NCBI GenBank assembly: GCA_002269645.1
Contig: NIVC01000130.1
Coordinates: forward strand, 434,001-498,000
Reading direction: 5' to 3'
Length of the DNA: 64,000 bases
DNA from: Macrostomum lignano
Lineage: Eukaryota
The position numbers and the translations under genes were made by a program. Below, in pieces: positions 1-64,000 of the stretch (position 1 is the first letter of the stretch; every line of letters starts with the position of its first letter). The notes below the pieces were generated by a model. The model did not search any database. It was given only the letters and a program-made list of their open reading frames with translations, and had not been told where the DNA came from.

Positions 1-25
1 CCAGAAAGATATCAGGTGAAGGTCA

Positions 26-310
<285 letters not shown>

Positions 311-509
311 CTTTGGCCTTGGCCTTCAATGGTCTCTCAGCCTCCCCCAGGGGCAGGGAGGAGCAAATGTAGCGAAATACTTCAAATATTATTGCAATAT
401 AATCTAGCTAACTAGTTATGACCAAGGACAATCATGATCCAAGTATGCGGTCAGCCAATGGGGTGGGGGGCCAGCCGATTGGCTAGTGATTTTAATTAAT
501 CTGACTCAC

Positions 510-551
510 CAATCTGCCTGCTGATTGGCTGGCGTGTCAGACAGTGAAACC
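510..551 (-). CDS. 42-nt candidate micro-exon (VSLSDTPANQQAD)
   Basis: tttaacag acceptor, TG|GTGAGT donor, phase 2-2, no stop. Confidence 0.5.
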
Positions 552-3500
552 CTGTTAAAGGACACGAAGAACTTGTCAGGGAAACAGAGGATAATTAGAA
601 GCAAATAGAGACTAAGAGCTCTTTGAGTGTCGTTTCTGAAGGCTTTCATTCTATAGATTTAGCTGTAGCTGTGGCAAGAGACAAGAGAACTGATACTAAG
701 AAACAGAAAAATTATTATGCATTTTTGGCTTAAACTGAGCCTTAAAATAGACAGTCAATAGTAAAATCCTTTAATAAGTTCAAACACACGTATTGGGATT
801 AGCCAAAAAATATCCATTTGTAGTGAATTGACCAGTCACAAACTCACTATTATTATTACACATTATTACACATTAAGCGCAAACTCAATTAGATTTACAC
901 TTGAGTACAAAATGATTAGAGCTATGAATTGTGCCCGCAGAAAACAGCCTGTACTGCAGAAGCTGGCAAACTAGAGAAGCTGGGAAAATATTCCAGATGT
1001 GCTTCAGCAAACTAACCAGAAGCCACTTTCATACCACTCCGGTCTAAAATAGAAGCAATAAAAACGCGCTTCAATGCAATAATTCCACAAAGTGGTCAAT
1101 GAGGTGAGGAGGCCAGCCAATGAGGTGAGGTGGCAGCCAATAGGGTGGGGAGGCCAGCCAATTGGGTGAGGAGGCCAGCCAGTGGGGTGGGGAGGCCAGC
1201 CAATTGGGTGAGGAAGCCAGCCAGTGGGGTGAGGAGGCCAGCCAGTGGGGTGAGGAGGCCAGCCAATGGGGCAAGGAGACCAGCCAATGAGGTGAGGAGG
1301 CAGCTAATGGGGTGAGGAGGTCAGCCAATAAGGTGAGGAGGCCAGCCAATGGGGCAAGGAGGCCAGCCAATGAGGTGAGGAGGCAGCTAATGGGGTGAGG
1401 AGGCAGCTAATGGGGTGAGGAGGTCAGCCAATAAGGTGAGGAGACCAGCAAATGAGGTGACGAGGCAGCCAATGGGGTGAGGAGGCCAGCCAATGAGGTG
1501 AGGAGGCAGCTAATGGGGTGAGGAGGCCAGCCAATGAGGTGAGGAGGCCAGCCAATGGGGCAAGGAGACCAGCCAGTGGGGTGGGGAGGCCAGCCAATTC
1601 GCAAATAGCTTGTAACAAAGAGATAACATACTCGTATACGAGCGTAGCAACAACATTTAAAACCTTTAAACGTGTTATACAGTTGTTTGTAAATGAAGAT
1701 TGTGCATTTAAATTTTACTTTAGTAATACAACACCAAATTCCGAGCAAAATTAAAATGTTAGTGGAAACTTACCTGTTTGTGTTAGAAAACCCATTGGCG
1801 TTTTCCGGGGGTTTCGAACTGAAATATGGACACGTGATAAATAATTAGATATATAGCTCACTTCACAAACACCCAGCTCACTCCGCAGACACCCAGTTCA
1901 CTCCGCAGACACCCAACTCACTCTGCAGACACCCAGCTCACTTCACAGACACCCAGCTCACTCCACAGACACCCAGCTCACTTCACAGACACCCAGCTCA
2001 CTTCACAGACACCCAGCTCACTCTACAGACACCCAGCTCACTTCACAAACACCCAGCTCACTCCGCAGACACCCAGTTCACTCCGCAGACACCCAACTCA
2101 CTCTGCAGACACCCAGCTCACTTCACAGACACCCAGCTCACTCCACAGACACCCAGCTCACTTCACAGACACCCAGCTCACTTCACAGACACCCAGCTCA
2201 CTCTACAGACACCCAGCTCACTTCACAAACACCCAGCTCACTCCGCAGACACCCAGTTCACTCCGCAGACACCCAACTCACTCTGCAGACACCCAGCTCA
2301 CTTCACAGACACCCAGCTCACTCTACAGACACCCAGCTCACTTCGCAGACACTAAGCTCACTTCACAGACACCCAGCTCACTTCACAGACACCCAGCTCA
2401 CTCCACAGACACCCAGCTCACTTCACAGACACCCAGCTCACTTCACAGACACCCAGCTCACTTCACAGACACCCAGCTCACTCCACAGACACCCAGCTCA
2501 CTTCACAGACACCCAGCTCACTCCACAGACACCCAGCTCACTTCACAGACACCCAGCTCACTTTACAGACACCCAGCTCACTTTAAAGACACCCAGCTCA
2601 CTTCGCAGACACTAAGCTCACTTCACAGACACCCAGCTCACTTCACAGACACCCAGCTCACTTCACAGACACCCAGCTCACTTCACAGACACCCAGCTCA
2701 CTCCACAGACACCCAGCTCACTTCACAGACACCCAGCTCACTTCACAGACACCCAGCTCACTTCACAGACACCCAGCTCACTCCACAGACACCCAGCTCA
2801 CTCCACAGACACCCAGCTCACTCCTGCTCACGCCTGAATCCATCCAACAACTGTAATTTCAACCCCCTACGATCAGAGCTCAATGACTCACCCGCCCTTG
2901 CACTTGTCCATTCGTTTAATGAGTAGAACCACGATGGCAACCACCAGCAGCGCGCCCAGCACCCCGCCAACAATGCCACCGATGAGCTGGCGAAGCAAGT
3001 GGTTGAACCCGGTGGTGAATTTGATGTTGGCATTGGAGAGGCTGCAGCCCGCACTAGTGCAGGCTACCAAGTACACTCTGTAGGGCTGCTCGTACGTCAG
3101 CGGACCGTTGCACTCGCCGACGCAATCCTCTGAGCCGCTGCCGATGATCACCGTCGTTTCGTCGACAACAGACGATGGCGCGGCAAGCCTCGACGCTGAT
3201 GAAGCGCGGAACGGCTCCGTGTTGACGGGTGCCGAGCCGCAACTGACGTTGAACGCGTACGGCCGTTTGTAGCCCCGGTCGCTGCCAGCGTAATTGCGAT
3301 CTCCGTCCAGAGTCCACTCGGCGTCACTGAGCTTGTCTTGGCCAACTAGCAATCGGCAGTACCGAATTTTGCCGTAGCTGTCGTTGAATGCTTTGGAGAA
3401 GCCTTCCAAGTTGATTTTGATCTTTTCGTGACCGATTTGTTCTATGTTGGCGCCGTCCTGGGTAGGTGGGTGAGGTGGGGTAACGCTGGAGTGAGGTGGG

Positions 3501-6500
3501 TGATGCCGGAGTGAGGTGGGTGTTGCCGGAGTGAGGTTGGTGATTCTGGAGTGAGGTGGGTGTTGCCGGAGTGAGGTTGGTGATGCTGGAGTGAGGTGGG
3601 TGTTGCCGGAGTGAGGTTGGTGATTCTGGAGTGAGGTGGGTGTTGCCGGAGTGAGGTTGGTGATGCTGGAGTGAGGTGGGGTGATGCCAGAGTGAGGTGG
3701 GTGATGCTGGAGTGAGGTGGGTGATTCTAGAGTGAGGTGGGGTGATGCTGGAGTGAGGTGGGTGTTGCCGGAGTGAGGTTGGTGATTCTGGAGTGAGGTG
3801 GGTGTTGCCGGAGTGAGGTTGGTGATGCTGGAGTGAGGTGGGGTGATGCCAGAGTGAGGTGGGTGATGCTGGAGTGAGGTGGGTGATTCTAAAGTGAGGT
3901 GGGGTGATGCTGAAGTGAGGTGGGTGTTGCCGGAGTGAGGTTGGTGATTCTGGAGTGAGGTGGGTGTTGCCGGAGTGAGGTTGGTGATGCTGGAGTGAGG
4001 TGGGGTGATGCCAGAGTGAGGTGGGGTGATGCTGGAGTGAGGTGGGTGTTGCCGGAGTGAGGTTGGTGATGCTGGAGTGAGGTGGGTGTTGCCGGAGTGA
4101 GGTTGGTGATTCTGGAGTGAGGTGGGTGTTGCCGGAGTGAGGTTGGTGATGCTGGAGTGAGGTGGGGTGATGCCAGAGTGAGGTGGGTGATGCTGGAGTG
4201 AGGTGGGTGATTCTAGAGTGAGGTGGGTGATGCTGGAGTGAGGTATGGTGATGCTGGAGTGAGGTGGGGTGATGCCAGAGTGAGGTGGGGTGATGCTGGA
4301 GTGAGGTGGGTGTTGCCGGAGTGAGGTTGGTGATGCTGGAGTGAGGTGGGTGTTGCCGGAGTGAGGTTGGTGATTCTGGAGTGAGGTGGGTGTTGCCGGA
4401 GTGAGGTTGGTGATGCTGGAGTGAGGTGGGGTGATGCCAGAGTGAGGTGGGTGATGCTGGAGTGAGGTGGGTGATTCTAGAGTGAGGTGGGTGATGCTGG
4501 AGTGAGGTATGGTGATGCTGGAGTGAGGTGGGTGATTCTGGAGTGAGGTGGGTGATTCTGGAGTGAGGTGGGGTGATGCCAGAGTGAGGTGGGTGATCCT
4601 GGAGTGAGGTGGGTGATCCTGGAGTGAGGTGGGTGATCCTGGAGTGAGGTGGGTGATCCTGGAGTGAGGTGGGTGATGCTGGAGTGAGGTGGGTGATGCT
4701 GGAGTGAGGTGGGTGATTCTGGAGTGAGGTGGGTTATGCCAGAGTGAGGTGGGTGATTTTGAAGTGAGGTGGGTGATGTCGGAGTGCGATGGGGTGATTC
4801 TGACCTACACGTCAGTCCCATTCCCCGCACTCACTTGAATATTAACACCTGGCACACTGTAGGCCTTGCCAGGTGTAATTTCCACCGGAGTGCTAATCTG
4901 TTCCTCAAAGCCTTTTATTTCTCCACCAGGCGTGTTAACCAGCAGCACACCGAATCTGAGCTGATCTTCAGGTTTAATATAGGCCAAGCTGGTTATGGTG
5001 AGGCCGAGCGTAGAAGCATTATAAGGCAAAGTTTCGAATACTTTAACACCTGGCGGAGTGTTGAGCAGCTGTAGTTCGTAGCGGATCGGTACGCCGTTGA
5101 AGCGATCAGGCTGCTGCCAGGTGCATCGCACCTTATTGAGCTGATTGGGCACAGGTGAACAGGCAAAGCCTCTCGGCTTGGTGGCTTTGTACGGGTCGGT
5201 TCGAATCACAATACCAGCAGGTGGCGTCACTGCGGCAGTTTCCGTTGCTCCATTGAATTCCACTTTAGCTTCGATAGTAAAATGGTACCAAGTGTAGGGT
5301 AGCAGATCAGGTGCCAGGTGGGTTGCACCAGTTTCCGTTTTAGGAGTGGAGGAGTTCCGAACTACGTTGTAACGGACATCGCATAAGCCGTGAGTAACTG
5401 CTTTCCATGTCAGCTTAACAGTATCATGAGTTGTTTCTATGGCGGTAACGTTGCGAACAAGCACACTGGCGCTTAGATCGCCAATTTTTGTTTTGCTGGG
5501 GACGGAAGCCTCGCTGCTGTTGCCGTAATTGTTCTCCGTGAGTATCTTAAAGTTGTAGTTACCGCACTGAGTGAGGGGGGTCGCCCGGTAGGTCTGAAGA
5601 GAGATGTTGAATGAATGCGAGGTTCTCATCTTAAACTTGAACAGCTGACCTGACCTTGCTCGCACACTCTGAGAGTTGTAGCCTAGTGGTTAGAGCGTCG
5701 GACTCACGACTTGAAGGCCGGGGGTTCGATTCCCAGTCCCACCCGAAACAATTTGTGTCCTTGAGCAAGACACTTAACTCTGAATTGCTTCAGTTCACCC
5801 AGCTGTAAACTGGGTACCAGAATTAGGCACAGATACTAGAATAACTAGATGGGCCACTCAGCACATTCGCGTATAAACTACTTACAGTTCAGTAGTAAGT
5901 TAAACAAGCATTTTCATGTATGAGCCAAGGCTCATTTTTTGTTTCTTACTGATTTATTAGCTTTAAACCATCCAACCGTGCCTTTCTACTATCCCCCTGC
6001 CCCAATTTTATTGCCTTTCCGGAATTCCAGCCTAAAGCAGCGATGTACATTTCAGTGGACTGGCCAATGTACATTACTGCTGAACCAATTAGCAAGAATT
6101 GTTTACGCCTGCAAGCTAGAAAGCTGTTTTACTAAGGTGGCTAATCTATTTATTAGCTGTGGTAATTGAGGCTGTGTGTGGCGACCCCCCTCCAGTCCTT
6201 GGACTGAACAGCCGAACGCAGCCTTCAGATGCGCTGTCGGTTGCACATCTGGCCCAATTGGCTTCGCCCTCACGGGTGTTTAATGCTGCTGTTCTACTCA
6301 CCTCTAAAGAATAGTCAGTCAGCGAAGTCCAAAGACTTTTAACAGAGCCTGTTTCAATCCTGAACCAGTACTGCTGGAACACGCCATTCAGCATAGTAGG
6401 CGGAGTCCAGCCCAGCACAGCGAATGTGTCTCCTATTTCCTTCACATTGAGACCTTCAGGTGGATCAGGCGTGTCCGGCAGAGTTCGATCGGTGCGACTC

Positions 6501-9500
6501 CAAGTCTGTCCGGCCAGAGTCTGGCTGACTGGCGTCACGGACACGCTGTAGTTGGCCCAGGGCCACAGGCCAAGCAGCTTGATGGGTGCCGACGAGCTGA
6601 TGTTGGAGATCTGCGAACAGCCAGAGAGCAGCTGGTTGACTGTGTCGCTAACGTTGCACTTATCCGGCGGTGACAGCTCGCAGGTCAAATTCAAGTCCAT
6701 CACGTAGCCCCCAATACAGCTTCCATTGCTGGCACTTAAGCTAACAGTGTAGGCCATGATGCGGCCTCGAGTCACGGCTGGCAGGCCGAAGTTCAGGTCA
6801 ATCTGGCGCCTGTCAGGCGTCAGAACTGGCGAGCTAACTGGATCGCTCGGCTGCTCAAGTGTTCGGGCAACGGAGCTGGTGCTGCTCGGACCTGGACCGG
6901 CTCGATTCACCGGCCACACGGTGATTCGGTAGGGCGTGTACGGCTCCAGAATGTCGCCAGTGTCCACCTGCAGGTCCTGGCCGTTAGTCTGGCTGTAGCT
7001 GAAGCTCGAATTTGTCACATTTGAGCAGCCGTCCAGTTCGCTCAACGGCCCGGGGAGTTGACGTCGCGAACAGTCGGTGCACACTATTCTAGCCGCAAAA
7101 GAGCAGCTAATGGGGCTGTTGCCGCTGCTAACGTTGATCTTATCCAGCCGCAGGACGTACTCAAATATCAGGCCTCGGCTAAACTGGAAGCTCTTCCACA
7201 GCGAGACCACGCCTTGACCGCGGCGGCTGGCAAACTGAGGCGCTTCTTTCAGTGACTTGCTCGGTGCCAAATCCTTGAGCAAAGTCAGATTAGTTTTAGG
7301 GCTGGGCGGACTCTCGCCCGCCGAGGTCCACGCGGTGACGCTGCAGTCGTACTGGACTCCGGGAGACAAGTCGTTAATGGTGGCGTAAAAGGTAGTGTTA
7401 GTGCCGGCGTCAAGTGTGACGTTCTTCGGCACGGAGTTGACCCCGGAGCCGATGCCATTGGCGAAGCAGCGCACAGTGTAGGCAATGATGACACCGTTGG
7501 GCTCGGACGGAGGCGACCAAGACAGCTGCAGCCAGTCGGTGCTGAAGTTGTTGGCCTGAGCATCTTGCGGAGCCGACGGGGAATCCTGTGGAGTCGCCTG
7601 CAGTGTCGGCGGTACCGCTGGCGACGTTCGTTCGTAATAGGCAGCGTTGACATTAAGCGAGTAGTTCGTGTGGGGCGACAGCGGCTGGAACTCGAGTTCG
7701 CAGGACTGCACCCATCGAGGGCAAGATTTATTGAATAAGACGTTGCCAGCAATATTGCTAAGTTGTGCAATGAGCAGCTCAGAATGCGAGGTGGCCTCCA
7801 GTTTGACTTTGAGGCTTCTACTATTCACAGATGTCCAAGTCGCATTAGGCGCGCTAGGATCTGAAATTGATTGACAATCAAATTATGAAGATAAAATGCC
7901 AGTCTTGTGAAAGGGCAGGTTTCGCAAGCCACAACTCCACAAACTTCCAACTCCACAAACCCCCAACTCCACAAACTCCAACTTCACAAACACAAATTCC
8001 ACAAACCCCAACTTCACAAACCCCCATCTCTACAAACCCCAAATTCACAAACACAAATTCCACAACCCCCAACTCCACAAACCCCCAACTCCACAAACCC
8101 CCAACTCCCCAAACCCCAACTTCATAAACCCCCAACTCCACAAACCCCAACTCCCCAAACCCCCAACTCCACAAACCCCCAACTCCCCAAACCCCAACTT
8201 CACAAACCCCAACTTCACAAACACAAATTCCACAAAACCCCAACTCCACAAAGCCCCAATTCCACAAACCCCCAACTCCCCAGACCCCAATTCCACAAAC
8301 CCACAACTCCCCAAACCCCAACTTCACAAACACAAATTCCACAAACCCCTAACTCCCCAAACCCCTAACTCCCCAAACCCCAACTCCACAAACCCTTAAC
8401 TCCCCAAACCCCAACTCCACAAACCCCCAACTCCACAAACCCCAACGCCACAAACCCCAACTTCACAAACACAAATTCCACAAACCCCTAACTCCCCAAA
8501 CCCCAAATCCACAAACCCTTAACTTCCCAAACTTCAAAATCACAAACCCTCAATTCCACAAGCCCCCAACTCCACAAAGCCCCAACTCCACAAAGCCACA
8601 ATTCCACAAACCCTAACTTCACAAACCCCTGACTCCACAAACACAAAATCCACAAACCCCGAACCTCCACAAACCCCAACTCCACAAACCCCGAATTCCA
8701 CCAACCCTAAACTCTACAAACAGCAACCATATGAGAATTCTAAAGTTCACAATCCTCAGGTTTCACAAGACTATGAACTACAAAAGAGCCAAAACTACTG
8801 AAGAAAATACTTACTCACACAGCCTAAAAGCACCCAATACGAGTATGGCTACCCTAAACAGATTGCAAGCCCCGATTATAAATTGCACCTGCAAGCATCA
8901 GCCACTCACCTGTACGCTGTACAACCGTATAAGTTCCGGAGCTGTTTTGCACCAAACCGTCTTTTTCGGCAACAGCCACCACTTCAATGGTTACATTATC
9001 CGAATAGGCGTATTCGCCTTTAAACTCTGCTTTCAACTTATCAAATGTCTCTTTCTTATTCATATTAAGCTTTGAAGATTTCAAATCGATGCTCAGAAAG
9101 TCTGCACCAATTGCGACGGTGCTGGTCCACACTGCGCTCAGAGCAGAGTTTGCCAGCGTTACGGCGTCCAGCTTAAAGTCGGTGCTAAATGTTGCGCTGC
9201 TGGCGTTGAGACGGGGCTCTGAAATGTTGCGTTAAACAGGGAATGCTTCTTTTTATCAAGGACGACTTAAGTAGAAGGACGGGAAACCTCGTTTCTTGGA
9301 CAATTTTCGAAAGCAGCTTTTTTTGAAAAAATACACTACAGAGATAGAAAGTTTTCATTTTTTCTGCACAAAAATTGCTATTGCTTTTGATAGGAGGCAG
9401 ATCCAGTGTTCATCTTTTGATATGTTGTGCCTTTCTTATTGCTCTAGCTATCGATATTCATAAAGCTTTTCGTTTAGAAAATTAGGATTCTATGTTAATT

Positions 9501-12500
9501 TTTATTCATAAAAGAATCATAAAAATGCATGGCACAGCTCCAATCTTTGCTTTTATGAATCCATTTTATCATCTATGTTACAAATATTTGTTACACAGTC
9601 AGCTAAGAAGGATAAAATAGATTCATAAAACCAAAGAGCCGAGCCGTGGCATTTTATTGGATTTCAGGCACAAGACACCTGAAAATCTACGTAGAATAAA
9701 AATCTACTATAAAACACTAGTATTTAAAATCGCATCTTACTAGTCAGAGCCTTCGACATTGCCGGTAATGAATCCACGAAGCCGGCCTTCTTAACAATGA
9801 TATCAATACTTTGCACTGAGCCGGGGCTTAAGCCAGTTTGGTTCGTGCTAGTCTCGCTCAGCTCTTCTGTAGGGTTTGAGCCGATGGTCACTGAGTACTG
9901 CACGTTGAGACTGTTGGATGCATTCCAGCTCACGTGCACGCTCTCGTAAGTTGAACTCCAAACGATGGACGCGTTGGTTACGGGAGACAGGCCTGGGAGA
10001 AGCAGATTGCGAACAAATTAACAGATGCATTTTATTTCAAATAAGCAAGAAATGGGGAAAAAAGATTGAACTGTTGAACTCACGAGTCTGTCCCACTATA
10101 CTGGCGGGAGAGCTGTTGTTAAAGCCAGGCTTAACCACAACAACAGTTGCTGTGAGGTTCTCTCCCGACTGCAGACCGCAGCAGCTGCCTTTCAGCTCTC
10201 CGCCGGCATCAATCGAAAAATTTGAGCCACAGGTCAGGTTGTATGTCACACCTGACGTATTGGAGGCTTGCCACTCTACATCAAGACAGTTCACGTTGGA
10301 GTTCTTCACGGTGACAGAAGCCACGGGAGCGACCACTGGAAGCAAATCAAACAAGGTGTACAAATGTGCATTTTTCAATACAGTTATAGTTAATACTGCT
10401 CATACTTATTCACTGACTGCAGTGTCTTCAGTGTATAGTAAGTTAATAACTGTCTGATACAAACTGTACCAAAACAACTCTAAAGAAATTTTAAGCTCCG
10501 AAAAAAGGCAAAGGCGGAGCTGTCGCTCAAGCTGCATCAGCTGCTGCAATCATTTCTGCTGCAAAATCAGAGTGATGGAAAGCAGTAAAATTTGAAAAAT
10601 TGTGTTAAAGGCCACGCATCTGAAACTTAAAAAATTTCTACATTGGTGACATCACTGCAGTAAAAAGGCTTTTGTATTGGCCTTAAAGTTGCACCACATC
10701 CACAGCAATTTTTTCAACACTTTGAAAATTGAATTACAAGCCTGCGTCAGATCAGCTATTAAGCATGGGTGAACTCGCTACCTGGCAAAAACTGTCGTCA
10801 ACTTACATTCTGCTTTGCGGAGGAATTTACGAGTAATTTATACAAAAAATCAAAGCCGTCAGTCAAAGCTCAGCCCCGTCAATCAACATCCCTAAAAGCC
10901 GCAAAGCATCACAGTCGAATTAAAGGCCTGCGTCAGTTGAGCAATTAAGCATCAAGCACTCTGATTTGCAGAGGAATTTAATTCAGAAAAATCAAACTTC
11001 AGCCCTGTCAGTCAACATCCCTAAAAGCCGCAAAGCATCACAGCAACAAAGCCATCTGACTCAGAGCAGCTCATCTGAGCACACAGAGCTGCTGAACTCA
11101 CGAGTCTGTCCCACTGTACTGGCGGGAGAGCTGTTGTTAAAGCCAGGCTTAACCACAACAACAGTTGCTGTGTGGTTCTCTCCTGACTGCAGACCGCAGC
11201 AGGAGCCTGAGGTTCCTGAGTCCACTACAATTGCACCTGACCCACAGTCAAGCTCGTATGTCACACCCGATGTATTGGAGGCTGGCCACTCTACATCAAG
11301 ACAGGTCACATTGGATTTCATCACGGTGACAGAAGCCACAGGTGACACCACTGAAACCGGGTTGCAATTCGTGTGACAAATAAGGTCAGTTAGAGCACAA
11401 TAAATCGTGCGCTATTGTTGGATAGCTGTTGCAAAAAATAAAATAAAAACTTAAAAGATCACTACGCTACTGAAAGTAGTAAGTTAGGACTTTCCGGTCA
11501 ATAATTAACCCCTCATAAGTGCTCTGTAAAATGACAATAGTTACATGCACGTCGGAAGCCTCACAAAAACATCGAAGAAGCCACGTCACAAAAACTACTT
11601 ATGAGTAAAGGTGAGTGAATACAATGCACTCTTGTGCCCTAATTGCACTGCTTGAAACTTTCCTTGATTTTCAAATTCGATTTCTACAGACTAATTGCAA
11701 AGCCTTTGCTGGGTTTCAGTGCACAATTTGAATCAAACAATGCCCCGGCGCTGAGGCAAGAAACTCAGAAACATCGGCTGTGAAAACTCACGAGTCTGTC
11801 CCACTCTACTGGCGGGAGAGCTGTCGTTAAAGCCAGCCTTAACCACAACAACATATTTTTCACTGACTGCAGTGTCTTCAGTTCTGGTATAGTAAGTTAA
11901 TAACAATCTGATACAAACTGTACCAAACACCTCTACAAAAGCTGTAAACTCCGAAAAAGGCAAAGGCGGAGCTTTCGCTCAAGCTGCATCAGCTGCTGCA
12001 ATCATTTCTGCTGCAAAATCAGAGCGATGGAAAGCAGTAAAATTTGAAAAATTGTGTTAAAGGCCACGCAACTGAAACTTAGAAAATTTTTTAGATTGGT
12101 GACGTCATTACAGCAAAAAAGCTTTTGTATCGGCCTGAAAGTTGCACCACATCCACAACAATATTTTAGACACTTAAAATTTGAATTACAGGTCTGCGTC
12201 AGTTGAGCAATTAAGCATCAGTGAACCCGCTACTTGTAAGACCTTGACATCCACATTAGAATTTGCAGGGGAATTTAATTCAGAAAAATCAAAGCCGTCA
12301 GTCAAAACTCAGCCCCATTAATCAACATCCCTAAAAGCCGCAAAGCATCACAGCAACAAAGCCATCTGACTCAGAGCAGCTCATCTGAGCACACAGAGCT
12401 GCTGAACTCACGAGTCTGTCCCACTGTACTGGCGGGAGAGCTGTTGTTAAAGCCAGGCTTAACCACAACAACAGTTGCTGTGTGGTTCTCTCCTGACTGC

Positions 12501-15500
12501 AGACCGCAGCAGGAGCCTGAGGTTCCTGAGTCCACTACAATTGCACCTGACCCACAGTCAAGCTCGTATGTCACACCCGATGTATTGGAGGCTGGCCACT
12601 CTACATCAAGACAGGTCACGTTGGAGTTCTTCACGGTGACAGAAGCCACGGGTGACACCACTGAAACCGGGTTTCAGTTCGTGTGACAAAGAAGGTCAGT
12701 AAGGGGAGCTCAAATCCTGTGTCGATAAGGGCTTGGAGTTTCCAAAAAATATAAAAATTACTTAAAAGATCGCTACGCTACTGAAAGTAGCGAGTTGTGA
12801 CTTTTCTGTCAATAGTAAACCCTTCATATTCATAAATGCTCTGTAAAATTCCACACGTTACACGCAAGTCGGAAACCTCACAGCAATATCAAAGAAACCA
12901 CGTCACAAAAATTAGATACGAGTATGAGTAAACGTGACTCAAAACAATGCACTCTTGTGCCCTGAGTGCACTAATTCAATCTTTACTCGAGCTTAAATTT
13001 CGATTTCTACAGAAACTCCACTGGGTATGGGAGTCCGCTCATCCCTATTCGTTGTGCTTTGGATTGATTCAATTAGTAAGATATCGTAGCAAAAATTTTA
13101 TCTCTACTCTAACTATACCCAAAAATTTACAACATGGGTCATGCCGTGAATGAAACCCAGTTGCACTGCCAAAATCAATGCAAGAATTTTAGAAAGATTA
13201 GGATCAGAAAACTCACGAGTCTGTGCCATTGTACTGGCGGGAGAGCTGTTGCTAAAGCCAGGCTTAACCACAACAACAGTTGCTGTGAGGTTCTCTCCCG
13301 ACTGCAGACCGCAGCAGCTGCCTTTCAGCTCTCCGCCGGCATCAATCGAAAAATTTGAGCCACAGGTCAGGTTGTATGTCACACCTGACGTATTGGAGGC
13401 TTGCCACTCTACATCAAGACAGTTCACGTTGGAGTTCTTCACGGTGACAGAAGCCACGGGAGCGACCACTGGAAGCAAATCAAACAAGGTGTACAAATGT
13501 GCATTTTTCAATACAGTTATAGTTAATACTGCTCATACTTATTCACTGACTGCAGTGTCTTCAGTGTATAGTAAGTTAATAACTGTCTGATACAAACTGT
13601 ACCAAAACAACTCTAAAGAAATTTTAAGCTCCGAAAAAAGGCAAAGGCGGAGCTGTCGCTCAAGCTGCATCAGCTGCTGCAATCATTTCTGCTGCAAAAT
13701 CAGAGTGATGGAAAGCAGTAAAATTTGAAAAATTGTGTTAAAGGCCACGCATCTGAAACTTAAAAAATTTCTACATTGGTGACATCACTGCAGTAAAAAG
13801 GCTTTTGTATTGGCCTTAAAGTTGCACCACATCCACAGCAATTTTTTCAACACTTTGAAAATTGAATTACAAGCCTGCGTCAGATCAGCTATTAAGCATG
13901 GGTGAACTCGCTACCTGGCAAAAACTGTCGTCAACTTACATTCTGCTTTGCGGAGGAATTTACGAGTAATTTATACAAAAAATCAAAGCCGTCAGTCAAA
14001 GCTCAGCCCCGTCAATCAACATCCCTAAAAGCCGCAAAGCATCACAGTCGAATTAAAGGCCTGCGTCAGTTGAGCAATTAAGCATCAAGCACTCTGATTT
14101 GCAGAGGAATTTAATTCAGAAAAATCAAACTTCAGCCCTGTCAGTCAACATCCCTAAAAGCCGCAAAGCATCACGGCAACAAAGCCATCTGACTCAGAGC
14201 AGCTCATCTGAGCACACAGAGCTGCTGAACTCACGAGTCTGTCCCACTGTACTGGTGGGAGAGCTGTTGTTAAAGCCAGGCTTAACCACAACAACAGTTG
14301 CTGTGTGGTTCTCTCCTGACTGCAGACCGCAGCAGGAGCCTGAGGTTCCTGAGTCCACTACAATTGCACCTGACCCACAGTCAAGCTCGTATGACACATC
14401 TGATGTATTGGAGGCTGGCCACTCTACATCAAGACAGGTCACGTTGGAGTTCTTCATGGTAACAGAAGCCACGGGTGACACCACTAAAACCGGGTTGCAA
14501 TTCGTGTGACAAAGAAGGTCAGTTAGAGGAGCTCAAATTCGGTGTCGATAAGGGCTTGTAGTTTCCAAAAATTAAAAAATTACTTAAAAGATCGCTAGAC
14601 CAATGAAAGTAGTGACATTAGGACATTCATGCAATAATACAACCTTCTGTGGAACGACAGTAACTTCAAAGTAACATCATTTAATTTAGGTCACAAAAAG
14701 TACGTATAAAAAACGTGACTGAATGCAGTGCACGCTTGTGCCTCTACTGCACTCGTTGAACTTTTGTTTGAGTTTAAATAATCTCGATTTCTACAGACAA
14801 ATTCAAAAGCATTTGCTGGGTTCGCAGTGCACAATTCGAATAGAAAATATCACCGCAACGTTACTGTTGCGCTCTGGATTGATTCAATTTATTAGATATC
14901 AGAGCAAAACTGTTCATTCAATGAGTCATGTCGTGAATGAAATCACGTTGCACTACCACAAAATTCTCCTCCCTAAGGTAAACTGTTGCACCGGAGTTGG
15001 CCTGAGCAGTTGCAGCTGGCGTCAGTGCGGTGAGAGCGTGCTGGCTGGTCCTGTAGTAGGTCTTGAACACCAAGTCGATGGCGTCCTCGAAGGCTCGAAC
15101 TTCACTCCCGCCCTTAAGTTCGACTCAGCGGTTGCCCTTTGAGTAACACTGGCTAGCTCGGCTGTGTCGGATGCCCTCCGCTTGCAGGAAGTCCTCGAAC
15201 TCTTCGCTGACGAACTGGGGCCCGTTGTCGCCGATCAGCATTTTTGGCACACCGCATCGACCGAATAGTTTCTGTAGCGCTTTGATAATGTTGGCAGAGG
15301 CCACTGTCTCCATGGCTGCAGTCTTCGGTCACTTGCTGTAGAGATCGTGGATCCCCAGTAGGAATCGCTGATGTCGAGGAGCTGCGGCGACCTCGCCGAA
15401 GATTTCGATCTCGACCTTTGTCCCACGGTCCATCTGGCCACTCGACTGGTGCCACGGTTGTCTGGTGCGGCTTGCCGGTCTTCTCCGCGAGGTTGCAGGC

Positions 15501-18500
15501 CGTGCAGTTCTTGACGTGGTCCTCTACGTGCTGAGCAATCCCAGGAAACCAGACCGTGTCGACGCACTGACTGATGCTCCAACAGAAGAGCTTCTCGCGG
15601 ATGTTGTACTACGGCCGAAGAGTACCAGTACTGCTTACCTCGGTCGGCCAGCCGTCAGCGATGTGTCGTAGAACCGGCTGCAATTCTTCGTCATTCCTGG
15701 TTGCAGTCGCTAGCTTATCGTCCATTTGCGTTGTATTCAAGTCGAAAATTGCGTAGAGGTAGCTCTCCTCATCTGTCTCGACTGAAACGCGTTCGGTCGT
15801 GGCCCATTTGTACAGCATGTCTGCGCACTGGTTCTCAGCGTCAATGCTTCTCGCTCGCCGCTGAGTATCTCTTTTCCGCTAGACTCAGAGCTCTTGACGC
15901 GAACACGATTGGCACCTCTTGTCCATTTCATCTCTTTGCTTCTTGCTAAGCGCCTTTATGTGGAGCTCTGAGCTGCTAAACTGCTTGGCGTCCCTGCATG
16001 ATGGCTGCTTCGATTCGCTCGACCTTCTTAATGGCGTCGTCAAGCGTCAGACTATGTCCCAAATCAGCAGTCTTTTCGTGATGCGAGGTTCGCATGTTTT
16101 CTTCACGAGTTGGTCCCGTATCATCACACGGTGGAAGTTGCCAAAGTTGCAGTTTGTTGCCAGTTCTCTCAAGGCCATCATGTTGTCTCCGATGCTCTCG
16201 CCGTCATGCTGGGCTCGCAGCCGAAAGACGAAGCGCTCTGCTATGACGCTTCTCGACGAGTTGAAAATCCCCTTCAGTGCCTTTTTGGCCAACTGAAGCG
16301 ACTTGCTTGCATCGACGTTTGCAGCTCGTCGGCGTCCTTCCTCACTGAGTAGATGCAGGGGGATCGCCTTTTTCCGACACTCTGATGCCCCTTCAAGATT
16401 TCCAGCTACCAGAAAGTTCTCAAATGACTTGATCCACCTTGCCCATGGCACAAGAGGTTTACCTGGTTGAAACTCCACTGGGTATGGGAGTCCGCTCATC
16501 GCTATTCGTTGTGCTTTGGATTGATTCAATTAGTAAGATATCGTAGCAAAAATTTTATCTCTACTCTAACTATACCCAAAAATTTACAACATGGGTCATG
16601 CCGTGAATGAAACCCAGTTGCACTGCCAAAATCAATGCAAGAATTTTAGAAAGATTAGGATCAGAAAACTCACGAGTCTGTGCCATTGTACTGGTGGAAG
16701 AGCTGTCGTTAAAGCCAGGCTTAACCACAACAACAGTTGCTGTGAGGTTCTCTCCCGACTGCAGACCGCAGCAGCTGCCATTCAGCTGTTTGCCGGCATC
16801 AATCGGAGAATTGGAGCCACAGGTCAGGTTGTATGTCACACCTGACGTATTGGAGGCTGGCCACTCTACATCAAGACAGTTCACGTTGGAGCCCGTCACG
16901 GTGACAGAAGCCACGGGAGCGACCACTGGAAGCAAATCAAACAAGGTGTACAAATGCATGCATTTTTAAATACAGCGATAGTTAATACTGCTCATACTTA
17001 TTCACTGACTGCAGTGTCTTCAGTTCTGGTATAGTAAGTTAATAACAATCTGATACAAACTGTACCAAACACCTCTACAAAAGCTGTAAGCTCCGAAAAA
17101 AGGCAAAGGCGGAGCTGTCGCTCAAGCTGCATCAGCTGCTGCAATCATTTCTGCTGCAAAATCAGAGCGATGGAAAGCAGTAAAATTTGAAAAATTGTGT
17201 TAAAGGCCACGTATCTGAAGCTTAAAAAATTTCTACATTGGTGACATCACTGCAGTAAAAAGGCTTTTGTATTGGCCTTAAAGTTGCACCACATCCACAG
17301 CAATTTTTTCAACACTTTGAAAATTGAATTACAAGCCTGCGTCAGATCAGCTATAAGCATGGGTGAACTCGCTACCTGGCAAAAACTGTCGTCAACTTAC
17401 ATTCTGCTTTGCGGAGGAATTTACGAGTAATTTATACAAAAAATCAAAGCCATCAGTCAAAGCTCAGCCCCGTCAATCAACATCCCTAAAAGCCGCAAAG
17501 CATCACAGTCGAATTAAAGGCCTGCGTCAGTTGAGCAATTAAGCATCAAGCACTCTGATTTGCAGAGGAATTTAATTCAGAAAAATCAAACTTCAGCCCT
17601 GTCAGTCAACATCCCTAAAAGCCGCAAAGCATCACGGCAACAAAGCCATCTGACTCAGAGCAGCTCATCTGAGCACACAGAGCTGCTGAACTCACGAGTC
17701 TGTCCCACTTTACTGGCGGGAGAGCTGTTGCTAAAGCCAGGCTTAACCACAACAACAGTTGCTGTGTGGTTCTCTCCTGACTGCAGACCGCAGCAGGAGC
17801 CTGAGGTTCCTGAGTCCACTTTAATTGCACCTGACCCACAGTCAAGCTCGTATGTCACACCCGATGTATTGGAGGCTGGCCACTCTACATCAAGACAGGT
17901 CACGTTGGAGTTCTTCACGGTGACAGAAGCCACAGGTGACACCACTAAAACCGGGTTTCAGTTCGTGTGACAAAGAAGGTCAGTTAGAGCACAATAAATC
18001 GTGCGCTATTGTTGGATAGCTGTTGCAAAAAAACCTTAAAAGATCACTACGCTACTGAAAGTAGTAAGTTAGGACTTTCCGGTCAATAATTAAACCCTCA
18101 TAAGTGCTCTGTAAAATGACAATAGATACATGCACGTCGGAAGCCTTACAAAAACATCGAAGAAGCCACGTCACAAAAACTACTTATGAGTAAACGTGAG
18201 TGAATACAATGCACTCTTGTGCCCTAATTGCACTGCTTGAAACTTTCCTTGATTTTCAAATTCGATTTCTACAGACTAACTGCAAAGCCTTTGCTGGGTT
18301 TCAGTGCACAATTTGAATCAAACAATGCCCCGGCGCTGAGGCAAGAAACTCAGAAACATCGGCTGTGAAAACTCACGAGTCTGTCCCACTATACTGGCGG
18401 GAGAGCTGTCGTTAAAGCCAGCTTAACCACAACAACAGTTGCTGTGAGGTTCTCTCCTGACTGCAGACCGCAGCAGCTGCCATTCAGCTGTTTGCCGGCA

Positions 18501-21500
18501 TCAATCGAAGAATTGGAGCCACAGTCAAGCTCGTATGTCACATCCGATGTATTGGAGGCTGTCCAGTCTACATCAAGACAGGTCACATTGGATTTCGTCA
18601 CGGTGACAGAAGCCACGGGTGACACCACTGAAACCGGGTTGCAATTCGTGTGACAAATAAGGTCAGTTAGAGCACAATAAATCGTGTGCCATTGTTGGAT
18701 AGCTGTTGCAAAAAATAAAATAAAAACTTAAAAGATCACTACGCTACTGAAAGTAGTAAGTTAGGACTTTCCGGTCAATAATTAACCCCTCATAAGTGCT
18801 CTGTAAAATGACAATAGATACATGCACGTCGGAAGCCTCACAAAAACATCGAAGAAGCCACGTCACAAAAACTACTTATGAGTAAACGTGAGTGAATACA
18901 ATGCACTCTTGTGCCCTAATTGCACTGCTTGAAACTTTCCTTGATTTTCAAATTCGATTTCTACAGACTAACTGCAAAGCCTTTGCTGGGTTTCAGTGCA
19001 CAATTTGAATCAAACAATGCCCCGGCGCTGAGGCAAGAAACTCAGAAACATCGGCTGTGAAAACTCACGAGTCTGTCCCACTCTACTGGCGGGAGAGCTG
19101 TCGTTAAAGCCAGCCTTAACCACAACAACAGTTGCTGTGAGGTTCTCTCCCGACTGCAGACCGCAGCAGCTGCCATTCAGCTGTTTGCCGGCATCAATCG
19201 GAGAATTGGAGCCACAGGTCAGGTTGTATGTCACACCTGACGTATTGGAGGCTGGCCACTCTACATCAAGACAGTTCACGTTGGAGCCCGTCACGGTGAC
19301 AGAAGCCACGGGAGCGACCACTGGAAGCAAATCAAACAAGGTGTACAAATGCATGCATTTTAAAATACAGCGATGGTTAATACAGCTCATACTTATTCAC
19401 TGACTGCAGTGTCTTCAGTTCTGGTATAGTAAGTTAATAACAATCTGATACAAACTGTACCAAACACCTCTACAAAAGCTGTAAGCTCCGAAAAAAGGCA
19501 AAGGCGGAGCTGTCGCTCAAGCTGCATCAGCTGCTGCAATCATTTCTGCTGCAAAATCAGAGCGATGGAAAGCAGTAAAATTTGAAAAATTGTGTTAAAG
19601 GCCACGTATCTGAAGCTTAAAAAATTTCTACATTGGTGACATCACTGCAGTAAAAAGGCTTTTGTATTGGCCTTAAAGTTGCACCACATCCACAGCAATT
19701 TTTTCAACACTTTGAAAATTGAATTACAAGCCTGCGTCAGATCAGCTATTAAGCATGGGTGAACTCGCTACCTGGCAAAAACTGTCGTCAACTTACATAC
19801 TGCTTAGCGGAGGAATTTACGAGTAATTTATACAAAAAATCAAAGCCATCAGTCAAAGCTCAGCCCCGTCAATCAACATCCCTAAAAGCCGCAAAGCATC
19901 ACAGTCGAATTAAAGGCCTGCGTCAGTTGAGCAATTAAGCATCAAGCACTCTGATTTGCAGAGGAATTTAATTCAGAAAAATCAAACTTCAGCCCTGTCA
20001 GTCAACATCCTTAAAAGCCGCAAAGCATCACAGCAACAAAGCCATCTGACTCAGAGCAGCTCATCTGAGCACACAGAGCTGCTGAACTCACGAGTCTGTC
20101 CCACTTTACTGGCGGGAGAGCTGTTGCTAAAGCCAGGCTTAACCACAACAACAGTTGCTGTGTGGTTCTCTCCTGACTGCAGACCGCAGCAGGAGCCTGA
20201 GGTTCCTGAGTCCACTTTAATTGCACCTGACCCACAGTCAAGCTCGTATGTCACACCCGATGTATTGGAGGCTGGCCACTCTACATCAAGACAGTTCACG
20301 TTGGAGCCCGTCACTGTGACAGAAGCCACAGGTGACACCACTGAAACCGGGTTGCAATTCGTGTGACAAATAAGGTCAGTTAGAGCACAATAAATCGTGT
20401 GCCATTGTTGGATAGCTGTTGCAAAAAATAAAATAAAAACTTAAAAGATCACTACGCTACTGAAAGTAGTAAGTTAGGACTTTCCGGTCAATAATTAACC
20501 CCTCATAAGTGCTCTGTAAAATGACAATAGATACATGCACGTCGGAAGCCTCACAAAAACATCGAAGAAGCCACGTCACAAAAACTACTTATGAGTAAAC
20601 GTGAGTGAATACAATGCACTCTTGTGCCCTAATTGCACTGCTTGAAACTTTCCTTGATTTTCAAATTCGATTTCTACAGACTAACTGCAAAGCCTTTGCT
20701 GGGTTTCAGTGCACAATTTGAATCAAACAATGCCCCGGCGCTGAGGCAAGAAACTCAGAAACATCGGCTGTGAAAACTCACGAGTCTGTCCCACTCTACT
20801 GGCGGGAGAGCTGTTGTTAAAGCCAGGCTTAACCACAACAACAGTTGCTGTGAGGTTCTCTCCCGACTGCAGACCGCAGCAGCTGCCATTCAGCTGTTTG
20901 CCGGCATCAATCGGAGAATTGGAGCCACAGGTCAGGTTGTATGTCACACCTGACGTATTGGAGGCTGGCCACTCTACATCAAGACAGTTCACGTTGGAGC
21001 CCGTCACGGTGACAGAAGCCACGGGAGCGACCACTGGAAGCAAATCAAACAAGGTGTACAAATGCATGCATTTTTAAATACAGCGATAGTTAATACTGCT
21101 CATACTTATTCACTGACTGCAGTGTCTTCAGTTTCGGTATAGTAGTTAATATCTGTCTGATACAAACTGTAGAAAGGTGTAAACATACAGTCATTCCGAA
21201 TGCAGCAGCAATCTTATACAGACAGTCTGTACATCTTACGCTCCTTAGTAATCAGAATTACCACCTGCTATCTTCGTCGTCATCATTTCGTCTTACTAAA
21301 AATATATTAAACTGCAGTAAATAAAACCTTGCTATCAAACTGTTTAAGCATTTGATGATGAAGGAAGGTAAACACACTGAAGTTTCCATTTGCAGCTAGT
21401 AGCTGCTTTAAAAAAGCACCCTTACTGCACAAGAAGAACTGCGCAAATTCACAGTTTCTAAATTTCTCAGGAAATTCCGAACAAAATTACATGTATAAGC

Positions 21501-22782
21501 TTCGATAGTTTTAAGTAGCAAAACCTTGCATAGTTGCTAACACAAAATCCAAGTGGAGCAAAGTTGTTGATGACTCGATACACAGCGTTCTTCATAAACT
21601 TTGATTTAACGAATTGCAAACATTTATCGTATCCCCTGCATTCATTGCCTCTGACCGGATAGGCATTTCAAGTGTGCTTTAGTGTGTGACAGTGTCTGCT
21701 TTAGTGTGTCACAGTGTCTGCTTTAGTGTGTCACAGTGTCTGCTTTAGTGCGTCACAGTGTCTGCTTTAGTGTGCCACAGTGTCTGCTTTAGTGTGTCAC
21801 AGTGTCTGCTTTAGTGTGTCACAATGTCTGCTTTAGTGTGCCACAGTGTCTGCTTTAGTGTGTCACAGTGTCTGCTTTAGTGTGTCACAGTGTCTGCTTT
21901 CGTGTGTCACAGTGTCTGTTTTAGTGTGTCACAGTGTCTGTTTTAGTGTGTCACAGTGTCTGTTTTAGTGTGTCACAGTGTCTGTTTTAGTGTGTCACAG
22001 TGTCTGTTTTAGTGTGTCACAGTGTCTGCTTTAGTGTGTCAGTGTCTGCTTTAGTGCGTCAGTGTCTGTCTTAGTGTGTCACAGTGTCTGTCTTAGTGTG
22101 TCACAGTGTCTGTCTTAGTGTGTCACAGTGTCTGTCTTAGTGTGTCACAGTGTCTGTCTTAGTGTGTCTTTGCGTTTCTCTTAGTGAGCCGTTCTGTTTT
22201 AACACATCTGTCATAGGAAGACATTTGCTCAAAAATGGGGTTGCTGAGTTTCAAAAGCTCCAAGAGAAAAGGTGTCTGAGATTACAAAAGTCAAGAGCCA
22301 ACTACAATTGATGTCAGCGCTGTTTCCAAGTGTTTGACCCAGAAGCTTCACTCACGAGTTTTGCCTGTGGCGCTGCTGGGCGGGCTGTCCAGATGTCCTG
22401 GAGCTTGTGCTACGACTGTCACGCTGTGCTCTGCGCCGGAGCTCAAACCGGTACAGGTGTAGCTGCTGGCGGTGATGTTGCATTCAAGAGGCTTTCCCGA
22501 GCAGTTGACACAGTATGAGGCGCCTGCTCCTGACACAGGCGTCCATGAAAAATACACCGAATCTACCGTGGCTCTTGCCGCATCCGATTTGAGATCGGTC
22601 ACCGACGGTAGAGTTGGAGTTGGAGTTGGAGTTGGAGTTGTCGGAGCTTCCGTAGGCGCCTCCGTAGTTGTCGCTGGTGCGTCGGTTGTCGATGCTTTCG
22701 TCAACTGCAGGACCGGCAAACTGCAGACTGTCAACAGAAGCAGCACTGCTGACGCCCGCGAACTACTAGCAGGAGTTGGCAT
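510..22782 (-). CDS. Multi-exon single-pass FN3-repeat receptor, probably an R3-subtype receptor protein tyrosine phosphatase (PTPRB/PTPRJ/Ptp10D-like); 3' part outside the window
   Basis: Signal peptide, T/P-rich stretch, many FN3 repeats, and an R3-type stalk (FNDSYGKIRY...CNGPL...YRVYLVACT), followed by the TM helix LIGGIVGGVLGALLVVAIVVLLI and KR. The GT-AG exons join in frame (about 2190 codons in the window if the two broken cassettes are skipped). No PTP domain is visible, so the phosphatase call rests on ectodomain architecture. Confidence 0.75.
1017..1043 (-). CDS. 27-nt candidate micro-exon (RPEWYESGF)
   Basis: ttttag acceptor, TG|GTTAGT donor, phase 2-2, no stop. Confidence 0.45.
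1085..1595. repeat. Minisatellite, 21-22 bp (gaggaggccagccaatgaggt)
   Basis: Directly visible; intronic. Confidence 0.9.
1774..1818 (-). CDS. 45-nt juxtamembrane micro-exon (GSKPPENANGFSNTN)
   Basis: atttcag acceptor, AG|GTAAGT donor, phase 2-2, in frame with the TM exon. Confidence 0.65.
1853..2822. repeat. Minisatellite, 20 bp (cttcacagacacccagctca)
   Basis: Directly visible; intronic. Confidence 0.95.
2892..3457 (-). CDS. Receptor stalk and transmembrane exon
   Basis: acccag acceptor, R3-RPTP-like stalk, 23-aa hydrophobic helix, GG|GTGAGT phase-2 donor. Confidence 0.85.
3470..4800. repeat. Minisatellite, about 20 bp (ggagtgaggtgggtgatgct)
   Basis: Directly visible; fills almost the entire intron. 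Confidence 0.95.
4835..5668 (-). CDS. Receptor FN3 exon (834 nt)
   Basis: LLPYTWYHFTIEA and WQQPDRFNGVPIRYEL motifs; phase 0-0 sites (ctctcag acceptor, CAA|GTGAGT donor). Confidence 0.8.
5671..6263 (+). mobile_element. tRNA-derived CORE-type SINE split by a roughly 325-bp insertion
   Basis: A box TAGCCTAGTGG and B box GGTTCGATTCC, then TGTGTCCTTGAGCAAGACACTTAAC...CTGTAAACTGGG, which resembles the MIR CORE. The 3' part at 6152-6263 matches the contiguous copy at 40833-41075. Confidence 0.75.
6302..7860 (-). CDS. Receptor large FN3 exon (1559 nt)
   Basis: Canonical FN3 motifs (LSWSPPSEPNGVIIAYTV, LSPGVQYDCSVTAWTSAGES, LEPYTPYRITVWPVNRAGPG). atttcag acceptor; GAG|GTGAGT phase-0 donor. Confidence 0.85.
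7925..8715. repeat. Degenerate ccccaactccacaaa-type minisatellite
   Basis: Directly visible; intronic. Confidence 0.9.
8910..9218 (-). CDS. Receptor ectodomain exon (309 nt, atypical domain)
   Basis: atttcag acceptor, G|GTGAGT donor, phase 1-1, open frame. Confidence 0.75.
9518..9657. mobile_element. Small fold-back/MITE-like element
   Basis: Imperfect inverted arms of about 50 bp (tctttgcttttatgaatccattttatc / gataaaatagattcataaaaccaaaga). Confidence 0.45.
9741..9992 (-). CDS. Single-copy FN3 exon (252 nt)
   Basis: cccag acceptor, A|GTAAG donor, phase 1-1; LSPVTNASIVWSSTYESVHVSWNAS...GLSPGS. Confidence 0.8.
10084..10335 (-). CDS. FN3 cassette exon, type A (252 nt)
   Basis: Intact splice sites, open frame. 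Confidence 0.8.
11102..11350 (-). CDS. FN3 cassette exon, type B (249 nt)
   Basis: Intact splice sites, open frame. Confidence 0.8.
11792..11853 (-). pseudogene. Truncated type-A FN3 cassette (3' 62 nt and donor only)
   Basis: The exon 3' end (VVVVKAGFNDSSPASRVGQT) is fused directly to upstream intron sequence; the normal acceptor and the first 190 nt are missing. Confidence 0.75.
12412..12660 (-). CDS. FN3 cassette exon, type B (249 nt)
   Basis: Intact splice sites, open frame. Confidence 0.8.
13217..13468 (-). CDS. FN3 cassette exon, type A (252 nt)
   Basis: Intact splice sites, open frame. Confidence 0.8.
14235..14483 (-). CDS. FN3 cassette exon, type B (249 nt)
   Basis: Intact splice sites, open frame. 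Confidence 0.8.
14990..16500 (-). mobile_element. Degenerate, internally deleted Ty3/Gypsy LTR-retrotransposon fragment (gag N-terminus, pol connection, integrase)
   Basis: Gag-like EFQPGKPLVPWARWIKSFENFL...KKA; integrase zinc finger VWFPGIAQHVEDHVKNCTAC; integrase core GDNGPQFVSEEFEDFLQAEGIRH. Many frameshifts; no LTRs recognised. Confidence 0.85.
16674..16925 (-). CDS. FN3 cassette exon, type A (252 nt)
   Basis: Intact splice sites, open frame. Confidence 0.8.
17696..17944 (-). CDS. FN3 cassette exon, type B (249 nt)
   Basis: Acceptor ttttag, donor GTGAGT, open frame. Confidence 0.8.
18377..18627 (-). pseudogene. Chimeric B/A FN3 cassette with a 1-nt deletion (251 nt)
   Basis: aaagccagcttaacc near 18421, versus aaagccaggcttaacc or aaagccagccttaacc in sister exons. 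The frame ends KLALTTALPPV-stop. Splice sites are intact. Could be a sequencing error. Confidence 0.65.
19069..19320 (-). CDS. FN3 cassette exon, type A (252 nt)
   Basis: Intact splice sites, phase 1-1, open frame. Confidence 0.8.
20092..20340 (-). CDS. FN3 cassette exon, type B with an A-type patch (249 nt)
   Basis: Acceptor tttcag, donor GTGAGT; VTGSNVNC (A-type) joined to ELDCGSGAIKV (B-type). Confidence 0.8.
20782..21033 (-). CDS. FN3 cassette exon, type A (252 nt)
   Basis: Acceptor ttccag, donor C|GTGAGT, phase 1-1, open frame. Confidence 0.8.
21680..22168. repeat. Minisatellite, 20 bp (tgtcacagtgtctgctttag)
   Basis: Directly visible. Confidence 0.95.
22356..22782 (-). CDS. Receptor first coding exon: signal peptide, Thr/Pro mucin-like stretch, first FN3
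   Basis: ATG at 22782 (MPTPASSSRASAVLLLLTVCSLPVLQLTKA); phase-1 donor C|GTGAGT at 22355. Confidence 0.85.
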
Positions 22783-24404
22783 AGCAACAGAGAAGGGACG
22801 CAGAGGGAAGGGAGAATCACGGCAGAGAAGTACGTCTTCCGTTGGCAAACCGCCAAGACACCTTTGCTATTGCTGCAAAGATTTTTAGAAAAAAAGAAGA
22901 CAACTTTAGCAACTTTAGCACAACAACTAAAGCGCTTGCGCGTCCTAAAGAAAAACTGCAATCTCAAACAGTTCTCAACAACACGGAAACGCGGTGTTTG
23001 AATAATATAAACTAAGGCATGGGAGAGAGGCGAGAGAGAGGGAGAGAGAGAGAGAGAGATAGTGCAGTCGAGGCTCTGCGTCATTTTTTTATTTAATGCG
23101 ATTTGCTTCTTACGGTAGCGAAAGAGAGAGCAGTGAGAGAGCTGTGAGGTGAGGTGGGCTTCGGAAAACCTAATTGGCCTGTGTTGAGTTAGGAGGGGCT
23201 ACCCCTCTGTCTGTACGCACGCAGGCACAACCCTACTGTGCAACACACGTCGAGGCTAAGGTTCGAAACCGAAGCTCTCTCTCTGCATGCGTGTCCCTCT
23301 CGTTCTTGCTCACCGAACGGAAACACAAGCTCTTAACTGCATTCATCAACAAATATTCAGCTTACTATTTTTAGCTTGTTTAATAGCCAAAAACGCACAC
23401 TTTGAGCTAGATATAAATTATAATAGGCGAGCTTCGCCTTTAGGGTGGGGCGGCTAGTTCAAGGCTGAACAATGAACATCTGATTGCACATCCAGACAAT
23501 GGTAGACCGTACAGTGCATAAACACAAAGCCGAAGGCGTAGCCACCAACGATACATAATGGAAAAACTAAAATAGAAACAAGGATTCTGCCAAGCATGAC
23601 TACATTTAAATATATTTACTTCGCCAGCCCACTAAAATCGCAAAGAAAAAAGAGAACTTGCGTTTTTAAAAAAAAAGAAGTTTAAACCATATAGTCTGAA
23701 GTAAGTGGAGACAGACAAAACTGCGAAACCAACCTAATCTCCGCCTAAGAAAAATAGCGTATTAACTCGAGAGAATCTAAATTAGAATTGGCGTCCTTGC
23801 AAGAAAAAATACTTTATCTCTCTAGTTAGTGTGCGCAGTGCTTAGCAGAGACTTTCAGAGACTTTATCGGACATAATATTGAGATTCAAAGAGTCAGCCA
23901 TGCAGGGCTCGAACTACATTGTAAGCTAGTATCCTTAACTGTGGAAATGCAAATTAAGCAAATGTGTCCAACAATTTATTCGAAGAATTTGCATTCAAGA
24001 ACTGTATATGCAGTCACCATAGTGGTTAGTGAAGTCAGTAATCCAGAAGAGTGGTCAACTATAAGTTATATAAAGGAGTAATATCGTTTTAAAGCGCAAA
24101 TCTGATGTCGATTTTCTAAATTAAAACTAATTATGAACAAGTTTAGACTTTACCAACTTCCTTTAAGATACAACGGTTTTGCTTCCATTAATATAAACTC
24201 TGCTAGCAAATGTCTGGAAGTCTGTAGACCACTATAGTAGCTCTGACCACTAGAAGCTGAATGATATAAACAGTATTGGTCTTAATAAATCATGCTAGTT
24301 ATACTCAACTATAGTTCTATAAGTTTACTATATTGGTGTATTATAGGCGCATATCTGTGGATAACTTTATACTAAATTGTAGAATTTTAACTAAAAGGAT
24401 GGTG

Positions 24405-25620
24405 CGAGGGGCGCACTGAAGGGTGAGGGGCACTCTGAAGAGTGAGGGGCACTCTGAAGGGTGAGGGGCACTCTGAAGGGTGAGGAGAACTCTGAAGGGT
24501 GAGGGGCACTCTCAATGGACTCTGAAGGGTGAGAGGCACTCTCAATGGACTCTGAAGGGTGAGGGGCACTCTCAATGGACTCTGAAGGGTGAGAGGCACT
24601 CTCAATGGATTCTGAAGGTTGAGGGGCACTCTCAATGGACTCTGAAGGGTGAGGGGCACTCTCAATGGACTCTGAAGGGTGAGAGGCATTCTCAATGGAC
24701 TCCGAAGGGTGAGAGGCACTCTCAATGGATTCTGAAGGGTGAGGGGCACTCTCAATGGACTCTGAAGGGTGAGGGGCACTCTCAATGGACTCTGAAGGTT
24801 GAGGGGCACTCTCAATGGACTCTGAAGGGTGAGGGGCACTCTCAATGGACTCTGAAGGGTGAGAGGCATTCTCAATGGACTCCGAAGGGTGAGAGGCACT
24901 CTCAATGGATTCTGAAGGGTGAGGGGCACTCTCAATGGACTCTGAAGGGTGAGGGGCACTCTCAATGGACTCTGAAGGGTGAGAGGCATTCTCAATGGAC
25001 TCCGAAGGGTGAGAGGCACTCTCAATGGATTCTGAAGGGTGAGGGGCACTCTCAATGGACTCTGAAGGGTGAGAGGCACTCTCAATGGACTCTGAAGGTT
25101 AAGGGGCACTCTCAATGGATTCTGAAGGGTGAGGGGCACTCTCAATGGACTCCGAAGGGTGAGAGGCACTCTCAATGGATTCTGAAGGGTGAGGGGCACT
25201 CTCAATGGACTCTGAAGGGTGAGGGGCACTCTCAATGGACTCTGAAGGGTGAAAGGGCACTCTGATGGGATTCTGAAGGGTGAGGGGCACTTTCAATGGA
25301 CTCTGAAGGGTGAAAGGGCACTCTGATGGGATTCTGAAGGGTGAGGGGCACTCTCAATGGACTCTGAAGGGTGAGGGGCACTCTCAATGGACTCTGAAGG
25401 GTGAAAGGGCACTCTGATGGGATTCTGAAGGGTGAGGGGCACTTTGACGGGACTCTGAAGGGTGAGGGGCACTCTGAAAAGCGAGGGGCACTCTGAAGAA
25501 TGAGAGGCACTCTGAAGGGCAAGGGGCACTCGGAAGGGACGCTGAAGGGCGAGGGGAATTCTGAAGATTGAGGGGCACTCTGAAGGGCAAGAGGCACTCT
25601 GAAGGGTGAGGGACACTCCT
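24405..25620. repeat. Minisatellite, 30 bp (ctctcaatggactctgaagggtgaggggca) with degenerate flanks
   Basis: Directly visible. Confidence 0.95.
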
Positions 25621-27899
25621 TTAGGGTGAGGTAGAAAGTACAAGGCACTCTAGGAAAGGTTTCAAAGTTTAATTGTGAAACAGGCAATAGAGTTTTTAAG
25701 ATTGCATATTGATCAGTTTAAGATAACATTCCCAGAATCATAGCTAATGAAATATTTGATATGAATTTATATAGAAAAAACTCTGTTATTATTTCAAGTA
25801 TATTATATAACGATTATATAGTTTCAATGCCAGAGCATTAATAGCAACAAAATTATATAAGATATCAAACTAAAACAGAAATTTCTTTATAATTTGGAAT
25901 ATTTTATATTAATCTCTAAGTTTAATACTGGCTATACTTTGCAGCATAAATTGTTTATATATCAAATTAAATACCTATAGTTTGTAGTCTTAAAAATTAG
26001 TCATATCAAAAAATGTAAAAAATATTGTAGAAATGCTAAAAATTAAGTATAACTCTTTGTAAAAATATAATGTTAAAATGCATACTTAATCTTAATTTAT
26101 ATTGAAAAGACAATAAAAAGACTGGCAATGGTCATCGCCTAAAAATATTTATACTTTATTAATTTTACAAAAAGTAGGTTGAACAGAGCATGTCTACGAT
26201 GTATAGTATCTTTTAAAAGCCATACAGGTATCGCAATAAGAGCTTTCAGCTACAGAAAAAAAGAAAAATGCAGTAAACGCAACTGTTTTACACACTTCCT
26301 TTAAATTTAAGTCGTAAGTGTTGATTGAATTGGACTTATCTAAGAAAATAATCTTTTTGAAATTCCTCGATAAAGCTTCAAAAAACAAACAACAAAACAT
26401 GTATTTTATATTATTTTAGTTAATTTTTGCACATGCATGAAATAATTCCACATTTATTCAGCAGATGTTTTAGCAAAATACGCGCGAATTTATTCTCCTT
26501 TATTTTTATTTTCACCTTAAAATTGTTAAATGCAGCTATAAACGATGGCGAATTAGCGCGCGCAGAGAAAACGTACCTCTCGTTTGACTGTAGTAGTTTT
26601 AGTATTTAAAATTCTTCGACGTTCCTGCATGGGACTCAACTTTCTCGTTGCCTGATTCGCGGGGTTGGAGTGGGTGTTTTGGGCGAGTAAACTGATTCAT
26701 GGGGTTCTTCGTGTCATTCTTGAGAATTACATGTAGACCGGAAGCTTCAATTACATGTAGACCGCGGGCTTGAGTGCTGAAATTAATTACTGAGTAACCT
26801 GACCATTCACTCCTTCAGATCAAGGTAGCTAAGATGTTGGCGTGCAGCTGGATTCAGCTAAAGAGAGTACAAAAAATTAAGAGAGACCATTGCAGGGAGG
26901 ATTGCGATAGTGTGTACGTACATGTACTGTAAATTGCTAACCCGGTAAAGCTGTAATTGGGAATGCAGGAACGCATTGCAGACTGAGAGGACTTCTGCAG
27001 GGTTTTTTACTCTGGCAAAGTCTACTGTACAGTGCTGTTTTATACTAGTACACTTATTTAATTTTTATAAAAAATATAGTACATGTACTGCGTGTACATG
27101 ATATTATAATGTACACGTAGCTTTTAGCAATAAAATGGACGATGACCTAAAGTCTAGGATATTTTCCAACGACCGGAAATGAACACAAAACGCTATCATG
27201 CATAGATTGCAAGACAAGCCCGGACGACTGCAGACTATGACTCCGATATAGATGTACATCTACATGTAACAGCAGCTCAGGTCCCATAAAAATCATGTTT
27301 TATTCACTAAGTGCGCCGAACGCGATCCCGGTGAACCCTAGATATCCAGGCTCTTCTCCCCGATGACTCATCAGATGACTCATTCCTGCATCCACCCCAC
27401 TCCTTCCCCCACTTTATCCTTCGCGATACTTTGTTAAAAAATCACTGAAATGGAACCCAATGGAACGGCAATTCAAGGTCTTGCACATAACGAGCCACGA
27501 GCATGGGACATGAATTCATTACGTGCTATTTGAGCAGCGCGTTTTTACCACCTTTGTGGCAGCCCGGCTCTTCCCCTTCCCCTTACGCGCCGAGCGCGGC
27601 TCTTATTCGACTTGTTCGGCTCTTGGGTAACTTTCCGGGACCTAGCTTCCGCACCTTCATCTACTTAGACGAGCCACCACTTCCCTAGGGTCACCACACC
27701 ACAGAGTTTATCCACGAGTTTAAGTCAACCTGCGAGATCGCCATTTAATCCTCCCTTTGATCCTCGTCGAATCCCTGATTCCCTATCCCTGATTGATTGA
27801 ACCGAATTTTTTAGAGGCAGGGGCTGTGTGCACCCTGGTGCACAAGCGACGCAAGGACTACTAAAGTAGAATTGACGGAAGCGACGCACGGGGGCACGA

Positions 27900-33494
<5,595 letters not shown>

Positions 33495-33699
33495 CTGCCC
33501 CCAACCTGTTCAGGACGCTGCTCACCTGCTTACGACGGGCGGAAAAATGGCTTGGTATTCCTACTGTTAATGTTTTTTGAAATTCCCAACCCGTAAACTT
33601 TTGTTGTATATTTCTATTGTATTAGCTATAACAAAAAACAGCTGTTAGAACGCACAAATTTGGGCCGTACTCCTGAAAAAGGTCAACCCCCCTCAGAGT

Positions 33700-33920
33700 C
33701 AGAGTCAGAACTGGGCAGTCAGAACGTCGTTCACGCAATTGTCTGCTGGCATAGAGTTGGACTCGGAGCCAGACACGCTGCTTCTCCAGGGCATCCGTCA
33801 GGGTCGATGTCTCAGCGTTCACGTGGAGCAGAACGGTCTCAACGACTGCCCGAAAACATCTGAGCCCTGGTGCCGTCATCCAGAGCCTCAGATCGCAGCA
33901 CTGAGTGCGTCACCATTCTG
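33700..33920 (-). mobile_element. Second RTE-like fragment (RT C-terminal region)
   Basis: FRAVVETVLL...NAET.TLTDALEKQ is homologous to WQAVIETVLLYNVAT.RLTAALERQ at 29190-29260. Confidence 0.65.
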
Positions 33921-34094
33921 ATTGCAGGAATTAAACTTTTTGGTCATTGCTTTTAGCTATTAGTTGATAAAATTATGTCCAGTCGTATGCTGCGAGACTA
34001 AAGTGCACTGTGCTGCAGATGTAGAGGAGAAGCTGAGGTTCAGATGAAGCACTTAAGATATACTTAAGAGAACTGAAGATACTCATACTTAATC

Positions 34095-34515
34095 CAGGGG
34101 CGTCGCCACCGGGGGGAGCCCAGTAAAAACTATGGGGGGACAAGCCTTTTGCTTTAGGGTGCCAAAATGAGTGACTGCGGCATCAAAATGAGTGACTGCG
34201 GCATCAAAATGAGTGACTGCGGCACCAAAATGAGTGACTGCGGCATCAAAATGAGTGACTGCGGCATCAAAATGAGTGACTGCGGCATCAAAATGAGTGA
34301 CTGCGGCATCAAAATGAGTGACTGCGGCATCAAAATGAGTGACTGCGGCATAAAAATGAGTGACTGCGGCACCAAAATGAGTGACTGCGGAACCAAAATG
34401 AGTGACTACGGCACCAAAATGAGTGCCAACAACACAGATTCTCAAAATACAAGTACATGTAGAATTCTTGGCTTTGTCCCCCCCCCCACCATAAAAACAC
34501 ACGGCGAAGCCCCTG
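34095..34515. mobile_element. MITE-like TIR element carrying an internal 21-bp minisatellite
   Basis: Ends CAGGGGCGTCGCC / GGCGAAGCCCCTG; subterminal inverted ggggggacaagcc / ggctttgtccccccc; about 12 copies of gcggcatcaaaatgagtgact. No clean TSD. Confidence 0.6.
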
Positions 34516-35084
34516 CTTAGCGCTGTCTCTATCTCAAAACCAGATCAGGCGCAATCTCTCAGAAGACCGCAGGGAACTTGACAGATGCGGCGCAGCCTAT
34601 ACTAGAAGTAATAGAGAAAGGTATAAGAGTGCGTGAGTCGACGTCTTTTATTACTGAATTACTGAATAATAAATGGTACCTACGAGATTCATTCTGAACT
34701 AATAAAATCTGATAATTAAACCCTGAATTCTAAAGTTGTATTTGCTTTTTTTCTCAAGGCTTTTTACGAGCTAATGGACTGTTATTTCTGTGGCTCAATG
34801 CGGCATTTAAACATATGTTTTCAATCTAATAGTCAATACACGTCTATATGCATTGCTCAGCAGCTCTGCAATCGGTCTTAATCCACTTTTTGAGTAAGAA
34901 TATTTTCAGCAGCTCAATTCCTGCACACTGGCTTGCTGCTGACAATGTCCATGGATTAGGGGCAGCAGCTGTTGCTCGCTGGGAAAAATTATTTATTTTG
35001 GAGCAGCAATACAAACTTCCTAGCTGCTGCCTTCAACAGCTGGTCAACTGCGCTGGAAGGCCGCTGTGGAAAGCTGAAGACCGG

Positions 35085-36655
35085 ATAACCCAGATCCCCA
35101 CTCGCAGATCCCCACTCCCAGATCCCCACTCCCAGATCCCCACTCCCAGAACCCCAATCCCAGATCTCCACTCCCAGATCCCCACTCCCAGTCCACTCCC
35201 AGATCCCCACTCCGAGATCCCCACTCACAGACCCCCACTCCCAGATCCCCACTCCCAGAACCCCAATCCCAGATCTCCACTCCCAGAACCCCAATCCTAG
35301 ATCCCCACTCCCAGATCCCCACTCCCAGTCCACTCCCAGATCCCCACTCCCAGATCCCCACTCCCAGATCCCCACTCCCAGATCCCCACTCCCAGATCCC
35401 CACTCCCAGATCCCCACTCCCAGATCCCCACTCCCAGATCCCCACTCCCAGATCCCCACTCCCAGATCCCCACTCCCAGATCCCCACTCCCAGATCCCCA
35501 CTCCCAGATCCCCACACCCAGATCCCCACTCCCAGATCCCCACTCCCAGATCCCCACTCCCAGATCCCCACTCCCAGATCCCCACTCCCAGATCCCCACT
35601 CCCAGATCCCCACTCCCAGTCCACTCCCAGATCCCCACTCCCAGATCCCCACTCCCAGTCCACTCCCAGATCCCCACTTCCAGATCCCCACTTCCAGATC
35701 CCCATTCCCAGTCCACTCCCAGATCCCCACTCCCAGTCCACTCCCAGATCCCCACTCCCAGTCCACTCCCAGATCCCCACTCCGAGATCCCCACTCACAG
35801 ACCCCCACTCCCAGATCCCCACTCCCAGAACCCCAATCCCAGATCTCCACTCCCAGAACCCCAATCCTAGATCCCCACTCCCAGATCCCCACTCCCAGTC
35901 CACTCCCAGATCCCCACTCCCAGATCCCCACTCCCAGATCCCCACTCCCAGATCCCCACTCCCAGATCCCCACTCCCAGATCCCCACTCCCAGATCCCCA
36001 CTCCCAGATCCCCACTCCCAGATCCCCACTCCCAGATCCCCACTCCCAGATCCCAACTCCCAGATCCCCACTCCCAGATCCCCACTCCCAGATCCCCACT
36101 CCCAGATCCCCACTCCCAGATCCCCACTCCCAGATCCCCACTCCCAGATCCCCACTCCCAGTCCACTCCCAGATCCCCACTCCCAGATCCCCATTCCCAG
36201 TCCACTCCCAGATCCCCACTCCCAGATCCTCACTCCCAGTCCACTCCCAAATCCCCATTTCCAGATCCCCATTCCCAGTCCACTCCCAGATCCCCACTCC
36301 GAGATCCCCACTCCCAGACTCCCACTCCCAGATCCCCACTCCCAGATCCCCACTCCCAGATCCCCACTCCCAGATCCCCACTCCCAGATCCCCACTCCCA
36401 GACCCCCACTCCCAGTCCACTCCCAGATCCCCACTCCCAGACCCCCACTCCCAGTTCACTCCCAGATCCCCACTCCCAGATCCCCACTCCCAGACTCCCA
36501 CTCCCAGTCCACTCCCAGATCCCCACTCCCAGTCCTCTCCCAGATCCCCACTCCCAGACCCCCACTCTTAGATCCCCACTCCCAGATCCCCACTCCCAGA
36601 TCCCCACTCCCAGATCCCCACTCCCAGATCCCCACTCCCAGATCCCCACTCCCAG
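35085..36655. repeat. Minisatellite, about 14 bp (cccagatccccact)
   Basis: Directly visible. Confidence 0.95.
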
Positions 36656-36716
36656 CTCATTATTCAGGAATGGATTAGTGCCTGACAAATAAATCAACTG
36701 ACAAACGATAGCAAGT

Positions 36717-36793
36717 ATAAAGAAAGTAATGAGTCAAATAATGGAGTCTGTACCGTCAACAGACTCCATTATTTGACTCATTACTTTCTTTAT
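36717..36793. repeat. Perfect 35-bp inverted repeat with a 7-nt loop
   Basis: 36717-36751 is the exact reverse complement of 36759-36793. Confidence 0.9.
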
Positions 36794-37127
36794 CTACTCT
36801 ATAGTTTTACGCAAGCAGTGCATATGCTTTTTAAGATATGTAAAAATGACAGTTCCCATTGAGCAATTAACGCTGGTAAATGATTGACAGACGTTTATCA
36901 TTCATGTACGAATCCGATAAGAACCGGGCTATTTTTTACAACAGCAACAACCCCGCTTATCGGCTAATTTTATATCCAACAGTCTCTGCTAGGCCTGTTC
37001 ACTTTGAGGCATTCGTGGAGAGGATAGAGGTCTGGTTGTCCTACAGTTCTCCTGAGCCTGCACAATGCCTACTGAATCTCCCTGATCGCCCTCTCTCCCT
37101 TGGGTGGCTCAGACACCATTTCGGGAT

Positions 37128-37335
37128 GCCAGGGGCGCCAGCACCAGGGGCTTTAGCACCAGGGGCGCCAGCACCAGGGGCGCCAGCACCAGGGCTTTAG
37201 CACCAGGGGCGCCAGCACCAGGGGCGCCAGCACCAGGGGCTTTAGCACCAGGGGCTTTAGCACCAGGGGCGCCAGCACCAGGGGCTTTAGCACCAGGGGC
37301 TTTAGCACCAGGGGCGCCAGCATCAGGGGCGCCAG
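37128..37335. repeat. Minisatellite, 15 bp (gcaccaggggcgcca / gcaccaggggcttta)
   Basis: Directly visible. Confidence 0.9.
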
Positions 37336-37687
37336 CAGCCCCTCTCTAGGCTACTCGCCCCTACTCCAGAAAGCCAAAATTTCCCATTTTCTCCACTGCC
37401 AGTGCAGAGGCCGCCCAGCCAATGAGAAGCATTCTCACAATTACAGATGAGGAGGTGTATGTTTAGGCGGAATATACATGTAGCCACACTCTACTGAATG
37501 CATTGAATTTAACGAACGTACTTAAATAACTCTATTGTTTTGGAGTTAGTTTCAGCTCTCAGGAATCCGATCTTTATAAAGGTAAGCTGATGTAGTCAAT
37601 GTACAAATTTATAATGAGTCAATATAGATAGGTTTTTCGACAAAGTATTTCATAGAGTGATCAATGACTAGTATGTCTGTGTGACTT

Positions 37688-37926
37688 GGGTACAGTGAGA
37701 TGTCGAGAGGGGGTACACTGGGAGTCTGGAGGGTACAGTGAGATGTCGAGAGGGGGTACACTGGGAGTCTGGAGGGTACAGTGAGATGTCGAGAGGGGGT
37801 ACACTGGGAGTCTGGAGGGTACAGTGAGATGTCGAGAGGGGGTACACTGGGAGTCTGGAGGGTACAGTGAGATGTCGAGAGGGGGTACACCGGGAGTCTG
37901 GAGGGTACAGTGAGATGTCGAGAGGG
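37688..37926. repeat. 43-bp tandem repeat, about 5.5 copies
   Basis: Unit gggtacagtgagatgtcgagagggggtacactgggagtctgga. Confidence 0.9.
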
Positions 37927-38867
37927 TATTAGATATGCATGGGGGTTTAGTTAGTTGATAATACCTGCAATGCATTGCTTTCCTACAATTATGGTTATGA
38001 GAGACAATAAAAAGATGAATTTCGATAACAAAAAAATCCACTGTGATTTTTATTCAAATCGGGGTTTAACTAAAATATAAAATCAAATCGTTTTAGGGGT
38101 ATAGAGCGCAGCTTTCACTTACGGCAATGGTTCATGAGTAGGCATCCGTCTTATAGGGCTGCCTGAAGGTTCACTAGACACTGATGCAGGCCCAACAGGT
38201 TATTCTACGAGGGTTGTTGTAAAAGTTTTCATGTTTACTTGAAGTTAACAATGATTAGAAATCCCTATCGGCATCGCTTTACAGCTATACCAATCGATCA
38301 CTGTCACTTATGTCGCCAGATTTGCCTACAGGTTGATTGCTGGCACACTTGCAGATGGATTTTACTTTAAATAATTAAGGACAGAAGTCGTCGTTTGGTT
38401 TTTGACCTGTGCTAGGCAGCTTAGTGACACCATCGAGAGCAAGAGCATGAACACCAAATGCAAGGAGCACCTCATCAAAGGTCGGCGTCGCTGTTTTACC
38501 CTTGGATAAAATGGTGTCGACTCTCCTTGGACACCCGAAGCTCTATGAAGGATGTTTTGGTCATTTTGTCACCCTTCGTGTCTTGCAGCTCCTTAAGATT
38601 GAACCTTGCTTTATCTCTCACGTACACAGAATTTGAGAAAACATTTTGTCTATAAGGCTGGTTATAGATAAACACACGGCATAATCAGACACAACTTGCA
38701 CTCAGGAAAAGCAAAGCAAAGCGGAAACTTTTGTAGCAACCCTCGTAGTACTAATAGCTACAAATCGGTAAAGTACATGCATTATCAATAAACATTTGTA
38801 ACGGGCAAAATGACAAAATTTTCTATTTCACTGCGTCAGTACCAATCGAAGCAAGGCAGAATCCGCC

Positions 38868-39988
38868 ATGCAGCAACTGAGAAGACTGATGAAGCTAGTG
38901 CTGTTCCTGATGGCGCTACTGCTGCTGGCCCTGGGGATGCATCGTGAGATCTTCGGCAGTCGCATCCACTCAGTTATTTCTTCAAAGAGGCGGGCCATGA
39001 AAACAAAGGACACGGTGCCAGCGACTGTTGACAACCCTCTGCCGTCGGGTGCCTGCGGCGCCTACAGCGAGCTCCGCAGCGTCAATTTCCTGCACAAGTC
39101 CATCAGCGAGAGCATCTGCGAAGGCGCCGCCGCCTACACCATCGTGGACAGCGCGTTTCCGCTCTGCCGACTCAAGCAGCACCTGCCGCACGTGCTCACC
39201 GAAGGCGTCAGAGCTGCGAGCGTGCAGACCTTCATCAGAAGCCCCTCACCCAGAGAAACGTCTCCAGCTTCGTCTACTCGAGTCCCGACCTCATCTCGAC
39301 CAGCATCCGCACGGAGCACATCTTCGAGGAGCGGAACGTCCGCATCATGCAGCAAATCATTCGCAACCTGGCCGCCAAGTCGCCCGTCACCTTCGTGGAC
39401 GTCGGCTCGAACATCGGCGTGTTCAGCCTGTCGGTCCTCGATCTCGGAGTGCCCGTCATCGCGCTGGACGCGAACATCCGCAACCTGATTCGAATCAAGC
39501 TGTCAGCCGAGGCGGCCAATTCGCCTCACAAGCTGCACCTGCTGTGGAACTTCGTCAGCAGGCAGGTGTCGCTCATGTACCTGAACTTCCCGAAGGACTG
39601 CAACATTGGCGGCGCCACCAAGTTCGGCAGAGCCGTCGTCGACACGATCCCGGTGATGTCGGCCACTGCGGACTCCATCGTGCCGCTCATCGACACCAAG
39701 CTGGTCGTGTTGAAGGTCGACATCGAAGGAGGCGAAGGCGAGTTCTTCAAGAGCGCGAAGAAGCTGTTCGACACCTTCACGATTCCCGTGGTGCACATGG
39801 AGTGGCTGAGGAAGCACATGAGCGAGGAGGAGCGCCAGTTCATGATCAGCTTCTTCGCTGAGAGGCGCTACAGCGCGAGGAGCACGAACGATCTGACGAA
39901 GTTGATCAACATCAGCCACACAGGGTATCAGGGAGATGACCTTGTTTGGGTGCACAAGGATATTGAGGATGCAGGCGTGCTGCTTTGA
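38868..39988 (+). CDS. Type II membrane FkbM-family (Methyltransf_21) SAM-dependent methyltransferase, paralogue 1; one frameshift near 39245
   Basis: N-terminal anchor LVLFLMALLLLALGM; motifs FVDVGSNIG, KVDIEGGE and VHMEW. It has AGCCCCTC (4 C) where paralogue 2 has 5 C, so this is either a real pseudogenising deletion or a homopolymer sequencing error. Confidence 0.8.
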
Positions 39989-40832
39989 ACGAGTCTGTTT
40001 ATGAGTGCTTATATGATTGAACTTGCACATGCTTGAAAACAATGTCGAAATGTTGCATGAACCGATTGACTATCTGTAGAACCAGTTGCTGTTCGTTTGG
40101 CTCTGCTGTGTACTTTTGACTAGATTTTTTTCAGACAATTATATTGTTTACTCATGCTTCGAATCGCTACATAAACGACTTGAAACAGGTTAATCTGTTT
40201 TGAGTAACTGGTCCAGTTAATCTGTAACTGGGCTAACCGGGCCAATATGGTCACTGCGCAATAGAAATTGAAATGCCGTTTCGGCCTAAGCACATGGCTG
40301 AGTCCAACTGTCTGGGACATTTTTTAATCGATAGACGTATTGTTTTTCTATAAACATGATGTTTTATCATATTATTAAGAGTTGAATTTCTGCAAAACTC
40401 TTCGCTGGTTCTGTAACATTTAATAACACAATGGTTTAATAGTTATAATTTATTTAAAAAGCGCAGAGATTGTCCATGCCTTACGATTAGAAAGTCAAAG
40501 TGCCACTGTACTGTGTATATTGCTACACAGTATACTCGTACTCGTGGAGAAATACCAGAGCACAGGATGTCTATGGCCCAATCTTCAGCAATAATTCGTT
40601 AACTAGATTTTGGCAGCGTCCATACAGCGAGCAAAAGTCAACATGATGACTCACGACAAAAGACACTTCCAATTCTACGCTTTTGGTCGATTTTGAGCTG
40701 GGAAAAACTGCACCAGAAGTAGATGAGGAACTCTGAACCACACTGCCAAGCTTACGGCACACCCAAAGTAGCCTACTTATTTCCTAATCGCTGATAATAA
40801 TATATGGTTGATTACACTTGTAAAACTTAATA

Positions 40833-41075
40833 GCCAGATGTGCAACCGACAGCTCAGCCGCAGCTATTGTGCGGCGCATCTGAAGGCTGCGTACGGCTGT
40901 TCAGTCCAAGGACTGGGGGGTCGCCACACACAGCCTCAATTACCCCAGCTAATGCTGGCACCCATTCTACAGCTGGGTGAACTGAAGCAATGCAGAGTCG
41001 AGTGCCTTGCTCAAATGACACTAATTGTTCCGAGCAGGTCGAGAATCGAAACCCCGACCTTTCAGTTGTGAGTCC
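40833..41075 (-). mobile_element. Second copy of the CORE-type SINE (5' slightly truncated, uninterrupted)
   Basis: Its reverse complement matches both 5700-5826 and 6152-6263. Confidence 0.75.
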
Positions 41076-41396
41076 CAATCACTGATAAAGAAGTAATTAA
41101 GCTGCTAGGATGAGGCAGCTTCAAAGTCTCAAAACATATACTTGCCAAAGACAAGTCCCAGCAAAAGTCGAAGCAAAATTTTGATTTCAACAAATTACAT
41201 GCAGCATCATCAAAGGAACTAAAATGAATATGGTTAATGACTTCTTAATTGACTAGAGACGCAATCAACAAACTATGTGTACGTTTTATCGATTTCAATA
41301 CTGCTAATTTTGTCCTTAGATACATGTACGTAAAATCATTAGGGAATTAAGCCCTAATTTGCCGATCGAAAGACCAGCTAATCTAAAACCGCCTGC

Positions 41397-42566
41397 CTAT
41401 TGTTTAAAGTCTCCGTGAATCCAAAACAGAGAATCGGTGTTAAAATTCTTGTTCTTTACATTGGCCGGAATGTTCCAAAGCATTGCAGTCCTCGGGCTGT
41501 AGCGCCTCTCAGCGAAGAAGCTGATCATGAACTGGCGCTCCTCCTCGCTCATGTGCTTCCTCAGCCACTCCATGTGCACCACGGGAATCGTGAAGGTGTC
41601 GAACAGCTTCTTCGCGCTCTTGAAGAACTCGCCTTCGCCTCCTTCGATGTCGACCTTCAACACGACCAGCTTCGTGTCGATGAGCGGCACGATGGAGTCC
41701 GCAGTGGCCGACATCACCGGGATCGTGTCGACGACGGCCCTGCCGAATTTGGTGGCGCCGCCCATGTTGCAGTCCTTCGGGAAGTTCAGGTACATGAGCG
41801 ACACCTGCCTGCTGACGAAGTTCCACAGCAGGTGCAGCTTGTGAGGCGAATTGGCCGCCTCGGCTGACAGCTTGATTCGAATCAGGTTGCGGATGTTCGC
41901 GTCCAGCGCGATGACGGGCACTCCGAGATCGAGGACCGACAGGCTGAACACGCCGATGTTCGAGCCGACGTCCACGAAGGTGGCGGGCGACTTGGCGGCG
42001 AGCTTGCGAATGATTTGCTGCATGATGCGGACGTTCCGCTCCTCGAAGATGTGCTCCGTGCGGATGCTGGTCGAGATGAGGTCGGGACTCGAGTAGACGA
42101 AGCTGGAGACGTTTCTCTGGGTGAGGGGGCTTCTGATGAAGGTCTGCACGCTCGCAGCTCTGACGCCTTCGATGAGCACGTGCGGCAGGTGCTGCTTGAG
42201 TCGGCAGAGCGGAAACGCGCTGTCCACGATGGTGTAGGCGGCGGCGCTTTCGCAGATGCTCTCGCTGATGGACTTGTGCAGGAAGTTGACGTTGCGGAGC
42301 TCTCGATAGACATCACACATTTTGGCAGGCAGCGGCCTGTGAATGACCAGCGCGTTTTCCGGAGAAGACGCTTCTGATGGCTTAATGACGTCAAGCTGTA
42401 ATGTTGAATTTTGCTTTCGGGTCCTCACTGCTGGTAGCTTTTCTAATCCAGTTGGCATTTTTTTGCCGAAAATTGCATCGAAGTGCCAGCTGCGGTACAT
42501 CCCATAAAACAATCCGATTACTACCAACGGCGTTAGAAGGATTATGGGCATCTTCAATTGCCTCAT
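41397..42566 (-). CDS. Type II membrane FkbM-family methyltransferase, paralogue 2 (intact, intronless CDS)
   Basis: ATG at 42566, anchor IILLTPLVVIGLFYGM, motifs FVDVGSNIG, KVDIEGGE and VHMEW. Confidence 0.88.
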   Translation of the reverse strand: MRQLKMPIILLTPLVVIGLFYGMYRSWHFDAIFGKKMPTGLEKLPAVRTRKQNSTLQLDVIKPSEASSPENALVIHRPLPAKMCDVYRELRNVNFLHKSISESICESAAAYTIVDSAFPLCRLKQHLPHVLIEGVRAASVQTFIRSPLTQRNVSSFVYSSPDLISTSIRTEHIFEERNVRIMQQIIRKLAAKSPATFVDVGSNIGVFSLSVLDLGVPVIALDANIRNLIRIKLSAEAANSPHKLHLLWNFVSRQVSLMYLNFPKDCNMGGATKFGRAVVDTIPVMSATADSIVPLIDTKLVVLKVDIEGGEGEFFKSAKKLFDTFTIPVVHMEWLRKHMSEEERQFMISFFAERRYSPRTAMLWNIPANVKNKNFNTDSLFWIHGDFKQ

Positions 42567-42683
42567 TGTTGAGCGCACCTGCAATGTTTTTAAAGATTTA
42601 ATTACGTTTTTTCCAGCGGGGCACGAGGGATGAACAGTTCCAGGGGTCTGGCAATAATCTGAAACAAGCTTTTGCGGCTAAAA

Positions 42684-43661
<978 letters not shown>

Positions 43662-44183
43662 GCGTATCAAATCTTCAAGCACGCAGCTGGGCTTTTCTTC
43701 TGATTTAGCTGCTTGAGTATGCTCAAGCTTTTAAAAGAGAGAATTTAGCTGATATAAGGATGGTCCGATCCTAAAACACGAGTGACTGTACACTGCGAGG
43801 TCTGCAGGGTTTTCGAACTTAGCACCCATGAGGTGAATCTTCAACTCCTTCATCATTCGTGCTGCCGTCCAACCCCCTCCCCTCCCCCCCTAGCATGCTC
43901 TGCCCTTTCTCTCGGCTTCTTCATGAGAGGAGCCGCAGATTCTCTATCCCATTTCCCCTGCGAGCTCAGGGACTCGGGGCACTTCATTGACGTCCCATGG
44001 TTCACTCAGTCCTGCACCCGCCCGCTGTGTGCAGTTGTGGCTAAAATGCGGCTCTGAGGCTCTCCTCAGTCTCCTTTCTCTCGAATATGGCCGCCCGTTA
44101 GCGGAACCCATCCCACGCTAAAAACAGCCCGTTAGCGGGATGCGCCCCACGATGGGATGGGCTCCCTTAACGCGGGCCAGCCC

Positions 44184-44880
44184 TTGACTTACTTGACTTA
44201 GCTGCAGGGCGGTCCGAAGACGCAGCGGGGAGGCGAGCGTCGCCCATTCCGCTAATCCCGGAAAGGCCCGCATAGGCTAGGGCGCGGGGCCGGTCAGGGA
44301 GGTCTGCCGGGCCTGTCAGCAGCGTTGCCTTCGGTGGGGAAGACGGAGGCTCGTTTGGTGGCCCGGAGGAACCGGATGAGCCGTGGGATGTTCTCGGGCC
44401 GGCAAACGTCGTCCAGGGACGGGTTGGGCCCGAGGTGGTTGAGCCGGTCTCGGTTGAAGGCCGGGCAGTAGCAGACGAAGTGCTTGGCGTCTTCGTTCTC
44501 GAGGTTGCAGAAAGGGCAGAGTTCGCTCCGGCGGGCACTTCGGAGGAAACAGTGCCTGGCAAAGCAACCGAGACCTGTGAAGGTCATAGTGAGAGCGCGG
44601 ATATCTTTTCGATTTTGGTTCAAAAGGATTCTCCGCAGCTTGAGGGACGGATTGGGCACTGCCGCACCATCCCATCTGCGCAAGTGCAGGATGTCCGCCC
44701 AGTCGTTAATCTGACGATTAATGACAGTGGCGGGGATGGGGGCCAGGGGCACGGGGCCAAGGGGCGAGCCGGAACAGCCCGCCTTGCGGGCCAGCCCACA
44801 ATGGTTGGGATATGCCATTGTGGTGCTGTGGAGAAGCAGACGCCAGAACTTGACTCGCATTGGTTGGCAAGATACATGGC
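44184..44880 (-). mobile_element. 3' fragment of a LOA/R1-like LINE (end of RNase H region, CCHC finger, short tandem tail)
   Basis: LARKAGCSGSPLGPVP, LTMTFTGLG, CPFCNLENEDAKHFVCYCPAF..DRLNHLG; ends in TAAGTCAAGTAAGTCAA. Confidence 0.7.
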
Positions 44881-45067
44881 ACTAATTCAAAAAATAAAAA
44901 ACATTTTTTCCGCGTGAGCGCTAGTTGCATTGACCTTGCCAGGGCGCTAAAATAGGCGCCGAGAAGCTGAAATTGGCGCCGGAATATTGAAATTGGAGCC
45001 AAGAAGTAGCAGGCTGATATACGCTGCCACTTGTGCGCCATTCCAGCGCTGATTTCAGCGTTCCGGA

Positions 45068-45425
45068 ACTGATTTGGGGATCCTGGCGCTGATTTGGGGA
45101 TCCTGGCGCCGATTTGGGATCCTGGCGCCGATTTGGGGATCCTGGCGCTGATTTGGGATCTTGGTGCCGATTTGGGGATCCTGGCGCTGATTTGGTATCC
45201 TGGCGCCGATTTGGGGATCCTGGCGCTGATTTGGGATCCTGGCGCCGATTTGGGGATCCTGGCGCCGATTTGGGGATCCTGGCGCCGATTTGGGGATCCT
45301 GGCGCCGATTTGGGGATCCTGGCGCCGATTTGGGGATCCTGGCGCCGATTTGGGGATCCTGGCGCCGATTTGGGGATCCTGGCGCCGATTTGGGGATCCT
45401 GGCGCCGATTTGGGGATCCTGACGC
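45068..45425. repeat. Minisatellite, about 20 bp (ggcgccgatttggggatcct), flanked by inverted aattggcgccggaa motifs
   Basis: Directly visible; the inverted motifs lie near 44970 and 45437. Confidence 0.85.
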
Positions 45426-46739
45426 CAAATTTGGCTTCCGGCGCCAATTCGAGCTTTCCAGCGCTGATTTTGGCCTTTTTAGGCATGGCTTCAGGGATCA
45501 GCACTGATTTATATCAATTTGGCACTATAAAAATCAAAAGTGTCATTTTTGAACTTGTTATTGATTGTTGTTGTTTGTTGTTTGTTTTGTTATTGATTAT
45601 TTGTCAATAAGGTATGCTCCATTTAGATCACTATTTGCTGAGTTTCATTTTATGCGACTCAGGATCTAATAAATATCTACTACCTTGTTATTATAATTGA
45701 GTTATGGTTTACTTTTACGACTTAATTGTGTAATGCCTTTGTCCCTATCTCTGATTCCTCATGTTGGAATCCGAATCCCCGATTCTTAATGCCCTATCCC
45801 TGATTCCTCATGTTGGAATCCGAATCCCCGATTCTTAATTCCCTATCCCTGATTCCTCATGTTGGAATCCGAATCCCCGATTCTTATGCTAGGGACGCGA
45901 GTACAAGAAGCGTTGGATTTTGTCTTGTACGCTAATGCGCACTAGCGTTCCACACTCACCCCACACCCACCCTTCTCCGCTCGTGGGCCGGCCCCCGTTA
46001 AGAGAGCCCACTCCACCGTGGGTTGGGTCCCGTTAGCGGGATTTTTTAGCGTGGATGGGCTCCGTTAGCGGCGGGCCGTTAGGTGTCGAATGAGGTCTAA
46101 AAAATCCTACTCAGAATTCATTGCGATGCTTTTTATTTCATTTGAACTGGCCAGCATCTGCGAGCGAGCTATCTGATCGCTAAAATATTTCTGGCTTCTA
46201 TTGAAAAAAGATAAAAACTATATAAATGATAGGATTAAAAATAATCGTTGATATAAATTATTAAAATTCTTAAATCGATTCCTACAATCTCAAATCGATC
46301 CCTACAATCCAAATCGATTCCTACAATTCCAAATCGATTCCTACAATCCCAAATCGATCCCTACAATCCCAAATCGATCCCTACAATCTCAAATCGATTG
46401 CTACAATCCCAAATCGATTCTTTCTGACAGAATCGTTAAATATCTCGATGGTCCAGAGGGCTGGCGACTTGATTCTTGTTTGTGAAGGTGCTAGACAAAA
46501 ATTTAGCCCATGTTCTTGAATTTCGTGTGCCTGCATCGCTTCGTTCCGGCGCAGCAACGAAAATTTGTCAAGGGATGGAGGATCCCTTTCACTTTGGTAG
46601 TTCGAAGGGCGGAAAATGGCTTGACCTTCCTACTGTTAAGCAGTTGATTACGAGTACAATCTGCCGCTAGTCATTGAAAGGTAGGACTTAACTAAATCGA
46701 TATTTGCCTGCGTAATTGAGGTCTCGCTGAGATTTACGA

Positions 46740-47345
46740 GTGACATCATATTCAAGTGACATCATATCCAAGTGACATCATATCCAAGTGACATCATATC
46801 CAAGTGACATCATATCCAAGTGACATCATATCCAAGTGACATCATATCCAAGTGATATCATATCCAAGTGACATCATATCCAAGTGACATCATATCCAAG
46901 TGACATCATATCCAAGTGACATCATATCCAAGTGACATCATATCCAAGTGACATCATATCCAAGTGACATCATATCCAAGTGACATCATATCCAAGTGAC
47001 ATCATATCAAAGTGACATCATATCCAAGTGACATCATATCCAAGTGACATCATATCCAAGTGACATCATATCCAAGTGACATCATATCCAAGTGACATCA
47101 TATCAAAGTGACATCATATCCAAGTGACATCATATCCAAGTGACATCATATCCAAGTGACATCATATCCAAGTGATATCATATCCAAGTGATATCATATC
47201 CAAGTGACATCATATCCAAGTGACATCATATCCAAGTGACATCATATCCAAGTGACATCATATTCAAGTGACATCATATCCAAGTGACATCATATCCAAG
47301 TGACATCATATCCAAGTGACATCATATCCAAGTGACATCATGACT
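46740..47345. repeat. Minisatellite, 16 bp (tgacatcatatccaag)
   Basis: Directly visible. Confidence 0.95.
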
Positions 47346-47979
47346 TCAAGAAGGCCATTTGGCGCACCGAAGTACACAAGCTCTGGAAGTGAGCTTACAC
47401 AAATAAATGATGCACAAGTGACACTGAGCATTTTTATTGTATTTAGCTCACGGCTATCGGTACAATCGCGAACACACGTTGGTACAATAGTGCATACATG
47501 TACGCAAATTTATGGTTTATTACAGTCTGCGTCGTTAAAGTACAGCTAGACAGGTAAAACTAAATGTGTAAGGAACGCAGTTGGCTGGGTCACAGAAGGT
47601 GTCGCACAAGTGCAGATGACTGTAAAATAAAATATTGGCAGGAGGTTTCAATGCCTTCGGCAAGGTCGTCAACACAGCCAGTCCCACAATGGGACAATTC
47701 TGCCCATTTCCCTGACTCCTGAGCACACTACAAGCGCGCCAATACTGTGCTCAAACACGCACTCCTACACACGAGCTACGAGTAACACAGGGTGTAACAG
47801 CACTGACTTTCTAGCTCGTAATCATCAGATTAGAAGCAGAAGTAGCAGAAGCATACAAAATTTGTGAGTAATCGTTGCTCGCAGAAGGGTGTAAAAAATA
47901 TCTAACATCGGATCTAGAATCTTTCCTGCCAAAATTTTGCAATTAAAGACAAACTGTCTCGACAATAAAGCTTGCAGCG

Positions 47980-49128
47980 TCACTTTAAAGATTCGAGCAC
48001 GAGACCAAGATAGTCGTCGCGAATCCAGAGCAAACGGTCGCAATGAAATTTCCGGTCCCCTGGATTAGCAACAACTATTGATGCGTCCTTGATGCTCCTA
48101 GGGCTGTATCGTCTCTCAGCGAAGAAGCTGATCATGAACTGGCGCTCCTCCTCGCTCATCTGCCAATTGAGCCACTTCATGTGCACCACGGGAATCGTGA
48201 AGGTGTCGAACAGCTTCTGCGCGCTCTTGAAGAACTCGCCTTCGCTTCCTTCGATGGCAACTTTTAACACAACCAGCTTGGTGTCGATGAGCGGCACAAT
48301 GGAGTCCGCGGTGGCCGACATCACCGGGATCGTGTCGACGACAGATTTGCCGCCAAAGTTGGTGGCGCCGCCGACGTTGCACTGCTGAGGGAAGTTCAGG
48401 TAGGTGAAATGAACTCGCGTGCTGATGAAGTTCCACAGCAGGTGCAGCTTGTGAGGCGAATTGGCCGCCTCGGCTGACAGCTTGATTCGAATCAGGTTGC
48501 GGATGTTCGCGTCCAGCGCGATGACGGGCACTCCGAGATCGAGGACCGACAGGCTGAACACGCCGATGTTCGAGCCGACGTCCACGAAGGTTACTAAAGA
48601 TTTTTCTTGAAACTTCTTTACAATTTTCTGCAAAATGAGAACGCTATTGGCCTCGAATATGTGCGACTGATAGACCGCTGCCGAGATGATGTCCTTGCAC
48701 GAATAGATGAAGCACGGTATGCTTCTCTGGCTAACGGGACTCTTCAGTGTCGCTTCCCTGCTTCCAGCTTTTACGCCTTTGATGAGCACCTGCGGCAGGT
48801 GCTGCTTGAGTCGGCAGAGCGGAAACGCGCTGTCCACGATGGTGTAGGCGGCGGCGCCTTCGCAGATGCCCTCGCTGATGGACTTGTGCAGGAAGTTCAC
48901 GTTGCGGAGCTCGCTGTAGGCGCCGCAGGCACCCGACGGCAGAGGGTTGTCAACAGTCGCTGGCACTGTGCCGTGATCTGGCACAAGAGCATTGTTAGCT
49001 TTGGAGCAGATCTGCATGAGGCTGCCGCTGACCAGCAGTTTGTAGATAATAATAGCCAACATCATTGCCAGAATAATTGTAATTATGTCTTTCAGTACTC
49101 GACGTCTTTGCTGTCGGGCTAGGTTCAT
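47980..49128 (-). CDS. Type II membrane FkbM-family methyltransferase, paralogue 3 (intact ORF, altered acidic motifs)
   Basis: 382 aa; anchor IITIILAMMLAIIIYKLLV; FVDVGSNIG retained; KVAIEGSE and VHMKW in place of KVDIEGGE and VHMEW. Confidence 0.88.
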   Translation of the reverse strand: MNLARQQRRRVLKDIITIILAMMLAIIIYKLLVSGSLMQICSKANNALVPDHGTVPATVDNPLPSGACGAYSELRNVNFLHKSISEGICEGAAAYTIVDSAFPLCRLKQHLPQVLIKGVKAGSREATLKSPVSQRSIPCFIYSCKDIISAAVYQSHIFEANSVLILQKIVKKFQEKSLVTFVDVGSNIGVFSLSVLDLGVPVIALDANIRNLIRIKLSAEAANSPHKLHLLWNFISTRVHFTYLNFPQQCNVGGATNFGGKSVVDTIPVMSATADSIVPLIDTKLVVLKVAIEGSEGEFFKSAQKLFDTFTIPVVHMKWLNWQMSEEERQFMISFFAERRYSPRSIKDASIVVANPGDRKFHCDRLLWIRDDYLGLVLESLK

Positions 49129-49429
49129 TGTGCTGTAATCCCTGGAATTCGAAGTAGCTCGTAGTTAATTTCCACGCAACTAGCATACTGTTGCAAGCTT
49201 GATTTACTAGCAAAAGCCCTAATTTATTGTCTTATATTCTTGCTATGAATATTTACGTTAATAAGCTGCAAAATAACGGTAAATTGTATAAAAAATGAAA
49301 CATAAAAACGCTCGTTTAGACTCGGAAGCCTTGCTTTGCTTCTTTTTAAAAGCAAACGTGCGTTACTAGCAAAATGTGCTGTCCTTAAGTAGGCTTTCCC
49401 GAAGTGAACTGCAACCAAACCACTATCCA

Positions 49430-49830
49430 ACACTTGAGTGAACTGCCACTAAGCAACGTTGATCCATTGGGTGGACTGCCACTGAGCAACGTTGATCCAT
49501 TGAGTGAACTACCACTGAGCAACGTTGATCCATTGAGTGAACTACCACTGAGCAACGTTGATCCATTGGGTGAACTACCACTGAGCAACGTTGATCCATT
49601 GGGTGAACTACCACTAAGCAACGTTGATCCATTGGGTGAACTACCACTAAGCAACGTTGATCCATTGGGTGAACTACCACTAAGCAACGTTGATCCATTG
49701 GGTGAACTACCACTAAGCAACGTTGATATATTGAGTGAACTACCACTGAGCAACGTTGATCCATTGAGTGAACTATACCACTAAGCACCGTGGTATAACT
49801 AAGCAACGTTGATCGATTGAGTGAACTACT
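49430..49830. repeat. Minisatellite, 30 bp (ccactgagcaacgttgatccattgggtgaa-type)
   Basis: Directly visible. Confidence 0.92.
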
Positions 49831-50774
49831 ACTGAGCCACCCTTGCCGCTAAATTAGTCTTCTCTGTGAAACATTATTTCACTCATCTAGTATAATCTGT
49901 TGGCTAAAATACACAATTTAGTATCCAAGCAAAAGTTGAATAAAATGCTAAATTTTCTACAGTTTCTCACCTTTATTTAGTATTCTGATAAAACCAGCCG
50001 CTTTCTGTATTCTATAGTTCGCAACGAGCTCGGAGCACAGCTCTAGCGATTTTATTGCTCACTATACTGTACGCAGAGAGAGAGAGGCAGTCGTGAGAGA
50101 GCAGCTCAGAAGCGAGATGAGCTGGTTGGGCAGCTAGTAGTATACCCATACGTGCTTGCTCTGTTTGATGCTTTGCACAGTCTGCTTTTGCGTAGCTAGC
50201 ATTCTTTTTTTCTCTAGCTATAGACTGACTAACAATAGAAACTCGGGGTTAGGCATCAATCTGGGTTAAACTGCCCGCTAAAAAATGCTAGCTAAGGGTA
50301 TGGAAAATTGTCATTGTTTGCTTCGACGACAAAAATAGACGCAATGCATGAGTAATATGCGAGCATCAATATTTTTATGAGTGCTCAACTTACGCTTCGA
50401 GCACTGCCGAAAATTGGGAGTTGTTGGTAGGCCAATCCCGAGCATCAAAGAGATAGCTGGCTTTGATGCCAAAGCTCACAGGGGTACTGATATCTTAGGC
50501 TAAGATAGCCAGCTCTCGACCGGGTGCTTTTTTTGCTTAAAACATTTTCAACGTCAAAAGCTACATGTAGATTATTCAAACAAATCGATTTTTTCTTTTT
50601 CGCCTCCTAAATGGAGGGGGCGAATATTGCTAGTCTAAAAAGCTGCCATGCCCCATCATGAGACAACTCAAGTAGGACGCAATACACTCGAGTTTCTTAT
50701 AAAATGAGCTGGAGGCTGATAAAGAACTGATAGTTGTCGTTTTGCCAGTGCGTTGAGTATGCTCTTGAGAAATC

Positions 50775-51165
50775 AGATTTATTTGTCTATGGCCAAATGC
50801 AGCTCTGTGGCAGTGTGGCTTTGATTGGCTTTATTGTCTATGGCCGAATGCAGTTCTGTTGCATGAGTGGCTTTGATTGGCTTTATTGTCTATGGCCGAG
50901 TGCAGTTCTGTGGCAGTGGCTTTGATTTGCTTTATTGTCTATGGCCGAGTGCAGTTCTGTGGCTGTGGCTTTGATTGGCTTTATTGTCTATGGCCGAGTG
51001 CAGCTCTGTGGCAGTGTGGCTTTGATTGGCTTTATTGTCTATGGCCGAGTGCAGTTCTGTGGCAGTGGCTTTGATTTGCTTTATTGTCTATGGCCGAGTG
51101 CAGTTCTGTGGCTGTGGCTTTGATTGGCTTTATTGTCTATGGCCGAGTGCAGTTCTGTGGCAGTT
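50775..51165. repeat. Tandem repeat of about 50 bp (ctttattgtctatggccgagtgcagttctgtggcagtggctttgattgg)
   Basis: Directly visible. Confidence 0.9.
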
Positions 51166-51740
51166 GATTATCCGGCTAAACTATCCTTAACTAGAGTAAC
51201 AAAAGTAATGATGTTGTTTAGCATGTACTCATAGCTTTTGCGTATTTTAAGGGCCAAACAGAAATTTCAGCCTAGCTTATTGCTTTGAGATGAAATCAAA
51301 ATTGTCCTTTAAATGAGCCCCTAATGTAGGATAGACGTAAAATCTTTTTTTCTGAGAATGGAAGCATGCAAAGGTGAAATTGTCAATAGCTGTGTGTGTC
51401 GTACTCAATGAACACGCCAGTTTCTACCAGTTTCTCTCTCCTCCCTCTCTCTCTCACAGCATCAGACCAGCAGGTCGCATAAGAGGTTAGCGTGAATAAC
51501 GTACGTACACATGGTTTGTTATAGCCAGATCCCGCGCACCCCTTCTCTCTCCCCTCCCCTATACACACGGAGGCCTTCCCTCTCTCAGCTGGTGGCGGAG
51601 TTGAGTACACTCAACCAGTGCTAATAGAGAAGATTTTCTGCCAGACAGTGCATAGCATGCCTGTAAAATATCCAACAGCCCAATAAGAAGTAGTTTTCAC
51701 CAATTTCTCAGTCTAGAGCAGCTCAGGTTTAGTCAAATCA

Positions 51741-53110
51741 ATGAAGCAAAACAATCATCAGCATCAGCAGCAGCAGAAAGCCGTCGAGTTCAACATCGGC
51801 GGCAAAACCGTAGCCGTATCGCCCAACATCGCCGACAAGTTTCCAAATTGTCGATTAGCCCGCCTACTGTCCGGCCGAGAATTGGCCGGCTGCGTTGATT
51901 CGACTGGCCGGCCGTTTCTCGACCGGAATCCGGCTGTGTTTGGGATGGCGCTGGACTTTCTCAGGCACGGCGGTCGCTTCCTACCGCCCTGCGATTTGCA
52001 ACGATTTGACGACTGGGAGCGGCTCGAGGCCGAGGCCGAGTACCTGCAGCTGCCTGAGCTGGCTGCTCAACTGCGCACTCTGCAGCGCGATCGAGAGGGC
52101 GCCTCAGCATCCGCTGATCTGCCCAGGCGGAAGCAGCAATCCAGCCTGCAGCAGCAGCAACAGCAGGTGGCATTTCTGGAGGTTGGCGAGTCTGAGCAGG
52201 CAGTGTTCTTGGAGGGCGCCGATCCGCAGAGGCAACTCGTGCTGCTGGTGAGCAGCCCGATTATAGCAATTATAAATTGGATTGCTAATCTAGCCAATCA
52301 AGTATAGATTTTATGAATGGCTTGCTAATCTAGCCAATCAAGTATAGATTTTATGAATGGCTTGCTAATCTAGCCAATCAAGTATGAATTTTATGAATGG
52401 ATTGCTAATCTAGCCAATCAAGTATAGATTTTATGAATGGCTTGCTAATCTAGCCAATCAAGTATAGATTTTATGAATGGCTTGCTAATCTAGCCAATCA
52501 AGTATGAATTTTCGTTAATGGATTGCTAATCTAGCCAATCAAGTATGAATTTTATGAATGGATTGCTAATCTAGCCAATCAAGTATGAATTTTATGAATG
52601 GATTGCTAATCTAGCCAATCAAGTATAGATTTTATGAATGGCTTGCTAATCTAGCCAATCAAGTATGAATTTTCGTTAATGGATTGCTAATCTAGCCAAT
52701 CAAGTATGAATTTTATGAATGGATTGCTAATCTAGCCAATCAAGTATAAATTTTATGAATGGATTGCTAATCTAGCCAAGCGTACCTGCACACTTCAGGG
52801 CGAGTTGGGCGCGCTTCGTGAAGTGCTCCGCAAGCGGCTGAACCCGCTGCTGCCCCGACTGATGCAGCGAGCTGACGAGCTGTCGGAGCGACGCGGTCGC
52901 CGCTTGCACGACGCCGACTCGGTGAGCCTCAGCCTGCCGGAGGGCCACCTCAGAGAGCGCGGCCTCGGATCGCTGGACGAGTTCAGGCCGGTCCTGCTGC
53001 GGGAGGTGGCCCGGCTGGCTTTGCCTGGGCCGCCAGGACAACTCACGCTGAGCACAGGGGAGCACCGGCTGCTATTCCGGGTGCCCGCCTGCGAGGACCT
53101 TGCCAACTAA
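51741..53110 (+). CDS. KCTD-like BTB/POZ (T1-type) protein; exons 51741-52247 and 52799-53110
   Basis: VEFNIGG, FLDRNPAVFGMALDFLR and EAEAEYLQL motifs; the phase-0 donor CTG|GTGAGC and acceptor cacttcag join in frame (about 272 aa). Confidence 0.82.
52275..52780. repeat. Minisatellite, about 39 bp (tggattgctaatctagccaatcaagtatgaattttatgaa)
   Basis: Directly visible; fills the BTB gene intron. Confidence 0.92.
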
Positions 53111-53159
53111 TTGGGACTCGGGATAATTATGATAGGGAGTTAAATGAGAGACATGGATT

Positions 53160-53500
53160 TTAAGTGAGGGATTTGGGATTTGAAATAGGAGATTTTGAAA
53201 TTTGAAGTGGAGGATTTGGGATTTGAAATGATGGAATTTGGGATTTGAAGTGAGAGATTTGGGGATTTGAAGTGAGGGATTTTGGGATTTGAGTTTGGGG
53301 CTTTGAAACGAGGGATTTTTGGATTTGAAATGAGAGATTTGGCTTTGAAATGAGGGATTTTGGGATTTGAAGGGATTTGGCTTTGAAATGAGGGATTTGG
53401 GGATTTTAAGTGAAGGATTTTGGGATTTGAAGTGAGAGCTTTTGGTATTTGAAGTAAGGGATTTGGGATTTGAAATGATGGATCAGGATTTGGAACGGGA
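53160..53500. repeat. Degenerate gggattttgggatttgaa-type repeat
   Basis: Directly visible. Confidence 0.8.
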
Positions 53501-54374
53501 TTAGGGATCCGGAACTGTAACAGGGATTAAGTTGTTTGTTTTTAAATCGATATTTAGAGTGATAAATTAACAATGGAGAGCTACAGAGTTGGGATAAATG
53601 TAAAACGTTTGCCTATTCGTGTCACTATTTTGAAATATGTGCGAAACTATTGGTTTCACCATTTAACAGAGTTGCTTTAATTTGCGTTACAAGTACATTA
53701 AATTTCGTGTGCAAGCATGTGATTTTGTAGCGTGAACTAACTGTACACACAAGAAATCTTTTCTTATCCCACTTCTCTATGTCGCAATGCACCCTTTAAA
53801 ACGATATATTACTGAATCATAAGTAAATCTTTAAATGTTTTTTCAAACTTGCTTTATAAACATTTCATAACCTATGGATTTATGTTTTAGTTATTGAAGT
53901 TTCGTTTTCGGAGGGGCGCTCAGCGAATTGTCCCAAAAAGAAATTTCTAAGAAAATGGTCTTCGAATGGAGTTTCTAAGAATATTGTCTTCAAAAGCAAA
54001 TTCTACGAAAATTGTTCTTAAAGGCAATTTCTAAGAAAATTGTCCTCAAATATTCTGAAAATGGTTCCCAATGGAATTTTCAAAAAAATTCCGAAATAGA
54101 ATTTTTAAGAAAATTCTCCACGCATAGAGATTGTCCTCAAATGGAGATTGTTTTGACACCCCAAATAGTGTAAAAGCACATTGATAAAAGCAAAAATAAC
54201 AAAATCAATTCAGAACAAAAATCGGCACTGTAACAAAGTTTACTACTCTTACTGAGTAATATGCTAAGCAATGAAATTATGCATAAGATGTTGTTAATTT
54301 ATTATAAATAGTAGCAGAATATTTAACAAAATAAAGAAACCATAAAATTGCTTAATTAATTACGAATAGCAGTA

Positions 54375-57300
54375 TTAAAACGATTGGTGATAATGAGAGT
54401 TGAATTTTTGAAATTTGCCAAACTTTTGCCTGTGGTCTTGTCTGTGCTGTTGCTGTTGTTGCTGCTGCTGCGGCGGCTGCTGGTACATCTGCTGAAATGG
54501 CGGACCCTGCGGTGGCGGCGGCTGTTGCTGCTGTCTCTGCAAATAGGATCGATTCTTGTGATGGAGAGTTTTCTTATGCAGACGAAACGATTGACAATCG
54601 CTGCTAGGGGTGGCCGTGACGGCGGCGGCTGCCACAGCGGCGGCAGCGGTGGCGGCGGCCGCGGCGGCTGCGGTGGCGGCTTTCAGGTGTTCAGCAGATT
54701 CGTAGTGCCGTTTAGCCGCAGCCAGAGTGCAGATTTGAATGTTGCAGGATCCGCAGACTATTGGCGACTGACCGGTCTGGCGCAGGCGGGCGAGGGGTTG
54801 CGATTTATGGGAAGCTAGTGAAATTATTTTCCCAGTATTTTCAGTTCTTATTCTTTAATCCTAGGCTCCTAGAATTCGTGGACTAAAGAGTTTTTCTTAG
54901 AATGAGTGTCAAAAATGCATTTCTTAGAAACAGTTAATAGACAATTCTTAGAAACAGTAAGGGCAATATTCTTAAAAACAATTAAAGCGAGATTCTTAGA
55001 AACAACCAAGACAATATTCTTAAAAACAATTAAAGCGAGATTCTTAGAAACAACCAAGACAATATTCTAAGAAACAATCACGACAAGATTCTTAGAAACA
55101 ATTAAGACAAAATTCTTAGAAACAATCACGACAAGACTTAGCAACAGTCAAGACAAGATTCTTAGAAACAATCACGACAAGACTTAGCAATAGTCAAGAC
55201 AAGATTCTTAGAAACAATCACGACAAGACTTAGCAATAGTCAAGACAAGATTCTTAGAAACAATCACGACAAGACTTAGCAATAGTCAAGACAAGATTCT
55301 TAGAAACAATCACGACAAGACTTAGCAACAGTCAAGACAAGATTCTTAGAAACAATCAAGACAAGATTCTTAGAAACAATCACGACAAGACTTAGCAACA
55401 GTCAAGACAAGATTCTTAGAAACAACGAAGAAAATATTCTAAGAAACAATCACGACAAGATTTTTAGAAACAATTAAGACAAGATTCAAAGAAACAATCA
55501 CTACAAGATTCTTAGAAACAATCACGACAAGATTCTTAGAAACAATCACGACAAGACTTAGCAACAGTCAAGACAAGATTCTAAGAAAAAATCACGACAA
55601 GATTCTTAGAAACATTCATGACGAGATTCTTAGAAACAACCAAGACAATAAAAACTAAAGACGCTATCTCACCTGCCAAGCTGATTTAGAAGAATGAGCC
55701 AGGCCGCTATTACTTTTGTTACCAGGCGGCGAGACAATAGCAACCGTTTCCATAGAAGCTGACTGTTGTTGACAAGGTTGATTAAAGGTATCGATTTTAT
55801 TTGAAGGTTCAGCAGTTCCAGCAGAACCGGCCATGTTAGAATGATCCGAATTTGCGTTGGCTGCACCTCTTTCTACCAACGCTGATGAGGCAGCGCCGGT
55901 CTGATGACCAGACGGGTTCTGCGGTTGCCGAATCCCGTCTCGCTGCTTGGGAAGGCAGTGGGAGGCGATTTTGGGTTGGGGCTCGCTGTGTCACTTTTCT
56001 AGTCACTCCAGAGTCACTCTTCTAGTCACTCCAGAGTCACTCTTCTAGTTACTCCAGAGTCACTCTTCTAGTCACTCCAGAGTCACTCTTCTAGTCACTC
56101 CAGAGTCACTCTTCTAGTCACTCCAGAGTCACTCTTCTAGTCACTCCAGAGTCACTCTTCTAGTCACTCCAGAGTCACTCTTCTAGTCACTCCAGACTCC
56201 AGAGTCACTCTTCTAGTCACTCCAATATCTTTTTAGCCACTCCAATATCTTTTTAGTCACTCCCTTCTCTTTCTAGTCACTCCCATCTCTTTCTAGTCAC
56301 TCCCATCTCTTTCTAGTCACTCCCATCTCTTTCTAGTCACTCCCATCTCTTTCTAGTCACTACCATCTCTTTTTAGTCACTCCCATCTCCTAATCACTCA
56401 CTCCAACATGATTCCCAGGCGGTCTCCGATCAAAGCCAGCGGATTCGCTGGGCCGGCCCGCGCCAGTGTTGGCCAAATGGTTGGGACTGGTCAGATGGCC
56501 GCGAATCTCCATAGCCGAAGAGAAGTAGATGCCGCACAGCGAGCAGTGCCGCTGCTGGATCAGATGCCGCATGTCCGGGTCGGCGTTCATTGCGGCCACA
56601 TCGACGCCTTTGAGAAATGTGGCCTGGTCGGTTTTTTAAAATTAAGAAACATAATATGCCATTTATAACAATAATGTCACTCCAGTATCTATCCCGTCAC
56701 ATTAATGTCACTCCAGTGTCTATCCCGTCACATTAATGTCACTCCAGTGTCTATCCAGTCACATTAATGTCACTCCAGTGTCTATCCAGTCACATTAATG
56801 TCACTCCAGTGTCTATCCCGTCACAATGTCACTCCAGTGTCTATCCAGTCACATTAATGTCACTCCAGTGTCTATCCAGTCACATTAATGTCACTCCAGT
56901 GTCTATCCCATCACATTAATGTCACTCCAGTGTCTATCCCGTCACAATGTCACTTCAGTGTCTATCATGTCTCATTAATGTCACTCTCATTGTCTACCAT
57001 GTCACATTAATGTCACTCCAGTGTCTATCCCATCACATTAATATCTAAGGATCTAGTGAATGCCTATCCTATCAGCATGAAAGATTAATTTTTCAATTTT
57101 AGCCAGCCAGCCGCATACCTCATCGATAGCATTAGCCCTGGCCATCTCCAGGTCGTGCATATTGCTAGTATAATACACTCCATTCCTAAGCACAGCAACA
57201 GGCAAATTCGGCCTATCAGGATTAGACAGCGCCCACTGACGCCTGTGCTTCTGACCATTGAAATGCTGCATAGCGATTGTCGGCGAGCCTAGCGCAGAGT

Positions 57301-57520
57301 TACAAATATGACAATGCGATTCGTTTAATATCTGACGAAACTCCGGCCAGGTGTCCGGTGAAATTTTCAATGATTTATTGCCGCCGAATTTCTGGCGCTT
57401 CTGATTGCCGCCGCCAAAATGAGCCGCTCGTTTCTTATTACTACTGCCATAGTTATTAGTAGTATAATGCATAGCATTTGATGAGGGCGGTCCGCCGCCG
57501 CCTCCATTGCTTGGATTCAT
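54375..57520 (-). CDS. Protein with three matrin/U1-type C2H2 zinc fingers (ZNF385/ZMAT/JAZ-like); exons approximately 57520-57119, 56623-56402, 55942-55673 and 54776 (or 54814)-54375
   Basis: Fingers CHICNSAL...QHFNGQKH, CSLCGIYF...HLTSPNH and CGSCNIQI...HYESAEH; Ala/Gln-rich tail. The boundaries of exons 3 and 4 are ambiguous. Confidence 0.75.
54930..55650. repeat. Minisatellite (ttcttagaaacaatcacgacaaga and variants)
   Basis: Directly visible; intronic. Confidence 0.9.
56000..56390. repeat. Minisatellite, 20-23 bp (tcttctagtcactccagagtcac / tctttctagtcactcccatc)
   Basis: Directly visible; intronic. Confidence 0.9.
56675..57045. repeat. Minisatellite, about 30 bp (cacattaatgtcactccagtgtctatccagt)
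   Basis: Directly visible; intronic. Confidence 0.9.
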
Positions 57521-57689
57521 TTGCTTAGCAACTAAGCTAGCGCCTCTTGGTGTTTGCCAATCTTTTATCGCACACAATTTCTCTCGCTTAATCAATCATG
57601 AGAAAATTGCAAAACCATTTAGACCATGTCATTTTTAACTAATATAAACTCTTACGATTCTGAAAATCATTGTCATAAACTCTAATTTG

Positions 57690-58200
57690 ACATTCTAATA
57701 GCTAAGGCCATAAACTCTAATTTGACTTTCTAATAGCTAAGGCCATAAACTCTAATTTGACTTTCTAATAGCTAAGGCCATAAACTCTAATTTGACATTC
57801 TAATAGCTGGGGCCATAAACTCTAATTTGACATTCTAATAGCTAAGGCCATAAACTCTAATTTGACATTCTAATAGCTGGGGCCATAAACTCTAATTTGA
57901 CTTTCTAATAGCTGGGGCCATAAACTCTAACTTGACATTCTAATAGCTGGGGCCATAAACTCTAAGTTGACATTCTAATAGCTGGGGCCATAAACTCTAA
58001 TTTGACATTCTAATAGCTGGGGCCATAAACTCTAATTTGACATTCTAATAGCTGGGGCCATAAACTCTAATTTGACATTCTAATAGCTGGGGCCATAAAC
58101 TCTTAATTTGACATTCTAATAGCTAAGGCCATAAACTCTAATTTGACATTCTAATAGCTGGGGCCATAAACTCTAACTTGACATTCTAATAGCCAGGGTC
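57690..58200. repeat. Minisatellite, about 35 bp (ccataaactctaatttgacattctaatagctgggg)
   Basis: Directly visible. Confidence 0.92.
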
Positions 58201-58749
58201 ATAAACTCCGAACTCTGCTTCACCTTTCACAAGTCATATTGCCATGAGCAGGCTCATAAGAAAGGAATGCTTAATTGCTTAAACTGAAGCTAGTGAAAGC
58301 CTATTTAAAAAAAAATAAAAAACAAATTAAAAGAAGCTTACGAATAAAATTCAAACCCAAAACATTAACGAATTAAAAGCGCACTTGTCACTTTTTACTT
58401 GGTCTTTTCGGAACTATTTTTTAACATTATTAAACGAAAAACTTTATGAAAAAGTACTACTTGTTTTAAAGTTGTATTAATTAAGAAAAACATTCTAATT
58501 ACATGATTATATTATAAACTTATTGCACCACAGCATATTGTGACAAAAATAGAGAAAAAGAGTATTTAGCATAATGCAGCAAAGCCAATGTTACTATTAA
58601 TGAGATGCAGCTTGATTACAGCACCACTGGTGAAAAAAAACTGACGTAAAATTTCAATAAGTACCGATTACAGAAAGCAAAAAATGAATATCACTGACCC
58701 CAACCCTAAAGAGTATCCCATCATTACCCACACAGAAAACGGTGCTGGC

Positions 58750-59345
58750 CTGAGCAGCACTCAGCAGCACACAACTCAGTATTTGAGCAGCACTCAGCAG
58801 CACACAACTCAGTATTTGAGCAGCACTCAGCAGCACACAACTCAGTATTTGAGCAGCACTCAGCAGCACACAACTCAGTATTTGAGCAGCACTCAGCAGC
58901 ACACAACTCAGTATTTGAGCAGCACTCAGCAGCACACAACTCAGTATTTGAGCAGCACTCAGCAGCACACAACTCAGTATTTGAGCAGCACTCAGCAGCA
59001 CACAACTCAGTATTTGAGCAACACATTTAACTCAATATTTGAGCAGCACATTCAACTCATATTTGAGCAGCACTCAGCAGCACACAACTCAGTATTTGAG
59101 CAACACATTTAACTCAATATTTGAGCAACACATTCAACTCAATATTTGAGCAGCACATTCAACTCAATATTTGAGCAGCACATTCAACTCAGTATTTGAG
59201 CAGCACATTCAACTCAATATTTGAGCAGCACATTCAACTCAATATTTGAGCAGCACTTAGCAACACATTCAACTCAATATTTGAGCAGCACTTAGCAACA
59301 CATTCAACTCAATATTTGAGCAGCACTTAGCAACACATTCAACTC
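58750..59345. repeat. Minisatellite (gagcagcactcagcagcacacaactcagtattt and shorter variants)
   Basis: Directly visible; abuts the SLBP stop codon. Confidence 0.92.
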
Positions 59346-60863
59346 AGTGCTTGAGCTTCTTGGAGGGCGAGTCGGTGAGGGCGGAGGACCTCTTGCGGGT
59401 GAGTCTGGGACAGGCGGCTCCCACAGCGAGTCCCTGAACGTCGCTGGTCAAGCCGCTGTGCAGAGCGTCGGGCTGGACGCTGGAGGTGGCGGCAGGTGCA
59501 GCGGTGAGGGTCCGAGAGTCGCCGTCTTCATCGTCAGCCGGAAGCTTCGCAGGCGGTGGCGGCGGCGTGGACGATGGCGAGGACCGCGGCGAGATGCCAG
59601 CGCTGCTGCTGACTGCATCATCCCAGCGATGAAGCTGCAGCTTCCACTGCTTGACGCAGCCGTCCCAGGCTCTGCGGGACATTCGCACGAACTTGTTCGG
59701 AGTTCGCGGGTCGCCCTTCTCCCGCAGAGGCTTCGGCACCGACTTCACGTAGTTCGCGTACGCCGTCAGGTTCTTCGACTTGTCGATGTCGCGCTGCCGA
59801 CGCAGCAGAACCGCCTCATCGTCCTCCATCTCGAAGCAGCTGCCGTCTGAGGCGTTTGAGTTCAGCGATGAGTTCAAGTTGCCTCCCACGCTGCTGTTGA
59901 GGCTCTGCGACAGCCGCTTCTGCGCCTGCTTGGCCTCGTAGCGCTGCCTGTCGAGTCGCGTCGTCTCGAACAGCTCGTCCTGCTTGGCCCAGTCCGTGTA
60001 CATGGGGATGCGCTCCTTCACCTGGGGATGGGGTGCGGCTGCTCAGTACCTGGGATACCTGGAATGGGGTGCGCTCCTTCACCTGGGGATGGGATGCGGC
60101 TGCTCAGTACCTGGGATACCTGGGATGGGGTGCGGCTGCTCAGTACCTGGGATACCTGGAATGGGGTGCGCTCCTTCACCTGGGGATGGGATGCGGCTGC
60201 TCAGTACCTGGGATACCTGGGATGGGGTGCGGCTGCTCAGTACCTGGGATACCTGGAATGGGGTGCGCTCCTTCACCTGGGGATGGGCGCGGCTGCTCAG
60301 TACCTGGGATACCTGGGATGGGGTGCGTCTGCTCAGTACCTGGGATGGGGTGCAGCTTCTGAGTATTTGTGATACCTGGGATGGGGTACAGCTGCTCAGT
60401 ACCTGGGATACTGGGGATGGAGTACAGCTGCTCAGTACCTGGGATACCTGGAATGGGGTGCGCTCCTTCACCTGGGGATGGGGTGCGGCTGCTCAGTACC
60501 TGGGATACCTGGGATTGGGTGCGGCTGCTGAGTACCTGGGATACCTGGAATGGGGTGCGCTCCTTCACCTGGGGATGGGGTGCGGCTGCTCAGTACCTGG
60601 GATACCTGAGATGCTCCCAATACCCCAGCAAGCGCACGCACCTGCCGCAGCTCAATGCTTGGATCATATCGCAGGTGTCTCGGCACCCCGCCAGCCAGGC
60701 TGTTCCGCCCGCCAGCAAAGCCGTGGCGCCGACCGCCCCTGCCAGCCGGTGAGGAGCTGGCGGCAGCGGAGGCTGGCAGCGATGGCCGCGAGATTCGACT
60801 CCGGGACCTGCTGGTGTCCCTGCGGCGCTGTGGCGAGGCCGCCTTCCTGTGACGGGTCTCCAT
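59344..60863 (-). CDS. SLBP: Histone RNA stem-loop-binding protein homologue; exons 60863-60642 (or 60606) and 60021-59344
   Basis: DEAVLLRRQRDIDKSKNLTAYANYVKSVPKPLREKGDPRTPNKFVRMSRRAWDGCVKQWKLQLHRWD aligns along its length with the SLBP RNA-binding domain, including TPNK and SRR.WD. Confidence 0.85.
60005..60610. repeat. Compound minisatellite filling the SLBP intron
   Basis: Mixed units ggggtgcggctgctcagtacctgggatacct and ggaatggggtgcgctccttcacctgggg. Confidence 0.92.
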
Positions 60864-63800
60864 GGGGCTTTTGGGATTCTTGAGATTGACGTTGAGTTCA
60901 CGGGATGGTTTGGGGCTCGAGTGCTGCAGAATTACAGGCGGGATCAGAATTGCAGTCTTATCTGGCAACTGAGGTATGCACAATGCCCAGAAGTACTTCT
61001 TTAAACACCAATTGGTTTCTATTGACCACAAGTGAAAACTAAGGTTCTACATTGATAGACAATTAAAAAAACTTTATAATCCTACATCGTCTTATTTACC
61101 TACAGCCCATTGACTTTCAAACTTCGTATCTCCAATGGTAACTTATATATGCTACTGTCAACCAACCCAGACAATTTGGCTAGCACCAAATTGTGTCTGG
61201 CAAATCAAAGGGTAAGTTGCAATTTTGAAGAAAACAGAGATGAGAGAGCAGATAGGTGACAGGAGAGATGAGACAATAGAGTAGAGAAAGTAAATAGGAA
61301 AGATGACAAATAAGAGAGTATAGATTAGAGATGAGAGAGAAGAGAAGAGACAGGAGAGTAGATAGAAGAGAGGATCAAGACAAGATAGGAGAGATCAGAA
61401 ATGAGAGCAAAGTAGAAAGAAGAGAGGAGAGAAGAGAAGAGAGACAAGAGGAGAAAAAGAGATAAGAGATGAGGGGGGGAGAGGAGAGAAGAGAGAAATG
61501 AGAAAAGAGAGCAGAGATAAAAAAAGAGAATGGAGATGAGAGAAGAGGTGAGAAAACAGACGAGAGATAAGGGGAGAGAGAAGAGAGAAAATAGAAGAGA
61601 AGATAGAAGTTTTAAAGAATCTAAAGGTTGTAAATAAAAGCAGAGGCAGAAGCCAGAGTTTCCCAATGCATGCTTTAGACAAATATTGCCTAACATTCTG
61701 CGCAATAACATAGCCAAAAAGATCAATACTTGCTTCAAATATACAAATTTATTCCATTTTGTAATATCTCTATACTAATTAATAACAAGTTTTTAATGTT
61801 GTTTGAGTATGAATTTAAATTTTAAAATATGCAAAAATAGTTCTAGGGATTGGTTTTCCCTAGGTTCAGAATCTATAAGCTTTAACAGTTATAATAAAAA
61901 AATACAAAATTTAGAAAAGAGAACAATTACTTATTTTATAGAGAGAAAAATTTTGATTGATAGGCCTAGGTACATTTTTTATTTGGATAATGAAAACTAT
62001 GACTATCTCCAAATATTCTTTTTGATTTTTTTAGAATTCTAGCTTATCAAAATTATGATATTTATGAAAAGTTAGAACCTTTTTTAATCTTTATAATTGA
62101 ACAAAAATGGTAAATTGTATCATAAAAGGTAATTAGCTATAAAATATAGAACCAATATATAGGTTATATTATATTATACTATATTATTTATAATTATAGG
62201 GCTAGGCCAGCCAATAGGTATCTAGAAAAATATTAGAATCCTTAAGTTCAGTCTCTATATTGGAATAAATAGAAAAAAGCATCCAACTAGGCCATCCATC
62301 GCAATTTTGAAATTTTCTAGATTGTGTTGCAACTAGAGTTTAGGTAGGTATTGTGATATAGTGTGGTGCAGTTTTTGGGTAAATGGCAGGAATAACTATG
62401 ACTCTCTTATTAAGGCTAAATACCTTATAATCTAATTAGTACAATGCCTATATTTGGTTTGAATGTGTTCTATATATGGAATTTTGCATTTTTGAGATAC
62501 ATTTTTGACCCTCTATTATGCATCTGTATATTTTCTATACTTATTCTAATAGAGTTCAGTCAGCATATAATAAACTATTTTTGATATATATTAAAGTTTT
62601 GCTAACATATTTACTAATAGTTTAAATTGCAAAATTCTAAGTGTTTTAAAGCAGATTAGGTCTATTTTCTTTTTTCTATATTTTATCATTATTGCTTGCA
62701 ATATGGCTAGAAATCCAACAGCAACTACAACTATTATATCACCAGCTGATTTGCAATCTATGTGCGAAGTTACACAACTGAATCTAAATCATTCTTTTAA
62801 ACTATTGAACACTTCAATGAGTTTTTGTATGACATGTTTTGACATGGTTTGTCAGTTTTATTGTTAACAATCATAAATCTTCATTAACAGTTTCATTTAA
62901 AATGAAAAAATAATTTAACATATAAAACTATAGTTATGCTGTCTGAAAATATGTTAGCAAAAGTTATAGGCCTATATACATTTAAGTTTTGACCTGTCAA
63001 AAATTATAAATAGAAAATTTAGGCCTACTTTTTTTATTTTTCAATAGGTTGGCTTTATTGCTTAAAAATAACAATCAAGATTCAATCTTTATTAAATTTA
63101 AAATATTTAGGCTAAGCCTAGCTTGCAAGAGGAAAAAGAAGTGTCTTTACAACTAGCATCTTAACTTTTTATCTCTTGTCATAAATATCTGTTTTCAGGC
63201 TATAGGCCTATAGGGTAGGGCAACAAAGCTAACTAGCTGAACAATAAAGAAAGACATTTTTAAACAAAAACTGAGACTTTTTAAATACCAATTTTAGAAC
63301 TAGAATCAAGAGATTGACAAAGAGTAAAACTCTTTTTTGGAATATTTTTATATTGAGAGAAAGAGAACTAAGCCAAAAGCTAGACAACTAGGCCTAGTAC
63401 CATATTAAATACTACAAAAATGCTTACCTTTACAAAAAATCTGTAGACTTGTTCTCTCAAATTACTTTCTTTCCATGTTTAGCCTATTTAGAAACAAAAA
63501 ATAGACCTACCTAACAACCCTTCTAAAACTGAAATATGAGACATTCTCTCAGGAAGCTTGTAGGTTCTATGAATCTATGGAGCAAGAAATAGTTTTAATA
63601 TTCTTCATTACCTAACTGAGTGCCCACAAACACTAGAAATTAGGAAAAATAGCATACTTTTGTAAATACCTTCTAGACACCAACCAGATAGGCTTACATT
63701 AAATAAGGTATGCTACAAATGAAAATAGTCAGAAAACAGCTTAATGGAGTAGGCCTAGCTAAAATTTACAATGCCATGTACAGTTAAAATTATTTACTTG

Positions 63801-64000
63801 AAATATAGGCCTATAACATGTAGGCATTCTTTCGGATGACAATCACCTGAAAAGTGACGATCACCAAAGATTCACCAATGTAAAAGTTCTGGGTAATTGA
63901 AATTGAAAGTAAGAAAGCGAGTCAAACAAATTGTCCAGAAATTAAAAAACCCAACATTGGGGCTATCAGTCGTGAATCGTGTATTTCGTAGTAACCGCCA

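Follow-up and report, generated by a model that had tools for sequence, protein, structure and literature searches.

Tenascin-C (A1-D) and fibronectin (EDA/EDB) contain symmetric single-exon FN3 cassettes that arose by tandem exon duplication and whose splicing is demonstrated and regulated. Copy-number polymorphism, on the other hand, is documented for LPA kringle IV-2, which has a two-exon unit, and for the DMBT1 SRCR exons and the CR1 long homologous repeats. The mutually exclusive exons of Dscam1 and sDscam each cover part of a domain and are associated with docking/selector RNA pairing, while in CD45 (PTPRC), skippable exons for heavily glycosylated membrane-distal segments change the size of the ectodomain.

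Here, we describe an FN3 exon array on the minus strand of a 64,000-nt stretch of Macrostomum lignano contig NIVC01000130.1 (assembly GCA_002269645.1, positions 434,001 to 498,000), referred to below as the window. As in tenascin-C and fibronectin, the cassettes are symmetric, occupy one exon per FN3 domain and allow frame-neutral inclusion or skipping, but the tenascin-C and fibronectin cassettes diverged long ago and their introns are unrelated, whereas the M. lignano introns are 97-100% identical among units and were duplicated along with the exons, as an earlier note on this DNA had claimed. With LPA, DMBT1 and CR1, the locus has in common units made of domain exons plus introns, near-identical introns, unequal crossing-over and length change in frame; the tandem exon-plus-intron unit that characterizes LPA KIV-2 and DMBT1 is found here as a 1.7-kb A+B unit. 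Unlike in these loci, the two alternating exon types of M. lignano exchange sequence, giving rise to chimeric exons. The resemblance to Dscam1 and sDscam lies in tandemly duplicated exons that encode variant forms of one Ig-fold domain of a surface receptor, but each M. lignano exon encodes a whole domain and the exons would be additive. Docking/selector complementarity in the introns was limited to imperfect inverted matches of 16-22 nt with 79-94% complementarity, none of which links the first intron to every unit. Finally, CD45 is alike in kind, having glycosylated membrane-distal exons in a receptor phosphatase, with skipping in M. lignano being predicted as possible from the reading frame; its variable exons, however, encode O-glycosylated mucin-like segments rather than FN3 domains, and it belongs to a different RPTP subtype. 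A contig search and metagenome scan found no further array loci, and the array is seen in one assembly.

Layout of the array and its gene

The array lies on the minus strand and spans 10084-21033 (Table 1), coordinates that coincide exactly with the end of the last A exon (10084) and the start of the first (21033). It contains 12 C/GTGAGT donors (slash, exon-intron boundary) and 10 intact symmetric exons, five A exons of 252 nt and five B exons of 249 nt. The intact cassettes open with TG after ...CAG or ...TAG and close with ...GACTC/GTGAGT, boundary sequences that place them in phase 1-1, and CTG (Leu) is rebuilt at every cassette-cassette junction. The earlier note had counted 12 symmetric FN3 cassettes, which stands for these 10, all with a length divisible by 3 and equal flanking phases, but not for exon X (251 nt, with a stop) or remnant t (60 nt). 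For the intact exons, its lengths, phase and shared donor are borne out by the boundary sequences, the frame arithmetic for skipping any one of them is correct, and the amino-acid blocks it listed all occur in the claimed combinations. Remnant t has lost the 5' 192 nt of its exon along with the acceptor and retains a donor at 11791; a cryptic CAG 15 nt upstream would yield an in-frame 75-nt mini-exon. The intron between A3 and B3 holds a 1.9-kb LTR-retroelement fragment.

Table 1. Features of the minus-strand gene and its cassette array, listed 5' to 3' along the gene
Feature	Position	Strand	Description
Exon 1	22356..22782	-	ATG, signal peptide MPTPASSSRASAVLLLLTVCSLPVLQ, Thr/Pro-rich mucin-like stretch, first FN3-like domain
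Cassette A1	20782..21033	-	252 nt, phase 1-1, TGSNVN / NSPIDAGKQLN / SRVG; 100% identical to UniRef P0001
Cassette B1	20092..20340	-	249 nt; 5' block TGSNVN is A-type (A-to-B exchange)
Cassette A2	19069..19320	-	252 nt
Exon X	18377..18627	-	251 nt, B-5'/A-3' chimera, in-exon stop at 18389-18391
Cassette B2	17696..17944	-	249 nt
Cassette A3	16674..16925	-	252 nt, mosaic
LTR-retroelement fragment, intron A3>B3	14700..16550 (approximate)	-	gag-like ORF, integrase core (rve E 8.7e-8)
Cassette B3	14235..14483	-	249 nt
Cassette A4	13217..13468	-	252 nt, KNSNVN / NFSIDAGGELK / STMA
Cassette B4	12412..12660	-	249 nt
Remnant t	11792..11851	-	final 60 nt of A exon (VVVVKAGFNDSSPASRVGQT), donor intact
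Cassette B5	11102..11350	-	249 nt, MKSNVT
Cassette A5, last of array	10084..10335	-	252 nt; joined to following exon in UniRef/metaclust fragment P0005
Exon after A5	9741..9992	-	252 nt, phase 1-1, Cys-free FN3 (RLSPVTNAS...KALT)
309-nt exon	8910..9218	-	phase 1-1 (KPRLNASS...VVQRT)
Giant exon, 1559 nt	6302..7860	-	several FN3 domains; Pfam fn3 E 2.4e-27
759-nt exon	4835..5593	-	phase 0-0, FN3 domains; junction TDYSLE/TYRATP in P0006
Juxtamembrane and transmembrane exon, 566 nt	2892..3457	-	PTP_tm-like (EDCVGECNGPL...ACTSAGC); transmembrane segment LIGGIVGGVLGALLVVAIVVLLI

The gene product comprises a signal peptide followed by a Thr/Pro-rich stretch and ~20 FN3 domains, then a juxtamembrane module similar to that of R3 receptor tyrosine phosphatases and one transmembrane helix, and its sequence predicts a very large type-I membrane glycoprotein that is kin to receptor tyrosine phosphatases. 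Every exon of the ectodomain within the window either matches FN3 or FN3-like domains or aligns to FN3 proteins. The first FN3-like domain, encoded by exon 1, has 4 Cys (Pfam fn3 E 4.6e-4), and the exon ends ...AAAACTC/GTGAGT in phase 1. Database fragments P0001 and P0002 join exon 1 directly to an A exon; UniRef fragments from M. lignano match the window sequence at 100% identity, and the junctions found in database fragments are exclusively those of exon 1 to A and of the last A to the next exon, plus one intron read-through. Downstream of the array, the Cys-free FN3 domain that follows A5 has 31-32% identity to the cassettes, and open reading frames run without interruption through the exons of 1559, 759 and 566 nt, the largest of which includes a Cys-loop FN3 (VCTDCSRR...GQDLQV) common to Ptp10D-like proteins.

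The structure prediction of one unit that the earlier note called for gave an FN3 fold with seven strands (AF2 pLDDT 92.5). Foldseek matches of this model include EDB, EDA and tenascin (TM 0.82-0.89 to 10Fn3 monobodies, EDB and tenascin), and a cassette profile matches fibronectin in the PDB (E 1.3e-8), while Pfam fn3 gave no match above threshold on a cassette pair. FN3 domains are seven-strand beta-sandwiches of ~85-90 aa whose conserved residues are a Trp in strand B, a Tyr in strand C and a Leu..Gly..Tyr/Thr motif in EF-F; among the cassettes, W21, Y31 and G53-L54 are nearly or fully invariant. Each of the 10 intact domains has a unique protein sequence in which four invariant Cys keep their positions and 3-6 NxS/T sequons occur, in agreement with the earlier description, for a total of 49 sequons in 835 aa. 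The four Cys are probably paired in two disulfides located at the AB/CC'/EF pole, and each unit is likely N-glycosylated at 3-6 sites, with the sequons at positions 13, 38, 48 and 71-73 toggling among copies. Database searches detected no relatives of this N-terminal 4-Cys cassette type outside M. lignano.

Relationship to R3 receptor phosphatases

The membrane-proximal ectodomain is collinear with those of protostome and vertebrate R3 RPTPs (Ptp10D-like, PTPRJ/eta-like, PTPRQ), the similarity starting at the Cys-loop FN3 and continuing up to the transmembrane segment. The juxtamembrane CNGPL...CTS.GC motif and its flanks align to the Ptp10D-like P0124. Pfam matches to PTP_tm and Fn3_Dep-1 are below the curated cut-offs: PTP_tm on the juxtamembrane exon scores 22.9 bits (E 1.1e-4) against a cut-off of 26.3, and the match of P0124 itself is also sub-threshold. 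The R3 RPTPs (Ptp10D/Ptp4E, C. elegans DEP-1, PTPRJ/DEP-1, PTPRH/SAP-1, PTPRB, PTPRQ) are alike in having an FN3-only ectodomain, one transmembrane segment and the juxtamembrane Cys motif C.G.CNGPL...CTS.GC, and they are likewise heavily N-glycosylated, a property predicted from sequons in the M. lignano protein. They also encode one FN3 per exon, and as single-exon phase 1:1 FN3 domains are the standard R3 RPTP gene structure (PMC5336234), this feature is not special to the array. What sets the M. lignano gene apart is a domain number inflated by a very recent two-exon amplification and an N-terminal 4-Cys cassette type for which no relatives were detected outside M. lignano.

The RPTP scaffold proposed earlier is upheld in part, for the R3-like membrane-proximal ectodomain, including its CNGPL...CTS.GC motif, but no PTP domain is present within the window: tblastn revealed no PTP similarity anywhere in it, the cytoplasmic part falling beyond its edge, and no database protein reaches past the transmembrane exon. 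The strong donor that closes this exon (KCKG-GG/GTGAGT, phase 2) lies 2.9 kb away from the edge of the window, and at least one further exon is therefore required beyond the window. A cytoplasmic PTP domain probably lies there.

Mosaic copies and exon variation

The description of the domains as shuffled mosaics proved statistically real, as 322/1081 informative site pairs fail the four-gamete test and Rm is at least 8. A3 matches A1/A2 over its 5' three quarters and A4 at its 3' end (STMAQT), the match to A4 continuing through the first 205 nt of the intron that follows; this cassette changes partner group inside the exon, jointly with the downstream intron type. A conversion tract of ~1.15 kb, in which units 3 and 4 show 2 differences, begins at B column ~91 and ends at A column ~216. 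Exon X has a B-type acceptor and first ~105 nt, followed by an A-type remainder and downstream intron, and is the physical product of a B/A crossover without the B>A intron. Together, exon X, the A3 switch and the Rm value support the earlier suggestion of unequal crossing-over and conversion. A 1-nt deletion in exon X (GTTAAG[C/G]CTGG) creates its stop; with intact splice sites on both sides, the exon is either a poison exon, as it would be if spliced in, or the product of an assembly indel.

Both the array and the mosaicism of its copies are real; they fit ordinary unequal crossing-over, and nothing in the data demonstrates an immune-like diversity system. An older two-exon unit of ~1.7 kb, consisting of A, a 441-nt intron, B and a 770-nt intron, was recently amplified by unequal crossing-over to the equivalent of 13 exons in strict alternation. 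Later, one B and one A fused into exon X, one A was truncated, and a retroelement entered one intron. Crossover and conversion junctions fall inside exons, inside introns and between A and B exons, producing the shuffled blocks and perhaps most of the excess exon variability. The intron divergence from unit to unit (0-3%) is comparable to the SNP divergence of the M. lignano subgenomes (1.9-2.4%; PMC10733133), which indicates that the amplification is recent. The array is a lineage-specific, recent intragenic amplification of FN3 domains.

Exons are more variable than introns, with 37/501 variable sites (7.4%) versus 34/1196 (2.8%, p=5e-5). About half of the exon excess could result from A/B exon exchange (17 of the 37 sites), and when these sites are set aside, the remaining 20/501 are indistinguishable from introns (p=0.23). 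The claim that most exon differences change amino acids holds for the ratio of non-synonymous to synonymous variable sites among paralogous copies in A exons (18:1, p=0.03) and B exons (~12:6, with pN/pS ~1), but the pooled ratio (30:7) does not significantly exceed the neutral expectation (p=0.24). The dN/dS check proposed earlier gives values that are not below 1 but equally compatible with relaxed constraint. A and B exons share 88% identity, and their older divergence has a pN/pS of 0.65. Residue differences among copies lie in three surface segments, namely the AB turn, the CC'-C'E loops, and the FG loop with the end of the G strand. At residue 79, the second codon position is occupied by each of the four bases among the copies (R/T/I/K), with V in one homeolog fragment. 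Homeolog fragments P0002-P0004 differ again at the same hot spots, and in P0003, the cassette part is 8x more diverged than its two following exons (7/55 vs 3/170, p=0.002). Overall, the copy-to-copy residue differences appear to be tolerated, with dN/dS about 1, while the A-exon ratio, the residue-79 codon and the P0003 excess hint that diversifying selection, rather than mere tolerance, may have acted.

Interpretations of the array

The explanation we favor, with a probability of roughly 0.6, is that the array forms the membrane-distal part of an R3-RPTP-related FN3 glycoprotein gene, in which recent unequal-crossover amplification produced a glycosylated stalk whose copy differences are tolerated. 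By analogy with other R3 RPTPs, the cassettes, which we assume to be constitutively included, may serve as a rigid, heavily glycosylated stalk that would lengthen and shield the ectodomain. It is improbable, though worth serious weight, that the array belongs to one of the homeologs of a neopolyploid genome, redundant and in decay, or results in part from faulty assembly, its features reflecting relaxed constraint or mis-assembly rather than function. The frameshift and stop in exon X, the truncated remnant, the transposable element and the B-exon pN/pS all point this way, as do the three subgenomes of M. lignano and the 36% of analysed reference assembly length that lies in chimeric scaffolds (PMC10733133), along with a between-unit divergence that resembles that of the subgenomes. 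Yet ten cassettes retain all splice sites, the four Cys and the core Trp/Tyr/Leu/Gly, the three long downstream exons are uninterrupted, the copies differ in substitution combinations and structural features, which argues against simple false duplication, and the single-base deletion in exon X may be the sole error.

Actual exon skipping, polymorphism in copy number or alleles, and an allorecognition, immune or size-exclusion role, as suggested earlier, are supported by none of the evidence. We give little credence to the array being a diversity module, in which variable copy number and sequence together with free skipping would provide variable recognition (allorecognition, immune-like or mating-related) or a size-tuned receptor. 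Frame-neutral skipping, ten different proteins with toggling sequons, the exon variability, the A-exon ratio, the four-allele codon and the recurrent hot spots in homeologs are all expected of such a module, and a productive mRNA would have to leave out exon X, should the deletion in this exon be real. However, A/B exchange could account for about half of the exon excess and the remainder is not significant, the pooled ratio does not exceed neutral, the older A/B divergence falls at 0.65, docking/selector-type complementarity was not found in the array introns, and symmetric FN3 exons are commonplace among R3 RPTPs. Least plausible is that the gene encodes no phosphatase at all, but an adhesion or matrix-type membrane protein made of FN3 domains alone, with a short tail and an ancestry in common with R3 RPTP ectodomains. 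The window lacks a PTP domain, and both UniRef model P0006 and metagenome protein P0008 end a few residues past the transmembrane segment, but these apparent stops are the TGA or TAA within a consensus GTGAGT or GTAAGT donor, and the P0008 contig finishes 10 nt after its own. The phase 2 end of the transmembrane exon again requires another exon, and the relatives that align through the juxtamembrane module (P0124, P0150, P0147) carry Y_phosphatase.

Anatomy of the cassette array

Between 10084 and 21033 on the minus strand, the array contains 12 identical donors, each with GACTC closing the exon and GTGAGT opening the intron. Read upstream from these donors, ten exons are intact, five of type A (252 nt) and five of type B (249 nt), each preceded by a CAG or TAG acceptor and each beginning with TG and ending with C, such that all are phase 1-1 and a Leu codon is restored at every junction. 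The earlier note had the coordinates, exon sizes, donor, and amino-acid blocks right; its 12 symmetric cassettes hold for these ten, but not for the chimeric exon X (251 nt, with a stop codon) or for remnant t, an exon stump of 60 nt. Exon X is a probable poison exon, and its one-base deletion, at about 18415-18420 (AAG[C/G]CTGG), is a candidate local assembly error. The basic unit consists of an A exon, a 441-nt intron, a B exon, and a 770-nt intron (~1.7 kb), with identities of 97.1-99.9% among B>A introns and 97.7-100% among type-1 A>B introns. A second, 556-nt type of A>B intron lies downstream of A4 and A3, and in intron A3>B3, an LTR-retroelement fragment takes the place of ~300 nt of it. 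Literature searches turned up no earlier account of the array, or of any FN3 array in Macrostomum.

Features of the FN3 gene and of other loci in the window
Feature	Position	Strand	Details
Gene start	22782	-	Signal peptide, Thr/Pro-rich stretch, first 4-Cys FN3
Exon X	18627-18377	-	One-base deletion; stop 12 nt upstream of donor
LTR-retroelement fragment	14700-16550	-	1.9 kb, within an intron of the FN3 gene
Gag-like ORF of LTR fragment	16047-16529	-	Without Pfam match
Integrase core ORF of LTR fragment	15125-15313	-	Pfam rve, E 8.7e-8
Remnant t	donor 11791	-	Copy of A exon reduced to its last 60 nt
Two phase 1-1 exons after array	9992-9741 and 9218-8910	-	
FN3-rich exons	after phase 1-1 exons	-	1559 nt and 759 nt
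Transmembrane exon	3457-2892	-	566 nt; Cys-rich juxtamembrane module, transmembrane helix
Non-LTR retrotransposon remnant	27900-33500	-	GC-rich, broken frames
Endonuclease ORF of non-LTR remnant	32396-32947	-	Exo_endo_phos_2
Reverse transcriptase ORF of non-LTR remnant	31262-32257	-	RVT_1
Three paralogous intronless ORFs	38868-39988, 41397-42584, 47980-49128	+, -, -	
BTB_2 (KCTD-like) domain ORF	51741-52307	+	Pfam E 8.9e-11
Histone RNA hairpin-binding (SLBP) RNA-binding domain ORF	59344-60021	-	Pfam E 2.3e-24

Origin of the mosaic exons

The most direct record of how the array arose is exon X, in which the acceptor and the first ~105 nt are B-type and the rest is A-type, with A>B-type introns flanking both sides. 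Here, an unequal crossover physically joined a B exon to an A exon, and the B>A intron between them was lost. Remnant t has a B>A-type intron upstream and is thus a truncated A exon. With X counted as a B/A fusion and t as a cut-down A, the array is strictly alternating and corresponds to 13 ancestral exons. Exchange is also visible within intact exons: the first three quarters of A3 group with A1/A2, whereas its final 35 nt, together with the intron next to them, group with A4, and units 3 and 4 have only 2 differences in ~1.15 kb, from B column ~91 to A column ~216, diverging at both ends of this tract, each of which lies inside an exon. When 11 exon copies are aligned, 322 of the 1081 pairs of informative sites violate the four-gamete condition, indicating at least 8 exchange events. 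The mosaic nature of the domains and their origin by unequal crossing-over or gene conversion, both proposed in the earlier note, are therefore well supported.

Columns 147-206 of the exons (GSCCGLQSGEN.TATVVVV) show no variation within either exon type, with only four differences between A and B. That this invariance extends to synonymous sites speaks against a purely selective reading and suggests that part of the pattern is shaped by homogenization rather than protein-level selection. A conversion core, or else a splicing element within the exon, may lie in this segment.

These observations support a history in which a two-exon unit was amplified by unequal crossing-over, leaving behind the chimeric exon, the truncated exon, and conversion-tract ends inside exons. 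Domain exons amplified within a gene together with near-identical introns are likewise seen in LPA KIV-2, DMBT1, and CR1. The M. lignano genome is neopolyploid, its three subgenomes having an SNP divergence of 1.9-2.4% (PMC10733133), and by this measure the 0-3% divergence between units makes the amplification recent. The reference assembly analyzed in that study is partly chimeric (PMC10733133), and units this similar could, to a limited extent, also reflect a redundant copy under relaxed constraint or a local error of assembly.

Variation, selection, and the cassette fold

Four matched units have 37 variable sites among 501 in exons and 22 among 764 in introns, and against all comparable introns (34/1196), the difference is significant (p=5e-5). 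The ratio of non-synonymous to synonymous variable sites is 18:1 in A exons and ~12:6 in B exons. The impression, first gained by eye, that exons vary more than introns and mostly in ways that change amino acids is thus accurate. Sequence is, however, exchanged between A and B exons, which are 88% identical. The TGSNVN block of B1 is A-type, and CGG/AAA, N/S, and A/T polymorphisms are common to both exon types. Such exchange, which is not open to the two kinds of intron, could account for 17 of the 37 variable exon sites; the other 20 of 501 do not differ from introns (p=0.23). Pooled over both exon types, the ratio of 30:7 does not differ from the neutral expectation (p=0.24), with A exons alone being marginal (p=0.03), and the older divergence of A from B has a pN/pS of 0.65. 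Pairwise pN/pS among A exons is high (5.8), but we set it aside as an argument for positive selection because the pairs are non-independent, the sites are few, and A/B exchange is a confounder.

Some observations hint at diversifying selection. In the codon for residue 79, every one of the four bases occurs at the second position (R/T/I/K), with V in a homeolog fragment; the hot spots of variation show further differences in fragments of other M. lignano copies; and in one homeolog fragment (P0003), 7 of 55 residues differ in the cassette part versus 3 of 170 in the two exons after it (p=0.002). The variable residues lie in the AB turn (10-15), the CC'/C'/C'E region (37-48), and the FG loop with the G strand (69-81). 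Strong purifying selection on these three surface segments is excluded by the data, and their variation is equally compatible with tolerance and with diversifying selection.

An AlphaFold2 model of the A1 unit, the structure prediction called for in the earlier note, folds as an FN3 domain with seven strands (pLDDT 92.5), for which Foldseek returns fibronectin 10Fn3 monobodies and EDB/EDA, tenascin, and DCC FN3 domains (TMq 0.82-0.89); a cassette profile likewise matches fibronectin in the PDB (E 1.3e-8). The four Cys and several sequons noticed in each domain are confirmed. The Cys are invariant: one opens strand B, one closes strand C, and the other two form a vicinal pair where strand E ends. 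FN3 topology places all four at the AB/CC'/EF pole, from which two disulfides per cassette are predicted among C16, C35, C51, and C52. There are 3-6 NxS/T sequons per unit (49 in 835 aa), with those at positions 13, 38, 48, and 71-73 gained or lost between copies.

Receptor identity and neighboring loci

Among 5.8 billion proteins, the only relatives of the cassettes are five fragments, all from Macrostomum lignano and one 100% identical, a species match that led us to discard a vertebrate or fish PTPRH/PTPRJ gene. The fragments record the junctions from exon 1 to A and from the last A to the next exon; a contig search for the loci encoding two of them (P0001 and P0005) found none. A scan of metagenomes with the cassette profile gave 222 pattern matches, 0 of which were confirmed, and no homologue was retrieved with the transmembrane exon as query. 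With the C-terminal 943 residues, exhaustive HMMER puts two proteins first, the UniRef model A0A1I8F7K1 of M. lignano and one encoded on a metagenome contig, collinear and 33% identical; PTPRQ, Ptp10D-like, and PTPRJ/eta-like proteins with Y_phosphatase follow. By BLASTP, a Ptp10D-like protein of Mya arenaria is collinear from a Cys-loop FN3 (CxxC...GQDLQV) to the juxtamembrane motif (C.G.CNGPL...CTS.GC). In the gene of the window, the Pfam PTP_tm and Fn3_Dep-1 matches both fall below threshold. The RPTP scaffold suggested earlier is thereby supported for the ectodomain, which appears R3-RPTP-like, but a tblastn search of the window with the cytoplasmic domains of three R3 proteins found no PTP domain, only noise, and we infer RPTP identity for the whole protein. 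Across animals, R3 RPTPs predominantly encode each FN3 in a single phase 1:1 exon (PMC5336234), and symmetric cassettes are therefore expected rather than special.

That A0A1I8F7K1 and the metagenome protein both end right after the transmembrane segment suggested a tail-less protein. We reject this, as both stops sit inside GT[GA]AGT donors, the metagenome contig ends 10 nt past the 'stop', and the transmembrane exon in the window ends in phase 2, meaning that further exons must follow outside the window. The metagenome sequence (JGI 3300040801, contig Ga0450804_1214704, 1-3258) comes from the genome of a related animal (33% aa identity), with the same layout of an exon, a short intron, and a giant FN3-to-transmembrane exon; prokaryote-style gene calling misread the intron as a 'signal peptide' and the GTAAGT donor as a stop codon. 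Against the clean ORFs of window 2892-7860, A0A1I8F7K1 changes frame several times, reading ALHQRRGLPRH where the window reads ASSASRLAAPSS; evidently, indel errors in an older assembly lie behind this unreliable model. Annotators should be aware that older protein models of this gene are fragmented and that it has a probable poison exon.

The best-supported reading is that recent amplification gave this R3-RPTP-like flatworm receptor, at its tip, an FN3 stalk that is putatively stapled by disulfides and heavily glycosylated, which would make the array a clean, datable case of FN3 receptor growth with the crossover products still visible. The free exon skipping and the allorecognition, immune-like, or size-exclusion role put forward in the earlier note are at present speculative. 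Skippable FN3 cassettes are known in tenascin-C and fibronectin, and a size-variable RPTP ectodomain in CD45. A much bolder proposal, which we consider improbable, is that the cassettes are a diversified recognition module, with the AB turn, CC'-C'E loops, residue 79, and several glycan sites under diversifying selection, array number and order differing among subgenomes and individuals, and transcripts carrying variable cassette subsets with obligatory skipping of X. The resulting combinatorial R3-RPTP ectodomain would serve self/non-self, mate, or microbe recognition in an outcrossing hermaphroditic flatworm and, if real, would be an FN3-based surface receptor comparable in principle to Dscam or DMBT1. 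Dscam-like competing RNA pairing was discarded, as no consistent docking/selector complementarity was found in the introns. The combinatorial proposal is tractable in M. lignano because transgenesis is established (PMC5730564).

Elsewhere in the window, each of the three paralogous intronless ORFs encodes an FkbM-type methyltransferase domain (Pfam Methyltransf_21, E 1e-8 and 3e-5) and, at the N-terminus, a membrane anchor; they form a local gene family, the first copy of which is broken across two frames. Minisatellites with periods of 14-49 nt occur throughout (48 TRF rows; e.g., 21606-22261, 7925-8721, 3470-4802, 1855-2822, and many more), four of them occupying introns of the FN3 gene, and many yield long spurious ORFs on both strands.
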